A stretch of DNA of 64,000 nt, taken from contig UQMV01000006.1 in assembly GCA_900542315.1 (NCBI GenBank), forward strand, positions 4,211-68,210, read 5' to 3'. This document shows positions 1 through 64,000 of the stretch, one piece after another. The stretch's first letter is position 1. Each line of letters opens with the position of its first letter. Both the position numbers and the translations under genes were made by a program. This stretch comes from an uncultured Collinsella sp. (GTDB lineage Bacteria; Actinomycetota; Coriobacteriia; Coriobacteriales; Coriobacteriaceae). Below the pieces are notes generated by a model. That model did not search any database. It worked only from the letters and a program-made list of their open reading frames with translations, and was not told the origin of the DNA.

Positions 1-551
1 TGGACGGCAGCTTCGTTCCCAATTTCGCCATGGGTCTCGAAGACATCAAGGCCGTGCGAGCTGCCACCAACAAGCTCGTCGACGTGCACCTTATGGTCGA
101 GAATCCCTCCAGCAAGGTTGAACTTTTCGCCTCCGCCGGCGCGGACATCATCTACATCCATCCGGAGTCCGAGCGTTACGTGGTCAAGACACTCGCCGCG
201 ATTAAGTCCCTCGGCAAGAGCGCCGGTATCGCCGTGAACCCCGACACCTCTATCTCCGAGATCGAGGAGATGCTGAACCTCTGCGATTACGTGATGGTCA
301 TGACGGTGAATCCGGGTTTTGCCGGTCAGAGCTTTATAGAGTTCACGAACGACAAGGTGCGTCGCCTTGCCGCGCTGAAGGAGCGCTTCGGCTTCAAGCT
401 CATGATCGACGGCGCTTGCTCGCCCGAGCGCGTGCGCGACCTGTCCGCCATCGGCGCGGACGGATTTATCCTGGGCACCAGTGCGCTGTTTGGCAAGGAC
501 GCTGGTTACGAGGAGTGCCTGCGCCGTCTGCGCGCCGGCGAGGTGTATTAG
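1..551 (+). CDS. rpe: ribulose-phosphate 3-epimerase, C-terminal part (5' end lies outside the window)
   Basis: The ORF runs in from the window edge; the translation shows RPE-family barrel motifs (DVHLMV, VMTVNPGFAGQ). Confidence 0.85.
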   Translation, partial: DGSFVPNFAMGLEDIKAVRAATNKLVDVHLMVENPSSKVELFASAGADIIYIHPESERYVVKTLAAIKSLGKSAGIAVNPDTSISEIEEMLNLCDYVMVMTVNPGFAGQSFIEFTNDKVRRLAALKERFGFKLMIDGACSPERVRDLSAIGADGFILGTSALFGKDAGYEECLRRLRAGEVY

Positions 552-623
552 AAGCGGAAGGGCGAATTAGGGCGGATTGAGCGCGCGGCATGCGCGAATG
601 GTTCTTATGGAAAGGGGTCTCTT

Positions 624-1100
624 GTGAAGATCGGTATTGGAAACGACCACGTCGCAGTCGAGTATAAGGAGGCCATCACGGCGTATATCCAGGAGAAGTA
701 CGGCTACGAAGTCGTGAACTTCGGCACGGACAGCACCGAGCGCTTTGACTATCCCATCGCGGGTGAGGCCGTGGCGGACGCTGTCATGTCCGGCGAGGTT
801 GATCGCGGTATCGTTATCTGCGGTACGGGTGTGGGCATCTCGCTCGCCGCCAACAAGGTGCGCGGTATCCGTTGCTGCACCTGCTCTGAGCCGTATTCCG
901 CTCGTCTGTCACGCGAGCACAACAACACCAACATGCTCGCATTTGGTGCTCGTGTGGTGGGCATCGAGCTGGCCAAGATGATCGTCGACGCCTGGCTCAC
1001 CGGCGAGTTCGAGGGCGGCCGTCACCAGCGCCGCATCGATATGATTCGCCAGATCGAGGCTCGTCAGCTCGTGCGTGCGGAGGAAGCACGCGGCTGGTAG
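624..1100 (+). CDS. rpiB: ribose-5-phosphate isomerase B (RpiB/LacAB family)
   Basis: 158 aa with an MKIGIGNDH start and the GxGxG/ICGTGVG motif typical of RpiB; GTG start; sits directly downstream of rpe. Confidence 0.85.
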   Translation: MKIGIGNDHVAVEYKEAITAYIQEKYGYEVVNFGTDSTERFDYPIAGEAVADAVMSGEVDRGIVICGTGVGISLAANKVRGIRCCTCSEPYSARLSREHNNTNMLAFGARVVGIELAKMIVDAWLTGEFEGGRHQRRIDMIRQIEARQLVRAEEARGW

Positions 1101-1104
1101 TGGA

Positions 1105-1138
1105 AAAGCCCGTCACCCATGTGGTGGCGGGCTTTTTG
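1105..1138 (+). terminator. rho-independent terminator after rpiB
   Basis: GC-rich hairpin aaagcccgtcacc/ggtggcgggctt followed by TTTTT. Confidence 0.6.
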
Positions 1139-1199
1139 CATGTCGCGCGTGGGATAGAACACATGCGAGAGAAAAACGCGGCTATTCGCTGCCCGCTGT

Positions 1200-2210
1200 C
1201 TAGCTGCTCGCGCGTTGCACGAGCTTAACGGGGACGAGCGTCTCCATCTCGGGCTCTTCGCCGCGCAGCAGGGCGAGCAGGGCCTGACATCCCTCGTGCG
1301 CGAGGCGCTCGGGGAAGCGGCGGATAGTGCTGATTTGCGGCGTCGGAAGCTGCGCATAGACGGAATCGTCGAAGCCGATGAGACGGACGTCCTCGGGTAC
1401 GCGCTTGCCGGCGGCAACGAGCGCACGCAGCGCGCCCACGGCTGCGTGGTCGCTATGGGCGAAGATGCCGTCGACGGGGTAGCCCGTGGAGAGGAAGTCG
1501 GTCACGAGCTCTTCGGACTCGATGATGCTCGGCTGCTTACCCGAGACAAACAGCTGGTAGTCGCGGCGTAGCGGCATTCCGTGCGCGGCGAGCGCCCGCT
1601 CGTAGCCCATCTGGCGCTCGTTGCCGGGGTAGTTGGCGGTAAAACTCGAGATGCTCAGGATGTCCTTGCAGCCGCGCTCGATGAGGTGCTCGGTCGCCAT
1701 GTAGCCACCGCCGATGTTGTCGGAGCCCACGTGTGGGAAACCGAGGTCGTTTTCGGGCGCACGGTCGATGCAGACCACGGGGATTCCGTGGGGGACGAAC
1801 TCGCCGTCGAGCCTGCGCAGGCCGGAGATACAGATGATGCCGTCGGCCTGCTTGCTTGCCAGCGTGCGAAAGTAGTCGCGCTCGCGGGCAGGGTCATTGG
1901 CGCTGTTGCAAACAAAGACCGAGTAGTCCTCGGTTGCCAGCTCGCGCTCCACATGCAGGGCGATCTTGGAAAAGAAGTCGTTGGAGATGTCCGGCACGAT
2001 CATGCCGATGGTCCGGGACTGGGCCATACGGAGGCTCTTCGCCGCCATGTTCGTGACGTAGCCGTATTCCTTGAGGGCGGCTTCCACGCGCTTGCGGGTG
2101 TCTTCGGAAAAACGGCCGCTGCCGTTGATGACGTGGGAGACCGTGGCGACGGATACGCCGGCCGCGACGGCAATCTGGCGCATGGATGGGCGCTTGCCTG
2201 GTGTGGGCAT
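1200..2210 (-). CDS. LacI-family transcriptional regulator
   Basis: N-terminal HTH (MRQIAVAAGVSVATVSHV) plus a periplasmic-binding-protein-like sugar-binding fold. The true start may be the internal Met, 27 nt downstream of the called start. Confidence 0.85.
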   Translation of the reverse strand: MPTPGKRPSMRQIAVAAGVSVATVSHVINGSGRFSEDTRKRVEAALKEYGYVTNMAAKSLRMAQSRTIGMIVPDISNDFFSKIALHVERELATEDYSVFVCNSANDPARERDYFRTLASKQADGIICISGLRRLDGEFVPHGIPVVCIDRAPENDLGFPHVGSDNIGGGYMATEHLIERGCKDILSISSFTANYPGNERQMGYERALAAHGMPLRRDYQLFVSGKQPSIIESEELVTDFLSTGYPVDGIFAHSDHAAVGALRALVAAGKRVPEDVRLIGFDDSVYAQLPTPQISTIRRFPERLAHEGCQALLALLRGEEPEMETLVPVKLVQRASS

Positions 2211-2262
2211 GGGGCCTCCTGCTGCTTTCGGGTGGTTAACAGATTAACCGAGATTGTAGCGC

Positions 2263-2463
2263 ATGCGCGATGCCGTAATGGGTCGCTTCGAAGTCGTTTT
2301 GTCGCGCTCGGTCTGCACCTTGGATAAGAAGGAGTTCGTCGAGCACTCCGATCCGGAGCACACGCGCGCCAACATCCCGCTGTTCCAGCAGGGCATCATG
2401 ATACAGCAGCTCAACTCCGAGAAGCTCGTGGTCGAGATCATGGTGAAGTTCTGCGGCCAGTAA
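2263..2463 (+). CDS. hypothetical small protein (66 aa)
   Basis: ORF with GC3-rich codon usage, divergent from the LacI gene; no recognisable domain. Confidence 0.3.
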   Translation: MRDAVMGRFEVVLSRSVCTLDKKEFVEHSDPEHTRANIPLFQQGIMIQQLNSEKLVVEIMVKFCGQ

Positions 2464-2553
2464 TTACTGCATCACATATTCTGTTGTCACCTGGGAGGCT
2501 CGCTTTTGCGGGCCTCTTTGCGTTGCTATGGAGCCCTGGTCTGTCGATAAACA

Positions 2554-2587
2554 AAGCGCCCGCTTGCTGGGGGAGCAAGCGGGCGCC
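2554..2587. terminator. bidirectional terminator hairpin between convergent genes
   Basis: Palindrome gcgcccgcttgct-ggggg-agcaagcgggcgc between the 2263-2463 ORF (+) and pknB (-). Confidence 0.5.
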
Positions 2588-2638
2588 TGTGAGCGAATAT
2601 GTTTGCGGCGAAAGCCGCGATGAGCGGTGGGGTGGCGA

Positions 2639-4615
2639 CTAGTTGGTCGTACCGGAATCGTCGCCCGTGCTCGTGCCCGAGCCCGAGCCCGAACCAGAAA
2701 GTGCGACCGTCAGCGTAATCGTGCTGTCGGTGGACTGCTTTCCAGTGGGGGAGACGCCCGTAACGGTGGCATCCTCGTTACCGCTTACGGGATTGCCGTT
2801 CTGGTCACAGAAGCCAATGTTATAGAAACCGGCGTTGTTGAGCGCGGTAACGGCGGCGGAAATGCTCTTGCCGTACAGGTTGCCCGGGACGGTGGCCTTG
2901 CCGGACTTCTTGGCGATGACGACGGTAATCGTGGCGCCGGGCTTCTGCTTGCCGCTGGGGTTCCAGCTAATCACGGTGCCCTCGGTAACCGAGTCGTTCT
3001 CCTGGTAGCTCACGTCGACGCCAAAGCCTGCCATATCGAGGGCGTTGCGCGCCTGGGCCTCGGTCATGTCGGTCAGGTCGGGGACGGACGTGGTATCCGG
3101 GCCGCTCGAGACCTTGTACGAGATGGTCGTGCCCTTCTCGACTTCCTTACCGGCTTCGGTGCCCTGATCAAAGACCTGGCCCTCATCGGCCTCGTTGGCC
3201 TCCTCGGAGGCGCTGCCCTTCAGGCCAACGCTTGCCAGCGCGGCTTCGGCCTGGTCCTTGGTCAGGCCGACAAGCTGGGGAACCTCAACCTTCTCGGAGG
3301 GCTTGGGGCCCTTGGAGATTACCAGGTTCACCTTGGTGCCCTTGGCCTTCTTGGTGTTGCCGTTGGGCGTCTGCTCGGCGACCTTGCCCTCGTCGACATC
3401 GTCGTTGTAGCTTTGGTCGATGGTGCCGAGCTCGAGGCCGGCTTCCTTGATCAGCTCGACGGCAGTCTGCTGATCCTTGCCCAGCACGTCGGGCACGGTG
3501 ACCTGCTCGCCGCCAAAGAGCCCTGTGGCAATGGCCACCACGATGCCGATGACGGCAACGGCTGCCACCACGGCGGCGATGATCTTGTTCTTGTTGGATT
3601 TGGGCTTTTCGACCTCGTAGGAGCCGGTGGAGCCCGAAACCGAGCTGCGGGCGGTATTCTGGCCGCTCACGCCCGAGACGGGACGCACCATGGCGCGCGT
3701 CTGATCGGAAAGTTCGCGAGTCTTGGTGGCGCCCAGTTCACCGGGGGCGCCGATGATGCGCGTGGGCTCCGAGATGTTGACGGTATGGCCCGACAGGTAG
3801 CTGTTGAGCACCTGACGCAGCTCGTCGGCGGTTTGGAAGCGGTTTGCCGGGTCCTTCTCCATGCACTTGAGGATGATGCGCTCAAGGTCGGCGTCGACAC
3901 CGGAGTTGATCTGGCTCGGCGGAACAGGCAGCTCGTTGACCTGCTTGAGTGCGACCGAGATAGCGTCGTCACCGTCAAAGGGAACGCGGCCGGTGGCGCA
4001 CTCGTACATCACGACGCCCAGCGAGTAGATATCCGAGGTGGGGCCGAGGTCCTGACCGCGGGTCTGCTCGGGGCTGACGTAGTGGGCGGTTCCCAGCACG
4101 TTGTTGTCTTGCGTGAGGTGGCTGTTCTTGGCGCGCGCGATGCCAAAGTCCATGACCTTGATGTTGCCGTCGGGCAGCACCATGATGTTCTGCGGCTTGA
4201 TGTCGCGGTGGATGATCTCGTGCTTGTGGGCGACCGAGAGTGCAGAGCTAATCTGCGAGCCGATCTGGGCGACCTTCTTGGGGTCGAGGGCGCCGTGGCT
4301 CTTGATACCGCTCTTAAGGTCGGTGCCGCGCAGGTACTCCATGACGATGTAATAGGTGTCGCCGTCCTTGCCCCAATCGTAGACGCCCACGATATAGGGG
4401 GAGGAGAGACCGGCTGCTGCCTGGGCCTCCTGCTTAAAGCGTGCGGCGAAGGTTGCGTCGCCAGCATACTGCGGCAGCATGATCTTGACGGCTACCGTGC
4501 GGTTGAGGACCTGGTCCTGTGCACGATAGACGGTCGCCATGCCGCCTGTCCCCACCTTATCCTTGAGGAGGTATCTTCCCCCGAGGACCCTCTGTTCCAT
4601 TCCTGCTCCTAACAT
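2639..4615 (-). CDS. pknB: Ser/Thr protein kinase PknB with four C-terminal PASTA repeats
   Basis: Hanks kinase motifs (GxGGMATVY, VAVK, HRDIKPQN, DFG, SPE), a single TM segment, and repeated PASTA-like modules. It is the last gene of the conserved fhaA-fhaB-pstP-rodA-pbpA-pknB cluster. Confidence 0.9.
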   Translation of the reverse strand: MLGAGMEQRVLGGRYLLKDKVGTGGMATVYRAQDQVLNRTVAVKIMLPQYAGDATFAARFKQEAQAAAGLSSPYIVGVYDWGKDGDTYYIVMEYLRGTDLKSGIKSHGALDPKKVAQIGSQISSALSVAHKHEIIHRDIKPQNIMVLPDGNIKVMDFGIARAKNSHLTQDNNVLGTAHYVSPEQTRGQDLGPTSDIYSLGVVMYECATGRVPFDGDDAISVALKQVNELPVPPSQINSGVDADLERIILKCMEKDPANRFQTADELRQVLNSYLSGHTVNISEPTRIIGAPGELGATKTRELSDQTRAMVRPVSGVSGQNTARSSVSGSTGSYEVEKPKSNKNKIIAAVVAAVAVIGIVVAIATGLFGGEQVTVPDVLGKDQQTAVELIKEAGLELGTIDQSYNDDVDEGKVAEQTPNGNTKKAKGTKVNLVISKGPKPSEKVEVPQLVGLTKDQAEAALASVGLKGSASEEANEADEGQVFDQGTEAGKEVEKGTTISYKVSSGPDTTSVPDLTDMTEAQARNALDMAGFGVDVSYQENDSVTEGTVISWNPSGKQKPGATITVVIAKKSGKATVPGNLYGKSISAAVTALNNAGFYNIGFCDQNGNPVSGNEDATVTGVSPTGKQSTDSTITLTVALSGSGSGSGTSTGDDSGTTN

Positions 4616-4732
4616 AACTATTCGCTCAACGATGTGTGTAGTACCTACGATGTGGCCGCTGGGGCCATGTGGCGCGTTGCCGCTAACTCTTCGGTCGCGG
4701 CGCGCCTCGGGTGTCCGATTCGATCACGGGCG

Positions 4733-7612
4733 TCACGCTCCCTGGGCGGCAAGCGCCGCAGTCAGGACGATGCCGGCGATCTTGGCCGCCTCGACGTCGT
4801 GTTGGTCGTAATCCTCCAAGGCCACCGAAATGGCGACCGTGGGTGAATCGTAAGGTGCGAAGCCGACGAACATCGAGTTGACGTTGGTGCCGCCAGTTTC
4901 GGCCGAACCGGTCTTGCCGGCGACCTTGACGCCCGGGATCTGGGCATCGGTGCCGGTGCCGGACTGGACGACGGCGAGCATGGCCTGCTTGACCTGGTCG
5001 GCCGTGGCAGAGCTGACAGCCTGGCCCAGCGAACGGGACTGCGTGGTCTTAACCACGGTTCCGTCCGGGGCGAGTACCTGGGAAACAAAGTACGGGTCCA
5101 TGACCACGCCACTGTTAGCGATGGCGGCGGCAATCACGGCGTTTTGCATGACGGTGGTCTGCGGGCCGGGCGTGTGGTCCATGCCGACAGGCTGGCCGGC
5201 GCCGGCCCAGGCAGTCTCCCACTCGGTCATGAGCGACGGGTCGGCCATGATGGAGGCCGTGGAGGTCAGGTCCTGGCCGAGCTTCTGCCCGTAGCCAAAG
5301 GCGTTGGCAAACTGAACGAGCGTGTTTGCGCCAACCTCGTTTGCCACCTGGCCAAAGACGACGTTAGAGGACACGGCAAAGGCCTGTTGCAGGCTGATGG
5401 TGCCGTAGCTCTCGTTGGCAGAGTTGGTGACCGGTGCGTTACCAATGTCCATGGAGCCGGGCGCCTGGTAGGTGCTGGTCAGGCTGGCGGTGCCGGTCTC
5501 GAGTGCCGCAGAAAGCGTAACGACCTTAAACGTGGAGCCCGGGGTGTACAACGCGTCCATGGCGCGATCGTACATGGAGCCGTCCTCGCCGCCTCCCGCC
5601 TGCAGCAGGGCATCGATGTTGGTGTTGTCGTAGGTGGGTGAGCTGGCGCATGCGAGCACCGCGCCGGTGCGCGGGTCCATGACCACAACGGCGCCCTTAA
5701 AGCCCTTGAGAGCCTGTTCGGCGGCCGTCTGGATGCGGGAGTCGATGGTGAGTTTGGCGGTGTTGCCCGGCTGGTTTTGGCCCGCGAGCGACGCGATGGC
5801 GTTGTTCCAGCTGGAGTAATCCTTGGAACCGGTGAGCGTGTCGTTCATCACGCTCTCGATGCCGGCGGTACCGTACTGCTGGCTCACATAGCCAACCACA
5901 TGGGCGGCCAGGTTGCCGTTAGGGTAGGAGCGTACGTAGGTGCCGTCCTCCTGTTGCAGCGATTCGGCCAGCGTCACGCCGTCGGACGTGATGATGGAGC
6001 CGCGCTGGATGTACTTGGAACGGGCGATGGTGTGGTTGTTGGTCGGCATGTCCTGGTAATCCTTTGCCTTGATGACCTGGACATAGGTGAGGTTGCCGAT
6101 AAGGATGGCGAACAGCGCCGTAAAGGCAAACACGGCACGAGTCAGACGGTTGGCAAGTGCCACGCGGCCGAGCACGCCGGACTCTGGCGTGTCGAGCAGG
6201 CGACGACGCATGCGTGAACCCGCGGAGTGGTTGCCGTGGCTGTAGGAAGGTACGTTGGCAAAACGCGTACCGGTCGGGGCGGCGGCTGATGCGACCTGGT
6301 CATCGGTGATGGCGGCCATGGTGCCGGTGCCGGTGAGCTCGGCTTCGCGTCCGGTTGCCTCGTCGCCGGCGCGCAGCAGCAGCGCGACGATGATAAAGCT
6401 CGCCAGCAGCGAAGAACCGCCCTGGCTCATAAAGGGCAGGGTGACGCCGGTCAGCGGGATTAGGCGGGTTACGCCGCCAACGATTAAGAATGCCTGGAAG
6501 CTGATGGCCGCCGTAAGGCCGGTCGCGCTAAAGGCGGCAAGGTCGGACTTGGCGCGGGCTGCCGTGGTGAGGCCGCGCACGGCAAAAAGCATAAACAGGA
6601 TGAGCACGGCGCCGCCGCCCAAAAGGCCCATTTCCTCGCCGATGGCCGAGAAGATAAAGTCGGACTCGACGACGGGGATGTTGTTTGCCATGCCGTTGCC
6701 AATTCCGACGCCAACCAGGCCACCGTCAGCCAGCGAGTAAAGTGACTGTACGATCTGGTAGCCCTGGCCCTGGGCGTCCTTAAACGGATCGACCCAGACC
6801 TGAAAGCGCACCTGCACGTGCGACAGGAACTTGTAGGCGCCCACGGCTCCAACGGCCAGCAGCGCAAGGCCGATGATGACGTACGAAAAGCGTCCCGTGG
6901 CAACATAGAGCATCAGCAAAAAGATGGTGTAGAACAGGACGGCCGAGCCCAGGTCGCGTTCGAAGACGACGATGAGCAGGCACACGCCCCACACGGCAAA
7001 CAGCGGCAGCAGCAGGCGCAGGCGCGGGACCTTGAGGCCCAAGATCTTGCGATTGGAGATGGAGAGTAGCTCGCGGTTCTCGGCTAGGTATCCGGCCAAG
7101 AACAATACGATAAAAATCTTGGCGAACTCGCCGGGCTGGATGGTGAAGCCGGCGATGCGAATCCACAGCTTGGAGCCCGAGATGGTGGTGCCGATAAAGA
7201 TGGGCAGCATCAGCAAGATGATGCCGATGATGCCAAAGGTGTACTTGTAGCGCATGACCACATCGAGATTCTTGATCATCGCGAGCGTGCCCACCATCAG
7301 TGCCACCGAGACAAACAGAATGACGAGCTGCGAGATGGCGAGGGCGGGTGCCAGACGCGTTACGAACGTGATGCCGATACCCGAAAGCACAAAGACGATG
7401 GGCAGGATGGCCGGATCGGCACCGGGCGCCAGGATGCGCACGGCGATATGCGCCGCGGCGAAGGCGGCAAAGAGACCGATCGGCACGGCGAGCGTTTCAA
7501 ACGAGATGGAAGCGCCTGCGGTGAGCACGTACATCGCATACAGCAGGATGACGGGGAACGCCGAGGCGATGAGCAAGAGCATTTCGGTGTTGCGGCGACT
7601 CATAAGCGGCAC
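4733..7612 (-). CDS. SEDS glycosyltransferase (RodA/FtsW) fused in-frame to a class B penicillin-binding protein (PbpA-like transpeptidase)
   Basis: 959-aa ORF. The N-terminal ~430 aa form a polytopic FtsW/RodA domain. A linker leads into a PBP2-type module with its TM anchor and STFK and KTG motifs. No stop separates the two parts. Confidence 0.8.
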   Translation of the reverse strand: MPLMSRRNTEMLLLIASAFPVILLYAMYVLTAGASISFETLAVPIGLFAAFAAAHIAVRILAPGADPAILPIVFVLSGIGITFVTRLAPALAISQLVILFVSVALMVGTLAMIKNLDVVMRYKYTFGIIGIILLMLPIFIGTTISGSKLWIRIAGFTIQPGEFAKIFIVLFLAGYLAENRELLSISNRKILGLKVPRLRLLLPLFAVWGVCLLIVVFERDLGSAVLFYTIFLLMLYVATGRFSYVIIGLALLAVGAVGAYKFLSHVQVRFQVWVDPFKDAQGQGYQIVQSLYSLADGGLVGVGIGNGMANNIPVVESDFIFSAIGEEMGLLGGGAVLILFMLFAVRGLTTAARAKSDLAAFSATGLTAAISFQAFLIVGGVTRLIPLTGVTLPFMSQGGSSLLASFIIVALLLRAGDEATGREAELTGTGTMAAITDDQVASAAAPTGTRFANVPSYSHGNHSAGSRMRRRLLDTPESGVLGRVALANRLTRAVFAFTALFAILIGNLTYVQVIKAKDYQDMPTNNHTIARSKYIQRGSIITSDGVTLAESLQQEDGTYVRSYPNGNLAAHVVGYVSQQYGTAGIESVMNDTLTGSKDYSSWNNAIASLAGQNQPGNTAKLTIDSRIQTAAEQALKGFKGAVVVMDPRTGAVLACASSPTYDNTNIDALLQAGGGEDGSMYDRAMDALYTPGSTFKVVTLSAALETGTASLTSTYQAPGSMDIGNAPVTNSANESYGTISLQQAFAVSSNVVFGQVANEVGANTLVQFANAFGYGQKLGQDLTSTASIMADPSLMTEWETAWAGAGQPVGMDHTPGPQTTVMQNAVIAAAIANSGVVMDPYFVSQVLAPDGTVVKTTQSRSLGQAVSSATADQVKQAMLAVVQSGTGTDAQIPGVKVAGKTGSAETGGTNVNSMFVGFAPYDSPTVAISVALEDYDQHDVEAAKIAGIVLTAALAAQGA

Positions 7613-7619
7613 TCCCTTT

Positions 7620-9554
7620 CTAATTCTTATCGGAGGCTTCGGCCTCGGCGGACTGTTCGGCGGTTTTCTCGGAATCTGATTCGGAGGTCGATCCCTGATT
7701 GGTGTTGTCGCGAATCGTTTGCGCGTCGATCACCTGGCGGGTCTGCTCCTCGTCGATCTGGTGGCGGTACTTGGATATCGTGTCCTGCGCATCGTCGACA
7801 CTTGTTTGCGGAATGCCCGCCTTGAGGCGGTTTTGCGTGTCTTCGGGCAGGTCGGACAGCTTAATGCTGGTTTCGCTTTCGAGCCAGTGGAGCTTGAGTC
7901 CGAGCGGCTTGCCGGGCAGGCCGCGCCAGACGGCGACATTGCCCTGGTAGGTACCCAGGTAGTACGAGCCGGTGACACCCGTGTAGGCCCAGATGCCAGC
8001 TGCCAGCACAAAGACGAGGGCCAGGATGGCGGCGATAGTAACGTTGCGGCGACGCACGCGTTGCGCCTCGCGCATGACGCCATCGTCAACCAGGTCAACG
8101 ACTACTACGGTCACGTTGTCGTGGCCGCCGGCGGCAAGCGCCGCGTCCACTAGGTTGTCGACGCAGATTTGCGCGGTTGAGGACTGCGTGGCGATGTTCT
8201 CGATATCGCTATCGGGAATCATGCTCGAAAGGCCGTCGGAGCACAGGATCAGACGGTCGCCTTCCTCGATATGCAGAGTGAAGTGGTCGGCATACATGGC
8301 GGGGTCCGAGCCCAGCGCACGGGTAATGACCGAACGGTTGGGGTGGACGCGAGCCTCGTCTGCCGTGATCTCGCCGGCGTCCACGAGCTCCTCCACGTAG
8401 GAGTGGTCGCGGGTCACGCGGATGAGCGTGCCCTCGTGGAGCAGGTAGGCGCGAGAGTCACCCACGTGGGCGATGGCGAGCGTGTCGTTTTCGATATAGG
8501 CGCAGGTGGCTGTGCAGCCCATGCCGGGCTTGCCCAGGCCGTTCAGGGCTGCCTCGATTACGGCGGCGTTGGCTGCCTCGACGGCTGCGGCCAGGCGTGC
8601 TGCGTCGGCGGACTGTGGGGCCGTCTTGGCTATAGTCTCGACGGCGATGGAAGAGGCTACCTCGCCGGCGGCGTGACCGCCCATGCCGTCGCATACGCAA
8701 AAGAGCGGCGACTGCACCAGGTAGGAATCCTCATTGTGCGGGCGCACACAGCCAACGTCGGAGCGGGCGCCCCACATGAGTTGCGTGGTGGTGCCGGCAT
8801 CATAGGTCGAGTCGGTCTCGATGCGCTCCTCGGTTAGGGGTTCAAAGCTCATGGTCGAGCCGGGGTCTTTGAGCTTGGCCTCAACGGCGGCAACGTCGAT
8901 TTCGGCTGTGTCACCGGGAGAGACGGTGTCGGTCTCGGCGTTTGATTCGGAATCGCCGGTGTCCGGGGAGTCGGGCTCCTCGGAAACGCGGGCGGTCGAC
9001 TCGTCATCTTGCGGGCTGACGTCTATAGGCTCGGGCGTCGCAAAGTGCGACGGCGCGGGCGTGTTTTGCGACTGGGCGGCGGGCTCGGCCACGGCATCGG
9101 ACTCGCTTGCGGGCGCAGGCTGCGGGGTCTTGGGTGCAGGGCCGTCCTCGGGGGATGTCCCCGCCTCGGGCGCCGGCGTAGACGCGGGCGCAACCTCGGA
9201 TGCCGGGGCTATGGGAAACGCCGGCGCGGCGGGCTCGGGTGCCGCAAACACCGCAGCGCTCTCGTTGATTGCCGCGGCGACGGGCTCTGCAAAGTGAGCC
9301 GGCGCCGGGGTTGCTTCGGGCGCTGTGGGCTGTTCCGCAGCATGTGCGCCGATGGGCGCCGCTACGGCATCCTCTTCGTCCTCGTTATCGGCTAGATCCG
9401 AAATATCATGCGTTACATGCGAAAGAGGCAGGGAGAACACGGTGTCCTCGGGCTCCACGGGTTTGGAGCCCGCCGGAGCGGCGTGGGCCGGCACAGCTGT
9501 GGCGGCAGCCGGTGCCTCGGTCATAGTTGCGGACTTGTTCTCCTCGTCGATCAT
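7620..9554 (-). CDS. pstP: PP2C-family Ser/Thr phosphatase PstP, with a long N-terminal low-complexity extension and a C-terminal TM/extracellular tail
   Basis: PP2C catalytic motifs (DGMGGH, GDSR, DNVTVVVVD) begin near residue 258. Upstream lie ~250 aa of Pro/Ala/Glu/Asp-rich sequence. The start ATG overlaps the fhaB stop (ATGA). Confidence 0.8.
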   Translation of the reverse strand: MIDEENKSATMTEAPAAATAVPAHAAPAGSKPVEPEDTVFSLPLSHVTHDISDLADNEDEEDAVAAPIGAHAAEQPTAPEATPAPAHFAEPVAAAINESAAVFAAPEPAAPAFPIAPASEVAPASTPAPEAGTSPEDGPAPKTPQPAPASESDAVAEPAAQSQNTPAPSHFATPEPIDVSPQDDESTARVSEEPDSPDTGDSESNAETDTVSPGDTAEIDVAAVEAKLKDPGSTMSFEPLTEERIETDSTYDAGTTTQLMWGARSDVGCVRPHNEDSYLVQSPLFCVCDGMGGHAAGEVASSIAVETIAKTAPQSADAARLAAAVEAANAAVIEAALNGLGKPGMGCTATCAYIENDTLAIAHVGDSRAYLLHEGTLIRVTRDHSYVEELVDAGEITADEARVHPNRSVITRALGSDPAMYADHFTLHIEEGDRLILCSDGLSSMIPDSDIENIATQSSTAQICVDNLVDAALAAGGHDNVTVVVVDLVDDGVMREAQRVRRRNVTIAAILALVFVLAAGIWAYTGVTGSYYLGTYQGNVAVWRGLPGKPLGLKLHWLESETSIKLSDLPEDTQNRLKAGIPQTSVDDAQDTISKYRHQIDEEQTRQVIDAQTIRDNTNQGSTSESDSEKTAEQSAEAEASDKN

Positions 9555-9967
9555 CGACGGTTCACCTTCATGACCACGTCGCCAATCTGGACTTCGTCGC
9601 CCTCACGCAGCGTCGCGGGCTCCACGAGCTGGCGGCCGTTGACGAGCGTGCCGTTAAGCGAGTTGAGGTCCTCGATGATGAGCGCCGGGCCCTGCAGCGA
9701 AAAGCGCGCATGCGAGGCCGAGACGAACGGTTCGTTGATGCAGATGTCCGAAGATGGCGAGCGACCGACGATGACGGGGCCGAGCATGTCTACGTGGATG
9801 CCGCGGATACCGCGCGGACCCTTGTCCACATCGATCGTCCAGATAGCCGAGTCGCGGCGCTGCCCGCGCACAAGTCCCACGCCGGTCTTCATGACGGCGA
9901 ACAGGAAGATATAGAGCAGGGCGACCAGGACGATGCGGCCTGCAAAAAGGACGATATCGATGTTCAT
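9551..9967 (-). CDS. fhaB: FHA-domain protein FhaB (membrane anchored)
   Basis: N-terminal TM segment plus an FHA domain (GRSPSSDICI...SASHARF...NGTLVNG). Confidence 0.8.
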   Translation of the reverse strand: MNIDIVLFAGRIVLVALLYIFLFAVMKTGVGLVRGQRRDSAIWTIDVDKGPRGIRGIHVDMLGPVIVGRSPSSDICINEPFVSASHARFSLQGPALIIEDLNSLNGTLVNGRQLVEPATLREGDEVQIGDVVMKVNRR

Positions 9968-9973
9968 AAGCGA

Positions 9974-10987
9974 CTATCCCCTAAATTCAAACGTGCTCAG
10001 GCCAAACGTCAGCAGATCGCCGTTGCGCAGCGGGCAGCGCGTAATGCGGCGGTTGTTGACGAGCGTGCCGTTGGTGGAATTGAGGTCCTCGATCGACCAA
10101 TCCGAGCCCGTAAAGGTGAGCTGGGCGTGGCGGCGCGACACGTTGGGGTCGCGCAGGGCAATGTCGGAAACTGAGCGCTCGCGACCGATGGTCACCTGTG
10201 CGGAGGTGATGCTATGGCTCTCGCCGCTCACGACGTCGACGAGCTGGGCGAGCGGGCGCTGCGGGGCGCGAGTGCTCGCCATGTTGGAGGCGATGCCGGC
10301 TGCGGCGCCTAGGCCCACGGCGGCACCGGTCGCGGCGGCTCCGCCCATGCCGGCAAGCGCGTCGCGCGAGACGGTCTGAGGCACCGGGATGGGTGCGGCG
10401 GCGGGGTCGGGGACGCTAGGCGCGAAGGGGTCTGCCACGGCAAGCGGGTCGGGAGCGGCGGCGCGAGGCGTCGGCTGTTGCTGGGGCATGGCGGCGGGGC
10501 GCTGCTGCTGCGGGGCAGCAAACTGCTGCTGGCCGGCGCGCGGGGCGCTGGCGGCACGGCTTGCGGCCGAGTTGTTCTGTCCCAGGCCGTTTTGGTAGGC
10601 GCGCTCTTCCTCGTACAGGCGGCCGAGCGTGGGCGCATCGACGTTCTCAGCAAAGACCGAGAACTTGCCGGCGCGCAGCTGCGGATCGATCATAAAACGC
10701 ACGAGGGGCTCGCCGACAAAGACATAGCGGCGCTTTTCGGCCTGCGCCTTCACAAACTCGCGGACCTCGCGCGAAAGCTCGGGGTAGAACGGGGCGAGCA
10801 TGGGATCGTCGTCGGCGGCGATAAGGATGGTATAGAGTGCCGGCGCCGTGTTGACGCCGTTGATCACCAGAGTCTGATCCTCCATGTCGCGAGCGGCCTG
10901 CTTGGCAAGCTTCTTAAAGGAGAACGGGGCACGGGTGGCACCGAAGATGCCGGCCACGTGGTCCTCGAAGATGTTCAGGAAGTTCAC
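9974..10987 (-). CDS. fhaA: FHA-domain protein FhaA (DUF3662-type N-terminus, Pro/Gln-rich linker, C-terminal FHA)
   Basis: N-terminus MNFLNIFEDHVAGIFG is typical of FhaA; the C-terminal FHA motif reads GRERSVSDIAL...SRRHAQL...NGTLVNN. Confidence 0.8.
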   Translation of the reverse strand: MNFLNIFEDHVAGIFGATRAPFSFKKLAKQAARDMEDQTLVINGVNTAPALYTILIAADDDPMLAPFYPELSREVREFVKAQAEKRRYVFVGEPLVRFMIDPQLRAGKFSVFAENVDAPTLGRLYEEERAYQNGLGQNNSAASRAASAPRAGQQQFAAPQQQRPAAMPQQQPTPRAAAPDPLAVADPFAPSVPDPAAAPIPVPQTVSRDALAGMGGAAATGAAVGLGAAAGIASNMASTRAPQRPLAQLVDVVSGESHSITSAQVTIGRERSVSDIALRDPNVSRRHAQLTFTGSDWSIEDLNSTNGTLVNNRRITRCPLRNGDLLTFGLSTFEFRG

Positions 10988-12882
10988 GAAAGATCACTCT
11001 CCGTATAGGTTCTTTGGTATCCGAGCAAATATAGGCATATCCCAACGATTATAGAGGATAGGGTTCCCGCAACCGCCGCCTTGGCGATGACCGCGGCTGC
11101 AAGGCTGGCAATTTCCATATGGTGTGCAAGACAGGACGCCGCTGCGCAGCCGATGCCGGTGACAGCGATGGCGGCGATTGCGACAAGGTTTGAGCCCTGA
11201 TCGGCACGCTTGGCATGGGTATTGAGCAGCGCAGATGACGCTGCGGCAGTTGCCGCGACCAGCACAAAGGCAGCCCAAAGGAGCGGGTCTCCCAGCGCTG
11301 CGGCAACGTTACCGAGCCCCAGCACGCCTCCGGCTGAAAGCGCGACCGTGGCCAGACGGGCAAAAAGCGCGCCCATGCCCGTTGCCGCGGCGGCGCTTGC
11401 CGGGCCGAGCCAAAATGACGCGACGCCGGCGGCGACCCCAGCTGCCAGGAAGGTATTGCCGGTCAGACAGCCAAGCGCGAGTGCACAGGTGAGCGCGGCG
11501 CTCGCGGCAGCCTCGGTGCGACCCCAGGCAATCCACCAACCGGACATGGCGGCGGCAAAGATCACCGCGACGGGCAACATCGACAAGATGCCCTGCGCCT
11601 GCATGGTGGCGTTGGCCATGAGCACCAAAAAGCCCACAGCCGAGATGGCCGAGCCAATCTGGGGGGCCAGGCCAGCCGCCGCTCCGATCGCGATGGCCGC
11701 AATGACCAGGCCGGGAAGCGCCGCGACCCCGGCCGTTTGCATCAGCAAAAAGCTATAGGTGCCGCACGTTAGCGCCGAGATAGTGCGCATGGTGTAGTCG
11801 CGCGCATGGCTCCAGCGCGTGCCCGCCCAGCCGAGTGCGGGGTCGACCTCGATGGCGTCGTCCTCGTAGTGCGACGGCTCGATATCGTCGAGCTCCTGCT
11901 CGTCATCCGAAAGTTCGCCAACCATTTGCTCCAGGCTGCGACGGCCCTCGCGCACGCTGCCCAGACCGGCAAGGAGCTGGTCGCAAAATGCCTCGATGCT
12001 GTTGGGGCGGTCCTGCGGCATGGGGGAGAGCGCGCTCATGAGCGCGGCCTCGGCTCCCGGGGGGAAGTGTGGTATCAGCTCGCTGGGATAGGTGGCGCCG
12101 CCGATGATGCGGCCGAGCGAGCCGGCGGGCGTGGCCGCCATAAAGGGAGCGCTGCCGCACAGGCCCTCGTAGATCACACAGGCGAGGGCAAAGACATCGG
12201 CGCGCTCGTCGACCGTGCCGGTCTCGATATCGAGCTGCTCGGGCGGCATGTAGCCGATGGTGCCGCCGCGCGAGCCGCCAAAGCCGCCGGCAGACGACAG
12301 CCGCGCCATGCCAAAGTCGGTGAGCTTTACATTGCCCGAATGGTCGATAAGCACATTGGCGGGCTTTATGTCCAGATGAAGCACGCCGTTTGCATGGGCA
12401 AAGGTGAGTGCCTGACCCAGCGCGTCGGCAATGGCCGCGGCCTCGTCAAAGGTGAGCGAGTGGCCGTCCACGCGATGCAAAAACTCGGCCAACGACATGC
12501 CGTCGACATACTCCATGACCAGGTAGGCATAGGCGGTGTCGTGCGTAAAGTCGATAACCTGCACGATATTGGGATGTTGAAGCATGGCGGCGGTATGCGC
12601 CTCGCGCAGCACGTCCATGATGTCGCTGGCGGGCATGCCGGCGCCGTTGATAAGGGGAATGCGCTTAATGGCCACGCGACGGCGCAGATGCGTGTCGCGG
12701 CAAATCTCGATGGAGCCAAAACCGCCGGTCGCAAGCGTCTCGAGCGGCTGGTACCGCTTGAGCAGCTCGCGAGAGCTAGTGCCCTCCAAGGGAACGTCCG
12801 GCGAGAACCGGGCGGTATGTTGCGAGAAAAGCGGCATGGCCAACCCTCGTGCGTTTAAAGTTCGTTTGCGAGTGGCGGGCAC
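10984..12882 (-). CDS. Ser/Thr protein kinase with a C-terminal polytopic membrane domain
   Basis: Hanks kinase domain (GGFGSIE, AIK, HLDIKPAN, DFG) followed by ~7 predicted TM helices that are Ala/Gly rich. Its stop overlaps the fhaA start (ATGA), making it the first gene of the operon. Confidence 0.8.
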   Translation of the reverse strand: MPATRKRTLNARGLAMPLFSQHTARFSPDVPLEGTSSRELLKRYQPLETLATGGFGSIEICRDTHLRRRVAIKRIPLINGAGMPASDIMDVLREAHTAAMLQHPNIVQVIDFTHDTAYAYLVMEYVDGMSLAEFLHRVDGHSLTFDEAAAIADALGQALTFAHANGVLHLDIKPANVLIDHSGNVKLTDFGMARLSSAGGFGGSRGGTIGYMPPEQLDIETGTVDERADVFALACVIYEGLCGSAPFMAATPAGSLGRIIGGATYPSELIPHFPPGAEAALMSALSPMPQDRPNSIEAFCDQLLAGLGSVREGRRSLEQMVGELSDDEQELDDIEPSHYEDDAIEVDPALGWAGTRWSHARDYTMRTISALTCGTYSFLLMQTAGVAALPGLVIAAIAIGAAAGLAPQIGSAISAVGFLVLMANATMQAQGILSMLPVAVIFAAAMSGWWIAWGRTEAAASAALTCALALGCLTGNTFLAAGVAAGVASFWLGPASAAAATGMGALFARLATVALSAGGVLGLGNVAAALGDPLLWAAFVLVAATAAASSALLNTHAKRADQGSNLVAIAAIAVTGIGCAAASCLAHHMEIASLAAAVIAKAAVAGTLSSIIVGICLYLLGYQRTYTESDLS

Positions 12883-12992
12883 GGGGCCGAGCCATTCGCG
12901 GTGGCATAGATGCTGCTAGTGTAGCACGCTCGGGCGGATGGCGAGGATAACGGGGCGAGGTGGCCCGATTGATTCGGCCCGTTTCGATTCGT

Positions 12993-13125
12993 CCGGAAAG
13001 CGTATCCCAGTTTTCAGCCAAATAATGGGATGCGCTTTCCAAATGGGGTGGGCTGCGGAAACTGCATCCCAGAATATTGCCCTGGAACGGGATACGCTTT
13101 CCGAACCGGCGCCCAAAAGGAAACC
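12993..13125. repeat. array of alternating-orientation GGAAAGCGYATCCC motifs (4-5 units)
   Basis: Direct reading gives cggaaagcgtatccc, gggatgcgctttcc, cggaaactgcatccc, gggatacgctttccg and a degenerate ggaaaccacatcc. A related array lies at 49005-49200. Confidence 0.65.
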
Positions 13126-13274
13126 ACATCCTGCTTTGGGGCGGGGGCTGCGGACAAAAGCTGGACCGTGATCTGGCTCGGATTGGAGTTTGCCTGAATC
13201 GTTGATGCCGGCTGGTGTGGGAGCAGGGATAAACGAGCGGCTCGAGCGATATAATGACACGCTATGGAGGCCAT

Positions 13275-15413
13275 ATGCTTTTTTCCCGCCGTTCTGCTAC
13301 ATCTGCCTGCGCCATTGCGCTTGTCGTAATGGCGGTCACCCCTTATCACCGGTTTTCATCTTCAATCGGCCTGGCATCAGGTGCAATGACCTGGCTCGTT
13401 ATCCTGGGCGCAAGCCTTGCGGCGTTTGTTCATGGTGCTGCGCTATGCAAGGGGGGAGAAATGAGACGGCCGAGGCATCTCGGTGCTATCGGTGTTTTCC
13501 TTGGTGTTATTGCAACGGTTCCCGAATGGGCCGACCTGGCTTTCTATGCTCGCGGAGATTCTATTCCATTCGTGTTCGCACCGATCTCGCTGCTGCATGC
13601 CGTTTCGTGCGTCTTGTGCTTTGCTGGGTCGCTGCTCCTCTCATATGTTATTTGGGGTACGGCGGACTCTCCTTTGACGCAGAGGTTGACACGGACTGAC
13701 GAAAGGGAAACTCGTCACCCGCAGGACGCGATTTTTACAGAAACAATAGCCGTCATGTCTTGTCTGCTGTTTTGCTGTCGAGTTTCATGGAGAATTGTCC
13801 CCGAGCCATGGGGGATACCCTCTGTTTCGGCTGCGTCAATTGGCCTTGCGCTTTTAATTCCGTTGGTCTATCTCGCATTGACTGTGGCCTCGCTGTTTTG
13901 CCGCCCTCGTGCCTTTGGCCATGGGCGGCGCGACGTGTTTGCCTGTTCTGTGCTCGTAGCAGTTCCTATTGGTCTTATTCCGGCTGTCGATGTGGCATAC
14001 TTCGCAAACGATGCCGTGGTCATTGCATTGCTGGCGATGGGGTCCGCTATCGCTGCTGCCTTCGTATGCATGTTGCTAAGGGGGAGACGGGACAACAATT
14101 CGGATATCGCCTGCGCGTCCGACACATTCGATGCGGGGGTGTTTTCCCCTGCCCTGTCGCCTAGAGAAGAGCAGTTTGTTCGACTGCTGCTCAAAGGGAA
14201 AACGCCGGCGGAAATTGCCAAGGAGACGGATACGAAGCCATCGACGGTGAGAACAACGCTTCACCGAGCATACGGGAAGGCGTCGGTTGCGGGCTCGCGC
14301 GAGCTCGTGGCGTTGTTTGCGGGTGAGGGCGATACTGTAGGGCATGAGCTGCCGCAGCGGCATGCTGACGATATGGTGGCATCAGCTCGAACGCGCCGGC
14401 TGTTTCGATACCTGCTCACATTATTTTTTATCCTCCTTGCGGCGGGTCCCTTGGTAATGGCGGATAGCGATTGGGGGTCCGGTGTTTCGCGGGCTGTCGC
14501 CTTTTCCCTCTTAAGCTACGCATTGGGTCTCGGACTGCTTCTGTCGCTACGCTACGCGGGTGGAAAACCGAATCGTGGCGCTGCGCTGGATAGAGCAGGT
14601 GAAGCGATTTGGCTCGGAAGCCCGTGCGTATGGGCGATGCTATCTGCTGTGGAATGGTCTTTTATCTATATCGCGGCATGGAGGTGCATACGCGATCCGT
14701 TGATGGCCGTGCCAGTCCTGGTCTGCGGCGTGGCGTCTATGGCTTCGCTCGCCGTTGAGCTGCGTCCGTTTAAGGTGTGTGCTCGTATCCGGGCTATCGT
14801 GCCGTTGGTGTCAATGGGCATGGTTGCCTTAATCTATGCGGCCGCTAGGGGGCGAATCCACGGGCTTGCGGTGCTGACGGGGATGCTGCTCACATATAAG
14901 GTGCTGCGAAGCTGTCCTTGGTGCAAAATGCTTGGGATATGGATGCTTTGCTTCGGGGCGATGGCTCCTGTTTGGGTCGTCTTGCTCAATATGGTGCAGG
15001 ATCTGACGGTTTTCGAGCCGTTGTTCCTCGCGTCGTTGTTGGGGCAAAGTTCGGCCGTCAATGTTGTCGTGGCAACGGTGATTGTTTGCTGGTCTGTGCC
15101 CATGTTCGTTACGCACATCGCGCTCGCCCGTTCGGTTGAGGACGAGAAGGCCGTCTCGGAGTACCGCGCGAACGGGTCCACCGAAACGGCTCGCGTGCGT
15201 CAGCTGGCTCTGCTTACGTCTCGCTCCCTTTCTGATGTTCAGTCGCAAATTTTGCTGATGACGGCGGAGGGCGCAACGACAAAGGCTATTGCGGAGGATG
15301 TCGGTTACGCTGCATCTACGGTGCAAGCACTGCGGTCTGCTTCTTACCGCCAGTTGAAGATCAAGAATAAAGCGGAGCTCATTTCATTGTTATCGCAGGT
15401 AGATAACATGTAA
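13275..15413 (+). CDS. polytopic membrane protein with two LuxR-type HTH (GerE) domains
   Basis: Many TM helices. One HTH_LuxR motif sits mid-protein (EEQFVRLLLKGKTPAEIAKETDTKPSTVRTTL) and one at the C-terminus (VQSQILLMTAEGATTKAIAEDVGYAASTVQ). The GGAGG-supported ATG is at 13275; the called ORF begins at 13254. Confidence 0.75.
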   Translation: MLFSRRSATSACAIALVVMAVTPYHRFSSSIGLASGAMTWLVILGASLAAFVHGAALCKGGEMRRPRHLGAIGVFLGVIATVPEWADLAFYARGDSIPFVFAPISLLHAVSCVLCFAGSLLLSYVIWGTADSPLTQRLTRTDERETRHPQDAIFTETIAVMSCLLFCCRVSWRIVPEPWGIPSVSAASIGLALLIPLVYLALTVASLFCRPRAFGHGRRDVFACSVLVAVPIGLIPAVDVAYFANDAVVIALLAMGSAIAAAFVCMLLRGRRDNNSDIACASDTFDAGVFSPALSPREEQFVRLLLKGKTPAEIAKETDTKPSTVRTTLHRAYGKASVAGSRELVALFAGEGDTVGHELPQRHADDMVASARTRRLFRYLLTLFFILLAAGPLVMADSDWGSGVSRAVAFSLLSYALGLGLLLSLRYAGGKPNRGAALDRAGEAIWLGSPCVWAMLSAVEWSFIYIAAWRCIRDPLMAVPVLVCGVASMASLAVELRPFKVCARIRAIVPLVSMGMVALIYAAARGRIHGLAVLTGMLLTYKVLRSCPWCKMLGIWMLCFGAMAPVWVVLLNMVQDLTVFEPLFLASLLGQSSAVNVVVATVIVCWSVPMFVTHIALARSVEDEKAVSEYRANGSTETARVRQLALLTSRSLSDVQSQILLMTAEGATTKAIAEDVGYAASTVQALRSASYRQLKIKNKAELISLLSQVDNM

Positions 15414-15513
15414 ACGCCTGAGCGATCAACTCAATAGCGAGTGTTTACAGACATCATTTTCTATTCATGCAAAGGTTGCCGTGCGTCGACGCATCATTAA
15501 CCGCTTGTGATTA

Positions 15514-15546
15514 GGGCCGGGCCGAGCGTTACTGCTCGGCCCGGCC
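15514..15546 (+). terminator. GC-rich hairpin between the regulator and transporter genes (terminator or attenuator)
   Basis: gggccgggccgagc-gtta-ctgctcggcccggcc lies immediately 5' of the GGGAGGG RBS of the next gene. Confidence 0.4.
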
Positions 15547-15565
15547 AATGGGAGGGTGATGTTGC

Positions 15566-16447
15566 TTGAATGGAAATCTAATACGGCACGAGCTGTCCAA
15601 GATATTTGGCAATCCTATATTTGCGTTGACCCTTATGGTTGCAACTGCAATTTCGATGGCGGTCGCCATTGAGGCATGGTGGACGCTCGAGACTGAGCGC
15701 AAGCAGCTGTTATCTTTTGGCTACGGCATTGGTCTGCAGTCTCAGACATACCTCGGCCAAACGCGTGAAAGTTGCTTTGGCAACTGGATTGTTGTGAGCG
15801 CGAACGCGCCGTTGTTAGCGTCGGTGTTTTTCTATGCGCTGCCGTTGCTTGCCATGTTGGCCGGGTCGTGGTCATGCCTGTCCGAGCGTTTGGGCGGTTA
15901 CGAGGCACAGATCTGCACGCGTGTTTCTAGAAATGCATACGTGAAGGTGAAGATGCTGTCCGCCTTCCTCTCTGCGTTTGCGGTCACGGCTATTCCGCTA
16001 CTCGTGAACTTTCTGATTGTCTCCATGCTGTTTCCCGCGTATCTCCCCCGGGTCGACGAATCGACTTACGTCGGGCTCTATCTGCATAGCTATTTTTCTG
16101 GCCTGTTTTATTCCCGGCCTCTGTTGTACGTGCTGGTTTATACGCTGTTCGATGCGGTGACGCTGGGGGTTCTATCCATGGCCGTGACCGGTCTGTCGGT
16201 TGTGTTTCGCAGCAGAATCAAGGCGATGGTCGTTCCATATCTGATTATGGTTGCATGGCACTTTGTTAACGATTGGATTTTTAGCGTCCTTTCATGCGTT
16301 GGCTTTAACTGCAACATTCTTAACAGCATCAGGTCGGAATCACTAAATAACTGGCCCGACATTCGAGCGGGGTTTGCGGAAATCATTTTGCTGTTCGTCT
16401 TTTCTTGGATTTCCGCGAGATTCTTAAAAAGGCGCGAGGTGGTCTGA
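15566..16447 (+). CDS. ABC-2 family transporter permease (putative)
   Basis: 293-aa protein with ~6 TM helices and a TTG start after a GGGAGGG RBS; a second permease and an ABC ATPase follow. Confidence 0.5.
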   Translation: MNGNLIRHELSKIFGNPIFALTLMVATAISMAVAIEAWWTLETERKQLLSFGYGIGLQSQTYLGQTRESCFGNWIVVSANAPLLASVFFYALPLLAMLAGSWSCLSERLGGYEAQICTRVSRNAYVKVKMLSAFLSAFAVTAIPLLVNFLIVSMLFPAYLPRVDESTYVGLYLHSYFSGLFYSRPLLYVLVYTLFDAVTLGVLSMAVTGLSVVFRSRIKAMVVPYLIMVAWHFVNDWIFSVLSCVGFNCNILNSIRSESLNNWPDIRAGFAEIILLFVFSWISARFLKRREVV

Positions 16448-17283
16448 TGCTGTTTAGGCTGGTCGCCGCGGACCTGAGGACCGTTTTGAAGAAGAACATC
16501 ATTACTTTTATTGCGGTTGCGGCAGTGACCGTTGCGAACTTGGTGTACGCCTATGGATTTTCTTCTGTATATGGGGTCAGGACGGATGCCTTGGGGTTTG
16601 CGGATAATCTCGCGCTCGTGTTTGCCGGGTCTGCTCCGTTTGAGCCTAGGCCCGGGGTCATGTTTGTGCCTCCGTTAGGATGGCTATTCCTCATTCTGCT
16701 TATTCTCTATATGACACTCGATTATCCGACCGAATCGTTGCACGGGCTTGGTTTGCAAGCACTTGTTCGATGCCGGGCAAGAACCCTTTGGTGGGCCTCG
16801 CGTTTTATCTCAGTGGCGGCGGTAACGGCATTTTCACTGCTCGTGGTGGTTTGCGCTGTTGTGATTTGGAGCTTGGTGGTGAGCTCCTCGTTCAGCGCGG
16901 TCGTCCATGGCGAGTCGCTTCAGCTGGCTAATTTGGCGCCGTGGTTTCTCAAAGCTGCCGAGGCGGATGCGCTGCCGTTTTTCATAGGTCTCTTATTTGC
17001 TTTCGAGGCGCTTGCGTTTGCGCAGGCAGCGGTTGGGTTTGTGCTTGGGCCGTCAGTCTCGTTTGTGGTTTTAATGAGCTACCTGATCTGCTCGGCATAT
17101 GCACGACATTGGGCGCTATTGGGTAACGCCTTGATGCTGTTGCGCTGGGGCGGAATTGTCAAAGAGGGAATCGCGGCGGGCTCGAGCGTCTTGTCATCAA
17201 TTGGGCTTATGTCGTTATGTCTATCGCTGGGCGGACTGTGGTTTCGAAGGGCAGACCTTATAGAAAAGGGGGACAAGATATGA
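16447..17283 (+). CDS. ABC-2 family transporter permease (putative, second subunit)
   Basis: Polytopic membrane protein. Its ATG at 16447 overlaps the upstream stop (TGATG); the called ORF starts at 16405. Confidence 0.5.
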   Translation: MLFRLVAADLRTVLKKNIITFIAVAAVTVANLVYAYGFSSVYGVRTDALGFADNLALVFAGSAPFEPRPGVMFVPPLGWLFLILLILYMTLDYPTESLHGLGLQALVRCRARTLWWASRFISVAAVTAFSLLVVVCAVVIWSLVVSSSFSAVVHGESLQLANLAPWFLKAAEADALPFFIGLLFAFEALAFAQAAVGFVLGPSVSFVVLMSYLICSAYARHWALLGNALMLLRWGGIVKEGIAAGSSVLSSIGLMSLCLSLGGLWFRRADLIEKGDKI

Positions 17284-17924
17284 GCGTGATCGTTAGGGAC
17301 ATATCGAAGCGTATGGGCAAAAACGTTGTCCTGCGCAACGTGTCCATCGAGGTTGACCCTGGGACTGTGGTTGGGCTTCAGGGGATAAACGGTTCGGGCA
17401 AGACCATGCTCATGCGAGCGGTCTGCGGATTGATCAAGCCTACCGAAGGCGAGATCTCAATCGATGGTCAAAGGCTCGGAGTTGATATCTCGTTCCCGCC
17501 GAGTCTGGGAATGCTGATCGAGGCGCCCTCCTTTTTGGGATATCTGTCTGGCTACGACAATCTGGAGCTCATCGCTCAGATCAAGGGCGTTGCCACCCCC
17601 GAGGACATTCGCTCTGCCCCGCGGCTCGTGGGGCTCGATGCAGACGAAAAAAAGAAGTTCCGAGCATACTCGCTTGGGATGAAGCAACGTCTGGGGATAG
17701 CTGCGGCAATTATGGAAAAGCCGAAGCTACTTGTTCTCGATGAGCCAACAAATGCCCTCGACGAAGCGGGCGTGGAAATACTCAAGCGCGTTGTGGCGAT
17801 GGCGGCATCAACGGGTCGCGAGGTTATTCTGTCCAGCCATGACGGAGAGGTGCTCGAGGAGCTGGCCGATCGGGTTTACTGCATGCGCGACGGTGCCGTT
17901 GTGAAAGTTCGGGAAAGGTCGTGA
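17280..17924 (+). CDS. ABC transporter ATP-binding protein (short BcrA-like type)
   Basis: Walker A GINGSGKT, signature LSLGMKQRL, Walker B LLVLDEPT. The ATG overlaps the upstream stop (ATGA). Confidence 0.85.
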   Translation: MSVIVRDISKRMGKNVVLRNVSIEVDPGTVVGLQGINGSGKTMLMRAVCGLIKPTEGEISIDGQRLGVDISFPPSLGMLIEAPSFLGYLSGYDNLELIAQIKGVATPEDIRSAPRLVGLDADEKKKFRAYSLGMKQRLGIAAAIMEKPKLLVLDEPTNALDEAGVEILKRVVAMAASTGREVILSSHDGEVLEELADRVYCMRDGAVVKVRERS

Positions 17925-18589
17925 GCGCGATGAAGAAGACCCTGTGGACAAGAAGGGCGGTGTTTGCGCTTTTCGGCTGTGCTGCTACTGGCCTTGCGGG
18001 CATGAGGGTGAGCGTCGTTAACGGGAACCGGACGGTCATTCCTGAGAAATATTATGCAGAGGGCGAATGGCTCTCGATGGATGGGGCGTTTCTGGGGTCG
18101 AAGGATGTGGCGACTGACGGGTATTCGTTTTGCATAGACGGGGCAGAGCTGCTCACGCCGCGCGAGTATCTCAAGCGTGCGCATGATGATTATTCAAAAT
18201 ATGGCATCGTGGATACGAAAACGAAATTGAAGGACGCCGACATCGCGTGTGTTATCGCCGTAAAGATGCGTGTCAGGAATAAGGACAATGTCGAAGGCGG
18301 AATCAAAACGTATGTTTGGCATTTGGTGCCGGAGTCTGCGCCAAACTATGACTTTGTGGTCAATACCGATCTGATAACGCAGGCAATGCCGGCTCTGGGC
18401 GGCTCTGCTGCGTTTGCTGTACAGGTTGGGGCGGAGAACGAGTTGCTCGTCCCATTCATGATGCAGAACACCAACGACTATTTCGAAGATTACGAGACCG
18501 TTCGTTTTGAGAAGGCGTTTCCCGGGACTTACACGATGAAGATGACCGATCTGCCGGAGAGAAGGCTCTTAAGGTTTGAAGTGAAGTAA
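17921..18589 (+). CDS. secreted or lipo-anchored protein of unknown function
   Basis: Signal-peptide-like N-terminus (KKTLWTRRAVFALFGCAATGLAG). The start overlaps the ATPase stop, so it is co-transcribed with the transporter. Confidence 0.5.
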   Translation: MSAMKKTLWTRRAVFALFGCAATGLAGMRVSVVNGNRTVIPEKYYAEGEWLSMDGAFLGSKDVATDGYSFCIDGAELLTPREYLKRAHDDYSKYGIVDTKTKLKDADIACVIAVKMRVRNKDNVEGGIKTYVWHLVPESAPNYDFVVNTDLITQAMPALGGSAAFAVQVGAENELLVPFMMQNTNDYFEDYETVRFEKAFPGTYTMKMTDLPERRLLRFEVK

Positions 18590-18604
18590 CTCGAAGGTCC
18601 TGTT

Positions 18605-18644
18605 GGGGGAGCCTCATCCTACGCTGAAGCGGGATGAGGCTCCC
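18605..18644. terminator. bidirectional terminator hairpin
   Basis: gggggagcctcatcc...gggatgaggctccc sits between convergent genes. Confidence 0.5.
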
Positions 18645-18663
18645 TTCGCAGTGGCGCTCGGCC

Positions 18664-19383
18664 CTAGTGCTTCTTCTTGTTCTTCTTCTTCTGCTTGCGC
18701 TGCTTGCCCTTGGTCTCCTGGGGCTTGTCGCCCTGCTTGGCCTCGGCGGCGGCCTTCTCGGCCTTCATTTTCCTCTTCTTGGTCTCGATGCGGAGTTTTT
18801 TGTTGATGCGCGCCTTAAGGAAGGAGCCAAACTGCTCGGCATCGCCACGGACGAAGGTGTCCTTGGGGATCGTCACGCCCTGGTCGGCGAACATGGCCAC
18901 AAAGATGCGCTCGCCATCGAGCACGTGGTCGAGCTTTTCAAACGGGAAGAACTGCGACTTGCCGCTCTTGCCCCAAACCATCAGGCCGTCCTCGTTGGCG
19001 GCGACGCGGCGATAGCGGCCACCCATGGACTCGTCGGCCTCGACGGCGTCGATAAAGTCGCGGGCGAGCGTGTGGTGCAGGTTTTTGCTCCACCAGGCCA
19101 AAAAGGCGCCGAACACGATCAGGACGACGCCAAACTTGATCCAGCTGCCGCCGGCCACCAACATGCCGATGCCGATGAGCGCGGCAATCGCGGCGGCGAC
19201 GTACAGGGAGCCACGGCGCCTGGGCGAGGCGACCAGGCGCGCAAAGTCGGTGACCAGGTCGTTTTCGTACTGGTACTCGTTGAGGTACAGAATGCCGTCA
19301 TCGGCCGCGGCCTGCTTCTCGAGCGCGACCTCGACCTGGTCGGCTGCTTCGGAGGGAACGAGGTTGCTCTCTGCGTCTGCCAT
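18664..19383 (-). CDS. hypothetical membrane protein (YcxB-like) with a Lys-rich C-terminal tail
   Basis: Two central TM helices; the C-terminus reads KKRKMKAEK...KQRKQKKKNKKKH. Confidence 0.5.
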   Translation of the reverse strand: MADAESNLVPSEAADQVEVALEKQAAADDGILYLNEYQYENDLVTDFARLVASPRRRGSLYVAAAIAALIGIGMLVAGGSWIKFGVVLIVFGAFLAWWSKNLHHTLARDFIDAVEADESMGGRYRRVAANEDGLMVWGKSGKSQFFPFEKLDHVLDGERIFVAMFADQGVTIPKDTFVRGDAEQFGSFLKARINKKLRIETKKRKMKAEKAAAEAKQGDKPQETKGKQRKQKKKNKKKH

Positions 19384-19498
19384 GCTCTTTGGACTCCTAT
19401 CGCGGCGGGCTCGCCGTACGGGTTATTATGAATGCAGTATGCCGTGCGACCGCATGGCCGTCGCGGCAACAAGACTCAGTATACCCGGGGGAGCACCC

Positions 19499-21976
19499 AT
19501 GGAATCGTTGTACCGAAAGTATCGCCCGCTCACCTTCGACTCCGTGGTGGGCCAGCAGCATATCGTCTCGACGCTCGAGCACGCCATCACCGAGGGGCGC
19601 CTGTCCCACGCCTACCTGTTCTGCGGACCGCGCGGCACGGGCAAGACCACCATGGCGCGCATTCTGGCCAAGGCGCTGCTGTGCCGCAATGCCGAGGCGG
19701 CGCGCGCCGAGGGTGCAAGCGGCTGCATGCCCGACGGTACTTGCGAGGAGTGCGAGCTCATTGCCGAGGGTAACCACCCCGATGTCTACGAGCTCGATGC
19801 CGCAAGCCGTACCGGCGTGGACAACGTGCGCGAGGAGATCATCAACTCCGTCAACTTTGCCCCAGTGCGCGGCAAGTACAAGATTTATATCATCGACGAG
19901 GTCCACATGCTCACGACGGCGGCGTTCAACGCGCTGCTCAAGACGCTTGAGGAGCCGCCGGCACACGTGATCTTTGTGCTGTGCACCACCGACCCGCAAA
20001 AGATTCTGGAGACCATTCTCTCACGCTGCCAGCGCTTCGATTTCCACCGCATCGGCAACGAGGATATCGAGCATCGCCTGTCTTACGTGTGCGAGCAGGA
20101 GGGCTTCGATTACGACGACGAGGCACTCGCCATTGTGGCGCGCCATGCCAAGGGCGGTATGCGCGACGCGCTTTCCACGCTGGAGCAGCTGAGCGTCTTT
20201 GGCAACGGTTCTGTGCATGCGGACGACGCCCGCTCGCTTTTGGGCGAGGTTTCGGACCAGATTCTGGGCGAGTTTTCCCGCGCCATTGCCGATCGCGATG
20301 TTGCCGAGCTCTATGGACTGATCCGTGCGCAGGTCGAGGAGGGCAATGACCTGCTGGAGCTGACGCGCGACCTGGTGGCGCATGTGCGCGACGTGTACGT
20401 TGCCTGCGTTGCCGGTGCCCGTGCCGAGCTGTTTGAGGGCGGCTCCGAGCAGGCCGAGGCGCTTGCTGCCGAGGCCGCTGCCTTTGGCGAGCATCCTGCC
20501 GACCGCCTGGCCCGCGTGCTGACGGTGCTCGACGATGCCGCACTGGAGATGAGGGGCGCGAGCGACGTGCGCCTGGTGCTCGAGATTGCCTGCACGCGTC
20601 TGGCGCGTCCCGAGGCCGATTTAACGATTGAGGCATTGGCCGAGCGCGTGGCACGCCTGGAGGCCATGATTGCCAACGGCGCCGTGCCGGCGAGCGTGGC
20701 TGCTGCTCAGGCCGCCGCGCCTGCAGCATCCGTACCCGCTGCTGCCCAACAGCCGACGCTCATTTCGGGCGCTCGTGCTGCCGCTCCGGCGGCATCCGCT
20801 GCCCCCGCTGCTACGTCCGCGCGCCAGGGCGGTATGCCTTGGGACCGCGGCGCTGCTGTTCCGGCTGCCCAGCCTGCGACCAAGTCCGCGGCTCCTGCGC
20901 CGGCGCCCAGACCTGTAACGCCTGCACCTCAGCCCGTTGCGGCTCCGGCTTCCGCGCCTGCTGCATCGACCGTGTCGGTGTCCAAGCCCAACAACGCCGC
21001 CCAGGTTGCCGCCGCCGGTGCTGCCGAGACCCCCGCGGTTGAGGATGCCGGAGAGCTCCAGCGCAAATGGGCCGAGGTCGTCGAGCGCGTCAAGGCTCGT
21101 CAGGCCTCCTACGCAGGGCTTTTGCTCAACGCCCGCGCCACGGCCGACGACGGCTCCAAGCTCACGGTCTCGTTCCCCGCGGGTTCGACTTTTGCCATCA
21201 AGATGCTCGGTCGCGCCGATACGCAGTCGGTGGTCCTGCCGACGGTCTGCGCGGTCTTCGGTCGTCGTACCGTCGACTATGTCCTGGATGGGGGTGGCAC
21301 GCCGGCTCCTCAACATGAGGAGCATTCTCCATCTGCACGGGCTGCGGTATCTGCGGACCCGCAACCCGTGTCCTCGGTGCCCCCTGCATCCTCGAGCGCC
21401 AGCGCGACGCAGCCAAAAGCGGCGCCGGTAGCGGCACCGACCCCGTCGGCGCCTGAACCCGCTGCGCCCAAACCGGCTGCTCCGATCCCCGCGCCCAAGT
21501 CCGCTGCCGCGCCTGCGCCCAAGTCATCCGACCTGGCCAAGGCCCCTTGGCTGCGCTCCGACAACCCTGCCGGTGCTCCTGCCACGGGCAAGCTCCCGAC
21601 CGAGCCCGCGCCCCGAGCGCCCGAGCGCGCGTCCGTCCCCATGGCTCAGCCGCCTGCGCAGGCTGCGCCATGGGAATCCGAGCAGGTGCCCTACGACGAT
21701 GCTATGGTCGGTGGTTTTGCTGCCGATGCCGGCGGGGACGATCTGCCCCCGTTCGACGTGCCGGGTGCGGCGTCCGCGACCAAGGCCGCTGCTGTGGCAC
21801 CCGCAGCCTCTGCAAACGACGACGTCCCCGCCGTTCCCTGGGAATCCAATCCCGGTGCTGGCAGCCCCTTCGGCCATCAGGGCGCAGCCCCGAGCATCCC
21901 GCAGACCGAGGACGAGGCCAAGGCCCTCATCCGCAGCGTCTTTGGCCAGGCCACCATCTTCAAGCCGGTGGAGTAG
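19499..21976 (+). CDS. dnaX: DNA polymerase III subunit gamma/tau
   Basis: The N-terminus MESLYRKYRPLTFDSVVGQQH carries a GPRGTGKTT Walker A box and a zinc-cysteine module, followed by a long Pro/Ala-rich tau C-terminus. GGGGGAG RBS. The ORF-track start at 19025 is an antisense extension. Confidence 0.9.
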   Translation: MESLYRKYRPLTFDSVVGQQHIVSTLEHAITEGRLSHAYLFCGPRGTGKTTMARILAKALLCRNAEAARAEGASGCMPDGTCEECELIAEGNHPDVYELDAASRTGVDNVREEIINSVNFAPVRGKYKIYIIDEVHMLTTAAFNALLKTLEEPPAHVIFVLCTTDPQKILETILSRCQRFDFHRIGNEDIEHRLSYVCEQEGFDYDDEALAIVARHAKGGMRDALSTLEQLSVFGNGSVHADDARSLLGEVSDQILGEFSRAIADRDVAELYGLIRAQVEEGNDLLELTRDLVAHVRDVYVACVAGARAELFEGGSEQAEALAAEAAAFGEHPADRLARVLTVLDDAALEMRGASDVRLVLEIACTRLARPEADLTIEALAERVARLEAMIANGAVPASVAAAQAAAPAASVPAAAQQPTLISGARAAAPAASAAPAATSARQGGMPWDRGAAVPAAQPATKSAAPAPAPRPVTPAPQPVAAPASAPAASTVSVSKPNNAAQVAAAGAAETPAVEDAGELQRKWAEVVERVKARQASYAGLLLNARATADDGSKLTVSFPAGSTFAIKMLGRADTQSVVLPTVCAVFGRRTVDYVLDGGGTPAPQHEEHSPSARAAVSADPQPVSSVPPASSSASATQPKAAPVAAPTPSAPEPAAPKPAAPIPAPKSAAAPAPKSSDLAKAPWLRSDNPAGAPATGKLPTEPAPRAPERASVPMAQPPAQAAPWESEQVPYDDAMVGGFAADAGGDDLPPFDVPGAASATKAAAVAPAASANDDVPAVPWESNPGAGSPFGHQGAAPSIPQTEDEAKALIRSVFGQATIFKPVE

Positions 21977-21997
21977 CTGCGCAGGCGGGTATACTGC

Positions 21998-22471
21998 TCA
22001 AGAAGAGGACCCCTTGTCCGGGCGCATCTGTATTTCGGACATGTGTAGTGTGGTGCCGCGTATCTCGCATTCGAGCAGACAGGTGCGTGACGGTCGGCCT
22101 AGGATGCTGAGGTCGATGCGATACGTCGCATGGCTGTCCGTGTACTCGACTTGCTCGGCGTTAATGGTTGCTCCGATTGCCAAATAAACGCCTAGCTCGG
22201 CATCGACAATCTTGAAGTCCTTTATCTTGACCTTGAACTCTTGATAGAGGGACGGGCTGTTGTAGTAGACGGTTCGGGTTCCGTCGGTGCACTCATCGGT
22301 CGTCTCCCATTTGACGACGGGCTGGTCCGAGCTGGCTATCAGCAGTTCTGCTCCAAAAGCTATGGCATGGGTGATGACAACCAGCAATGCCCAGCCGACA
22401 AAGAGATAGAGAACCACATATGCAACGGGGTGTTTTGAGCGGATGTTTTGGAGCGCGTTGGGGGCATTCAT
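21998..22471 (-). CDS. hypothetical membrane-anchored protein
   Basis: 157-aa ORF in a lower-GC stretch with an N-terminal TM helix and no recognisable domain. Confidence 0.4.
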   Translation of the reverse strand: MNAPNALQNIRSKHPVAYVVLYLFVGWALLVVITHAIAFGAELLIASSDQPVVKWETTDECTDGTRTVYYNSPSLYQEFKVKIKDFKIVDAELGVYLAIGATINAEQVEYTDSHATYRIDLSILGRPSRTCLLECEIRGTTLHMSEIQMRPDKGSSS

Positions 22472-22613
22472 GGGGCACCTCCAAATTACTATCTATGGCA
22501 ATCAAATTATACCCTGCCGCCATGTGCGCCGCCTCGAGCAGCGGTTCGGCATTTAGCTATTTAGTGGCGCACATGAAATGCCGGATTCGGCTCTACTAGA
22601 TTGAGTGTGCGAT

Positions 22614-22649
22614 ATTATGCAACCTTGCATAATTCGACCTTGCATAATC
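22614..22649. promoter_or_regulatory. perfect palindrome ATTATGCAA-cc-TTGCATAAT plus an extra TTGCATAAT half-site in a divergent promoter region
   Basis: Read directly from the sequence; it lies between the 21998-22471 gene (-) and ybaB (+). Confidence 0.4.
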
Positions 22650-22810
22650 TTTGAGTGCGGTTTGTATTGGAGGACATGTATATCGACTGAGGTAACACGT
22701 CCGCCCCGCTCTCTCGCCGCGCGCCGTGGTACGATTTTTGAGTTTGAAAGTCCCGCCGTGCTCCGGCTGCCCTTGCAGCTCGGCGTGCGGCCGCACGTAA
22801 AGGAGCCATC

Positions 22811-23131
22811 ATGGCCGGTATGAACATGCAGCAGATGATGAAGCAGGCTCGCAAGATGCAGGAGCAGCTTGCCGCCGCGCAGGAGAACCTCAAGTCCCAG
22901 ACCGTCGACGCCTCTGCCGGCGGCGGCATGGTCAAGGTGACCGTTAACGGCGAGATGGAGCTCGTCAACCTCACCATCGATCCCGATGCGCTCGATCCCG
23001 AGGACGTCGATATGCTGCAGGATATGATCATGGCTGCCGTCAACGAGGCCGTCCGCGGCGTCAACGAGCTCGCCAACAAGCAGATGGGCGCCATCACCGG
23101 CGGCCTCAACATCCCGGGCATGCCGTTCTAA
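22811..23131 (+). CDS. ybaB: nucleoid-associated protein YbaB/EbfC
   Basis: The N-terminus [20 protein letters not shown] matches the YbaB family, and the dnaX-ybaB-recR arrangement is conserved. Confidence 0.9.
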
Positions 23132-23144
23132 GACACGCATATAT

Positions 23145-23741
23145 ATGAGTGCCAACCACAGTCTGCAAAAACTGCTCGATGAGCTGGGCCGTCTGCCGGG
23201 CATTGGTCCCAAGTCGGCCCAGCGCATCGCCTATTACCTGTTGGAGGCCGACGCCGAGGAGGCGCGCCGCCTGGCCGAGGCCATCCTGGAGGTCAAGCAG
23301 GAGGTCCACTTTTGCAGCCGCTGCTTTAACTACGCCACGGCCGACGAGTGCTCCATCTGCCAGGACCCGATGCGCGATACCACTCGCATTTGCGTGGTGG
23401 GCGAGCCGCGCGATGTCCAGGCGATCGAGCGCACGGGCAGCTACCACGGCCTCTACCACGTATTGGGCGGCGTGATCAGTCCCATGGACAAGATTGGCCC
23501 CGAGCAGCTGCACATTCGAGAGCTGCTGGCACGCTTGGGCCACGAGGACATCCACGAGGTCATCATCGCCACCAACCCCAATATTGAGGGCGAGACCACG
23601 GCGAGCTATCTGGCCCGTACCATCAAGCCGTTGGGCGTCGAGGTGTCGCGTCTGGCAAGCGGCCTTCCCGTGGGCGGCGACTTGGAGTATGCCGACGAGC
23701 TTACGCTTGGCCGCGCCATCGAGGCCCGTCGCGCGATTTAG
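23145..23741 (+). CDS. recR: recombination protein RecR
   Basis: HhH motif ([13 protein letters not shown]), a C4 zinc finger (CSRC...CSIC) and a Toprim domain. Confidence 0.9.
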
Positions 23742-23773
23742 GTGGCGAGCCTGCTCCTGCCGTATGTTTTCCT

Positions 23774-23815
23774 CACAGTCGCACGGGGTAGTCATAATTT
23801 CCCCGTGCGACTGTG
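23774..23815 (+). terminator. terminator hairpin after recR
   Basis: 14-bp stem cacagtcgcacggg/cccgtgcgactgtg with a short T-containing tail. Confidence 0.5.
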
Positions 23816-23982
23816 AGTTTGTTGTGCAACAAAGATGCTTCGTATCCGCTTATCGCATGGATGCTTCCGCTCGCATCCTTAATTTGCTCATTCGTTGCGC
23901 AACCTTTTGGGTTCGCTGATACACTCAAATATGGATTCGAATGAATGCGCCGCTCCCGAGCGGCGTGTTTTTGTTGGAGGAG

Positions 23983-24893
23983 AACGCATGCGGCCCGGTG
24001 GCACTCAGACAAAGCGCGGCGCCGCGGTGCGCATACGACGCCGACTGGGCTTGGCGTCGCGGGCGTACGCACTGCTATCGTGCTCGCTGGTGCTGGTCAT
24101 AGCTGGCGTTTCTGCCTATGGCATGACCGTGCCGTCCATGATGCAGGCGCATGCCGCACGCGAACCGCGCGTGGGGCATGAGGTCAAAAGCGATCTGGGC
24201 ACCACGACTGGATATGCTTGGGCAAGTGTGGTCGGGCATATTGTGTTTGGCACCGACGATGCGGACGGCGCCGAGGCCCCGGACAACGAAGTCACGCTTG
24301 CCAATGGCAAAACCATCGTGCTCACCAACACCAAGATCATCGATCGATTGTCCAACAATAGCGTGGCGGCAACGGTGAATAAGGTCGAGCAGCAAAAGGA
24401 GCAGGACGCCCAGCAGTCCGGAAAGCCCGGTAGCTCGGATACTTCTGGCTCCGGCTCGGATTCATCGAGTTCGGGCGGCGGCTCTGGGTCGGGTTCCTCT
24501 ACCGGAGGGCCTGGAAACGGCGGCTCGACGGGCGGCAACACTGACAACGATGCAAACTCCGGCGGCCTTTCCGCTGCTGAGGAAGAGAGCATTCACAGTT
24601 GGCTTGTGACCAAGTACAACATGCTCGACGGCTATGTTTCTCGTGCCAATGACGTGGTCTCGACCTATAACTCTACGGGAGATCCCAGGCCGTGCGACAG
24701 CCTGGTCGGGGAGATGTTTGTCATTCGAGCCGAGTTCGGTCGTCAGACATTCTCGCCCCGGTCAAGGTGGTATCAGCAGTATGCCAATCTGTGGGGCTGT
24801 TACACCAACCTATGTCAATGGGTCGGCCATTACGGCGATGATGACGTCGCGCTCGGTAACTTCAACAATAACGTGGCGGCGCTTGCCCTATGA
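23983..24893 (+). CDS. secreted or membrane-anchored protein with a Gly/Ser-rich linker, unknown function
   Basis: A signal/TM segment and a GS-rich low-complexity region. Its stop overlaps the downstream kinase start (ATGA). The called ORF begins upstream at 23895. Confidence 0.45.
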
Positions 24894-26308
24894 TGACCGA
24901 TCTTGCATCCACCACACCACAATCGCTCGGTCGCGATCCCATGGTCGGCCTGCGCCTGGCGCGTGTCGACGGGTTTGAGCCGGCCATTGCGCTCGGTCAG
25001 GACGAACTGCCTGCCTATCTGCGTCGTTTTACGATACTGTTTGCCGACGATGCCACCATGTGCCGTGGCGGTATCGGCCGCGTGACGCGTGCTGTCAACG
25101 CCCAAGGCGAGGACGTTGCACTCAAACAGCTCATCTTGCCGACGCGCGATGAGTTTGACGACGATGCCGCCCATGAGTCGCTGGTCGCCAAGTTCAAAGC
25201 GGCATTTCGCGAGGAATATGAATGCCATCGCGCCCTTTCGGGCCTTAAGGGCTTTCCCCGCCTCTATGGCTGGGGCGAGGTTGACGGTGTGCCTGCAATT
25301 GTCATGGAATGGGTCGAGGGCGAGACGCTCGCCCGCTTGCGCTCGCGACTCGCCGTGGACGATGCCGGACGCCTATCGCCGCTTGTGGCGGCGCGTCTGG
25401 GTCGCGACCTGTTCGATCTGCTCTGCCGTATGAGCCTGGTGGGCGAGGGCTTTGTCCATCGCGATATCTCGCCCGCTAATATTATGGTGCGCACGGCGCG
25501 TCTACCGCTTGACCGGCAGCTTGCCGAGGGCACCTTTGACCTGTGCCTGATCGACTTTGGCTCATCGCTGGCGCTTGAGCCAGCGTCGGCCGTGGCCGGT
25601 ACCGGCGGCAAGGCATCCTTTACCGAGCGTTATGCCACGCTGCGTCGCGCGACGGTTGCCTATGCCCCGCCCGAGATGCTCACCGACGATATTCCCGACC
25701 TGCGTGCTTTGCGTATGTCGCCGGCGATTGACGTCTATGCCGCGGCAAGCACGGTTTACGAGCTCATTGCCGGCGTCGCGCCATACGAAGCCGCGCCGAG
25801 CACTTCGGGCGCCTCGGGTTCGCGCAAAAGGACGCGCGACATCGCGAGCCCCTACCGTCTTAAGATGGACACGCGGCCCGACTATCCCATTGGTGCCCAT
25901 GCGCCCGGCTGCGATTTGACTCAACTGCTTCGTCGTGAGCCCGATGTGGCGCTCGCCGCGGCCGAGCAGGCCCAGCAGCTAGGGCTTGAGCCGGATTCCG
26001 AAGAGCTACGTGATGCGCTGGCGTTTGTCGATGCCCAGCTGTTCGACGTGGTGATGGCCTGTCTGTCCAGCCATCAAAAAGATCGTCCCGAGCCGGCGGC
26101 GGTCGAGGCGGCGCTCTCGGCGTTTTGTGACCACTATGCGCAAAATGTCGGTCGTTCGCTCCGCGGCGAGCCGCTCACGCCGTGCCCCATGGATGCGTCT
26201 GGCCGCGCGGTTCGTCGCGCGCTGATGGTCGGCGCGACGGTCGTCTGTGGCGTGGTTTGGGCTGTGTCGTGGTTTCGGCCGCGCTGCTGGCGTCGGGCGC
26301 TCGCGTGA
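24890..26308 (+). CDS. atypical Ser/Thr protein kinase (third Hanks kinase in the window)
   Basis: Kinase motifs with substitutions: Gly-loop CRGGIGRV, VALKQL, HRDISPANIM, DFGSS, APPE. Confidence 0.75.
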   Translation: MMTDLASTTPQSLGRDPMVGLRLARVDGFEPAIALGQDELPAYLRRFTILFADDATMCRGGIGRVTRAVNAQGEDVALKQLILPTRDEFDDDAAHESLVAKFKAAFREEYECHRALSGLKGFPRLYGWGEVDGVPAIVMEWVEGETLARLRSRLAVDDAGRLSPLVAARLGRDLFDLLCRMSLVGEGFVHRDISPANIMVRTARLPLDRQLAEGTFDLCLIDFGSSLALEPASAVAGTGGKASFTERYATLRRATVAYAPPEMLTDDIPDLRALRMSPAIDVYAAASTVYELIAGVAPYEAAPSTSGASGSRKRTRDIASPYRLKMDTRPDYPIGAHAPGCDLTQLLRREPDVALAAAEQAQQLGLEPDSEELRDALAFVDAQLFDVVMACLSSHQKDRPEPAAVEAALSAFCDHYAQNVGRSLRGEPLTPCPMDASGRAVRRALMVGATVVCGVVWAVSWFRPRCWRRALA

Positions 26309-26799
26309 CGGCGACTTTGGGATCGCTCGTGTGGTCTGGGTCGCTACCGGGTATTATTGCCGCACTGGCGTTGGCGCTGCCAGGCATAGCCGGCGTTGCC
26401 GCGGGGGCACTTGCGCGCGATCGGCGCTCGGGCTTCCTGCAGGGTGTGCTTGCGCTTTCTGCCTGCGAGGTTCCGGTGCTGGTTGTGGCTGCATGTAGCG
26501 TATTTTCCCAACGCGCCGTGATGGGCGGCCTTGTTGCCGCTCTGGTTGCAACCTATACGCTTACGTGGTTTTTGCTTGCTTTGCCTTTGAACTTCCCGTT
26601 TCGGCACCGCGACGCACAAAAGCCCAGATGGCGACTCCGCTTGCCGGTGGAGCCGCAGCTGCCTGTACTTTTGGCGGACCTGTCGAAGTATCGTCTGATT
26701 CTATTTCTACGACCAAGGAGGCCTAGGTCATGGCATCTCAAGTTGAGCTCACCCCATGCGGGGCCATGTTTGACATCTTTAAGCGCGCGGCGCATCTGA
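26305..26799 (+). CDS. hypothetical polytopic membrane protein (or frameshifted membrane tail of the upstream kinase)
   Basis: A GTG at 26305 overlaps the kinase stop (GTGA); the product has ~4 TM helices. An alternative reading is a +1 frameshift of the kinase. Confidence 0.35.
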   Translation: MTATLGSLVWSGSLPGIIAALALALPGIAGVAAGALARDRRSGFLQGVLALSACEVPVLVVAACSVFSQRAVMGGLVAALVATYTLTWFLLALPLNFPFRHRDAQKPRWRLRLPVEPQLPVLLADLSKYRLILFLRPRRPRSWHLKLSSPHAGPCLTSLSARRI

Positions 26800-27667
26800 G
26801 CCATATCGAGCTGTGCGGCTTGGTGCTTTCGTCCCGTCCGCTCGCCGACGGCCGCAGCCCGCAGAGCCGAGCCGCCGATCGCTCCTGGGTCTCGCGCTTT
26901 ATCGTTCGCGCGCCGGTCGGCACGCTTCAGCAGCGCCACTTTGCCGAATACGGTACCTCGGCTGCGCGTATTATGTCGCAACTGGCCCTGCGCCAGCGCA
27001 ATCCCATGGACTCCACGGCTGTGATCAATATGGTGTGCGGTTCTGCAGGTGAACCGATGGTACGCGCGCTCGAAGAGTGCCACCAGGACACGAATCTCTA
27101 TCGCAACGCGCTCGATCGCCTGTCCCAGGCGGCGGAACTCATGCCCGCCGAGCGCGCCGAGGCCGTGCTGGTGCTGTTTGTCGCCGTCGGTTGTTCGGCG
27201 GATGTGCGGTCCTCGGTGAACTATGCCATCGACTATGCGCACGCGACCTGTGGCGGAGGCACATCCACGCCGCGTTCGCTTGGCATGTCGATGACCGCGG
27301 GCGAACGCGAGCCCGCGCCGGCGCATCCGTTGGGCCTGCTGCGCGTGCAAAACGGCTTTGTGGTGAGTGCCCCGCGCTGGATTCAGCCGAGTGAGCAGGG
27401 TGTTGAGATTGGCGCGCTGGCCACTGGTGAGGGCGATATTACCGACGTCGGCGATGATGTCTCGGCTCGCCATGCCCACATCTAGTGCGATGCTCAAAAT
27501 ATCTGGCACGTCGAGGACTTGTCGTCCACCAACGGAACCGTGGTGGTAAACGGGGCCACGCGCGTTTGCATTCAGGTCGAGCCCGGCCGTTCCGCCCAGC
27601 TCAATCCCGGCGACGAGCTCAAGCTCGGCGAATCCACTACCTATGCCATCCTCTTCGGTGCCCTCTA
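26730..27667 (+). pseudogene. FHA-domain protein gene interrupted by an in-frame amber codon inside the FHA domain
   Basis: GGAGG RBS and ATG at 26730. The frame reads through TAG at 27483-27485, where the paralogous copy at 34210 has TGG (Trp). Downstream, the FHA motifs (DLSSTNGTVVNG...LKLG) continue in frame to 27667. Confidence 0.6.
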
Positions 27668-27790
27668 GCCGGCAGTTAGGGACGTTCCTTTTCTGCCGGC
27701 ACTTGGGGACACTCCTCGGCGCGCCAGAGCCAGTCGCCTGGGGATGGAGAGGCCATTTTGGCCCTTGGCGGTCAGTCGGGGCGAAACTAG
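27240..27790. repeat. direct repeat copy 1 (~550 bp, ~88% identical to 33985-34525), bounding the low-GC island
   Basis: Manual alignment of the FHA 3' coding portion plus ~120 bp downstream. Copy 1 has a 9-nt in-frame insertion and the amber codon. Confidence 0.8.
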
Positions 27791-28010
27791 AAGATCTTTC
27801 CGATTCGCGGCTGTTCATGCTTGTAGAGCATCTAAAACAATAGGATGTTATTCTGGAATATGCCGGGTGCGTGAACTTGCCTGTCTTAGCCTTAATAAGG
27901 TATAGGGGAGTTTGGCTCAGGGGTTCCGTCTTGTTCTTCAGCGCAGTATTGTGGGACAGATTTGCTGAGATTGGCGCCTTACACCGCAGGGCGCACGGAA
28001 GGCTCTCGAT

Positions 28011-28620
28011 TTGTGTTCTGGCCCCAGAATACAGGGCCTGATACTTACCAACTGTGGCATGGATGTAACATCTGTAGAAATCAACCCTTTTGTTGTCGAC
28101 CTTTGTAAGAAAAACACTGCCATCAACTCTTTGGATGACGAAACTAGGGTGCTTGAGGGGAGCCTTTACTCCCCTCTGAGAGATGACTCATGTTTTTCGC
28201 TTGTCGTTGTGAATCCTCCGTTACTGCCGATTCCGGATGAGATTCCTTATCCCTTCGTTTGAGATGGAGGACAATCGGGTCTGGATAAAACACTTCGTAT
28301 TCTTAAGGGTGGCGATACGCATTTAGAGAAAAACGGTAAATACTGCTAATAGGGGTGACGACGATGGTGCAGGGGCGACCCGCGATGCTCTCATCAATAC
28401 GTCGGATACTTGGGAAATCAGGTCTAGATGCATGTATGATGATGCTGTGTGGCTATTCAATTAATCCGCGTTCCGAATGGGTGCAGGGTATAGCTGCGAC
28501 ATCGTATGCTTTTGACCCGGCGCGATACTCAGATATTTCTGAGGCGGTTGACGAAGTTTATACGCACTATGCCGCGCAAGGCGTTTCGGAAGTTTGCACA
28601 TCTACGTTACGGGCTTAGGT
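28011..28620 (+). pseudogene. HemK/PrmC-like SAM-dependent methyltransferase remnant (frameshifted and truncated)
   Basis: Fragments FSLVVVNPP...DGGQSGLDKTLRIL are split over two frames, with no intact N-terminus. Confidence 0.45.
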
Positions 28621-28743
28621 TTCTTCAAGCGAGCAGGCCGGTTGCGTTATTTCGAGCGATTTTTCTAGTCTAGACGACAAAAGGCAAAGGATTTGATGGG
28701 TATAAAACGCGGACGTTTGTGGGCGGATGCTCAAATCTATTGT

Positions 28744-28787
28744 GGCAATCGGGCGGTTGAAAAAGATATTTCAACCGCCCGATTGCC
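28744..28787. promoter_or_regulatory. perfect 19-bp inverted repeat with a 6-nt loop upstream of the ABC exporter gene
   Basis: ggcaatcgggcggttgaaa-aagata-tttcaaccgcccgattgcc. Confidence 0.5.
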
Positions 28788-28933
28788 AGGTTCGTCGGAG
28801 GAGATGTCCGATTCCGACTCTCTTGTAGGAAGAGCTTGAGATCGTATTGGCCCAAGGCAATCTTAAAGCAGTCTCATTGGCAAATCTTCGCTCCTGTTGT
28901 GTTGAGGTGTAAGGTATCAGTGATTGATGTTTT

Positions 28934-30586
28934 GTGGCGGGTAGATTGGGGCCTTCCTTGATTCGATGCGTTCTCTCGAGGTTCATCAGAGCAAAAGGGG
29001 CTTTCGTCTTCATTGCTATCACGGTGATTGGAACCGCTCTCTCCTATGCCATGCCATACGTGAACGGGAAATTCTTAGATTTTCTTCTCGGTAACCGCAG
29101 CGAAAGAGACGCCGTACTCTTCGCGCTCCTGGTTGCGTCAATAGGAGTTTTCTCCACCCTCTTTACTTATTTTGCAGGAACACTTTCCATTCGCATAACC
29201 ACGAGACTTTCCTTTGATCTTCTCAGGGAGGCCGTCTTGCGTTTTGAAAGAGACGATTACTTGGTGAGTCGGACCATCGATCCAGCCTATACAACGCAAC
29301 GGATTATTTCCGACTCCAGCGTGGTCTCATCCTTCGTTTTGGCGAATTTTATCAGTGCGCCGCTGTCCATTGTAGCCATTCCCATCGTATTGCTTATCAT
29401 ATGGTCAATTGATTCAACTCTCGCGGTGTTTTCCATCATTCTCCTCATCGTGTATTTCTGTGTAATTACTGGGTTGAGGAAACTTTTGTATAGGGTCACG
29501 TATGAGAAGAAAGAGGCGGACAGCGCCTTTTACGCCGCAATTGCATCGCAGCTTAATCAGATTCTCAACATTCAACTGACATCTTCGTACGGCAAGAGCG
29601 AACAAGCGCTCGACGCTGGGTTTAAGAGCTATTTTCCCAAAGTTTTGCGCTCCGGAAAGCTATCATATTCTCTGACATCGCTCGATGGTCTTTTCGCAGC
29701 GTTGTTTCAAGCGGTGATACTTGTTGTTTCCGGAGTACGAATCATTAACGGAACTATGTCAATAGGCGAGTACACTATCATCGGTACATACTTCGCGGTT
29801 CTCTTTAAGACTTTGAAAAGTATGATGTCATTGTTCAAATCCTATCAAGATGCCAAAGCATCATGGGATAGGACGGCTATCGCGACGAGAGAAAAGGAGA
29901 GATCGGGGTGGAATCGGACCGATTTAGCTAAACTCGATGAAATAAATGACATTTCGGTATCTGATTTGGAATTCTCGGTTGCCCTTCCAGACGGATCTGT
30001 CCGAGAGGTCCTCGGCGGGTTTTCTTTCAAGTTTTCCGGTCCTGGTACATATTGCATAGTTGGGGAAAACGGAAGAGGCAAGACGTCACTTCTTTACTTG
30101 ATGCTCGGGCTATACTCATCGAAAGGCAAAGTAAAATACAACGGCGTGCCAATCGAAGAATGCGACTTGGATTACATACGTGCGAGAGAGATATCGTGCT
30201 GCCCACAGTCGTGCTTCGCGCCGGACGAAACGGTGAAAGAGCTGTTAGAGTATTTCGACACGCCCTTTTCTTCCTATCACCGGGGTGTAGATGGCCTACT
30301 TTCGCTGGAAAACAGCGTGAAGGAGTTGCTCGGGAAACGTTGCTCCGCGCTTTCGGGCGGTGAGCTGCGCCGAGTGTACTTATGGTCGGCGATTTCACGC
30401 AAGTCGTCAGTTTTGGTACTCGACGAGCCCACGACTGGGTTAGACGCTGTAAGCCGCGCCGAGCTTGCGGCCTATGTTAAGCGCAACAAGCAAAGCCAGC
30501 TGATCATCGTTGTCTCTCACGATGACGAGATGGTCGGCGCGGTAGAAGGGGTAGTGGATTTAGGCAGCATGTACCAGGGTAAATGA
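28934..30586 (+). CDS. ABC exporter, fused transmembrane and ATP-binding domains (peptide-exporter type, no C39 domain)
   Basis: Six N-terminal TM helices; Walker A GENGRGKT, signature LSGGELRR, Walker B VLVLDEPT; GTG start; AT-rich codon usage like the rest of the island. Confidence 0.85.
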   Translation: MAGRLGPSLIRCVLSRFIRAKGAFVFIAITVIGTALSYAMPYVNGKFLDFLLGNRSERDAVLFALLVASIGVFSTLFTYFAGTLSIRITTRLSFDLLREAVLRFERDDYLVSRTIDPAYTTQRIISDSSVVSSFVLANFISAPLSIVAIPIVLLIIWSIDSTLAVFSIILLIVYFCVITGLRKLLYRVTYEKKEADSAFYAAIASQLNQILNIQLTSSYGKSEQALDAGFKSYFPKVLRSGKLSYSLTSLDGLFAALFQAVILVVSGVRIINGTMSIGEYTIIGTYFAVLFKTLKSMMSLFKSYQDAKASWDRTAIATREKERSGWNRTDLAKLDEINDISVSDLEFSVALPDGSVREVLGGFSFKFSGPGTYCIVGENGRGKTSLLYLMLGLYSSKGKVKYNGVPIEECDLDYIRAREISCCPQSCFAPDETVKELLEYFDTPFSSYHRGVDGLLSLENSVKELLGKRCSALSGGELRRVYLWSAISRKSSVLVLDEPTTGLDAVSRAELAAYVKRNKQSQLIIVVSHDDEMVGAVEGVVDLGSMYQGK

Positions 30587-31179
30587 TGACAAGTGTAGTG
30601 CTACCCAACTGGCAGAGATAACAAAAAGGCGATGCAGATGCACGTAGCATTCAGGCGGTTCGGACTCGGTGCCTTCACGCCATCGCAACGCTTTCAGATA
30701 TAGTTCTCGTTCTCTTACTAAAGGAAACTTTAGTCTACGTCATCTTGTCGAGACAGAGGTGAAGCGAAGTGTTGTCGCGACGTATCTTATTCCAGGTGGC
30801 TCAGTATCAGCGTGAGAATCGCACCAAAGTGTACTTACGATTCTCGTGTCCCACGGACAACATGAGCTGAGCATTGAGGTTCCACCCTTTGCTGCAACTA
30901 CACGGGGTTGGACGGCAATGAATATGCCGGGCCGCATACCACGCGCAGCGGGGGTCCATGTCCCAGTATGTTGCCTACAGCAGCCTCGATGTCCACGCAC
31001 ACATCATCTCTGCCTTCGCGTTCAATCCATTTGCCGGAGAGTGCGAGGGTTGCCAGGCCGTAGAATTCGAGCCGAACAAATGAAATGCGGTATCAGCGCA
31101 TAGGATTAAACTGACGATTGCTTTGCACTGAGAATACGCTTGGAAAGCCGCTATGGGTGGCGGCCCGGGTTAAATAGAG

Positions 31180-31220
31180 AAGCCCGTCCGATCACTTTCA
31201 TGTGGCGAACGGTCGGGCTT
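31180..31220 (-). terminator. hairpin terminator candidate downstream of the peptide genes
   Basis: aagcccgtccg...cggtcgggctt stem with a T-containing tail on the minus strand. Confidence 0.35.
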
Positions 31221-31286
31221 CTTATTCCACTTGCCAATGCTCGGCTCATATTGGAAGAAAGCTACGCTAATGTTTGCGTGACACTC

Positions 31287-31394
31287 CTATTTTCTCCGAA
31301 GAAAGAGTCGGATAATGAAGAATAGAATTAAAAAAGGTGCCAGATATAACGCAAGTATAAAGGCTAATCCAACGAGACCTTGCAATAATGGCAT
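31287..31394 (-). CDS. 35-aa hydrophobic single-TM peptide (MPLLQGLVGLAFILALYLAPFLILFFIIRLFLRRK)
   Basis: ATG preceded by a GGGAGG RBS at optimal spacing. It sits just downstream of precursor gene B and is shorter than the ORF-track cutoff. Confidence 0.3.
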   Translation of the reverse strand: MPLLQGLVGLAFILALYLAPFLILFFIIRLFLRRK

Positions 31395-31472
31395 AACTCC
31401 TCCCAGACACGAGATTTTGGTATTTGTTCCCATCTTATTCTGAATTGGACCAAATAGTTCCTAGCCACAAAA

Positions 31473-31652
31473 CTACTCGTCAACTGGATCGCACCAATCT
31501 GCTGGCAAAACACAGCTTGATTCTTTATCGACATAGCACCAATCCGCAACAGGGCACTCGGCGATGTCGTAAAAATTGCATATATCAACTCCAAGACAAC
31601 AAGGCTCAACGGGAGGATGTTCATTTGAACCAACAGGATGGATATGCTTCAT
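31473..31652 (-). CDS. RiPP precursor peptide B (59 aa): MKHIHPVGSNEHPPVEPCCLGVDICNFYDIAECPVADWCYVDKESSCVLPADWCDPVDE
   Basis: ATG with an AAGGTGAGGAG RBS and seven Cys. It shares the MKHIHP N-terminus and core motifs with peptide A, and its frame is not in the ORF track. Confidence 0.55.
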   Translation of the reverse strand: MKHIHPVGSNEHPPVEPCCLGVDICNFYDIAECPVADWCYVDKESSCVLPADWCDPVDE

Positions 31653-31682
31653 AACAGCTCCTCACCTTAATCCAATTAGAGA

Positions 31683-31886
31683 CTACGTTTGATCAATGCC
31701 ACAGTGATCTACAACGCAGATGCTGCCGCCATCCATGTCATAGTCGCAGTAATCGTATGCACCACAGCCATCTGCTTTATCATAAACAGTACAGATGTCA
31801 GTAATGCCCAAGAGGCAGTCAAAAGACATCGGCTTCACGCCTGCCTCGTCGCCACTTCCTGGATTAATCGGATGAATATGCTTCAC
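31683..31886 (-). CDS. RiPP precursor peptide A (67 aa): VKHIHPINPGSGDEAGVKPMSFDCLLGITDICTVYDKADGCGAYDYCDYDMDGGSICVVDHCGIDQT
   Basis: GTG start 7 nt after an AAAGGGAGG RBS; six Cys and eleven Asp in the C-terminal 48 aa; lies immediately downstream of the rSAM gene. Confidence 0.55.
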   Translation of the reverse strand: MKHIHPINPGSGDEAGVKPMSFDCLLGITDICTVYDKADGCGAYDYCDYDMDGGSICVVDHCGIDQT

Positions 31887-32055
31887 GACTACCTCCCTTT
31901 GAGTGCAGAAAAACCTCAATATTGTGTATAACAAACCAAGATGTCTAGTTCACCATATTTCTAGAATGGTTTCGGCGAACGTAGCAATAAGCTTCGCAGA
32001 CGGTAATCAGAAGAACGAACACCTCCACAATGGTGACAGCAATGCGCTGAACCGC

Positions 32056-33444
32056 TTATTCCGATACAGTAGCTTCTCGTTGATTTTTCTCCTGCGAAGA
32101 TGAGTGGCGGGAAATAAGGTCAAAAGCCATCTCGTAGCACATCTTTCTATATTCACATGATGCAGGGTGTAGACTCTTGGGCAAGTAGCCGTGCTCGTCT
32201 GCAGCCTCCCAGCTACAGCCCCCACCACAGAAAGACCGAGCCCAACAGTCCGTACAGTCAATTCTTTTTTCGACACTCTGACTCCAGTTTTCAATATACC
32301 TAGTTTCGTCAATTCCGGTGACGATGTTGCCCATTTTGAATCGCATCATCCCGACAAACCTGTGACAGGGGTATACGTCCCCTTCGGGAGTCACGGAAAT
32401 AAAACGCCTGCCAGCCCCGCATCCGACAAAGGCGATCCTGTTGCTCATAATCAAATCAACTGCAGTTTTCAATGTTCTAAACAAGGGCTTTTCCCCTTGA
32501 TCAATCTGTTTGAGATATTGATCCGCCAAATCTATTAGGCCCGCCCTGATTTTGTTTAATGAGTGTTCGTCGAGTTTGATATTCTCATCGAATGAGCTCA
32601 CGGGCGAGAAGTAAATCCTTCTGAAGCCCATCTCTTTAAACTGAAGATAGTCTTCAACAAGGTTACAGTTATTATTTGTTAAGGTCGCTCTTGCGCCGAA
32701 GGGGAACGACTCGGAAAAACGACGAACGTTTTTGTCGATATCGGAGAAAGAGCCGCCTCCCGTCTTGTACGGGCGCGATGCATCGTGCTTGCATCCTGTA
32801 CCATCGAGACTAATCAGAACAGAAAACCCGTGCTCCTTGAAAGAATTCACAGCAGTGTCATTCAAAAGCGTTCCGTTGGTCGTAATAGAATAGGTAAAGT
32901 TTCTATTGGGGTATATTCTTTTTGAATAGTCGACCGTTTTCCATATCAGCGGCTCGTTAATCATGGGTTCCCCACCAAAAAAGACGATCGCAAGCGTTTC
33001 GTTTTCCGATGAACTTGCGACGAGGTAGTCGACCGCCTTGAAGGCTATCTCGTCTGTCATCAGCAGAGGAGACGTTCCATAATCTCCTTTACCGGCAAAA
33101 CAGTAACTACAACCAAGGTTGCATGCATGTGAAACGTGGAGTTCGATGGATCTAAGTTTTCGAGGCGTGTCTTTTGTTAAGAAAGTCCGCTCAGACAATC
33201 GTTGATACTCATCAATGTCGTCTTCAAGTTCTGCTATGGTCGTTTGGTCGTAGCCTTTCGCAGCAAGTGACTTTGTTAGCAACTTCGAGTTGACCGTTCT
33301 TCCCGATGCTTCAAATATGCGAAGCGCATCTTCTGATGCTTGGTCAACCTGAAAGCAATTGCGAGTGACCTCATCGAAGCAGTAACGACGATCACTTACT
33401 GAGAAAAAATGCATACGTTCCTCAATTTCATGCTGGACTGGCAC
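32056..33444 (-). CDS. radical SAM enzyme with a C-terminal SPASM domain (peptide-modifying maturase, anSME/QhpD-like)
   Basis: CNLGCSYC (CX3CX2C) near the N-terminus; C-terminal Cys clusters (CGAG...PCHRF, CTDCWARSFCGGGCSW); GTG start. Confidence 0.85.
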   Translation of the reverse strand: MPVQHEIEERMHFFSVSDRRYCFDEVTRNCFQVDQASEDALRIFEASGRTVNSKLLTKSLAAKGYDQTTIAELEDDIDEYQRLSERTFLTKDTPRKLRSIELHVSHACNLGCSYCFAGKGDYGTSPLLMTDEIAFKAVDYLVASSSENETLAIVFFGGEPMINEPLIWKTVDYSKRIYPNRNFTYSITTNGTLLNDTAVNSFKEHGFSVLISLDGTGCKHDASRPYKTGGGSFSDIDKNVRRFSESFPFGARATLTNNNCNLVEDYLQFKEMGFRRIYFSPVSSFDENIKLDEHSLNKIRAGLIDLADQYLKQIDQGEKPLFRTLKTAVDLIMSNRIAFVGCGAGRRFISVTPEGDVYPCHRFVGMMRFKMGNIVTGIDETRYIENWSQSVEKRIDCTDCWARSFCGGGCSWEAADEHGYLPKSLHPASCEYRKMCYEMAFDLISRHSSSQEKNQREATVSE

Positions 33445-33930
33445 TAACCTTGTTTATTGTTGCGCAGCTATAAAAAACCACCAGCGGGGATTCGGTGTGC
33501 GGCCCAATCGGACTCCCAAAAGGTTCTATTTGAGACTGGCAAGCTTTGTGTTGTTGGCACTTCGACAGCGCTCTTTATTCCAACATGGAGCCTCGCAGTT
33601 TGAGTCGACTTGCCTCTGGAAGGTCCGATCTTAACTTGATTTAGGATGAAAACAGATTACAGGCGCGCTCCTCTAGAAAGAAAGGAAACCAATCGCCGCC
33701 TTTCACCAGGAAAGTTTTTATAGCCCACCTCGAGCAAAATGAAAGATGCGAGAGCGATTGGGGAACAACGCGAATCTCCCCTTTTGGGTGGGAGCGAGCC
33801 TTCAGCCACCGGCGAACGACTCGCCCTGGTCAGAATCTGGAAGTGGTGCCGGGCCGCTTGGGCCTCCCCGGTGACTTCGTGGGGCTTACCTGCCTGACGT
33901 CGAGGAGTACATCCGCAAGATTCGTTCCCT

Positions 33931-34404
33931 ATGCCGTTTGCTCTCACGCCCGCCTTAGTTTCAAGTCGGGCGAGCCGCCGCGCTCATGCGACCCGTGGCG
34001 GCGACACGTCGACGCCGCGCTCGCTGAGCACATCTTCGGTCGCGGGCGAGCACGAGGTCGCGCCGGCGCATCCGCTGGGACTGCTGTGCGTGCAAAACGG
34101 CTACGTGGTGAGCGTCCCGCGCTGGATTCAGCCGAGTGAGGAAGGCGTTGAGATCGGCGCGCTGGCAACGGGGGAGGGCGGCATCACCGACGACGTCTCG
34201 GCCCGCCATGCCCATATCTGGTGCGACGAGTCTGGCGCATGGTTTGTCGAGGACCTGTCGTCCACTAACGGCACCGTGGTGGTAAACGGGGCCACGAGTG
34301 TGTGTATTCAAGTAGAGCCCGGCTGCTCCGCCCAGCTCGACCCCGGCGACGAGCTCAAACTCGGCGAATCCACCACCTACGCCATCCTGCTCGGCGCCCT
34401 CTAG
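33931..34404 (+). CDS. FHA-domain ORF, a 3' paralogous copy with an intact FHA domain and a novel short N-terminus
   Basis: Homologous to 26730-27667 from HATRGGDTSTPRSL onward, with Trp where copy 1 has the amber codon. Its first ~18 codons derive from island-side sequence. Confidence 0.45.
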   Translation: MPFALTPALVSSRASRRAHATRGGDTSTPRSLSTSSVAGEHEVAPAHPLGLLCVQNGYVVSVPRWIQPSEEGVEIGALATGEGGITDDVSARHAHIWCDESGAWFVEDLSSTNGTVVVNGATSVCIQVEPGCSAQLDPGDELKLGESTTYAILLGAL

Positions 34405-34525
34405 CCGGCAGTTAGGGACGTTCCTTTCCTGCCGGTACTTGGGGACACTCCTTGGCGCGTCAGAGCCAGTCGTCCGGGGATGGAGGGACCATTCTGGCCT
34501 TTGGCGGTCACCCGAGGTAAACCTT
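33985..34525. repeat. direct repeat copy 2 (partner of 27240-27790)
   Basis: See copy 1. Confidence 0.8.
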
Positions 34526-34855
34526 TACCGCCCGCCTATATTTGTCGAAATTACACTTAACGGCGGGGTACAATAAACCCGCATGCGGATTTCCGTTGCG
34601 GGCGCTTCCCATCGCCGGGGCGTGCCCGGGAGCATCCGGCATGCGGCCTTTGCGGCGCTCGGTCATGTGCAAGACGGGTAGCTGGGCCTGTGGAGCGCGT
34701 GCAGCTCTCCTCGCCTCGGCATGCCTTCTCTCCACGCCATGTACCTGCCGCTGAGTCCGCCTGTCAGATGATCGGAAGCAACAACGAAAATCCCATCACG
34801 CCAACATCCCGGCGATCGCCGGGGCCTGTATACCTATATGAGAGGAGAGGGGTAT

Positions 34856-38395
<3,540 letters not shown>

Positions 38396-38406
38396 GTCTC
38401 CCGCCG

Positions 38407-38529
38407 CAGGATCTGAGGGCCAACCTTCGCGGACGTCCTCGGACATGAAAGAACCCCCGCTGCGCACTACGTGCGGCGGGGGTTCTTTCGTCCTGCGGAG
38501 TGTCCGCGAAGGTTGGCCCTCAGATCCTG
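38407..38529. repeat. ~120-bp compound palindrome immediately after PFOR, including a terminator-like inner hairpin
   Basis: Perfect 28-bp arms caggatctgagggccaaccttcgcggac / gtccgcgaaggttggccctcagatcctg flank an inner GC hairpin at 38447-38489. Confidence 0.7.
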
Positions 38530-38591
38530 CTACGACTACGTTCTCGGATTGTGTGGGCGGATGAAGGGCGTAGTTGGTCGGGTATTCCGTC

Positions 38592-38705
38592 CCCTTCGCT
38601 GTTTCGCGGCTTTGCCGCGAAACCTCGCGTTACTTTGGGGATGGATGGGGGCGTGGTTGTTGCGGCTTCTTATCCCTTTGCTTTTTCGCGGCTTTGCCGC
38701 GAAAC
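38592..38705. repeat. two copies of a 32-bp direct repeat, each holding a perfect 10-bp-stem hairpin (gtttcgcggc-ttt-gccgcgaaac)
   Basis: Copies at 38592-38623 and 38674-38705 differ at two positions. Confidence 0.6.
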
Positions 38706-38765
38706 GCGCAGCACCTTGGGAAATGCATTGATGCGTGGGCGGGGCTGGATTGCGGATTCAAATGG

Positions 38766-40127
38766 CTAGAGAGATATGGGTGCGAACGAGAAATCGTTAT
38801 TGGGGTCATCCTTTTCCATAAACTCATCGAGACAAAACGTCATGTAGATTGGAACGTACAGAACCTTGCCCTCTTTGCTGAGATTCTCGTGGCTCAGTAC
38901 AACGGCCTCGGGAATTTTGTACTCGCCCACACTCATCAGACGATCGAGGGCCGCATGCGCTCGAACTTTCTTGCCCGATTTGACCTCGATTGGGACAACA
39001 TGCCCGTGGGCGCCTTCGATCACAAAGTCAACTTCACCGACCTCACGCGTTTGGTAGTACCATGCATCCGCCCCGAGGGCAACGAGTTCCTGCGCGACCA
39101 CGTTCTCATAGAGACCACCAAGGTTGGGAGTTTTCATATCAAGATAGACAGCGCGTGCAGTGCTACCGGGGTATCGCGATGCGAGCATGCCTGTATCAGA
39201 CTCGTATAGTTTGAAGGCTGTCGTTTTCTCCGTCCTCTTGAGAGGACTCCGTGGCTCCGTCACCCTGGCGACCATCAATCCAACACCTGCGTTAACAAGC
39301 CACAGGAAATCCTGCTCATATTTTTTAAGGCGAGCTCCCTCACCCAGAGACGAAACAACAAAGCGATGAGACTCCGCCTCAAGCTGAACGGGAATTTGCT
39401 CAAAAATCGACCGAACGTTAAACGCTCGAGTCGATGCGTATTTTGAGATATCGCTTTTGTACTGATCGACCAGCTGAGTTTGAAGCTCACGTGTGCTCAC
39501 GAGCGAATAACCCGAATCAATATAATTCTGAACGACCTCCGGCATGCCGCCGCAAACGATATAAGCTCTATAGTTCTTGAGCATCGCCTCATGAATATAG
39601 TTTTCGACAGGATGTTTCTCGACAAGGCAGCTGCGAATGCCTGCAAGCACATTCTCGCTGACGCTGTTTGCCCAACAAAACTCTTCAAAATCCATCGGGC
39701 GCATAACAATGTGCTCTACATACCCCACCGGAAAAGAAGAGATCCCCTTAAACTCAGTCCCAAGCATAGACCCCGAGAAGACATAGCTAAAGCGCCCATC
39801 CTCGACCAACGCCTTCATGAGTGTAACGATCTGCGGATACTCCTGAATCTCATCGACAAAGACAAGCGTATCGCCCTCAACAAGCGGCGCATCCGCAAGA
39901 AGGGCTACGCGGTTGATAAAGTCAACGGAGTTCTTTGCGCCAACAAGTGCATTCCTTGCTTCGACATCGAGTAGTAAATTGACCTCAAAATACGAAGCGT
40001 AGTTGCTTTTTCCAAACGCGCGAATCGCATAGCTCTTGCCAATCTGACGCGCACCAGTAACGAGTAGTGCCTTATTGGAGTTATTCTTCCAGCTCAAAAG
40101 CCTATCAGTGACCTTACGGCGTAGCAT
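38766..40127 (-). CDS. AAA-superfamily ATPase with a DUF4143-type C-terminal domain
   Basis: Walker A LLVTGARQIGKS; Walker B VFVDEIQ. Sits in a lower-GC segment. The ORF-track start at 40229 reads through the upstream repeats; the likely start is Met35, which has a GGGGG RBS. Confidence 0.7.
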   Translation of the reverse strand: MLRRKVTDRLLSWKNNSNKALLVTGARQIGKSYAIRAFGKSNYASYFEVNLLLDVEARNALVGAKNSVDFINRVALLADAPLVEGDTLVFVDEIQEYPQIVTLMKALVEDGRFSYVFSGSMLGTEFKGISSFPVGYVEHIVMRPMDFEEFCWANSVSENVLAGIRSCLVEKHPVENYIHEAMLKNYRAYIVCGGMPEVVQNYIDSGYSLVSTRELQTQLVDQYKSDISKYASTRAFNVRSIFEQIPVQLEAESHRFVVSSLGEGARLKKYEQDFLWLVNAGVGLMVARVTEPRSPLKRTEKTTAFKLYESDTGMLASRYPGSTARAVYLDMKTPNLGGLYENVVAQELVALGADAWYYQTREVGEVDFVIEGAHGHVVPIEVKSGKKVRAHAALDRLMSVGEYKIPEAVVLSHENLSKEGKVLYVPIYMTFCLDEFMEKDDPNNDFSFAPISL

Positions 40128-40140
40128 TAAACCCCCAAAT

Positions 40141-40240
40141 GACAAAAATTGACAGATAGAATCGCCTAAAATCATACAAAAATTGGCAGATAATAACGTC
40201 GTAAATATACAAAAATTAGGAGATAGCAAAGGTTCGAATA
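40141..40240. repeat. three tandem ~33-bp repeats with core ACAAAAATTGRCAGATA upstream of the ATPase gene
   Basis: Units gacaaaaattgacagatagaatcgcctaaaatcat / acaaaaattggcagataataacgtcgtaaatat / acaaaaattaggagatagcaaaggttcgaatagg. Confidence 0.6.
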
Positions 40241-40368
40241 GGCCTCAAGGCCACTGAAACAGTGCTCTACTTTGCGAAGGGGCTGGGGACGCTGTTGGGT
40301 GCGTCTCCAGCCCTCTGATACTTACTTTGGATTCCGATGGTGGGGTGTTGGCGGTGCTGCTTGCTTGG

Positions 40369-40893
40369 TTACCTTGTCTCGCCGCTCTCTGTGCGTAGGC
40401 GGTAGCCGTGGACGAGGTCGCTGATGGCCGGCCAGGGAATCTGGCGGTCGACCCAAAATTGGAGCTGGACCAGATAGCGCTCGGTGGCGCGGGTGAGGGC
40501 TGCAAACTGTTCGTGAGTCTCTACCTGGGCGTAGAGGTCGCGGCTGTGGGCGAGGATTGCCGTGGTGTCATCCATTTTGCCGGTGACGTCGAAGGCGCCC
40601 GAGAACCAGTCGCACAGGCGCGCGGCGCTGTTGTTGATTGTTGCGAGGTCGGCGGTGCCGTCGTTGGCGTTCTCGTTGACCTGGGCTCGCAGGAGGGAGA
40701 GGGCGTCGGCGGCGTTCATACAGTAGCCGACGGTGAAGTTCCAGACGGCGAATTCGCGGCCTGTGTCGAGCTTGCGGCGGCGCATGTAGTCGATATCGCG
40801 CGGTTCCTCGAGCATCATTTGGCCGGCGAGGGCCTCAAGTGCAGTGGTGTACTCGGCAAGGTCGAGTGCGAGCAGGGTGTTGATATCCATCAT
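40369..40893 (-). CDS. hypothetical protein (helical, ~174 aa)
   Basis: ATG with a GGAGG RBS; the start abuts the stop of the upstream gene; no confident domain call. Confidence 0.4.
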   Translation of the reverse strand: MMDINTLLALDLAEYTTALEALAGQMMLEEPRDIDYMRRRKLDTGREFAVWNFTVGYCMNAADALSLLRAQVNENANDGTADLATINNSAARLCDWFSGAFDVTGKMDDTTAILAHSRDLYAQVETHEQFAALTRATERYLVQLQFWVDRQIPWPAISDLVHGYRLRTESGETR

Positions 40894-40895
40894 CT

Positions 40896-41312
40896 TTAGG
40901 CCTCCGCTTCGATCTCGACGATTTCGTTTTTGATGTACATGCCCTGGTTGTCCCAGACATTGCGGCAAGCAACGGCAAAGCGCTCGCGGTCGGCTTCGCA
41001 GATGCGGGCGAACATGTTGCAGGTGCCAAAGGGCTCGCACACGTCAAAGAAGATACAGATTGACGACCATCCGCCATACCAGCTCACGGCGCCCGCCGGC
41101 TCGTGAAAGACGGGGTTCTCGATGTGCTCGTAATTGGCGATGGGACCCGATACGGGATAGGTTACCTCGGCATCGCAGATCTTAGCCGAAAAGATACGTG
41201 ATTCGACCGGACAGGACGATTCGAACAGCTTACACGCCTCGGGAGCCTTGTCCCAGAGCATGTCGGCGAGAAACGTCTCGCCATTCAGCGTGATCTTGAG
41301 CATTTTTGTCAT
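40896..41312 (-). CDS. hypothetical protein, possibly DUF3830 (cyclophilin-like)
   Basis: 139 aa beginning MTKMLKITLNGETFLADMLWDKAPEACKLFE with a GAGGAGG RBS. The longer called ORF is an upstream extension. Confidence 0.4.
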   Translation of the reverse strand: MTKMLKITLNGETFLADMLWDKAPEACKLFESSCPVESRIFSAKICDAEVTYPVSGPIANYEHIENPVFHEPAGAVSWYGGWSSICIFFDVCEPFGTCNMFARICEADRERFAVACRNVWDNQGMYIKNEIVEIEAEA

Positions 41313-41916
41313 AGTAAGGACCTCCTCAATCCGTCGCTCAAGGGGTTCGCTGGCGGATAAGGAGAAGACAGCAGCGGGGTCGCCGAACCCAAACTTCACG
41401 ACAGGTCTCTGTCGCCCCAGCCCGCGCTGTTCTTCGCTAAAGTACCATGCCGCAATTGCGCGTGCAATATCAGTTTTTGATTTTCTGGAAGCGGCAATCG
41501 ACGAGACGGCTCGCCGGCTGCCGGCCGACGCGCGGCATAGGCACTCATCTATATTCCTTATGCTGGATGAAAAACGCCATGTTATTGCAGGGCTGCATAC
41601 TCGTCCAATAAGTGCATAGAATCTCGTATAGTGCGAGTAAGATATTACGCTGCCTGTTTTGTGTTTAGCAAAGATACAGTTTGCATAATCTGGTCTAATC
41701 CCTGCTCTATTAAAATAAAGTCGCACGTAAATGGCGTAAACATATCTGAGCTGGGGTTCTGTACGCTGAGCGGATAAAAACGACCGTTCACCGTTCAACT
41801 ATTTTCAAAATGAATAAAATGAGCGATAAAGAGAATATAAACCTTAATAAACTCGCGTATTGCACGGACGCGGGTTATTAATGGGTTGTAGGCCTTTTAC
41901 AGAAAGGATTCCAGCA

Positions 41917-42879
41917 ATGTCTAAGCCTCTTGGCAAGCCCGATCGTATTGTCGTCGCCCTTGGCGGCAACGCCCTCGGCAACAACCCCGTTGAGCAGATC
42001 GAGGCCGTGAGCAACACCGCCCACGCCCTTCTCGGCCTGATCGAGCAGGGTAACGAAATCATCATCACCCACGGCAACGGTCCGCAGGTCGGCATGATCC
42101 AGAACGCCTTCGCCGCTGCCCACGACGCCATCGGCACCCCCGAGATGCCGCTGCCCGAGTGCGGCGCCATGTCCCAGGGCTACATCGGCTATCACCTGCA
42201 GCAGGGCATTGGCCGCGAGATGCACAAGCGCTATAAGCGTTGGCATGCCGCAACCGTCGTCACCCAGATCGAGTGCGACCCGGACGATCCCGCGTTCAAG
42301 AACCCGACCAAGCCGATCGGCCCCTTCTACACTGAGGAGCAGGCCAAGGAGTTCATGGCCGAGGATCCTTCCAAGGTCTTCGTCGAGGATTCCGGCCGCG
42401 GCTGGCGTCGCGTCGTCGCTTCCCCCGATCCCAAGAAGATCGTCGAGGCTGACTCCATCCTCAACCTTCTCGACAACGAGTTCATCGTCATCGCCTGCGG
42501 TGGCGGCGGCATCCCCGTCGTCCGCGACTACGAGAACAAGGGCTGCTACAAGGGCGTTCCCGCCGTCATCGACAAGGACCTGGGCGGCGAGCTGCTGGCC
42601 GAGGACTGCGATGCCGACGTCCTGTTCCTGCTGACCGCCGTTGAGCATGTCGCCATCAACTTTGGCAAGCCCAACCAGGAGGAGCTCGAGGACATCACCG
42701 CCGACGAGGCCGAGCGCCTGGCCGACGAGGGTCAGTTCGGCAAGGGTTCCATGGAGCCCAAGGTCCGCGCCGCCATCAAGTTCGCCCGTTCCCGCAAGGG
42801 CCGCACCTGCATCATCGGCGCACTGGACAAGGCCGCCGAGACCATGGCCGGCCTCTCCGGTACCCGCATCCACGAGTAA
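41917..42879 (+). CDS. arcC: carbamate kinase
   Basis: N-terminus MSKPLGKPDRIVVALGGNAL and GNGPQVG and ACGGGGIPV motifs. Confidence 0.9.
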   Translation: MSKPLGKPDRIVVALGGNALGNNPVEQIEAVSNTAHALLGLIEQGNEIIITHGNGPQVGMIQNAFAAAHDAIGTPEMPLPECGAMSQGYIGYHLQQGIGREMHKRYKRWHAATVVTQIECDPDDPAFKNPTKPIGPFYTEEQAKEFMAEDPSKVFVEDSGRGWRRVVASPDPKKIVEADSILNLLDNEFIVIACGGGGIPVVRDYENKGCYKGVPAVIDKDLGGELLAEDCDADVLFLLTAVEHVAINFGKPNQEELEDITADEAERLADEGQFGKGSMEPKVRAAIKFARSRKGRTCIIGALDKAAETMAGLSGTRIHE

Positions 42880-42946
42880 CCTCTACTCCATTGCCTCTCT
42901 CGTGGGCGCCAGGCAAGGCGCCCACAAACTAGCCTCTCTTCATGAG

Positions 42947-42980
42947 CCCCGCAGTCCGCTCCGGCTGCGGGGCTTTTGCT
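42947..42980 (+). terminator. rho-independent terminator after arcC
   Basis: ccccgcagtccgctccggctgcgggg followed by cttttgct. Confidence 0.6.
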
Positions 42981-43153
42981 ATTCACCTAGTCATTGGAAC
43001 CCGGCACTTAGGGACGTTCCTTTCCTGTCGGCAGCTTGGGACAGTCCTTAATAGCCATTGGGGACGTTCTTAAACGACTAGTCAAACAACAACGTTCACA
43101 ACGACTACTCATTTAAGTCTGTCCCCAATGACTGCCCAATGGCTGGGAAGGCG
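42973..43153. repeat. dispersed composite repeat element, copy C
   Basis: The GGCACTTRGGGACGTTCC tandem module and the CATTGGGGACGTTCTTAAA...TTTAAGTCTGTCCCCAATGA palindromic module also occur at 48841-49320, 27668-27730 and 34404-34466. Confidence 0.65.
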
Positions 43154-43307
43154 CATCCCACACCGACGCATTGCCTTCGGGCCCTCTCCCCAGGCTCTCC
43201 ATAGCTCAGCTGGACTCCCCGCAACCTGTTCCGAGTTGGCGGAACGAGCGCGACGTGGAGTGTCATTCTTTACCGCGTTAGACTAGACGCAGGGAAAGGA
43301 GGAGGAC

Positions 43308-45203
43308 ATGGATGCTCGCGTCAAGCAGCTTGTAAATATGATCGAGGACGCTCAGCCTGTCGCTGTCGCGGTACTTGCCAAGCGTCTCGAGGTAAGCGAG
43401 CGCGCCGTGAGAAACTATATCCATCGCGCAAACGACAACCTTGCAGGGGTTGCACGCATCGTTGGCAGCAAGGGGCAGTATCGTATCGATGTTGCACGTG
43501 CAGATGAGCTTGCTCGCTTGCTAGACGGTGCGGCTCTGGCCCATCCGGGCATTCCTGATACGCGCGACGGCCGTGTGTCCTTCCTTCTTAACGACCTCCT
43601 CATGCGGTCCCAGTGGGTGACGATTGAGGAGTATGCGGATTTACTCTACGTTTCGGCGCGAACTCTGTCCAATGACATGCGTCTGGTAGAGCAGAAACTC
43701 GCCCAATTTGACTTAACGCTCGAAAAGCGCCCACGCTACGGAATCCGCGTTGCGGGCGGGGAGTCACAACGGCGCCTGTGCCTGGCCTCGCTGGTGAGGC
43801 CCGTGTTGCCCGACACCGACGATGCAAAGCTCGCCGAGCGCCTGCGGGCCATCGCCGCATGTGTGGACGATGCCCTGACGGCCTCGCCCGTCACGGTGAG
43901 CTCGCTGGCATCCCGCAATCTCATCATGCATCTTTACATTGCTCTTGGCCGCATCGAGCAGGGCTGCTATGTCCCAGCTGCAGAATCGGACGTTCAAAAA
44001 CTGGAGGGAACGCGCGAATACGCCGCGGCTTTCCAGATTGCCGCAAACATCAAGGATGCCCTGGGCGTGAGCATGCCCCGAGAAGAGGTTGCCTTTATCG
44101 CAATCCATTTGCTCGGCAGGGGCACGGGCGTGCCCGAGAAGGGCTCTGCCGTTATCTCGGACGAGATGTGGGAGATTGCTTCCGAGATGGTACGTGCGGT
44201 CAACGATGAGTTTAGGTTTGACTTTAGCGGCGATCTTGAACTTCGCATGAACCTTGCTCGGCATATCGGCCCTCTGGGCTATCGCCTTGAATATCACATG
44301 CATATGGATAACCCCATGCTGCCCGATATCAAGACGAGGTTTCCGTTGGCCTATTCGATGGCAGCTGGCACCTCGCAGGTACTCGAGCGTCATTTTGGCA
44401 GCCAGCCCTCTGATGAAGAGCTCGGCTACATCGCCATGGCATTTGCCCTGGCCCTCGAGCAGCAAGCCGACCAGCCGCGTCGCAAGCGCATCCTGATCGT
44501 GTGCGCCTCGGGAGCGGGAAGCGCCCGTATGCTCGAGCACCAGTACCGCAAGCAGTTTGGCATGTATATCGATTCGATTGAGACATGCGATGTCGCCCGC
44601 GTGGGAACGTTCGATTTTTCGCACATCGACTACGTGTTCACAACGGTGCCGCTCAACGTCAAGTTGCCCGTGCCCGTCCGCGAGGCCGATTTCTTCTTGG
44701 AGACGAGCGATGTCAACGCTATCCGCAAGGTGCTGAGCGACGACACTGCGCAATCGGACTCCGTAAGCTCTTTCTTTAGCCGTGCCCTGTTCTTCAACCG
44801 CGTTGAGGCGCCGTCGAAGCAGGCCGTTCTCCGATATCTCTCCGAGCGCGCCGTCGAGAGCGGCCGTGTCGATGCCCAGTTTGCCCAAGAGGTCGCCGAG
44901 CGCGAGAGCGCGAGTGCCACCTCGTTTGGCAATGGGGTAGCCATGCCCCATGGGATGCATCCCTTGAGCGCCGAGGCCTTTGTTACCGTGGGCCTGCTCG
45001 AACATCCCATTCTTTGGGACGAATACGGCCATGAGGTCGATATCGTCTTTATGGTGTCGTTTGCCCGGTCGGGCGGCGATGAGGCGCGGATCTTGAGCTC
45101 ACTGCTCGCCGAGATCTTTATGGACCGCCAGGGGGTCGAGCGCCTACGCGAGCGCCGGTCCTGGCATGAGCTGATGGCGCTTGTGCAAGCGCATACGGCT
45201 TAA
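43308..45203 (+). CDS. PRD-containing transcriptional regulator with PTS EIIB-like and EIIA-like domains (LicR/MtlR type)
   Basis: N-terminal HTH, two PRD modules, EIIB(Gat)-like segment (ILIVCASGAGSARML) and a C-terminal EIIA(Mtl/Fru)-like domain. Sits upstream of the cellobiose-type PTS genes. Confidence 0.8.
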   Translation: MDARVKQLVNMIEDAQPVAVAVLAKRLEVSERAVRNYIHRANDNLAGVARIVGSKGQYRIDVARADELARLLDGAALAHPGIPDTRDGRVSFLLNDLLMRSQWVTIEEYADLLYVSARTLSNDMRLVEQKLAQFDLTLEKRPRYGIRVAGGESQRRLCLASLVRPVLPDTDDAKLAERLRAIAACVDDALTASPVTVSSLASRNLIMHLYIALGRIEQGCYVPAAESDVQKLEGTREYAAAFQIAANIKDALGVSMPREEVAFIAIHLLGRGTGVPEKGSAVISDEMWEIASEMVRAVNDEFRFDFSGDLELRMNLARHIGPLGYRLEYHMHMDNPMLPDIKTRFPLAYSMAAGTSQVLERHFGSQPSDEELGYIAMAFALALEQQADQPRRKRILIVCASGAGSARMLEHQYRKQFGMYIDSIETCDVARVGTFDFSHIDYVFTTVPLNVKLPVPVREADFFLETSDVNAIRKVLSDDTAQSDSVSSFFSRALFFNRVEAPSKQAVLRYLSERAVESGRVDAQFAQEVAERESASATSFGNGVAMPHGMHPLSAEAFVTVGLLEHPILWDEYGHEVDIVFMVSFARSGGDEARILSSLLAEIFMDRQGVERLRERRSWHELMALVQAHTA

Positions 45204-45322
45204 GACTTCTTTTGTCGATAACCCTGTCTGTCTACCTGCAATAAACCTCGAGGATTGCGGGCGGGAGATAGGCGTTTCGAATATTCAAGTACAAACCAAA
45301 CATCACGGGAGAGGAGACCGTT

Positions 45323-45649
45323 ATGGACGATCAGGGAACCGAGATGGTTTCGTTTCAGCTGGTCGCTGCAGCGGGAGAGGCACGCAGCCTTGCCTTCGAA
45401 GCCCTTGAAAAGGCAAAAGCGGGGGATTTTGACGCCGCCGCCAAACTCATGAAGCAGTCAAAGGATGCGGGAATCAAGGCTCACCACATCCAAACGCAGC
45501 TGCTTTCGACTGAGGCAGCGGGCGAGCATCTGTCGGTGGATGTGTTGCTGGTCCATGCTCAGGACCACCTCATGTGCTCCATGCTTGCTCAGGAGCTCGT
45601 GCAGGAGCTGATCTGCCTGTATGAGTGCACTGCAACCAAGAACGCCTAG
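45323..45649 (+). CDS. PTS lactose/cellobiose-family EIIA component
   Basis: 108-aa helical protein with the characteristic KAHHIQTQLL motif. Confidence 0.85.
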   Translation: MDDQGTEMVSFQLVAAAGEARSLAFEALEKAKAGDFDAAAKLMKQSKDAGIKAHHIQTQLLSTEAAGEHLSVDVLLVHAQDHLMCSMLAQELVQELICLYECTATKNA

Positions 45650-45695
45650 CGGCGTGCGGTGACTATCCAACCAATCAATGCGAAGGGAATCCCTT

Positions 45696-45989
45696 ATGAA
45701 GATCCTTCTTGTTTGCGCAGCTGGTCTGTCTACAAGCATTCTGATGAAGAAACTCGAGAAATATGCGGAGCAAAACGGCATCGAGCTCGATATCGATGCG
45801 GTGGGTATCGGCGAGTATCAGGAGACGTGCGCCAATTATGACGTGCTGCTCTTGGGGCCGCAGGTGTCCTACCAGCTCAACACCGTCAAGCAGGGGAGCG
45901 GTAAGCCGACCGCGGTCATCCCCGCACAGGACTACGGCATGGGCAACGCCGCCAACGTGCTGGCACTCGCCCAGTCGCTGTTGGGTTAG
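45696..45989 (+). CDS. PTS lactose/cellobiose-family EIIB component
   Basis: MKILLVCAAGLSTSILM phospho-cysteine loop. Confidence 0.85.
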   Translation: MKILLVCAAGLSTSILMKKLEKYAEQNGIELDIDAVGIGEYQETCANYDVLLLGPQVSYQLNTVKQGSGKPTAVIPAQDYGMGNAANVLALAQSLLG

Positions 45990-45998
45990 GAGGCAACC

Positions 45999-48804
<2,806 letters not shown>

Positions 48805-48821
48805 CCCTTGCAAGCCTGCTG

Positions 48822-48854
48822 CCCCCGTGGCTCGTTTCGGCCGCGGGGGCTTTT
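48822..48854 (+). terminator. rho-independent terminator after the GH1 gene
   Basis: cccccgtggctcgtttcggccgcggggg followed by cttttgct. Confidence 0.6.
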
Positions 48855-49320
48855 GCTATTTACCTAGTCCCCGATGAGACCCTCATTCTGTGGGTAGTCA
48901 TTGGGGACGTTCTTAAAAAGACTAGTCATTTAAGTCTGTCCCCAATGACTGCGGAAACCCGGCACTTGGGGACGTTCCTTTTCTGCTGGCAGCTTGGAAC
49001 AGTCCTTAAAGCCCGCATCAATCAACTGCGGAAAGCGCATCCCAGAATGAGCGTCCAACATGGGGTGCGGTTTCCCTTGAGGCCCTCAATCGGAAAATGC
49101 ATCCCGGATTATTGTCGAAAAGCGGTCCCTAGTTTCCCAAACGGGCCGCTAACGGAAAGCGCACCCCGCTATTGGGCCCCAAAGCAGGATGCGCTTTCCG
49201 TGCTGGCAGTTCCAAGCAGTTCGGGATGGCCCTTTTCGTCTGCTCTCGGCCGGCGTCCGTAAGACTGTCCCCGACGACCACTCATTTAAGTCTGTCCCCA
49301 ATGAGTGCCCAATGACTAGT
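48841..49320. repeat. dispersed composite repeat element, copy D, with an embedded GGAAAGCGCATCCC array (49005-49200)
   Basis: Carries the same modules as copy C in opposite order, plus about five units of ctgcggaaagcgcatcccagaat-like repeats in both orientations, and terminal copies of CATTTAAGTCTGTCCCCAATGA. Confidence 0.65.
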
Positions 49321-50350
49321 AGTAGGCCCACATGGCTTCGACTTCGTTGAGGACCTCTACGACGCCCCAGCGTCGGGCGCTGCGGCTGGCCGAGTTGGGA
49401 TCGAAGACTTCAGTCTGGTCGGCGTCGTCAATACCGTAAAGCACAATGTAGTGGCCCACGTTGGTAAAGGTGCCCGGCCGAACGGCGGCGATGACGGGCG
49501 CTCCCGAACGCAGCGCCTGAGTCATCGAGTCGCGATCGTTATGAAGCTCCGTTCCGTTAAGTCCCAACTGCCACGCACCGCTCGTCATAAACGACCATTC
49601 GGTTGCACCGGTGGGGGCGTAATTGCCTGCCTCGGAAAGCGCGCACATATCGACGGGAGTCATATCGGTGCGTCCCGTCTTAAAGATATAGACCATGGTG
49701 AGGCACGTAGGCCCGCAAGCATTTTGGCGGATGGTACCGCCGGCGTAAGGCAGCTCCGACCATGCAGGGTCGATCTGATAGATATGGGGCATCGTGCCGG
49801 CTTGCCATTGCGAGCGCGGGGTCGAAAAGGCGAAAGAATAACCGGGCGCGACGGGGGCCTTGAGCAGCTTGTCCTCGGCGGTGGGCTCGAGACCGGCCGA
49901 GCCGTGGGACATACAGGAGCTCATAAGCACAAAGACCAGACAGATGAGGATAGAGCACAGTGCGAGGCAAAGCCGACGAGCCGGCAGGGCGGGGGCATTC
50001 ACGTACGATGTCGAGCGGTAGGGCTTGCCGTCGCGTCCGCCTTGGGGATGCGAAAAGAAGCGGTTGATATGGCTGCCGGGCTGACGTGCGCCGTTGCGGC
50101 GCAGTTGCGGAACCTCGGCTTGGCGCTGTCGAGTGCGCGCGCCCAAGCGGCTATCTTGCTGTGCGCTTGTGCCCGTGCTCGGACGGCCACTCTGCCGTGT
50201 TCTGTTTGTCTGCTGCCGAGACGAAGGCCTGGGTTGCTCTTGAGGGCGTTGCGGATTGCTGCTCGTGGCACTTCTGGGCGTCGGCGTGGTGCGGCCAGCA
50301 AGGCGAACGCTTTGTCGCCGTTGATCACCGTCGTTGTATCCGTATGCCAT
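49316..50350 (-). CDS. membrane-anchored C39-like (papain-fold) peptidase domain protein
   Basis: Disordered Arg/Gln/Pro-rich N-terminus, one TM helix, and a C-terminal domain with candidate catalytic Cys (NACGPTCLTM) and His (VGHYIVLYG). Confidence 0.55.
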   Translation of the reverse strand: MAYGYNDGDQRRQSVRLAGRTTPTPRSATSSNPQRPQEQPRPSSRQQTNRTRQSGRPSTGTSAQQDSRLGARTRQRQAEVPQLRRNGARQPGSHINRFFSHPQGGRDGKPYRSTSYVNAPALPARRLCLALCSILICLVFVLMSSCMSHGSAGLEPTAEDKLLKAPVAPGYSFAFSTPRSQWQAGTMPHIYQIDPAWSELPYAGGTIRQNACGPTCLTMVYIFKTGRTDMTPVDMCALSEAGNYAPTGATEWSFMTSGAWQLGLNGTELHNDRDSMTQALRSGAPVIAAVRPGTFTNVGHYIVLYGIDDADQTEVFDPNSASRSARRWGVVEVLNEVEAMWAYY

Positions 50351-50709
50351 TCGTACCGCCTTGTCTCATGTATAACCTGTCTATCCTACAAAAAAGATGT
50401 GCAACAAATGGGTCCGCGCGTCAAAAGCTCGGTAAACGGTACGAAAGGCGCAAAACACACGGCCTCAAAAACATCTCTCTATGCGTCCGATGAGCGTACG
50501 CCCGTCGGACGGGCGACAACAATGAGCGGCAAACCGTGCCGTTCGTCCCAAAAACGGCGCCGCTCGTTTTGCAGTTCAGCCTTCGGTCGAGCTGCGAGCG
50601 GCGCTGCTGCGCCAAGGCCGTATCTTAAAGCCATGGAATAAAAGCGCGCGGCAAAACGGACCGCGCAAGGGGTGACGCCAAGGGCGTCAAAAAGGAAAGG
50701 AGGGGAACA

Positions 50710-52161
50710 ATGGCGGACAAGAACGCAGAAGTTGCAGTCGAGGATAATGGCGGCATGAAGAAAACGCTTTCGCTCTGGAACTTCTTCACCATCGGTTTCG
50801 GTGCTATCATCGGTACCGGTTGGGTTCTGCAGGTCGGTGACTGGATGGTCGTGGGCGGCGGTCCCGTTCCCGCTATGATCGCATTCCTCTTGGGTGCAAT
50901 CTTCCTCGTGCCCGTCGGAGCTGTTTTCGGTGAGCTCACGGCTGCTATCCCCATCTCGGGCGGTATCGTCGAGTATGTCGATCGTAGCTTTGGCCGTACG
51001 CTGAGCTACATCACCGGTTGGCTCCTTGCCCTGGGCAACGGCATCCTGTGCCCGTGGGAGGCCATCGCCATCTCGACCCTCGTGTCCGAGATGTTCGGCA
51101 GCCTGCCCGGTCTTGAGTGGCTGCGCGCCGTCAAGCTCTACACTATCCTGGGCGCCGACGTTTACCTGTTCCCGACGCTGATCGCGCTCGGCTTTGCAGT
51201 CTACGTCATCTTCCTCAACTTCCGCGGTGCCAGCTCGGCCGCCAAGCTCCAGGCCTTCCTGACCAAGGCTCTGCTCTGCGGCATGCTGCTCGCCATGGGC
51301 GTCTCGCTGTTCACCGGCTCGCCGGACAACGCCATGCCCGTGTTCTCCCAGGTCACCGGTGCCGGCGGCGGCAAGGCCGCGACCGAGAGCACCAGCCTGT
51401 TCGCCGGCATCGTGTCGGTCCTGGTTCTGACTCCGTTCTTCTACGCCGGTTTCGACACCATTCCCCAGCAGGCTGAGGAAGCAGCCGAGGGCCTCAACTG
51501 GAACAAGTTCGGCAAGATCATCTCCCTGGCCCTGCTGGCCGCCGGCGGTTTCTACATGGTCTGCATCTACTCGTTCGGTACCATTCTCGACTGGCATGAG
51601 TTTGTTAAGAGCCCGGTTCCCGCACTTGCCTGTCTCAAGGGCATCAACATGCTCCTGTACCTGGCCATGCTCGTCATCGCCACGCTTGGACCCATGGGCC
51701 CGATGAACTCCTTCTACGGCGCCACGAGCCGCATCATGCTCGCCATGGGCCGCAAGGGCCAGCTGCCCGAGAAATTCGCCGAGGTCGATCCCAAGTCAGG
51801 CGCTCCCAAGCTCGCCTGCGTCGTTCTGGGCGTCATCACCGTCATCGGTCCGTTCCTGGGCAAGAACATGCTCATCCCTCTGACCAACGTGTCGGCTCTC
51901 GCCTTCATCTTCTCCTGCGGCATGGTCGCCCTCGCCTGCCTGCGCATGCGCTTCACCGAGCCCGACCTGCCTCGTCCCTACGAGGTGCCCGGCGGCAAGT
52001 TTGGCATCGGCCTCGCTATCGCTGCCTGCGCTATCATCATCGGCCTGCTCGTGATCCCGTTCTCTCCCGCCTCCCTCAACATGGTGGAGTGGAGCATCGT
52101 GATTGGCTGGTTGGCTATTGGCCTGGCCCTCATGGCTTTCACCAATTCCCGCAAAAAGTAA
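50710..52161 (+). CDS. APC-superfamily amino acid permease
   Basis: 483 aa with ~12 TM helices and an N-terminus typical of amino-acid/polyamine transporters (FFTIGFGAIIGTGW). Confidence 0.8.
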   Translation: MADKNAEVAVEDNGGMKKTLSLWNFFTIGFGAIIGTGWVLQVGDWMVVGGGPVPAMIAFLLGAIFLVPVGAVFGELTAAIPISGGIVEYVDRSFGRTLSYITGWLLALGNGILCPWEAIAISTLVSEMFGSLPGLEWLRAVKLYTILGADVYLFPTLIALGFAVYVIFLNFRGASSAAKLQAFLTKALLCGMLLAMGVSLFTGSPDNAMPVFSQVTGAGGGKAATESTSLFAGIVSVLVLTPFFYAGFDTIPQQAEEAAEGLNWNKFGKIISLALLAAGGFYMVCIYSFGTILDWHEFVKSPVPALACLKGINMLLYLAMLVIATLGPMGPMNSFYGATSRIMLAMGRKGQLPEKFAEVDPKSGAPKLACVVLGVITVIGPFLGKNMLIPLTNVSALAFIFSCGMVALACLRMRFTEPDLPRPYEVPGGKFGIGLAIAACAIIIGLLVIPFSPASLNMVEWSIVIGWLAIGLALMAFTNSRKK

Positions 52162-52292
52162 CGCCTAGCCGGGGCGGATCGGGTGCGCGGAATCCTCTCT
52201 CCCGCGCACCGAACCCGGCACCACTTGGGTAGCTTTGTGAGGCCTTAACCCAACACGGCCTCGCCCACTATATGGATCCATAAGGAGGAACC

Positions 52293-53570
52293 ATGTCCAC
52301 TAAGTATGCAATCGTTGGCGGCAAGCTCATCGACGGTACCGGCGCCGAGCCGGTCGAGAACTCCCTCGTTCTCGTCGACGACAACGGCAAGATCGAGTAT
52401 GCCGGCACTATGCAGGACCTTCCCGAGGGCGTTGAGGTTATCGATGCCGCCGGCAAGACCGTCCTTCCCGGCCTGATCGACACCCACCTGCACTTCTCGG
52501 GCAACCTGACCGACGATGACACCGATTGGGTCATGCAGCCGCTCCTCGAGAAGCAGGCCGTCGCCGTCAAGCAGGCCTACGACTGCCTCACTCACGGCCT
52601 CACCACCGTCTGCGAGATCGGTCGCTTTGGTATCCAGATCCGTGACTGCATCGACAAGGGCGTCTTCAAGGGCCCGCGCGTTCTGGCCACCGGCCTCGGC
52701 TTCTGCCGCGTTGCCGGCCACGGTGACTCCCACCACTGCACCCAGGAGCTCAACAAGGAATCCCATCCCTGGGGCGACCAGGTCGACGGTCCTTGGGATT
52801 TGCGCAAGGCCGTCCGTCGTCGCCTGCGCGAGAACCCCGATGCCATCAAGATCTGGGCTACCGGTGGCGGCATCTGGCGCTGGGACTCCGGTCGCGACCA
52901 GCACTACTGCTCCGAGGAGATCCAGGCCGTGGTCGAAGAGGCCAAGATGGTCGGCATCCCCGTGTGGAGCCACTGCTACAACAACCACGCCGCTGCCTAC
53001 GATTCCGTTCGCTTTGGCTGCGAGCAGCTGATTCACGGCTTCGATATCGATGAGCGCACTATGGACCTCATGGCCGAGCAGGGCACCTTCTTCACCCCGA
53101 CGATCGCCTTCCTGCCCACCTGGTACGCCACCTATCCGCCCGTCTACGTCCCCGAGCTGCACGACAAGTACGAGGGCACCCTGGTCGAGAAGGAGCTGCA
53201 GCGCAACTACGACTGCCTGCGCGAGGCCAAGAAGCGCGGCGTCGTCATGACGATCGGCTCCGACTCCTTCTCCTTCGTCACCCCGTACGGCACCTGCTCC
53301 ATCGAGGAGATGTACGAATTCGTCGACAAGATCGGCTTCACCCCGGTCGAGACCATCACCTGCGCCACTCTCAACGGTGCCAAGATGTGCCACATCGAGG
53401 ACGAGACCGGTTCCATCGAGGCCGGCAAGTGCGCCGACCTGCTGGTCGTCAACGGTGACGTCGCCGCCGACATCCACGTGCTCAACACCGACAACATGGA
53501 CGTTATCATGAAGGACGGCTGGATCGTCGAGGCGGGCACCTTTGGCGAGGCCAACAAATACAGCGCCTAA
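52293..53570 (+). CDS. amidohydrolase-family metal-dependent hydrolase
   Basis: N-terminal PGLIDTHLHF metal-binding motif and a TIM-barrel amidohydrolase fold. Confidence 0.8.
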   Translation: MSTKYAIVGGKLIDGTGAEPVENSLVLVDDNGKIEYAGTMQDLPEGVEVIDAAGKTVLPGLIDTHLHFSGNLTDDDTDWVMQPLLEKQAVAVKQAYDCLTHGLTTVCEIGRFGIQIRDCIDKGVFKGPRVLATGLGFCRVAGHGDSHHCTQELNKESHPWGDQVDGPWDLRKAVRRRLRENPDAIKIWATGGGIWRWDSGRDQHYCSEEIQAVVEEAKMVGIPVWSHCYNNHAAAYDSVRFGCEQLIHGFDIDERTMDLMAEQGTFFTPTIAFLPTWYATYPPVYVPELHDKYEGTLVEKELQRNYDCLREAKKRGVVMTIGSDSFSFVTPYGTCSIEEMYEFVDKIGFTPVETITCATLNGAKMCHIEDETGSIEAGKCADLLVVNGDVAADIHVLNTDNMDVIMKDGWIVEAGTFGEANKYSA

Positions 53571-53682
53571 ACTACCGTTCATCGACGACTGGATGTAAAA
53601 CACAGTATTTGATTGCATAATGCAATGGAGAGGGTCGCTTGCGGCCCTCTTTATTGCTATGGGTGCGATAGATAAAAGGGGG

Positions 53683-55074
53683 ATGACGGTGGATTTAAAC
53701 AGGCTGATTCTGGGCAAGAGCTACAACTCTACCAAGGTCTTTCGTACGGCCCAGCATGTGGTCCAGGCCATCCTGCTCGGTGTTGTCGTTCCGGCGCTTA
53801 TCCTGCTGCTTATCTGGGATTTAACCGATAATCCCAATCCCGTTCCGGGCGTTGTCGTTATTGCCGGCCTGGTCATGCTGTGCTTCTTTTTCTCGTATGT
53901 CTTTGTGGTCCCCGACGACCTCACATCGAGCGCAACCGACCGTACGCTCGCCATCGCATCAAAAATATTCGCCTACACGTCGCGTGGTCTTACGCCCGAA
54001 GCGGCCCTGGGCGCCTCTAAAATTATCCTGTCCGAGACCATCGCCTCTGCCATCTGCTTTACCGATGGCAAACAGGTGTTGGCAAGCTGGGGCGAGGACT
54101 CGGCAAAGTGCCCTGCAGGCACCCCGGTCGTGCTCAAGACCACGCTCAGTGTGATTGAGACGGGCGAGCAGAGCGTGTTTTCGCGTGACACATCCAATGA
54201 GACGGGCGGCTATTTTCCCCGCCTGCGCGCCGGCATTGTCGCGCCGCTTACCGTGCGCGGACATTGCGTGGGTACGCTCGAGCTGTACTATCCCCGCCTG
54301 AGCAGCATTGATATGCGCCAGACGGCGTTGGCCTCGGGCTTTGCCGATCTAATTTCCACGCAACTCGCGAGCTTTGAGCTCGAGCGCCAGGATGAGCTCA
54401 CAGCCCGCGTTGAGCTTCGTGCCCTGCAGTCGCAGGTCGACCCGCATTTTCTGTTCAATACCATTAGCACGATCGTGTCGCTCGTTCGAACCGAGCCCGA
54501 CAAGGCGCGATCGCTGCTGATCGACTTTTCCAATTATTACCGTCAGACGCTTTCTGACTCCGATACGCTCACCACGCTCGAGCACGAGGTGGAACAGGGC
54601 ACTCGTTATATCAATCTTATGCAGGCCCGGTATGGCGACGGCCGTCTGCGCGTTTCGGTCGACATCGACTTTGAGGTGCGCGACAGCCTGGTACCGCCGT
54701 TTATCTTGCAGCCGCTGCTCGAAAACTGCATCAAGCATGCGCAGCGCGAGACCGAGCCGCTTTCTATTCGTGTTAGGGCTTTTGAGACCGATGACGGCTT
54801 GGAGATCATCGTCGAAGATGACGGCATCGGGATGAGCGAAGAAGTCTGTGCGCATCTGTTTGAGCAGCATCGCCGAGAGGAGCCCGAGAGCATTACCGCC
54901 GACGGTTCCGTCAAGCGAGGTTGCGGCCTGGCGCTCTTCAACGTGCTTCAGCGCATCCATTTCTTTTACGGAGAAGATTCTGGCATGCGCGTGAAGTCCC
55001 AGGAGGGCGTGGGAACGCAGGTCATCGTTGAGTTGAACGGCGAGCCGCATGAGCCGGCGCCGCTAACGGTGTAG
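53683..55074 (+). CDS. sensor histidine kinase, LytS/YehU family (two TM helices, GAF domain, His_kinase and HATPase_c)
   Basis: HPHFLFNTISTIVSL H-box; ATPase motifs in the C-terminal part. The RBS-supported start is at 53683. Confidence 0.8.
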   Translation: MTVDLNRLILGKSYNSTKVFRTAQHVVQAILLGVVVPALILLLIWDLTDNPNPVPGVVVIAGLVMLCFFFSYVFVVPDDLTSSATDRTLAIASKIFAYTSRGLTPEAALGASKIILSETIASAICFTDGKQVLASWGEDSAKCPAGTPVVLKTTLSVIETGEQSVFSRDTSNETGGYFPRLRAGIVAPLTVRGHCVGTLELYYPRLSSIDMRQTALASGFADLISTQLASFELERQDELTARVELRALQSQVDPHFLFNTISTIVSLVRTEPDKARSLLIDFSNYYRQTLSDSDTLTTLEHEVEQGTRYINLMQARYGDGRLRVSVDIDFEVRDSLVPPFILQPLLENCIKHAQRETEPLSIRVRAFETDDGLEIIVEDDGIGMSEEVCAHLFEQHRREEPESITADGSVKRGCGLALFNVLQRIHFFYGEDSGMRVKSQEGVGTQVIVELNGEPHEPAPLTV

Positions 55075-55112
55075 CGCGCGGTTGGATTGAGAGAAAAAGA
55101 GGGGAAGCGCAT

Positions 55113-55847
55113 ATGTCCGAAGGCTGGAACATCCTGGTGGTTGATGACGAGCCCCCAATTAGGGCTGAGCTACGCTATCTGTTGGAAAAGGATACGCGTG
55201 TGGGTCAGATTGCCGAGGCGGGCAATGTCACCGAAGCCGTGGAGTTGATTCTGTCGAACAAGCCCGACGTGCTGTTTTTAGACATTACCATGCCCGGTCG
55301 CTCGGGAATTGAGCTTGCCGAGACCCTGCAAAACCTAAAGAGGCCGCCGGTCGTGGTGTTTGTGACGGCATTTGCCGAGTATGCGGCCGATGCCTATAAC
55401 CTCGATGCTGTCGATTATGTCGTCAAACCGGTTGAGGATGCCCGCCTGTCAAAGGCGCTCGACAAGATCGAGACTGCCCTGGGCGCTCGCCGTGTCGTCC
55501 ATACTCCGCGCCAGCCTTTGCGCCTGACGGTAGATCGCGGGGGCAAAAAGGTGTTCATTCCCGTGGCGGATGTCTGCTACTTTGAGGCGCGCGCCGATTT
55601 TTGCAACGCCGTCTGCGCCGAGGGGACGTACCTGATCAATGAGTCGATTTCCTCGCTCGAGCGTCGCCTGGCCTCCGAGGGCTTTATCCGCGTCCACCGC
55701 AGCTATCTGGTTAATTTGGAAGACGTGCATAATGTCGAGATCGGCTCCACGGGCCTGATGGAGCTCAGGCTCGACCGTGTGAGCTCGACGGTGCCCGTTT
55801 CACGCCGTCGCGCTGCCGAGGTCAAATCGCACTTGGGGCTTGCGTAA
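55113..55847 (+). CDS. LytTR-family response regulator
   Basis: Receiver domain (ILVVDDEPPIR...DVLFLDITMPG) plus a LytTR DNA-binding domain. Confidence 0.85.
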   Translation: MSEGWNILVVDDEPPIRAELRYLLEKDTRVGQIAEAGNVTEAVELILSNKPDVLFLDITMPGRSGIELAETLQNLKRPPVVVFVTAFAEYAADAYNLDAVDYVVKPVEDARLSKALDKIETALGARRVVHTPRQPLRLTVDRGGKKVFIPVADVCYFEARADFCNAVCAEGTYLINESISSLERRLASEGFIRVHRSYLVNLEDVHNVEIGSTGLMELRLDRVSSTVPVSRRRAAEVKSHLGLA

Positions 55848-55938
55848 GGGTCGGTGCGCCATCGTTTGCCGTTGCAGGTTTGGTATGACTGTGCGGTGGG
55901 CATAATGGATTGCACCGAATGAAATCGAAAGGATTATT

Positions 55939-56883
55939 ATGCCCGCGCTCATTACGCATCATCTGTTTGGCGAGGAAAGCATCGACCGTCTTCCGCAGGG
56001 CGTTATCACGTCCGACGAGGAGCGCATCGCCTTTATCCTGGGAAACCAAGGTCCCGACCCGTTCTTCTTTCACATGCTCACGCCGCGCATCTCCGACTGC
56101 ATGTCGCTTGCTCAGGTCATGCACCGCTCGCGCATGTCGCGCCAGTTCTCGTGCCTGCGCGACGGCGTGTCGCACCTGCAGCCGCGCGATGCCAACCTGG
56201 GCCGGGCCTTTGCGCTGGGCCTGCTGTCGCACTATGTGCTCGATCGCAATGCCCACCCCTTTGTCTACGAGCAGCAGTTTGGCATTGTCGAGTCCGATCC
56301 CGAGCTCGAGGCTTCGGGCAGTCAAGTTCATGCCGTGCTCGAAAGCGACTTGGACGTGCTGATGCTGCAGCTCAAGCGCGATGGGGCAACGGTCGAGGAT
56401 TATCCGCCGGCGGGCGAGATCGTCACCACCGATCGCATCAACCGTGTGGCCGGCGTGCTGATGAGCTATGTTGCCGGACGCGTGTACGGCATCGATATCC
56501 CGGTGGGGGAGTACGGCGGCGCCGTAGCTGACATGCAGCTGCTCTACCGCACTATCGAGCCCGCCGGTTCGGCCAAGACGCGCGCGATTGCCCTGCTTGA
56601 GGGCTTGGTGCACGATTATTCGCTGCTCGACGGCCTTGCGCACCGCGTGACGACCGAGCTGCCCGAGCGTACCGGCAACCTGGGCCACTTGGCATGGAAG
56701 AACCCCTTTACCGATGAAGTCTCGACCGAGAGCTTCCCCGAGGTCTTTGACCGCGCGCTGCTCGATTACGAGCTCACCGTCGCCCGCTTTATCGAGACCG
56801 GCGATATGGAAGCCGTGACCAACCACGTCAATTACAGCGGTCGCGTGCTCGGCGCCGACGAAGAGTTCGACCGCGAGGAGTAG
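55939..56883 (+). CDS. zinc-dependent phospholipase C-like family protein (putative)
   Basis: MPALITHHLFG N-terminus and a His-rich metal-binding pattern. Confidence 0.5.
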   Translation: MPALITHHLFGEESIDRLPQGVITSDEERIAFILGNQGPDPFFFHMLTPRISDCMSLAQVMHRSRMSRQFSCLRDGVSHLQPRDANLGRAFALGLLSHYVLDRNAHPFVYEQQFGIVESDPELEASGSQVHAVLESDLDVLMLQLKRDGATVEDYPPAGEIVTTDRINRVAGVLMSYVAGRVYGIDIPVGEYGGAVADMQLLYRTIEPAGSAKTRAIALLEGLVHDYSLLDGLAHRVTTELPERTGNLGHLAWKNPFTDEVSTESFPEVFDRALLDYELTVARFIETGDMEAVTNHVNYSGRVLGADEEFDREE

Positions 56884-56984
56884 GGCTCGTGCGTGCCCCT
56901 TTGCCGAATCCTTACCGGTGCCTCTGGACAATTGGGGTACGATGAACTAACTGCATATCGGGCGAATACGAAGGGGCCCTGTCC

Positions 56985-58235
56985 ATGAAATACACCAAGC
57001 TCGAGCGTAACTGGGTTATGTACGATGTGGGCAACTCGGCCCTCGTGCTGCTCAATACCTCGGTGGTGCCCATCTACTTTAACGCCATCAATACCGGCGC
57101 TTCTTCGGCCGACCTCGTGGTCGCCTGGGGCAACGCGCAGACGATCGCCTCGCTGGTCATTGCCATGCTCATGCCCATTCTGGGCGCGCTTGCCGATTAC
57201 GCCGGCAACAAGATCAAGTTCTTCTTGGGCTTCTTCCTCACGGGCCTGGTTCTTTGCCTGGCGCAGGCTATCCCCATGTCCGCCATGGCATTTTTGACCG
57301 TGTACGTGCTGTGCACCATCGGCCTTAACTCTTCTATGACATTCTACGACGCCATGCTGCCCGACATTACCACCGACGAGCGCATGGACGCCGTGTCCAG
57401 CTCGGGCTATGCCTGGGGCTACATCGGTTCCACCGTGCCGTTCATCATCTGCCTGGCGCTTATCATGGGTGGCCCCGCTCTTGGCGTCCCCACCATGCTG
57501 GCAACGCGTCTGTCGTTTGTCATCACCGGTGCCTGGTGGCTCATCTTTACCCTGCCGCTCATTCGCACCTATAAGCAAAAGTACGGTCGCGAGCGCGGTC
57601 CCCAGGACACCATCGGCCACATCGTGGGCGGCGTGTTCTCCGAGGTCGGACACACCATGCGCGAGATCGCCCACAACAAGACCGTGCTGGTCTACATGAT
57701 TGCGTTCTTCTTCTACATCGATGGTGTGCACACGGTCATTTCCATGGCAACCAGCTACGGATCGGCTCTGGGCATCGACTCGACCCAACTGGTGCTGGCG
57801 CTGCTCGTTACGCAGTTTGTGGCCTTCCCGTCCGCCATCATCTACGGCAAGCTCGCCGGTCGCGTGGGTACACTCAACATGATCTTGGTGGCCGTCGCCG
57901 CCTATATGGGCATCGTGCTCTTTGCCGCGTTTTTCTTGAAGACCGCCTTTGAGTTTTGGGTGCTCGCTATTTTGGTCGGCCTGTTCCAAGGCGGCGTGCA
58001 GGCGCTGAGCCGCAGCTACTTCGGTCGTATTATCCCTAAGGAAAAGTCCAACGAGTACTACGGCTTCTTCGATATCTTTGGCCGTTACGCAAGCGTTATG
58101 GGCACCTTCCTGGTGTCGGTTGTCACCTCGCTGACCGGCAACCCGTCGCTGGGCGTTCTTTCTATTGGCGTTCTGCTGGTTGTTGGCTTTGTGCTGCTGG
58201 TCCGTCTGTCCCGCATGGCTCAGGCGGCGGCGTAA
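56985..58235 (+). CDS. MFS transporter (UMF1/Atg22-like)
   Basis: 416 aa with 12 predicted TM helices. Confidence 0.7.
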   Translation: MKYTKLERNWVMYDVGNSALVLLNTSVVPIYFNAINTGASSADLVVAWGNAQTIASLVIAMLMPILGALADYAGNKIKFFLGFFLTGLVLCLAQAIPMSAMAFLTVYVLCTIGLNSSMTFYDAMLPDITTDERMDAVSSSGYAWGYIGSTVPFIICLALIMGGPALGVPTMLATRLSFVITGAWWLIFTLPLIRTYKQKYGRERGPQDTIGHIVGGVFSEVGHTMREIAHNKTVLVYMIAFFFYIDGVHTVISMATSYGSALGIDSTQLVLALLVTQFVAFPSAIIYGKLAGRVGTLNMILVAVAAYMGIVLFAAFFLKTAFEFWVLAILVGLFQGGVQALSRSYFGRIIPKEKSNEYYGFFDIFGRYASVMGTFLVSVVTSLTGNPSLGVLSIGVLLVVGFVLLVRLSRMAQAAA

Positions 58236-58417
58236 GGCAACCGGGCTCAGCACAGCAATTGTGCCTATCTGCAGTACTCTTTTGGAAGTAGCCGCATAAA
58301 TCATTCTGACTTCCGAACAATGTTTAGCCCAAGTGGGTATGATGGAACCAGCTAGGTCGCGGGGCGTCGCCTGTGTTTGGCGGCGCCCCGTTTTTGTGTT
58401 GCAAGGAGGGTAAAGGT

Positions 58418-59605
58418 ATGAACGCCACGGTTGTGATCCCAACATATTGGGCGGGCGATGATACCCAAGCAAACGCTCCCGGCACCTACGATCACTCGAC
58501 GTCGCTCAATGCTGCCAACCCGGAACTCGATCGCTGCCTGACTTCGCTCGAACAGGTGCGCGACATTCCGCGCATCATTCTCTTGGTGGTCTGTCCGGTT
58601 TCTGCCACGGCCGACGTATCCCATCGCGTGCACGAAATCGTTAATGCGCATCCCACGCTTAAGGTCACCATCGTTACCAATACTCAGGCTTCGCGTGTTG
58701 CCGACCGCGTGGCGCAGATCGCGCCCAAAGGCTCGGGCGAGTGCGTGAGCCTGCGCGGCTACGGTGCCATCCGCAACATGGGTCTTGCCTGTGCGGCGGT
58801 GCTGGGGCACGACGCGGTTGTGTTTTTGGATGACGACGAGACCGTCATCGATGCCGACTTTATGAAGCGTGCGACCTATGCGCTGGGCCAACAGACGCGT
58901 CAGGGCCTGCCGATTTTAGTCAAGAGCGGATACTTTTACGATTGCGACGGGTCGCCGCTGGCTCCCACGGACAAAGTGGGCATTTGCCATCGCTGGTGGA
59001 CCAAGCGTATCGAGTTCAATCGCTGGATGAAAAAAGCGCTCTCGGGCACCCGCATCTCGCGTTCCAATTACGTGTGCGGCGGCCTGATGGCCCTACACGC
59101 CCGCGCCTTTACGCGCGTGGCCTTCGACCCGTTTATCACCCGCGGCGAGGATCTGGACTACCTGTTTAACATGCGCATGTTCGGCTATGACGTGTGGTTC
59201 GATAACGAGTGGACTGTGCGCCACCTGCCGCCCGAGTCCGAGAAGCGCTCGCCGCGCTTTATGCAGGACGTGTACCGTTGGTACTACGAGCGGGCCAAGC
59301 TGACGTTCGCTGCGCACCAAAAGGAGCTCGTTCCGGTTACGGCCGCATCGCTCATGCCCTATCCGGGTCCGTGGATCTCGCGCGAGCTCGACGACCGCGT
59401 GCGCAAGACCGCCATGGTTCGCAGCGTGTTTACCCGCGAGCACGAGGGATATCTGCGCATCTGGCGTCACGGTATTGACGAGGCCAAGACCTATGCCCGC
59501 CAAAACGCCGCAAGCTACCTGCGTTTTCAGAGTTTCTGGCCCAAGATCATGGATGAACTTTGGCGCGACGCACAACTGATTAGCATCCTGGAGGGGGCTG
59601 AATGA
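58418..59605 (+). CDS. putative glycosyltransferase-like protein (GT-A fold)
   Basis: An N-terminus with VVIPTYW and a DDDE acidic motif; AAGGAGGG RBS; assignment is weak. Confidence 0.35.
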   Translation: MNATVVIPTYWAGDDTQANAPGTYDHSTSLNAANPELDRCLTSLEQVRDIPRIILLVVCPVSATADVSHRVHEIVNAHPTLKVTIVTNTQASRVADRVAQIAPKGSGECVSLRGYGAIRNMGLACAAVLGHDAVVFLDDDETVIDADFMKRATYALGQQTRQGLPILVKSGYFYDCDGSPLAPTDKVGICHRWWTKRIEFNRWMKKALSGTRISRSNYVCGGLMALHARAFTRVAFDPFITRGEDLDYLFNMRMFGYDVWFDNEWTVRHLPPESEKRSPRFMQDVYRWYYERAKLTFAAHQKELVPVTAASLMPYPGPWISRELDDRVRKTAMVRSVFTREHEGYLRIWRHGIDEAKTYARQNAASYLRFQSFWPKIMDELWRDAQLISILEGAE

Positions 59606-60945
59606 TCGACCGCCGCGCCCAGCGCGATAATTCAATTTCAATCTTTCGCATCATCGCCGTTGTCTGCGCCGTTTGCGTGTTGGTGTACTTTATCTTTGCC
59701 CTGGCGACTGGCATTGAGCCGATTGCCACGGTGATCGCCTGTGCGCTGCTGTGCATCTTCCTGTGCATCTTTATCTATTTGACGCTCAATCCCGATTCGG
59801 TACGCTCCCAGTACACCGAGGAGACGCTCTCGGTTGCCTCGGCCATGCTCGAGGACATTAAGGGCGGCCTGACGCAGGAATCGGCGCTTTTGGTGTGCCG
59901 GCGTATTCTGCCCGAGACACGTGCCATGACCGTTGCCATCACCGATGAGAGCAACGTGCTGGCCTGCGCGGGCGAGTTCGAGGAAAAGCTGCTGCCCGAT
60001 TCGCCCATCCATACGCTTGCCACGCGCTACGTCATTGAGCACGGCATCGTGCAGTCGTTCAACCGCGTGGTGGACGTGGTGGGTTCGGACGGCTCGCACA
60101 ACCATGTTCCCGCCGGTATCATCGCGCCCATCAAGGTGGGCGACCGCACCGTCGGCACGCTCAAGTTCTACTACAAGACCCCGCGTGCCGTCGACCGTAC
60201 CCAGTATGCGCTCGCCTCGGGTTTTGCCGAGATCCTGTCCACGCAGCTCGCCATCCACGAGCTCGAGGTGCAAAAGGAACTGACGGCCCGTGCCGAGGTG
60301 CGTGCCCTGCAGGCGCAGATCAACCCGCACTTTCTGTTCAACACGCTCAACACCATCGCGTCGTTTACGCGTACCGACCCGCTGCGTGCCCGCGAGCTGC
60401 TGCGCGAGTTTTCCTCGTTCTATCGCGCCACGCTCGACAACTCGGGGTCGCTTATCCCGGTCTCGCGCGAGGTTGCCCAGACCAAGCGCTACCTGACGTT
60501 TGAGAAGGCGCGCTTTGGCGAGGACCGCGTACTGGCGACCTTCGATGTCTCCGAGGATGTCGAGGACACGTTGGTCCCGGCCTTTGTAATCCAGCCCATT
60601 GTCGAGAACGCTGTGCGGCATGGCATGGGCGATGGCGATGCCCTGCAGATCGATGTGACCGTCCATCAAGACGGCGACGACGCAATCCTGATTGCCGTGG
60701 CCGACAACGGCGTGGGCATGGACGAGGGCACCGCCGCCAGGCTGTTTGATGAGCGCTCCGCCCGCCCCGATGCCAGTTCCCCGCAAGGCGGCGGCGCCGG
60801 CGTGGCCATGCACAATATTTCTGAGCGCATCCATCGCTTTTATGGACCGCACTCTTATACGCGCGTCGAATCGGCGCCGGGCAAGGGCACCAAAGTGCTC
60901 CTGCATCTTGATTTGTCAGAGAGCATCTTTGACATTCAAGAGTAA
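59602..60945 (+). CDS. sensor histidine kinase, LytS/YehU family (paralog of 53683-55074)
   Basis: Same architecture with H-box NPHFLFNTLNTIASF; its start overlaps the upstream stop. Confidence 0.8.
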   Translation: MIDRRAQRDNSISIFRIIAVVCAVCVLVYFIFALATGIEPIATVIACALLCIFLCIFIYLTLNPDSVRSQYTEETLSVASAMLEDIKGGLTQESALLVCRRILPETRAMTVAITDESNVLACAGEFEEKLLPDSPIHTLATRYVIEHGIVQSFNRVVDVVGSDGSHNHVPAGIIAPIKVGDRTVGTLKFYYKTPRAVDRTQYALASGFAEILSTQLAIHELEVQKELTARAEVRALQAQINPHFLFNTLNTIASFTRTDPLRARELLREFSSFYRATLDNSGSLIPVSREVAQTKRYLTFEKARFGEDRVLATFDVSEDVEDTLVPAFVIQPIVENAVRHGMGDGDALQIDVTVHQDGDDAILIAVADNGVGMDEGTAARLFDERSARPDASSPQGGGAGVAMHNISERIHRFYGPHSYTRVESAPGKGTKVLLHLDLSESIFDIQE

Positions 60946-61017
60946 AATAAAAGGCTATGGGCTCAACGCCAAGCGGCGGATGCCCAGCGTAGTTTGTTGA
61001 CGAAAGGTTTAATCCCT

Positions 61018-61734
61018 ATGCTGCGTGCGATGATTGTGGATGATGAGGCCCCGGCCCGTTCGGAACTTCGCTTCTTGCTCGAGCAGACGGGCAAGATCGG
61101 CACGATCACTGAGGCGTCGAGCGTCCGCTCCGCCATTGAGATGTTGATGGAAAGCCGCGTCGATGTCGTATTTCTCGATATCTCGATGCCCGGCGCTTCT
61201 GGTCTGCAGCTTGCCGAGGCGCTGCATAAGCTTAAGAATCCGCCGGCGATTGTGTTTGTGACCGCGTATAGCGATCATGCCGTCGAGGCGTTCGACGTAG
61301 ATGCCGTCGATTACCTAATGAAGCCGGTTGAGGAGGCACGCCTGGATCGCGCGATCGAGAAGGTCATGCAGCACGCCAAGCCCGTCACGGACAGCAAAGC
61401 CACCATCGAGCGCATTCCGGTGGAAAAGGGCGGCCGTAAGGTCCTCATCCCCGTGGATGACATTCGCTTCATCATGGCCAAGGACGATTACTCCTGCATC
61501 TATACCGTTGATGATCGTTTTCTATCGACGACTTCGTTGGCGCAGTTCGAGGCCAAGCTTTGCGACTTTGGCTTCTTTCGCGTTCATCGCCGCTATATCG
61601 TCAACTTGGCGTGCGTCACAGATGTCGAGACGGTGCCCTCGGGCGCTATCCAACTGGGCATTACGGGCGTCGACGAACGCGTGCCGGTCTCGCGCCGCCG
61701 CGTCGTGCCGCTCAAGAAGGCCCTGAGCCTCTAG
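61018..61734 (+). CDS. LytTR-family response regulator (paralog of 55113-55847)
   Basis: Receiver domain (MIVDDEAPARSELRFLL) plus a LytTR domain. Confidence 0.85.
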   Translation: MLRAMIVDDEAPARSELRFLLEQTGKIGTITEASSVRSAIEMLMESRVDVVFLDISMPGASGLQLAEALHKLKNPPAIVFVTAYSDHAVEAFDVDAVDYLMKPVEEARLDRAIEKVMQHAKPVTDSKATIERIPVEKGGRKVLIPVDDIRFIMAKDDYSCIYTVDDRFLSTTSLAQFEAKLCDFGFFRVHRRYIVNLACVTDVETVPSGAIQLGITGVDERVPVSRRRVVPLKKALSL

Positions 61735-61825
61735 CACACTGGCCCCGCAGCCCTGTAGACCAATTGTCTGCGGAGCCGTGGGGCTTTTTGTATATACGTC
61801 GAATCGGTTTTGCAGAAGGGATCCC

Positions 61826-62293
61826 ATGAACAGTGCAAGCGCCAAGCGCATCGACATCATCTCGGACACCCACGGCTATCTTTCGCCCGCGCTTCTGGAC
61901 GAGCTCAAGGGCGCAGATTTGATCATCCACGCCGGAGACCTCACCTCAGAGATGGATTACGAGCATCTATGCACCATCGCCCCCGTGCGAGCGGTCCTAG
62001 GAAACAACGACTACTACCGCGACTACGGCCCGGATGTAGACCGTCTGGCCCTCTTCACCTACGAAGGACTCAAATTCGCCGTAGCCCACTACCGCGAAGA
62101 TCTTCCCGTGGGATCCGTAGACGTAGCCATTAACGGTCACACCCACGTAACCAAAGAAGCCCAAGTAGGCCGCTGCCTAGTCCTCAACCCCGGCAGCGCC
62201 AGCTACCCCAGAGGCACCAGAGGCCCCACCATGGCCAGAATGCTCGTCAAGGACGGCAAGATCCTCAGCACCAAATTTATTGACTTGGACTAA
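61826..62293 (+). CDS. metallophosphoesterase (YfcE-like)
   Basis: DIISDTHG, GD...GNND, GHTH motifs. Confidence 0.8.
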   Translation: MNSASAKRIDIISDTHGYLSPALLDELKGADLIIHAGDLTSEMDYEHLCTIAPVRAVLGNNDYYRDYGPDVDRLALFTYEGLKFAVAHYREDLPVGSVDVAINGHTHVTKEAQVGRCLVLNPGSASYPRGTRGPTMARMLVKDGKILSTKFIDLD

Positions 62294-62300
62294 CCGCAAC

Positions 62301-62339
62301 AAAAACGGGGGATGCAGATTGCATCCCCCGTTTTTCTTT
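62301..62339 (+). terminator. rho-independent terminator
   Basis: aaaaacgggggatgca-gat-tgcatcccccgttttt plus a T-run. Confidence 0.65.
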
Positions 62340-62725
62340 GAGCCAAAGGCCGAAGTTCAACAACAGCCATCAGACAACCCCGCTGAGGAGAACGGGGACC
62401 TCGAGCCGCGGAAGCGGCGAGGAACAACAACGACTCGAACAAAGTGACGGCGGGGAGGGTCTCCGGGGCTGGGGGCGGGGGTTAAGTTTGTCGCGAGTTC
62501 CGCACGCAAAGGAAAGCACTTAATGTGCTTTCCGTCTTGCGCAGGACTGTAGAGCAGCAAACTTAACCGCCCCGCCCGGCGGGCGAGCGCAGGGATACGA
62601 CATCTGTCCAACAATTCGTGTGAAACACAATGAAAAACCGTTTGATGTGAGTTAATATAAACAACGTCGTGAATCTGACTCCTGCCACATGCATGGCAGG
62701 GGTTAAACACAAAAAGGAGTCAATT

Positions 62726-62989
62726 ATGGTTTCTGAGAAGGCTACCCTCGTTAATCCTCAGGGTCTGCACATGCGTCCGGCTGGTCTGTTCGCCTCCACC
62801 ATGGGCAAGTACGCCTGTGACGTGACGGTCGTCACCCCCGAGAAGGAGGTCAACGGCAAGTCCCCGATGGCCCTCATGGCTGCTGGTATCCCCTGTGGTA
62901 CCGAGGTCGAGGTCAAGTGCGACGGCGCCGACGAGGCCGAGGCTCTGGCTGCTGCCATCGAGCTCATCAAGAGCGGTCTTGGCGAGTAG
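62726..62989 (+). CDS. ptsH: PTS phosphocarrier protein HPr
   Basis: 87 aa beginning MVSEKATLVNPQGLHMRPAG, with the His15 and Ser46 (KS) motifs; AAAAAGGAG RBS. Confidence 0.9.
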   Translation: MVSEKATLVNPQGLHMRPAGLFASTMGKYACDVTVVTPEKEVNGKSPMALMAAGIPCGTEVEVKCDGADEAEALAAAIELIKSGLGE

Positions 62990-63116
62990 AACTCAAACGG
63001 GTCGCATGTTGAACAACTAAGTTCATATTTGGGGGCGCAGTGACCTGTTCTAAGGTAGCTGCGCTCTTTTGTCATGGATATGGCAAAACGCTTTATCACA
63101 TGACACGGAGAGAGGA

Positions 63117-64000
63117 ATGGGAATGTATCAGGGAGTCAACGCTTCCGAGGGCATCGGTATCGGCACCGTCATGGTCGCCGTCGATCCCGACTTGACGTTT
63201 GAGCCGCACGAGGTTGCTGATTCGGCAGCAGAGAAGGAGCGCTATCAGTCCGCTCTTTCGGTCTTCTGCGAGAAGACCCAGGCTCAGGCCGACCACATGA
63301 AGGAGACGGTGGGCGAGGCCGAGGCCGAGATCATGAGCGGACACATTGTCCTGGCTCAGGACCCGGGCATGACCGACGCCATCAACGCCGCCATTGACGG
63401 CGGTACCTGCGCCGAGCAGGCGCTCATGGACACCTCGACCATGTTCGAGAACATGTTCCTGTCCATGGACGACGAGATGTTCCGTCTGCGCGCGGCCGAT
63501 ATCGCCGACATCCGCACCGGTATTCTGGCTGAGCTGCTGGGCAAGGAGGTCGTCGACCTCTCCGTCCTGCCCGAGAACACCGTCGTTGTCGTGCATGACC
63601 TCACGCCGTCCATGACCGCCACGATCGATAAGGCCCACGTTGCCGGTATCGTCACCGAGACCGGTGGCCGCACGTCGCACTCCGCGATTATCGCGCGTGC
63701 CCTCGAGATTCCGGCTGTCCTTTCGGTTTCCAATAGCTGCACCGCGCTGCGCAACGGTATGACCGTTGTCGTCGACGGTGGCAAGGGTATCGTCGAGGCC
63801 GATCCCGACGAGGAGACGCTCGCTGCCTATACCGCCAAGGCCGAGGCCTTCGCTGCCGAGAAGGCAGCCCTCGAGGCCTTCCGTGGCAAGCCGTCCGTGA
63901 CTGCCGATGGCATCAAGAAGATCATCGCCTGCAACATCGGTAACCCCGATGACGTGCCCAACGCGCTCGATCACGACGCCGAGGCCATCGGTCTGTTCCG
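63117..64000 (+). CDS. ptsI: PTS enzyme I (N-terminal part, continues beyond the window)
   Basis: GVNASEGIGIG and GGRTSHSAIIAR (active-site His) motifs; no stop before the window end. Confidence 0.9.
   Translation, partial: MGMYQGVNASEGIGIGTVMVAVDPDLTFEPHEVADSAAEKERYQSALSVFCEKTQAQADHMKETVGEAEAEIMSGHIVLAQDPGMTDAINAAIDGGTCAEQALMDTSTMFENMFLSMDDEMFRLRAADIADIRTGILAELLGKEVVDLSVLPENTVVVVHDLTPSMTATIDKAHVAGIVTETGGRTSHSAIIARALEIPAVLSVSNSCTALRNGMTVVVDGGKGIVEADPDEETLAAYTAKAEAFAAEKAALEAFRGKPSVTADGIKKIIACNIGNPDDVPNALDHDAEAIGLF

Follow-up and report, generated by a model that had tools for sequence, protein, structure and literature searches.

In Campbell-type integration, a circular DNA inserts by a single crossover within a segment homologous to the host, as in suicide or integrative plasmids, and translocatable units are known to re-insert beside a shared repeat in a RecA-dependent manner. 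Natural transformation is not known for Collinsella. The minimal mobile elements of Neisseria (Saunders and Snyder 2002, via PMC1797815) provide another system for comparison, and the definition of the Cys-Xn-Asp/Glu motif, together with the PapB/PapA (freyrasin) ranthipeptide and SCIFF thioether RiPPs, has been described (PMC9413430). Here we analyze the window, a stretch of 64,000 nucleotides from an uncultured Collinsella sp., in which a low-GC island is bracketed by two copies of the 3' end of an FHA-domain gene. We consider it probable that this is a recombinase-less islet with ranthipeptide-like RiPP cargo, which arrived by Campbell-type homologous insertion and spread by recombination in its flanks, and that an amber codon in the gene-proximal copy is a separate matter.

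Structure of the locus

Alignment within the window revealed two direct repeats on the plus strand, R1 at 27237–27788 (552 bp) and R2 at 33982–34524 (543 bp). R1 comprises codons 170–312 of the native gene and a 120-nt tail and is of the native “type 1” allele, and R2 comprises codons 170–312 and tail, as a 3' fragment of an FHA ortholog of another Collinsella allele class. Exact alignment of both copies gave an overall identity of ~82%, with 346 of 432 columns identical in the coding part (80%, a 9-nt indel counted in) and 104 of 120 in the non-coding tail (87%). Given their length and identity, the similarity of the aligned sequences cannot be due to chance. A sequence-only reading of this DNA had placed the repeats at 27240–27790 and 33985–34525 with a 9-nt insertion in copy 1, in agreement with our alignment; its estimate of ~88% identity holds for the 3' half (87%, repeat family D1), not for the repeats overall. 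Perfect identity extends over at most 32 nt, in a run that ends at 27691, at the stop codon and REP unit and away from the junction. The junction-proximal ends of the repeats differ (GTCGGGGCGAAAC vs CCCGAGGTAAACC; GTCGGGG vs CCCGAGG) and contain no identical core. Immediately 3' of the stop codon lies a REP-like dispersed hairpin unit (27669–27720, plus strand; GCCGGCAG..CTGCCGGC, GGGACGTTCC / GGGACACTCC), and other such units are found at 34405–34456, near 43.0 kb and near 48.9 kb. The repeats had been thought to end in this GGGGACGTTCC-type element, which proved incorrect, as the ~50-nt unit sits after the stop and the duplication runs ~70 nt further. In other genomes, the REP-like unit is the target of an IS110-family IS.

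The island between the repeats (27789–33981, 6,193 bp) was delimited by the GC profile, by empty loci and by junction alignment. The GC content is 44–53% between the repeats vs 60–66% in the flanks, and the island as a whole has 46% in a 63%-GC Collinsella genome. At the left junction ...GGTCAGTCGGGGCGAAAC abuts TAGAAGATC, and the right junction adjoins codon 170 of the copy-2 fragment. On the plus strand, the island carries a degraded HemK/MTS-type methyltransferase gene (27871–28618), readable as three-frame fragments, of which one of 83 aa matches Pfam MTS (E = 8e-5) and an NCBIfam HemK-like family, and a gene for an ABC exporter (28934–30586), a fused permease and ATPase (Pfam ABC_membrane, ABC_tran) without a peptidase domain, whose NCBIfam bacteriocin-exporter-like matches are every one under cut-off. 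A perfect 20-nt inverted repeat with a 6-nt spacer (28743–28788) lies upstream of the ABC gene. On the minus strand are genes for precursor peptide A (31473–31652; 59 aa, MKHIHP leader, 7 Cys), precursor peptide B (31683–31886; 67 aa, GTG start, VKHIHP leader, 6 Cys) and a PapB/SCIFF-like radical-SAM/SPASM peptide maturase of 452–462 aa (32056–33444; Pfam Radical_SAM, Fer4_12, SPASM). Both precursor genes have a strong SD, and both peptides have repeated C-x(n)-D motifs; the six Cys-Xn-Asp/Glu cross-link motifs per precursor and the common (M/V)KHIHP leader are kept in distant cassettes, and precursor A is conserved in those of L097 and L100. The best NCBIfam match of the maturase is PapB at 273 bits (cut-off 340), and the SCIFF maturase family scores 267 bits (cut-off 425), both below threshold. 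From domain and motif content, the best reading of the cargo is a ranthipeptide-like RiPP cassette consisting of a maturase, two precursors, an ABC exporter and a dead methyltransferase gene. A GC-rich 280-bp spacer (33700–33981), found in island context only, separates the cassette from copy 2 and showed no similarity to the N-terminal part of the FHA gene when the two were compared. Beyond R2, the conserved right flank (34525–38395, plus strand) consists of a 313-nt leader region and the pyruvate:ferredoxin oxidoreductase (PFOR) gene (34838–38395). When all ORFs of the island were scanned against Pfam and NCBIfam, no recombinase or integrase domain was found, as the sequence-only reading had also noted. 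A search for tRNA found none, and there were no plasmid, phage or viral-contig matches.

Distribution among Collinsella genomes

We compared the locus across 80 species-representative Collinsella loci. Of these, about 35 have an empty site, with the kinase, a single FHA gene and PFOR, and 37 carry the island, 31 of these with its whole left end; gene content is the same in all 37. Measured against the island-free kinase–FHA–PFOR loci, a comparison that the sequence-only reading had proposed, the block is an insertion, and the duplicated 3' end of the gene goes with it from genome to genome. Among the 31 carriers, the median pairwise identity is 99.65–99.86% in the island vs 97.3–98.4% in the flanks, and flank identity in carriers is not above that in empty-site genomes. 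The island is less diverged than its flanks across lineages, a pattern that fits horizontal exchange. The FHA–PFOR intergenic spot is variable in content, being empty or occupied by the RiPP islet in two variants or by IS110-family insertions. The variant island, in L069 and L034, is missing the methyltransferase remnant and has its left junction at ~28672. Because two left junctions exist, at least one illegitimate event must also have happened. Homologous cassettes are present at other loci, where they have no flanking repeats.

These comparisons bear on the idea that the two copies are old tandem FHA paralogs between which the island inserted, with the island-free genomes produced by deletion between the paralogs. 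Direct repeats can indeed delete the DNA between them, and the long-tail empty sites of L014, L051 and L085 match the product expected from a crossover in the distal tail. However, in 21 of the 35 empty sites the tail is an unrelated short or hairpin sequence that deletion could not have produced, diverged clades likewise have one FHA gene, and a genome with two FHA copies and no island, which the sequence-only reading had named as a refuting case, was not seen among the compared genomes. We regard this explanation as very improbable, and the identity of copy 2, described below, also argues against it.

Origin of the two copies

R1 is 94–96% identical to the single copy of empty sites over its full length and ~80% identical to copy 2. 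For R2, identity to the native 3' end of the diverged alleles L094 and L096 is 93%, vs 83% for R1. R2 begins mid-gene at codon 170 and has no N-terminal part. Its 5' third is constant across genomes (94–100%), and the rest agrees with the T2, T3 or type-1 allele class, depending on the genome. By these allele comparisons, copy 1 is the native allele and copy 2 is an imported ortholog fragment that is a mosaic of host allele classes. At 93%, copy 2 corresponds to the ortholog in another clade and is not an old paralog. The genome scan, which retained best (type 1) matches only, found no island carrier in the allele class presumed to be the source of R2. The copy-2 ORF (33931–34404, plus strand) encodes 157 aa, of which the first 17 come from island sequence, and has an intact FHA domain (Pfam FHA E = 2.7e-9, 37.8 bits, cut-off 20.7), the match covering model positions 17–67 only. 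This agrees with the earlier description of an intact domain behind a short, island-derived N-terminus. Inspection of the upstream sequence revealed no recognisable ribosome-binding site. The ORF is present on at least 1000 contigs.

The sequence-only reading had offered two options, site-specific integration with attL/attR-like duplications or a recombination-mediated insertion. In the first, a tyrosine or serine recombinase would have integrated the island at the 3' end of the FHA gene, the island would have brought the gene end with it, and the integrase would since have been lost. The position at a gene 3' end, the direct repeats, the difference in GC and the absence from relatives are what such an event would leave. 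On the other hand, the gene-proximal copy is native over its whole length rather than a surrogate, and the diverged copy is the distal one. The repeats are long, only ~82% identical and without an identical core at their junction ends, copy 2 combines several host alleles, and related cassettes elsewhere have no att-like repeats. No recombinase gene or remnant is present in any of the 37 carriers or in either variant of the island; an integrase may have been supplied in trans. We consider site-specific integration improbable. The native copy 1, the mosaic copy 2 and the coreless repeats favor the second option, recombination-mediated insertion.

Recombination between the copies

In the window, R1 is wholly resident and R2 wholly imported, and all 21 GTDB carriers in which both copies are readable show this arrangement. 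One contig, L103, has the reciprocal form. Relative to the window, the last ~40 nt of coding sequence and ~110 nt of tail have been exchanged reciprocally between R1 and R2, so that the 3' end and tail are imported in R1 and resident in R2; of 16 diagnostic sites that could be swapped, 15 follow the reciprocal pattern exactly, in a single contig. Shared identity at the right boundary of the swap is only 10 nt. The kinase and FHA alleles of L103 are mosaic, which fits horizontal exchange. Two further contigs, L104 and L102, have a circle- or tandem-type junction, reading from the right side of the island through R2 and a hybrid tail into its left side. L102, which breaks at the 20-nt inverted repeat, represents one full unit cycle. 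Both contigs were assembled from short-read metagenomes, and in multi-strain samples cycles of this kind could arise through pruning by coverage where an island is conserved. In addition, R1 of the window contains an R2-derived gene-conversion patch of 52 nt (27311–27362, plus strand) in which 10 of 10 window-specific differences from the type-1 consensus match the window's copy 2.

The insertion that we favor would proceed as follows. The right side of the islet is linked to a ~0.5-kb FHA fragment, from codon 170 to ~120 nt past the stop, that would serve as a built-in homology arm, and island and fragment together would enter the 3' end of a resident FHA gene through one RecA-type homologous crossover of the Campbell type. 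A single crossover would duplicate the homologous segment and leave direct repeats bracketing the island, and the position of the crossover would set the resident and the imported portions of each copy. Further recombination between the repeats could excise the unit as a circle or, by unequal exchange, build a tandem array, and double crossovers in the flanks, along with copy-to-copy gene conversion, could move and remodel the islet among Collinsella lineages. The circular intermediate, the dependence on RecA and the original capture event are parts of this scheme that we infer. Speaking against the scheme are the occurrence of the reciprocal arrangement in a single contig, the possible assembly origin of the cycles, the lack of a carrier in the presumed source class among the scanned matches, the two left junctions and the repeat-free cassettes at other loci.

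A different history, which we think rather unlikely, would dispense with the circle and the Campbell step. The island would have inserted once, anciently, by an illegitimate or homology-facilitated illegitimate event, and later double-crossover exchange through the flanks and gene conversion from copy to copy would have produced the present diversity. The homologous anchor could then have lain in copy 2, the leader region or PFOR, and the illegitimate joint where the tail ends. In favor of this history, the left junction is abrupt without clear homology, and a second, different one is found in L069 and L034. Activity of conversion and homologous recombination is evident from the mosaic structure of copy 2 and the patch in copy 1, 21 of 22 carriers have one arrangement, and the circle-like contigs could be assembly artefacts. 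However, conversion would remove one of the two variants and can therefore hardly account for the clean reciprocal swap in L103. The hybrid tail found in two independent junction contigs also argues against this history, and toward its 3' end copy 2 resembles allele classes unlike the resident copy 1, as expected if the crossover fell inside the repeat.

The amber codon and the kinase gene

The native FHA-domain gene (26730–27668, plus strand), of which R1 is the 3' part, has 312 codons in relatives and is preceded by an AAGGAGG ribosome-binding site, consistent with the start assigned to it previously (RBS and ATG at 26730). In the window it contains an in-frame amber codon at 27483–27485, produced by G to A at 27484, where R2 has TGG; translation and alignment both support this earlier observation. 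The same TAG is present in separately assembled contigs from ERZ1758112, ERZ1758085 and SRR2674235, and because it recurs in independent assemblies it is not a sequencing error, a concern that the sequence-only reading had raised. TGG and an intact 312-aa FHA gene are found in 80 of 80 species-representative loci. Because these include all 37 island carriers, there is no link between the amber codon and the island; judged by this survey, the codon is an unrelated nonsense mutation private to the window's lineage. The part of copy 1 after the TAG scores 26.5 bits against the FHA model (cut-off 20.7), aligned to model positions 31–67 only.

The upstream gene, for a Hanks-type Ser/Thr kinase with a C-terminal multi-TM region (24890–26729, plus strand; Pfam Pkinase E = 1.9e-17), is broken in the window's lineage. 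In 67 relatives it encodes 614 aa, with a stop codon abutting the FHA ATG. In the window, the alignment shows two deletions, of 1 nt near 26265 and of 7 nt near 26577, through which its ORF ends at 26308 (472 aa), and the 472-aa form, like the TAG, recurs in independent assemblies. As read from these lesions, the amber codon and the two kinase frameshifts mark decay of the kinase–FHA operon in the window's strain lineage. The earlier suggestion that the FHA partner is inactivated is therefore correct for this lineage, but not as an effect of the island, since it belongs to a private decay that also frameshifted the kinase.

Comparison with known systems

The cargo resembles PapB/PapA in that the islet encodes a radical-SAM/SPASM maturase, with the PapB family as its best curated match, an adjacent exporter gene and precursors with repeated Cys-Xn-Asp motifs (CNFYD, CPVAD, CTVYD, CGAYD and others) (PMC9413430). 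It differs in that the maturase falls under the PapB and SCIFF family cut-offs and that there are two precursors with mixed spacing (n = 2–6), for which thioether chemistry is predicted.

With integrase islands and prophages at gene 3' ends, the islet shares its location, direct repeats, atypical GC and insertion polymorphism. Unlike them, it has no integrase or identical core, its native sequence is gene-proximal, and its repeats are long, diverged and mosaic.

Like the minimal mobile elements as used in PMC1797815, the islet is a small cluster without mobility genes between conserved genes, its site holds alternatives (empty, RiPP islet, IS110 element), and its exchange between strains is presumed to occur through homologous recombination in the flanks. 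These elements are not described with a duplicated fragment of a flanking gene, such as the islet has.

The islet differs from Campbell-type plasmids in being a natural chromosomal element without replicon, IS or plasmid backbone, in having a diverged ortholog fragment (80–87% identity) rather than an identical copy as its homology arm, and in a circular form that is suggested by metagenome contigs. As in Campbell-type integration, direct repeats of the homologous segment lie on either side of the islet, the two copies are reciprocal chimeras with a breakpoint that would be set by the crossover (the window type vs the L103 type), and the repeats would permit excision and amplification with no need for a dedicated recombinase.

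The duplicated FHA gene end

Self-comparison of the window showed that 27237-27788 (copy 1, the 3' end of the native FHA gene) and 33982-34524 (copy 2, a fragment linked to the island) are direct repeats. In a column-wise alignment, the coding parts were identical at 346 of 432 columns (80%, with a 9-nt indel counted) and the non-coding 120-nt tails at 104 of 120 positions (87%); the longest perfect run, of 32 nt, ended at 27691. Overall identity by BLAST was 82%. The sequence-only reading had located the repeats correctly, but its value of 88% holds for their 3' half only. The native FHA ORF (26730-27668, forward strand) has an AAGGAGG ribosome-binding site, ends in copy 1 and contains an in-frame TAG at 27483-27485. 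Copy 2 carries an intact 157-aa ORF (33931-34404, forward strand) with a Pfam FHA match, and its homology to the FHA gene begins at codon 170. The possibility that it is a diverged full-length gene was ruled out, because a tblastn search of 33.3-34.45 kb found no remnant of the native N-terminal 170 residues. No ribosome-binding site is visible in front of the copy-2 ORF. Elsewhere copy 2 has alternative N-termini, giving proteins of 161–164 aa and 257 aa, through a 35-bp start deletion or read-through from 33646 (variants P0016-P0033, P0024); the FHA frame is open in most of these variants and frameshifted in a few.

Matches to the copy-2 protein were confined to Collinsella-type FHA proteins, including full-length genes of diverged allele classes. 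In two contigs of one such class, L094 and L096, the kinase gene is 83–86%, the N-terminal part of the FHA gene 87% and the gene for pyruvate:ferredoxin oxidoreductase (PFOR) about 98% identical to the window. At their native 3' end these contigs share 93% identity with copy 2 and only 83–84% with copy 1; by its sequence affinity, copy 2 is therefore a fragment of the ortholog in a different allele class of Collinsella. Copy 1 was the native type 1 allele in every carrier compared. Copy 2 is constant over its first third, which is 94–100% identical to the window copy in carriers without the 35-bp start deletion (which occurs in L020, L035 and L039) and about 96–97% identical to L094. The remaining two thirds belong, depending on the genome, to the L094/L096 class, to the diverged L095 class or to type 1, and are often unlike the resident copy 1. 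That this mosaic arose solely by conversion within the genome, from the resident copy 1, was rejected, since in several genomes the 3' part fits a non-resident allele class. In the window itself, a 52-nt patch of copy 1 (27311-27362) has ten private differences, all ten equal to the window's own copy 2, a sign of gene conversion.

Distribution of the island in Collinsella

By look-ups of identical proteins and a scan covering one genome of each species, the window was assigned to the Collinsella aerofaciens group. We surveyed the 80 best loci, each from a different GTDB species representative. The island was present at 37 of the 80, with its whole left end in 31, and about 35 were empty sites in which the kinase gene, a single FHA gene, a 313-nt leader and the PFOR gene follow one another. 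The comparison with island-free relatives thus bears out an insertion. The single FHA gene end of the empty sites shares 94–96% identity with copy 1, compared with about 80% for copy 2. That the copies are old paralogs is extremely improbable, since among the 80 best loci a second FHA copy was always accompanied by the island.

Among the 31 carriers, pairwise identity of the island was 99.65–99.86% and that of the adjacent host genes 97.3–98.4%. Flank identity in carriers was not above that in empty-site genomes, and the leader region was more diverse among carriers (93%). Taken together, these values fit a recent horizontal spread of the island with crossovers close to it.

Island composition and junctions

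GC content is 44–53% between the repeats and 60–66% in the flanks. At the left junction, copy 1 continues to ...GGTCAGTCGGGGCGAAAC and then gives way abruptly to low-GC DNA; the native sequence reads ...GGTCA(GTCGGGG or CCCGAGG)TAAACCTTTACCGCC. The tail of about 120 nt has at least three unrelated allelic forms among the empty sites (short, hairpin-type, and long as in the window), the long form occurring in 14 of 35. A variant island in L069 and L034, 96–99% identical, is missing 880 bp at the left and is joined to a hairpin-type tail at about window position 28672, and its right junction with copy 2 is unaltered. Since only the left junction differs, the joint between island and copy 2 is the conserved, older feature. 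The GC-rich spacer of 280 bp at 33700-33981 occurs in island context only. No Rfam match was obtained in 26-36 kb at E ≤ 1, and a scan for promoter and terminator sites gave counts not above those of shuffled sequence. A second low-GC patch (45–52%) lies at about 38500-40300, just downstream of the PFOR gene, and contains an AAA_14/DUF4143 ATPase gene (38766-40229, reverse strand; 487-aa ORF in the window, called at 453 aa in related contigs); it is found in relatives with and without the island.

The sequence-only reading had both repeats end in a dispersed GGGGACGTTCC-type element and considered it a possible recombination substrate. This element is a REP-like hairpin unit of about 50 nt (CCGGCAnTTAGGGACGTTCCTTTyCTGCCGGCA..GGGACAnTCC), with no Rfam match, and at least four units lie in intergenic regions of the window (27669-27720, 34405-34456, about 43000-43075 and about 48900-48990). 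It sits directly 3' of the stop codon and the duplication runs about 70 nt past it; we therefore rejected it as repeat boundary or crossover site. Several other genomes carry an IS110-family element of about 1.65 kb, with a 375-aa DEDD-type transposase, within the hairpin that follows the FHA stop codon (L067, about 10963-12619; L027, about 10963-12600; L089, about 14876-16530; L002, 1 to about 155). The settings include empty sites, positions after copy 2 and positions next to the island, which the element immediately adjoins in L002.

Decay of the kinase-FHA operon

The amber codon reported earlier in the upstream FHA copy was read in the window ORF, and it is not a sequencing error, as it recurs in contigs assembled separately from ERZ1758112, ERZ1758085 and SRR2674235. 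Codon 252 is TGG in all of the 80 best loci, where the FHA gene is intact (312 codons, 317 in two). The upstream Ser/Thr kinase gene (24890-26729) is also damaged: alignment revealed two deletions, one of 1 nt near 26265 and one of 7 nt near 26577, which shorten the product in the window lineage from 614 aa to 472 aa. The 614-aa kinase-plus-transmembrane protein is intact in at least 67 relatives, and the 472-aa product was seen again in the independent samples that show the TAG. Since the kinase stop codon adjoins the FHA start codon in intact relatives, the genes for a 301-aa protein, the kinase and the FHA protein are predicted to form one operon, which is decaying in the window lineage. 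Given the TGG at 80 of 80 loci and the two kinase deletions in the same lineage, the amber codon is one of three lineage-private lesions in this operon and not a consequence of the island; it represents ordinary strain-level gene decay and is no integration footprint. Recoding of the TAG, for example as pyrrolysine, was rejected on the TGG in every relative and the kinase frameshifts. A tRNA scan of the whole window found no tRNA gene of any kind, and so no suppressor tRNA.

Public assemblies also contain apparently shortened forms of the native FHA gene (272, 258, 268 and 251 aa in the cluster of 26730-27482; P0052, P0184-P0196), some with a recurring frameshift in the ...DLSSTNG... region, and many apparently shortened forms of the kinase; these may be true alleles or assembly errors.

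The predicted RiPP cassette

The island encodes a predicted ABC exporter (28934-30586), two precursors on the reverse strand (31473-31652 and 31683-31886) and, also on the reverse strand, a radical-SAM/SPASM enzyme (32056-33444), together with a degraded HemK/MTS-type methyltransferase gene. Both precursors have strong Shine-Dalgarno sequences, an (M/V)KHIHP leader and six Cys-Xn-Asp motifs. The top curated matches of the enzyme were the ranthipeptide maturase PapB (273 bits, below the cut-off of 340) and the SCIFF maturases (267 bits, below the cut-off of 425). PapB forms its Cys–Asp or Cys–Glu links within CX3D motifs and accepts spacings of n = 0–6 (PMC9413430). With its PapB-like maturase and two new precursors rich in Cys and Asp, the cassette plausibly encodes a peptide natural product of gut bacteria.

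Homologous cassettes with the same gene order, conserved precursors and maturases 67–73% identical (L097, 8058-12396; L098, L099 and L100, 10001-13779) form islands of 45–50% GC at unrelated loci in other genomes of 63–69% GC, which points to a family of low-GC RiPP islets whose GC-rich hosts are Coriobacteriia-like. Self-BLAST revealed no flanking direct repeats at L097, L098 and L100. One homologous cassette lies beside IS21 and IS110 elements. We found no description of the Collinsella island in the literature searched.

Mechanism of insertion and spread

The sequence-only reading had proposed site-specific integration with attL/attR-like repeats and, as an alternative, insertion by recombination. 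Three of the four defining features of the integrase/att reading fail. The island ORFs contain no recombinase, confirming that no integrase remains; the tRNA scan of the whole window found no tRNA target; and neither the island, compared by BLAST with plasmid and phage collections, nor the radical-SAM protein, compared with viral contigs, matched a vector. We regard an integrase that has since been lost as very unlikely. The data favour the alternative, homology-driven insertion and spread.

We scanned metagenomes for contigs in which the left end of the island lies at tail distance behind a gene end that is not of type 1, and obtained four. L103 has the overall structure of the window, but the last 40 nt or so of coding sequence and about 110 nt of tail are swapped reciprocally between its copies 1 and 2 (allele patterns 1, then 2x15, then 1x6 in R1, and 112, then 1x13, then 2x6 in R2). 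At the right boundary the copies share no more than 10 nt of identity, which is too little for the swap to be a k-mer artefact. This pattern would be expected if a circle with one repeat integrated by a single homologous crossover at another position, or after excision and re-entry at different points. The operon of L103 (1176-3530) is itself a mosaic: its kinase belongs to the diverged class, with 92% identity to L094 and 88% to the window, and the adjacent downstream FHA gene to type 1 (98%), which places a recombination breakpoint between the two genes. In L104 and L102, the order is island-right, copy 2, hybrid tail, island-left; L102 (6,665 bp) is one full cycle of the unit, broken at a 20-nt palindrome (28743-28788). 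Both are consistent with a tandem array or an excised circle, but as short-read metagenome contigs they could also be graph cycles, which coverage pruning in multi-strain samples could produce.

The island might instead have entered once, by an illegitimate insertion, with nothing but exchange in the flanks and conversion thereafter; L104 and L102 would then be such graph cycles. Gene conversion could not easily give rise to the reciprocal swap in L103, since it leaves only one of the two variants. We regard this course of events as unlikely. Mobility by recombination alone, with a Campbell-type step, is to us the probable explanation, if by no means a secure one: a circle carrying one repeat would enter the resident FHA gene end by a single homologous crossover, and could be excised at one point and re-enter at another. 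We propose more tentatively, as a possibility short of an even chance, that the island and its gene fragment form a self-contained mobile element. Such an element would have no recombinase of its own and a diverged piece of a host gene as its sole integration module, would cycle between chromosomal and circular or tandem forms by host homologous recombination, and would have swept dozens of species-level Collinsella lineages, each passage leaving a record in copy 2.

Relation to known systems

The structure of the locus is more informative than the sequence-only reading supposed. In a major genus of the human gut, a biosynthetic cassette without a mobility gene can still act in the manner of a mobile element. 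The island is near-identical across lineages whose neighbouring genes differ by 2–3%, likely because it carries a conserved host-gene piece on which host recombination can act. Provided that a circular or tandem form truly exists, such "homology-arm islets" would escape island finders keyed to integrases and att cores, and could account for other low-GC RiPP cassettes found at various sites in Coriobacteriia. Mechanistically, the island represents a variant of recombination processes already known. It comes closest to the Campbell-type integration of DNA with host homology and to the minimal mobile elements of Neisseria (PMC1797815). The island differs from both in its built-in, diverged homology arm, which leaves a duplicated, mosaic gene end.

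Follow-up and report, generated by a model that had tools for sequence, protein, structure and literature searches.

The window, a stretch of 64,000 nucleotides from an uncultured Collinsella sp. (GCA_900542315.1, UQMV01000006.1:4211-68210), carries a low-GC island. Its genes encode a radical SAM (rSAM)/SPASM enzyme, two short peptides, a membrane peptide of 35 aa and, in convergent orientation, an ABC exporter; it also contains a hairpin and a decayed methyltransferase gene. The features of the locus are:

26730..27668, plus strand: resident FHA-domain gene, the 3' part of which is the left repeat (PF00498 FHA matches the ORF of the right copy)
27237..27788, plus strand: left direct repeat, the 3' end of the FHA gene and ~120 bp downstream
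27789-33981, mixed strands: island, the low-GC segment between the two direct repeats
~28011..28618, plus strand: decayed HemK/MTS-type methyltransferase, fragments in two reading frames with stops
28934..30586, plus strand: ABC exporter, PF00664 (ABC_membrane) and PF00005 (ABC_tran) fused; convergent with the peptide operon
~31173..31226, minus strand: terminator-like hairpin 3' of the membrane-peptide gene, stem GAAGCCCGACCG...CGGACGGGCUUC, then UCUAUUU
31287..31394, minus strand: 35-aa single-pass membrane peptide (MPLLQGLVGLAFILALYLAPFLILFFIIRLFLRRK), ribosome-binding site GGAGGAG
31473..31652, minus strand: pepB, precursor peptide B, 59 aa, ATG after GGTGAGGAG, 7 Cys of which 6 are conserved
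31683..31886, minus strand: pepA, precursor peptide A, 67 aa, GTG start after AAAGGGAGG, 6 Cys
32056..33414, minus strand: rSAM/SPASM peptide maturase, 452 aa from ATG; PF04055, PF13353, PF13186
33982..34524, plus strand: right direct repeat, a copy of the 3' fragment of the FHA gene

The island has a GC content of 45-53%, in a Collinsella genome of ~60-66%; along the window, values are 0.43-0.54 across 27.8-33.7 kb and 0.60-0.66 in the flanks on both sides. The initial annotation had described a low-GC island of ~6.2 kb between direct repeats of ~550 bp, and all of its features, including the membrane peptide, the hairpin, the exporter and the decayed methyltransferase, lie where it had placed them; only its figure of >65% GC for the surroundings was slightly overstated. 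We searched the island for a peptidase, an integrase, a tRNA and Rfam families and found none, in agreement with the earlier remark that it encodes no leader peptidase. Homologous clusters in other genomes of high GC content are low-GC islands as well, and their locations differ. The cluster is smaller than those of distant relatives, which add an ABC ATPase, a ~500-aa membrane protein and a CPBP/Rce1-like protease.

The rSAM ORF can be read as 462 aa from an alternative GTG at 33444 (32056-33444, minus strand), which is the length originally given. All homologues and the NCBI annotation begin at the ATG at 33414 (MHFF..., 452 aa; ribosome-binding site GAGGAA), so that strand and motifs of the earlier description stand, while the length does not. 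Profile searches returned 54 bits for PF04055 and 24.5 bits for PF13186 (cut-off 21.5). The CX3CX2C motif is invariant (C98/C102/C105), as are seven SPASM Cys (332, 350, 387, 390, 396, 400 and 420). [quoted passage not shown] In NCBIfam, the best scores were obtained for PapB (273 bits), the SCIFF maturase ScfB (267 bits), the nif11 maturase (261 bits) and QhpD (241 bits), followed at a distance by RumMC (121 bits), anSME (116 bits) and StsB (65 bits); with sactipeptide maturases spanning 65-121 bits, its affinity by this measure is with the known ranthisynthases rather than the sactisynthases. In all NCBIfam families, its score stays under the curated cut-off, and its specificity is therefore not readable from homology. 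Assignments to PapB (NF047865, the best of all families; cut-off 340 bits), ScfB (TIGR03974; 425 bits), QhpD (TIGR03906; 453 bits) and the anaerobic sulfatase maturases (TIGR03942; 349 bits) were accordingly rejected, the third also for the lack of quinohemoprotein genes in the island and the last also for the RRE present in the predicted model.

Identity to proteins named SCIFF maturase is ~33%, and the closest solved structure is CteB (5wgg, E = 2.4e-64). An AF2 model (pLDDT 85) aligns to CteB over its full length in Foldseek (TM 0.81-0.87, 444-455 columns); its strands at residues 2-6, 9-14 and 19-23 and helices at 25-36, 43-52 and 57-73 form a predicted N-terminal beta3-alpha3 RRE. Because anSME lacks this domain, its alignment to the model is limited to ~380 columns, compared with ~445 for CteB. 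PapB R372 is implicated in recognition of the acceptor carboxylate, and three Arg that are invariant in the rSAM homologues (R337, R352 and R384) are candidate counterparts. Family scores, CteB-like fold and predicted RRE together support the original proposal of a peptide maturase rather than an anSME or Cfr-type enzyme.

The two short ORFs had been reported to follow the rSAM gene directly, with strong ribosome-binding sites. The latter are present, but pepA begins 169 nt past the rSAM stop codon. Both peptides carry the MKHIHP leader start that had been noted as near-identical. Within the core, each of the six Cys of pepA is followed by an Asp at +3 to +6 and each of the six conserved Cys of pepB by an Asp at +3 to +5; the pattern C-x(2-5)-D-x-C-x(2-3)-D occurs three times in tandem, and the Cys-Asp spacings are X2-X5 rather than uniformly X3. 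Orthologues of both peptides occur in two other loci, L081 and L082, where pepA has an ATG start. Existing annotation calls both peptides nothing but 'hypothetical protein', pepB on more than 1000 contigs. At core sites, pN/pS is 0.12-0.23 for pepA and 0.10-0.18 for pepB, with synonymous sites saturated, values that point to strong purifying selection. Given these orthologues and the core pN/pS of 0.10-0.23, the small ORFs are real genes rather than chance.

One or two homologous peptides adjoin rSAM homologues of 73, 67, 48, 44, 43, 40 and 39% identity. Their absence from homologous loci had been named in advance as evidence against a role as maturase substrates; the presence of peptides at all seven loci, down to 39% identity, instead supports this role. 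The locus thus has adjacent Cys-containing precursors co-conserved with the enzyme, as required of a ranthipeptide system. An exhaustive profile search yielded 46 representative peptide clusters, many of which start with MKHIKLLN, and an alignment of 30 sequences gave MKHIxLLN as the consensus leader start. In this alignment, six Cys are invariant, each with a conserved Asp 2-6 residues further on (Asp occupies three of the acceptor positions without exception, reaches ≥90% at two and stays under 90% at the last, which is Asp/Asn), which bears out the substrate logic of paired Cys and Asp first suggested for the locus.

The leader had been considered unlike any described family, yet MKHI is the start of SCIFF leaders: genuine SCIFF peptides read MKHIKTLTGKS... 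and align with the pepA/pepB family in this part. In hhalign, only the first 11 columns of the family and SCIFF align (P = 2.3e-4, probability 45%). No match at E <= 10 was obtained when 13 family peptides were scanned against Pfam (including PF13165, SCIFF) and five against the NCBIfam library (including its SCIFF model), whereas the genuine SCIFF peptides of loci L089 and L090 do carry PF13165. We therefore rejected identity of pepA and pepB with SCIFF precursors (PF13165/TIGR03973). Since their leader start is that of SCIFF, the peptides are best placed within the ranthipeptides, a kind already known, as a precursor family that is new; of the 'new RiPP system' proposed at the outset, the novelty of the family stands and that of the kind does not.

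The exporter aligns to positions 150-664 of the profile of peptidase-containing bacteriocin exporters, and this range implies that it lacks the N-terminal C39 peptidase domain. Orthologues of 72% and 48% identity adjoin the cluster in L081 and L082, respectively, and an ABC_membrane/ABC_tran gene is also found in L079 and L086-L088. In both L081 (49% identity) and L082, a peptide of this type sits at the position corresponding to that of the membrane peptide. Among Collinsella loci, the membrane-peptide gene is the most variable of the island; its product may serve immunity or an accessory function. The hairpin lies in a stretch of 131 nt that folds at -42.8 kcal/mol (z = -2.6). A consensus terminator scan with loops of 3-8 nt did not pick it up, probably because its apical part exceeds this limit. 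The methyltransferase matches PF05175 with E = 8e-5 and 22.7 bits, slightly short of the cut-off of 23 bits, and NCBIfam HemK-type models below threshold; three-frame translation reveals stops and frameshifts around its VVVNPP motif.

Each direct repeat consists of the final ~430 bp of the FHA-domain gene and ~120 bp downstream, and the two copies are 82-87% identical. Empty sites without any island DNA occur on 52 gut-metagenome contigs. At 51 of these 52, the single copy is ~95% identical to the left repeat and only ~81% to the right one; by this comparison, the left repeat is the native copy and the right one a foreign copy that came in with the island. The left copy in the window has an in-frame TAG at 27483-27485, where the right copy and 52 other Collinsella loci have TGG. 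One metagenome contig (L181) is an exact recombinant of left and right repeat, that is, an island deletion, which documents island loss through recombination between the repeats. The island is found in 79 species-level Collinsella reference genomes and is 99.7-99.9% identical across ~70 of these species genomes, in contrast to 94-97.6% for the flanks of the same genomes. It is a truly mobile or accessory element, and its horizontal acquisition, initially proposed from composition, is supported by the empty sites, by its near-identity next to diverged flanks and by the low-GC homologous islands elsewhere.

Taken together, we consider it probable that the island is a compact, horizontally acquired RiPP cluster of the ranthipeptide (radical non-alpha thioether) kind that works as follows. 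The RRE of the enzyme would bind the MKHI... N-terminal strand of the paralogous precursors pepA and pepB, and the thiolate of a donor Cys would bind to auxiliary cluster I at its open iron. An S-C(beta) thioether would then form between Cys S and Asp C-beta, up to six times per peptide; six links would turn the core into three cross-linked tandem units and change the mass by about -12 Da. The products would be exported by the fused ABC exporter, with the membrane peptide as a putative immunity or accessory factor. Because the island encodes no leader peptidase, the leader might be either kept, as seems to be so for SCIFF loci, or cut by a host protease. The analysis establishes which genes are present and what they are homologous to, the joint conservation of enzyme and peptides, the invariant pairing of Cys with Asp, the purifying selection and the presence/absence polymorphism of the island; chemistry and connectivity of the cross-links, export, the immunity role and the activity of the product are inferred. 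For the chemistry, connectivity and export, six Cys-S-to-Asp-C-beta rings per peptide followed by secretion are the most likely outcome, and the product may act as a bacteriocin or signal, possibly as a two-peptide pair.

The strongest alternative, which we nonetheless regard as unlikely, is a RiPP cluster with another modification: sactionine (S-C-alpha) links, non-Asp acceptors or just one or two links, a number reported for SCIFF peptides, the Asp residues serving solubility, metal binding or target recognition. The enzyme is about equally near CteB/ScfB and PapB, its specificity is hidden below all family cut-offs, and SCIFF maturases formed a single Cys-Thr link in vitro although six Cys were on offer (PMC8326336). 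However, every invariant Cys, six in all, is paired with a conserved acidic residue of its own, +2 to +6 towards the C-terminus, the geometry required by PapB (PMC12373016); the single acceptor position that varies does so between Asp and Asn, the latter likewise known to accept at C-beta (PMC8326336); and the sactisynthase models score far lower.

It is less probable still that the island has lost its function in Collinsella and is what decay has left of a larger bacteriocin cluster, hitch-hiking by recombination without an active product. Loss of the ABC-ATPase/permease/CPBP module of the distant relatives, the methyltransferase pseudogene, the missing leader peptidase and the repeat-mediated deletion would fit such a remnant. 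The rSAM gene is truncated or frameshifted in ~9/69 Collinsella loci (~13%) and in several metagenome variants, including frameshifted 468-aa forms, and nonsynonymous polymorphisms are about as frequent as synonymous ones within Collinsella, which may simply be an effect of very recent spread. Against decay, most of the ~70 species genomes, by a large margin, have the rSAM enzyme, the two peptides, the exporter and the membrane peptide in intact form, and the cluster of intact rSAM sequences has 4315 members, one exact sequence being found on at least 1000 contigs. Moreover, strong ribosome-binding sites are kept, and the same reduced layout recurs at 73% and 67% rSAM identity with strongly purified peptide cores. 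Finally, action of the enzyme on a non-peptide or protein substrate (anSME-, Cfr- or QhpD-like), with the small ORFs unrelated, is effectively refuted: anSME and QhpD are detectable homologues, but they score far below their cut-offs, no qhpA/B/C or sulfatase gene lies nearby, anSME lacks the predicted RRE, and peptides accompany the enzyme at all levels of identity from 39 to 100%.

Collinsella is a prevalent genus of the human gut, in which the island is very widespread. More tentatively, and less likely than not, pepA and pepB may be the first members of a distinct ranthipeptide family, defined by the SCIFF-type MKHI leader and a core of three bicyclic Cys-Asp units in tandem with six thioethers per peptide. 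Its conserved A/B pair could act as a two-component bacteriocin or signal, carried by a small integrase-less island that would sweep through Collinsella of the human gut by homologous recombination and shape strain competition. Given that island-positive, empty-site and freshly deleted strains all exist, the genus would offer a natural experiment on the ecological role of the peptides. The near-clonal island in diverged genomes also provides a clean case of gene-specific spread in a gut genus without integrase, phage or plasmid.

The island is an uncharacterised relative of the SCIFF and freyrasin ranthipeptide systems, with no characterised product. If the predicted chemistry holds, it would add to freyrasin a second natural scaffold in which Cys-Asp cross-links are densely packed, and would connect leaders of the SCIFF type with cores of the PapA type. 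QhpD joins Cys to Asp C-beta and Glu C-gamma, and NxxcB joins Cys to Asn (PMC8326336). QhpD/QhpC, of quinohemoprotein amine dehydrogenase maturation, shares a homologous rSAM/SPASM enzyme with the island, which however lacks qhpA and qhpB and has stand-alone substrates of ~60 aa with leaders instead of an enzyme subunit. The SCIFF systems of Clostridia (ScfB/CteB) have in common with the island the MKHI(K)xL(N) leader motif, six Cys, peptide genes without an adjoining protease, and an enzyme of RRE, rSAM and SPASM domains, the island RRE being that of the predicted model. In CteB, the leader of CteA binds the RRE as a beta-strand and Aux I has an open site (PMC6231123), and the seven invariant SPASM Cys of the island enzyme match those of CteB. 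In contrast to SCIFF, a conserved housekeeping-like locus, the island is accessory and has a dedicated ABC exporter, and its cores are Asp-rich and without the GGCGECQTSCQSACKTSC motif. Freyrasin of Paenibacillus polymyxa (PapA/PapB) resembles the island in its six Cys, each with an Asp on the C-terminal side, and in its maturase, the top NCBIfam match. PapB closes six thioethers between Cys and the C-beta of Asp within CX3D motifs and tolerates CXnD spacings of n = 0-6; the acceptor must lie on the C-terminal side of the Cys, which is bound at AC1 (PMC9413430, PMC12373016). The leaders are of similar length (~18-23 residues in the island peptides, with the first core Cys at 19-24; C19 in PapA; PMC10739248), but start with MKHI in the former and MLKQIN in the latter. 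Whereas the PapA core consists of in-line CX3D repeats, the island cores have three units of variable spacing, distributed over two paralogous precursors and encoded on a mobile low-GC island of an Actinobacterium.

We are far surer that the island at 27789-33981 is a RiPP cluster with PepA and PepB as the substrates of its radical SAM/SPASM maturase (rSAM) than we are of the specific cross-link chemistry. The island stands out by composition, as GC drops to 0.43-0.54 across ~27.8-33.7 kb, against 0.60-0.66 on either side, and this block holds the GC minimum of the 64-kb window; GC is also reduced at 14000-18000 and 38000-42000 (0.54-0.56, against a background of ~0.60-0.66). The main features are:

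27237-27788 and 33982-34524: direct repeats, 82-87% identical to each other
28934-30586, plus strand: fused ABC exporter of 550 aa without a peptidase domain, convergent with the peptide operon
~31173-31226, minus strand: GC-rich hairpin followed by U's, after the membrane peptide in minus-strand order (z = -2.6)
31287-31394, minus strand: membrane peptide of 35 aa
31473-31652, minus strand: pepB, ATG start after GGTGAGGAG, 59 aa
31683-31886, minus strand: pepA, GTG start after AAAGGGAGG, 67 aa
32056-33444, minus strand: rSAM/SPASM ORF

Given that all homologues and the NCBI annotation begin at the ATG at 33414 (MHFF..., 452 aa), with a GAGGAA ribosome-binding site upstream, this is almost certainly the true start of rSAM; pepA lies downstream, 169 nt from the rSAM stop. 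A HemK-type methyltransferase gene on the plus strand, upstream of the ABC exporter, is interrupted by stops and frameshifts. ORF, Pfam, tRNA and Rfam checks of the island returned no integrase, peptidase, tRNA or Rfam element, in agreement with the initial annotation, which had noted that no leader peptidase is encoded there. No tRNA gene was found across the window and no Rfam family within 26.5-35 kb, and promoter and terminator consensus scans performed no better on the real sequence than on shuffles. Leftover small ORFs at 30.6-31.3, 32.0-32.3 and 33.6-33.9 kb had no Pfam match, and a SapA (saposin) match of PepA (E = 0.005), below the cut-off, was dismissed as an artefact of the Cys pattern. 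Two stretches of ~0.7 kb (30587-31286, exporter to hairpin) and ~0.57 kb (33415-33981, upstream of rSAM) are geneless by recognisable criteria and gave no RNA family or significant promoter match, yet they are 99.65-99.86% conserved, like the rest of the island.

Homologous peptides accompany the enzyme. All family loci with sufficient flanking DNA, at rSAM identities of 39-73%, carry them beside the rSAM gene, and the absence of peptide ORFs from homologous loci, which would have spoken against the original proposal, was not observed. Both peptide types, A and B, are encoded at L081 (73% identity) and L082 (67%), where a small membrane peptide and an ABC exporter orthologous to the island's come next. 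Two peptides are present at L086 (44%), L087 (43%) and L088 (40%) and one at L079 (39%), and at L085 (48%) the 3' end of an A-type peptide gene is cut by a Transposase_mut/MULE insertion; the latter locus holds (4441-5691 and 6122-6301) a second, different rSAM/SPASM gene plus this truncated peptide. The distant loci L079 and L086-L088 combine peptides and rSAM with an ABC ATPase, a CPBP/Rce1-like protease, an ABC_membrane/ABC_tran exporter and a ~500-aa membrane protein without Pfam match. Given this fuller layout, the Collinsella island is a reduced version; the leader peptidase that it lacks could be the CPBP protein, which might alternatively serve in immunity. An exhaustive profile search covering 1.84 billion representative proteins recovered 46 peptide clusters at E <= 0.001, many beginning MKHIKLLN.

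In an alignment of 30 peptide sequences (mean column identity 33%), six Cys are invariant and each is followed by a conserved acidic residue, the acceptor being Asp without exception at three positions, Asp in at least 90% at two, and Asp or Asn at the last. The resulting pairs are C24-D30, C32-D36, C41-D45, C47-D50, C57-D60 and C62-D65 in PepA, and C19-D23, C25-D29, C33-D37, C39-D42, C47-D52 and C54-D58 in PepB. At its extra, seventh Cys (C18), PepB differs from other alleles and the orthologues, which have Tyr. We propose that the N-terminal RiPP recognition element (RRE) of rSAM guides binding of both precursors, that the enzyme would then make up to six Cys-Asp thioether rings per peptide, and that the ABC exporter would export the product after cross-linking; the 35-aa membrane peptide, whose gene is the most variable of the island among Collinsella loci, could act in immunity or as an accessory factor. 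We consider this mechanism as a whole reasonably probable. A different or sparser modification of the same peptides is the strongest competitor, and we judge it unlikely.

The peptide cores are under strong purifying selection. In comparisons among the window, L081 and L082, synonymous change has reached saturation (pS 0.8-1.0), and pN of the peptide core is 0.10-0.23 (pN/pS 0.10-0.23), a constraint at least equal to that on the rSAM gene; the stretch from MKHI to the core is under looser constraint (pN/pS 0.43-0.75). The A-type C-terminus CG[IT]D and the B-type C-terminus CDPxD both occur in L081, L082, L087 and L088, and judging by these signatures the A/B pairing is old and suggests a two-component product. 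A decaying, silent remnant would be compatible with the loss of accessory genes, the dead methyltransferase, the ~13% of rSAM genes that are broken, and nonsynonymous polymorphism within Collinsella about as high as synonymous; with the constraint on the core alongside, we regard this reading as quite improbable.

The initial annotation had further proposed that the island was horizontally acquired, which comparison with other genomes supports; the insertion is also still moving. Over ~70 species-level genomes the interior (27800-33981) shows 99.7-99.9% nucleotide identity, compared with 94-95.5% for the repeats, 94.7% for adjoining intergenic DNA and 97.6% for the highly conserved neighbouring PFOR gene; repeats and flanks (94.7-97.6%) have diverged as much as the genomes themselves. 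Such a contrast suggests that the island has recently spread or been homogenised between species, and that the breakpoints fall at the repeats or inside them. Among the genome loci compared (L001-L080), the methyltransferase, middle and peptide segments also have a minority second allele (~95.6-97.9% identical). A gapped DNA pattern built to match the unoccupied site only identified empty sites in 52 human-gut metagenome contigs with zero island DNA, in which the left flank (97.8%), a single 0.55-kb copy and the right flank (97.2%) are uninterrupted. Acquisition is borne out by these empty sites together with the more diverged flanks. As 51 of the 52 contigs have a single copy ~95% identical to the left repeat versus ~81% to the right one, the right repeat arrived together with the island. 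Each repeat consists of the final ~430 bp of an FHA-domain gene and ~120 bp 3' of it, and we infer original entry by homologous recombination through this FHA segment, by either a Campbell-type single or a flanking double crossover. Loss is recorded in metagenome contig OJUG01017346.1 (1698-2277), whose single copy matches the left repeat at 100% as far as alignment column ~200 and the right repeat, again at 100%, over the remainder; read from this junction, it is a recent, precise deletion of the island via recombination between the flanking direct repeats. The resident FHA-domain gene (26730-27668) carries an in-frame TAG at 27483-27485, a codon that is TGG (Trp) in the right-copy paralogue and in 52 other Collinsella loci; the TAG is explained either by an error of sequencing or by a nonsense mutation specific to this strain.

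In other high-GC genomes (L081, L082 and L088), homologous clusters likewise form islands of 45-50% GC, at unrelated chromosomal sites, and the clusters in L081 and L085 adjoin transposases. Megablast of the island against plasmid and phage collections gave no match, and the best matches of rSAM were 32% both in plasmids (tblastn) and in IMG/VR; the island is therefore absent from the plasmids and phages of these collections. Looking up the exact sequence of the adjacent PFOR protein, to reveal island-free strains, returned no record.

When one genome per GTDB species was scanned, at least 79 loci carried a 95-100% identical rSAM; among the matches listed, nearly all come from Collinsella or Coriobacteriaceae. 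The cluster that contains rSAM counts 4315 sequences at 90% identity. Database names for the exact proteins go no further than 'radical SAM/SPASM domain-containing protein' (rSAM), 'hypothetical protein' (PepA as well as PepB) and 'ABC transporter ATP-binding protein' (exporter). One 5.4-kb contig consisting of island DNA throughout (CAVEDI010000271.1) is binned as Oscillospiraceae, probably because a short contig of odd composition was mis-binned, although it may reflect real transfer beyond Collinsella. Many Logan contigs that carry island genes have the island's own length (6.5-6.8 kb); a circular excised form may be considered, but the simpler and likely explanation is that assembly stops at the island edges, where strains present together diverge. 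Several metagenome rSAM variants (468 aa; among P0002-P0010) are frameshifted near residue 385 with loss of the CX2CX5CX3C SPASM motif, and the ORF is truncated in ~9/69 genome loci, representing either real pseudogenes or MAG assembly errors.

The enzyme itself carries Radical_SAM, Fer4_12 and SPASM domains (Pfam), and its best NCBIfam matches are thioether-forming SPASM peptide maturases, each under its curated cut-off: PapB (273 bits; cut-off 340), the SCIFF maturase ScfB (267; 425), the nif11 maturase (261; 518.7) and QhpD (241; 453). The sactipeptide maturases StsB and RumMC gave 65-121 bits (cut-offs 625-720). Homologues form a discrete family at 39-73% identity, followed by ~33% to SCIFF maturases, and the family alignment retains C98/C102/C105 and exactly seven SPASM cysteines. 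[quoted passage not shown] An AlphaFold model based on an 11-sequence family alignment (pLDDT 85) predicts an N-terminal RRE of three strands and three helices, and superposes on CteB over ~445 columns (TM 0.81-0.87) and on the RRE-less anSME over ~380. Identity as an anSME, raised initially as a possible objection, is countered by a score of 116 bits against a cut-off of 349 and by the RRE in the model, and a non-peptide substrate is effectively excluded.

The family peptides matched no Pfam or NCBIfam model even at E <= 10. The initial annotation had not recognised the MKHIHP leader as belonging to a described family, which requires correction, given that genuine SCIFF peptides beside annotated SCIFF maturases (L089, L090) start alike (MKHIKTLTGKSLKDTFAKGGCGECQTSCQSACKTSC...). 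Profile-profile comparison aligned the two groups over the first 11 columns only (MKHIxLLN; P = 2.3e-4, probability 45%), such that the leader start is common to both and the cores do not align. In the CteB-CteA structure the leader docks on the RRE as a beta-strand (PMC6231123, PMC8326336), and by analogy the shared MKHI start is plausibly the recognition strand for the RRE. The core resembles freyrasin (PapA) in logic, but not in sequence: PapB forms six Cys-S to Asp-C-beta links within CX3D motifs and accepts CXnD with n = 0-6, provided that the acceptor follows the Cys on its C-terminal side (PMC9413430, PMC12373016). PapA has its first core Cys at residue 19 (PMC10739248), compared with 19-24 in PepA and PepB. 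Similar to NxxcA, in which Asn is the C-beta acceptor (PMC8326336), the island family has Asn as the alternative at one acceptor position. In the papers searched, nothing specific was found on ranthipeptides, RiPPs or radical SAM enzymes in Collinsella or Coriobacteriia. What appears to be new is an apparently undescribed precursor family whose members join a leader start of the SCIFF type to a core of six Cys-Asp pairs and usually occur as A/B pairs, on an island with well-documented mobile behaviour in Collinsella, a prevalent gut genus. By the cut-offs of the SCIFF, PapB and QhpD families the system is outside all three; it would nevertheless work like them, and by every feature testable here it is of the ranthipeptide (radical non-alpha thioether RiPP) kind.

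Follow-up and report, generated by a model that had tools for sequence, protein, structure and literature searches.

The window, which is the whole stretch of 64,000 nucleotides of Collinsella DNA that was analysed, contains an island with genes for two small paralogous peptides, here called pepA and pepB, and for a radical SAM/SPASM peptide maturase. The features of the island, with positions counted in the window, are the following.

28934..30586, plus strand: ABC exporter of 550 aa in which a transmembrane and an ATPase domain are fused (PF00664 and PF00005)
31085..31101, minus strand: weak terminator-like hairpin with a T-run, placed 186 nt beyond the end of the membrane-peptide ORF
31287..31394, minus strand: hydrophobic single-pass peptide of 35 aa (MPLLQGLVGLAFILALYLAPFLILFFIIRLFLRRK), directly downstream of pepB
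31473..31652, minus strand: pepB, B-type precursor peptide, from ATG 31652 to TAG 31473, 59 aa
31683..31886, minus strand: pepA, A-type precursor peptide, from GTG 31886 to TAG 31683, 67 aa
31918..31947, minus strand: weak promoter-like site (TAGACA-18-AATATT) between the stop codon of the maturase gene and pepA, which are 169 nt apart
32056..33414, minus strand: radical SAM/SPASM peptide maturase of 452 aa, counted from ATG 33414

The maturase gene lies upstream of pepA on the same strand, with 169 nt between its stop codon and pepA and 403 nt to pepB, and the gene for the ABC exporter is convergent with the peptide operon. A methyltransferase remnant is a further neighbour. The GC content of the island is low (45-50% versus 60-65%). 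No tRNA or Rfam family was found in or near it, and its comparison with plasmid and phage collections gave no match and no sign of current mobility. Promoter-like and terminator-like sites are no more numerous in the region than expected from shuffled sequence, and the promoter-like site is suggestive by its position only.

The exporter and the small membrane peptide have counterparts in the two closest related loci, L001 and L002. The exporter has no N-terminal C39 peptidase domain and covers just positions 150-664 of the model for peptidase-containing ABC transporters. An ABC exporter partner is conserved in both L001 and L002, and in L002 it is also convergent. The Collinsella island encodes no protease and the exporter has no peptidase domain either, so that no enzyme of the island is a candidate for removal of the leaders. 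The 35-aa peptide has a Shine-Dalgarno sequence, GGGAGGAG, just ahead of ATG 31394, and its counterparts are at 8408-8581 in L001 and 7988-8107 in L002. It is probably an immunity or accessory protein. An alternative start for it at ATG 31433, to which the ORF tool extends the frame, was ruled out by the starts of the orthologues, by the position of the Shine-Dalgarno sequence, and by one locus with a stop codon upstream of the MPLL start.

The two precursor peptide genes

Sequence comparisons confirm that pepA and pepB are real, conserved precursor peptide genes. Re-translation of the minus strand gives ORFs exactly at 31886-31683 and 31652-31473, where the preliminary description of this DNA had placed them. 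The translation of pepA is (M)KHIHPINPGSGDEAGVKPMSFDCLLGITDICTVYDKADGCGAYDYCDYDMDGGSICVVDHCGIDQT and that of pepB is MKHIHPVGSNEHPPVEPCCLGVDICNFYDIAECPVADWCYVDKESSCVLPADWCDPVDE. That description would have doubted the genes if their starts had no ribosome-binding sites; each start is preceded by a Shine-Dalgarno sequence with a spacer of 5 nt, GGGAGG at 31897-31892 for pepA and GGTGAGGAG at 31666-31658 for pepB. The longer version of pepA given by the ORF tool, which begins at TTG 31934 and has 83 aa, was ruled out. The orthologues have ATG at the position of the GTG codon, and the Shine-Dalgarno sequence agrees with this start.

The gene for pepB had also been reported as missing from the ORF track. 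This is correct for the track itself, which lists only 31364-31633 on the minus strand and 31424-31654 on the plus strand. The gene is hidden there because its 59 aa fall short of the default minimum of 60 aa; with a minimum of 30 aa the same listing shows it as 31473..31652 on the minus strand with 59 aa. It is not unannotated, however. The exact sequences of both peptides are in the public records of NCBI and UniProt, on at least 1000 contigs each, where they are named only 'hypothetical protein [Collinsella]'. As pepB shows, RiPP precursors can escape an ORF cut-off of 60 aa.

The peptides share a plan of short leader and Cys-rich core. Both open with K-H-I-H-P and close with a core rich in Cys and Asp, and these cores are of unequal length, as the preliminary description had noted. 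The leader of pepA is about 23 aa (MKHIHPIN...KPMSFD), and its 44-aa core contains six Cys and nine Asp, with an Asp after each of the six Cys in the order C-X5-D, C-X3-D, C-X3-D, C-X2-D, C-X2-D, C-X2-D. The leader of pepB is about 16-17 aa (MKHIHPVG...VEP). Its core is 42 aa with seven Cys, seven Asp, and three Glu, it forms six C-X(2-4)-D units, and it ends in CDPVDE; the orthologues of pepB have six Cys rather than seven. The claimed paralogy holds up, since a BLASTP alignment of the two peptides has 40% identity and an E-value of 1e-10. Neither peptide matches an NCBIfam model at E <= 1 or any Pfam family, and the sole match was a sub-threshold one to SapA.

The pattern of Cys followed by an acidic residue is general among the peptides of this group. 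Six Cys-Xn-Asp/Glu units are present in 11 of 11 peptides tested, with the acidic residue placed before the next Cys and n ranging from 2 to 5. The canonical C-X3-D spacing accounts for no more than two to four units in each of these 11 peptides. In alignment A2 no residues other than Cys and Asp occupy invariant columns of the core (C32, D36, C41, D45, C47, and D50). PapB is known to link Cys to the beta carbon of an Asp, which has to be C-terminal to the Cys, and in vitro it tolerates spacings of 0-6 residues (PMC9413430, PMC12373016). The cores of pepA and pepB fit these rules, both in the acidic acceptor C-terminal to Cys and in the 0-6 spacing.

Relatives of the locus and the A/B split

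The maturase is part of a small clade that has no name. Its relatives are 73, 67, 56, 52, 48, 44, 43, and 40% identical to it, after which identity falls to about 33%, where the SCIFF maturases start. L001 (73%) and L002 (67%) have the order maturase, A-type peptide, B-type peptide, and small membrane peptide. In L009 (44%), L092 (43%), and L010 (40%) the two peptides are found upstream of the enzyme gene. A peptide pair adjoins the orthologous radical SAM gene in all five of these loci. L093 has a single precursor and a response-regulator gene fragment upstream. The sequences of L004-L008, whose maturases are 48-56% identical, begin within 110-330 nt upstream of the enzyme gene, and the only precursor visible in them is a shortened A-type copy next to a transposase in L007.

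The A and B types are old. Core clustering finds one A-type and one B-type peptide each in the window, L001, L002, L092, and L010, where the enzymes are 100, 73, 67, 43, and 40% identical to that of the window. Orthologues of pepA were identified in L001, L002, L092, L010, and P0138, and orthologues of pepB in the same four loci. The exception is L009, whose two peptides are each other's nearest relatives in the core clustering. Because five lineages each hold an A-type and a B-type peptide, the duplication that produced them predates the divergence of enzymes that are now 40% identical. The differences between the peptides had earlier been described as natural variation within one RiPP class, which is an understatement: A and B are old and separately conserved types and not the outcome of recent drift.

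The peptide family extends beyond these loci. An exhaustive search of 1.84 billion representative proteins with the family profile yielded 46 clusters at E < 1e-3, with lengths of 51-108 aa and most of them 56-67 aa. The members that were retrieved have leaders resembling MKHI(K)LLN and the same C-Xn-D repeats. No member of the family has a functional name or a Pfam or NCBIfam match. One member adjoins a 33%-identical maturase that has the Arg motif described below, together with ABC and CPBP genes. The loci of the distant relatives contain an ABC ATPase with a permease and a CPBP/Rce1-like membrane protein. Genes of these kinds are a typical bacteriocin-immunity set.

Spread and selection in Collinsella

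The locus is nearly fixed in Collinsella. A profile scan of species-representative genomes found 80 loci, and the label of nearly all of them is Collinsella, with C. aerofaciens among them, or Coriobacteriaceae. The maturases of these 80 loci are 96-100% identical and the flanking genes are alike. At least 80 species-level Collinsella genomes carry the locus, all at one site of the chromosome, and the maturase cluster comprises 4315 sequences from public assemblies.

The peptide genes are kept intact and change little in their cores. The frames of pepA and pepB are intact in all 72 of the loci that cover the peptides. The preliminary description had named frame-breaking indels in other strains as grounds for rejecting the genes; the sole indel in the 72 loci is an in-frame 6-nt insertion in the leader of pepB, found in two of them. 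One nonsense change was seen, which costs pepA just its last two residues. Nearly all of the amino acid changes across these loci are at leader positions 8-13. When the window is compared with the orthologues in L001 and L002, pN in the cores is 0.10-0.23 (0.11-0.23 for A and 0.10-0.17 for B) against a pS of about 0.9, which is saturated, while pN in the leaders is 0.34-0.50. These values indicate that pepA and pepB are under strong purifying selection.

The maturase gene is disrupted more often. In about 15% of the species-representative genomes examined it is frameshifted, either by a change to T5 or T7 of the T6 tract that follows the start codon at about 33406-33411 (7 of 77) or by indels in the middle of the gene (4 of 71), and for this reason the locus is dispensable or switchable in some strains.

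These data bear on whether one or both of the peptides are genuine. It has next to no probability that the peptide ORFs are chance or non-coding and that the real genes are the overlapping frames at 31364-31633 on the minus strand and 31424-31654 and 31689-31931 on the plus strand. The overlapping ORFs are longer and are shown in the track with the 60-aa limit, and chance alone often produces ORFs of some 60 codons. However, the overlapping frames have 1-8 stop codons in the corresponding sequence of L001, L002, or both, except that the antisense frame over pepB is open in L002, while the frames of pepA and pepB are free of stops in the window, L001, and L002. Selection also favours the peptide frames, the Shine-Dalgarno sequences and start positions are conserved, and the two peptides are paralogous at an E-value of 1e-10. 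The chance explanation is refuted by the 72 intact loci, the pN and pS values, and the comparison of open frames. It is also quite improbable that only one peptide is functional and the second a superfluous or decaying copy with no role of its own. Extra precursor copies are common in RiPP loci, L093 manages with one precursor, and the close similarity of the L009 pair suggests lineage-specific duplication or homogenisation. Yet pN in the core is equally low in both peptides, neither is broken in any of the 72 loci, and the A and B types have stayed distinct across five lineages, to the point where the enzymes are 40% identical, which would not be expected of a decaying copy.

The maturase

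The maturase has the domains and cluster ligands of a SPASM-type peptide maturase. Its start is most likely ATG 33414, which agrees with the database representative P0001 and with all homologues; the ORF tool extends the frame to GTG 33444 (462 aa), and residue numbers are given here in the 462-aa GTG numbering. The radical SAM domain matches PF04055 with an E-value of 2.3e-14, and its motif C108-X3-C112-X2-C115 is invariant in the 11 clade members. The SPASM cysteines are also invariant in the clade. They are C342, C360, and C410 for auxiliary cluster 1 and C397, C400, C406, and C430 for auxiliary cluster 2, so that all ten cluster cysteines are invariant. The SPASM cysteines align with C344, C362, and C413 and with C400, C403, C409, and C432 in the ligand list of CteB (PMC10177961). 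In auxiliary cluster 1 of the CteB type there are three Cys ligands, and the open site binds the substrate Cys (PMC10177961).

CteB (5WGG/5WHY) is the closest solved structure, with a phmmer E-value of 1.9e-64 and Foldseek TM scores of 0.80-0.87 in a full-length match over 444-461 columns. The AF2 model of the maturase has a mean pLDDT of 84.8. In this model residues 11-81 form an N-terminal domain with a pLDDT of about 90, consisting of strands at 11-16, 19-24, and 29-33 and helices at 35-46, 53-62, and 67-81. The domain is RRE-like, with the three strands and three helices of the winged-helix RRE topology.

The maturase reaches no curated NCBIfam cut-off. The PapB model ranks first, with scores that are nearly equal among the best models: 273.2 bits against a cut-off of 340 for PapB (NF047865), 267.4 against 425 for SCIFF (TIGR03974), 261 against 519 for the nif11-type model, and 241.2 against 453 for QhpD (TIGR03906). 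On the SCIFF model itself, authentic members reach 590-745 bits. The models of sactipeptide maturases are far lower on this enzyme, at 121 bits for RumMC and 65 bits for StsB.

A motif around one of the cluster ligands points to the acceptor residue. The maturase has P-C360-H-R362-F-V-G, where R362 becomes Arg352 when counted from the ATG, and C-H-R (as PCHRF/Y) is found in 17 of 17 clade members. In SCIFF maturases the same motif is C-H-Q in 70 of 73. PCHRFVG is also the reading of the papB gene as printed in the PMC8566587 supplement; the printed gene is damaged by optical character recognition and this stretch alone is reliable. Arg372 of PapB is required for cross-linking to the carboxylate residue (PMC9413430) and is two residues past the auxiliary cluster 1 ligand C370 (PMC10177961). 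No other single observation hints as strongly as the Arg of PCHRFVG at a carboxylate acceptor like that of freyrasin. Because the enzyme is below every curated family cut-off, its predicted acceptor specificity is read from this one motif and from the substrate pattern.

The earlier proposal that two divergent precursors serve a single radical SAM maturase is supported by these features. The selection on both peptides, the pairing of A and B in five lineages, and the RRE-like domain and cluster set of the enzyme all argue for it.

Comparison with known systems

The closest known system appears to be that of freyrasin. Freyrasin is a ranthipeptide of Paenibacillus polymyxa with six thioethers between Cys and the beta carbon of Asp, made from PapA by PapB (PMC9413430, PMC10177961, PMC12715619). 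The leaders are of similar length, with the first Cys at residue 19 in PapA and at residues 17-24 here, and both systems have six Cys-Xn-Asp units with the Asp C-terminal to the Cys. In both maturases an RRE and a radical SAM domain are joined to a SPASM domain and there are three [4Fe-4S] sites, and PCHRFVG, with the Arg that is essential in PapB, is identical. There are also differences. The maturase scores 273 bits against the PapB-family cut-off of 340, the spacing is X2-X5 and not the uniform X3 of PapA, and there are two conserved precursor types where freyrasin has one. The peptides are 59-67 aa, while PapA is about 50 aa as estimated from its mass (PMC12715619), and the host here is a gut actinobacterium of the Coriobacteriia. 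An hhalign comparison of the peptide-family profile with 24 residues of PapA, comprising the leader and first motif (PMC12715619), gave an E-value of 0.066, which is not significant. By eye, the leaders show a resemblance between KQINVIAG..VKEP..C and KHVVLIAG..VP..C.

The SCIFF systems are also among the closest known. They include CteA/CteB (thermocellin) and Tte1186a/Tte1186 and are described by TIGR03973 and TIGR03974. CteB is the nearest structure and its cluster ligands match, and in precursors of both kinds a core of roughly 45 residues holds six Cys. However, the maturase has 267 bits against the SCIFF cut-off of 425, pepA and pepB do not match the SCIFF peptide model, and the motif is C-H-R here and C-H-Q there. 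In CteA and Tte1186a only one Cys-Thr link was found (PMC8326336).

QhpD is a homologous radical SAM/SPASM enzyme that forms thioethers from Cys to Asp or Glu (PMC8172795). Its substrate is the gamma subunit of quinohemoprotein amine dehydrogenase, whereas the substrates here are stand-alone peptides of 59-67 aa accompanied by an exporter. The maturase scores 241 bits against the QhpD cut-off of 453 and there are no genes for dehydrogenase subunits nearby. A role of the peptides as QhpC-like enzyme subunits was ruled out, as the dehydrogenase genes are absent.

Two-component bacteriocins resemble the locus in a different way. Thuricin CD uses two radical SAM enzymes, whereas here there is one maturase for both peptides. 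Like thuricin CD (the peptides Trn-alpha and Trn-beta) and the two-peptide lantibiotics, the locus has two divergent peptides, predicted to be modified, along with transport and immunity-like genes. The two peptides of thuricin CD are sactipeptides with thioethers to alpha carbons (PMC8326336).

Proposed biosynthesis and role

By analogy with these systems, the locus is probably a freyrasin-like ranthipeptide system in which one maturase acts on two substrates and introduces Cys-Asp thioethers, with export by the ABC transporter. It is best filed as an uncharacterised member of the ranthipeptides in a sister clade to PapA/PapB, judging from sequence, and not as a new kind of system. Ranthipeptides have their thioethers from the Cys sulfur to a carbon other than the alpha carbon of the acceptor. 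A literature search found no description of the locus or its product among the papers that it covered.

The proposed steps are modelled on PapB (PMC9413430, PMC10739248, PMC12373016). The short leader (MKHI-x-P-I/V ... P) would dock on the RRE-like domain, and the thiolate of a core Cys would ligate the open iron of auxiliary cluster 1. The 5'-deoxyadenosyl radical would then take a beta-carbon hydrogen from the Asp that is C-terminal to the Cys, and a thioether would form between the Cys sulfur and this carbon. Six such rounds per peptide would give a row of small rings like that of freyrasin. The same single enzyme is expected to act on the products of both pepA and pepB. The convergent ABC transporter would export the products, with the 35-aa membrane peptide probably serving as an immunity or accessory factor.

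Different cross-link chemistry and a different role for the products were considered. It is unlikely that the peptides are genuine radical SAM substrates that receive thioethers to alpha carbons, as in sactipeptides, or links to a non-acidic acceptor, with the Asp residues serving for solubility or for binding of a metal or target. Regiochemistry is not fixable from sequence alone, and CteB itself was first called a sactipeptide enzyme and reassigned later (PMC8172795, PMC8326336). The score below the PapB cut-off and the spacing of X2 to X5 would also be consistent with other chemistry. On the other hand, Cys and Asp are the only invariant core residues in alignment A2, and the Asp is always C-terminal to the Cys, which is the requirement of PapB (PMC12373016). 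The PapB-type Arg is invariant in the clade, while the Thr-linking SCIFF maturases have Gln, and the sactipeptide models RumMC and StsB score far lower. Cys-Asp thioethers remain the preferred assignment. A more plausible departure, though still well short of an even chance, is that the peptides are cross-linked in this way but are not antimicrobial, being instead a secreted signal, for example in quorum sensing. Near fixation at one chromosomal site is unusual for a strain-variable bacteriocin, and the response-regulator fragment of L093 would suit a signal. Against this, the Collinsella precursors are followed by a small membrane peptide like an immunity gene, and the island has no sensor kinase or regulator. 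The ABC ATPase with permease and the CPBP/Rce1-like protein of the distant loci are typical of immunity, and by analogy this set favours an antimicrobial role rather than a signal.

Among the actinobacteria of the human gut, Collinsella is one of the most common. If the freyrasin-like assignment is true, the locus encodes a widespread gut pair of exported, heavily stapled peptides. Its enzyme would be a second natural maturase for Cys-Asp thioethers, with native ring sizes of X2 to X5, and would be relevant to users of PapB for peptide stapling. RiPP specialists would find the locus expected rather than surprising, with moderate interest coming from its prevalence and its possible two-component nature.

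The pairing of the peptides may itself have a function. A and B were neighbours long before these lineages diverged and have remained so, which makes it probable that each is required; they may act as a two-component bacteriocin or signal. A bolder and quite tentative proposal, which we regard as doubtful, is that they form an obligate two-component ranthipeptide with one maturase, acting as a bacteriocin or signal and maybe switched by the T6 tract. If true, an obligate pair of this kind would be the first two-component member of its RiPP class.

Island borders and flanking genes

The pair of direct repeats that surrounds the low-GC island (about 27790-33990) looks like the product of an old insertion that carried in, or duplicated, the end of its target gene. 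The repeats are imperfect, about 545 nt long and 86% identical, and lie on both sides of the island. At a codon that reads TGG in the right copy, the left one carries an in-frame TAG; the N-terminal part is missing from the right copy. These flanks recur in 54-76 Collinsella loci. No tRNA was found near the island, and no plasmid or phage match was found for it.

Features at the borders of the island and within it
24890-26308: Ser/Thr protein kinase (PF00069), then FHA-domain genes, on one flank
27245-27790: left direct repeat, 3' part of FHA-domain gene and region downstream of the gene
28011-28618, plus strand: remnant of a small-domain methyltransferase (PF05175, E 8e-5; VVNPP motif)
33990-34535: right direct repeat, 3' part of FHA-domain gene and region downstream of the gene
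34796-38467: long ORF antisense to the 1185-aa ORF, probably a high-GC artefact
34838-38395: 1185-aa ORF on the other flank

Judged by eye, the 1185-aa ORF looks similar to pyruvate:ferredoxin oxidoreductase.

Conservation and frameshifts of the maturase gene

Conservation within the island (27790-33990) was compared with that of stretches on either side (26000-27200 and 34600-35800). Among the species representatives of Collinsella, the island's radical SAM/SPASM maturase gene (32056-33414) is 98.5-99.9% identical, and the neighbouring host genes are somewhat less conserved at 95.7-98.5%. This difference could reflect selection, or the island could have spread by recombination.

Some maturase genes are frameshifted. 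Immediately 3' of the ATG is a run of six T (about 33406-33411, minus strand, codons 2-4), whose length is six in 70 loci, seven (T7) in five and five (T5) in two, so that 9% of species representatives have the gene out of frame from its first codons. The differences in tract length could represent phase variation, decay or assembly error. Some strains have frameshifts in the middle of the gene (loci L076, L080, L082 and L084; proteins P0002-P0010), and their precursor peptides are still intact. In one example, a product of 468 aa, the frame changes after residue 384 (numbering of the 462-aa form from the GTG start), and C397, C400, C406 and C430, ligands of the auxiliary [4Fe-4S] cluster AC2, are lost along with C410 of AC1.

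Other parts of the island and a related locus

The methyltransferase remnant may be what is left of a tailoring enzyme that the ancestral cluster encoded. It is spread across at least two frames, and none of the 59 loci examined has an unbroken copy or an ORF longer than 106 aa.

A 700-nt stretch (30587-31286) separates the convergent ABC exporter from the membrane-peptide gene and is kept at 96-100% in 66 loci. No recognisable gene was found there, and its 85-aa ORF has no Pfam match. The counterpart in L002, the lineage with a 67%-identical maturase, is 26 nt.

A relative whose maturase is 48% identical (L007, 4357-6527 of that locus) has a second, different radical SAM/SPASM gene downstream, and after it come a shortened A-type peptide and a transposase. 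P0138 is the intact form of this peptide.
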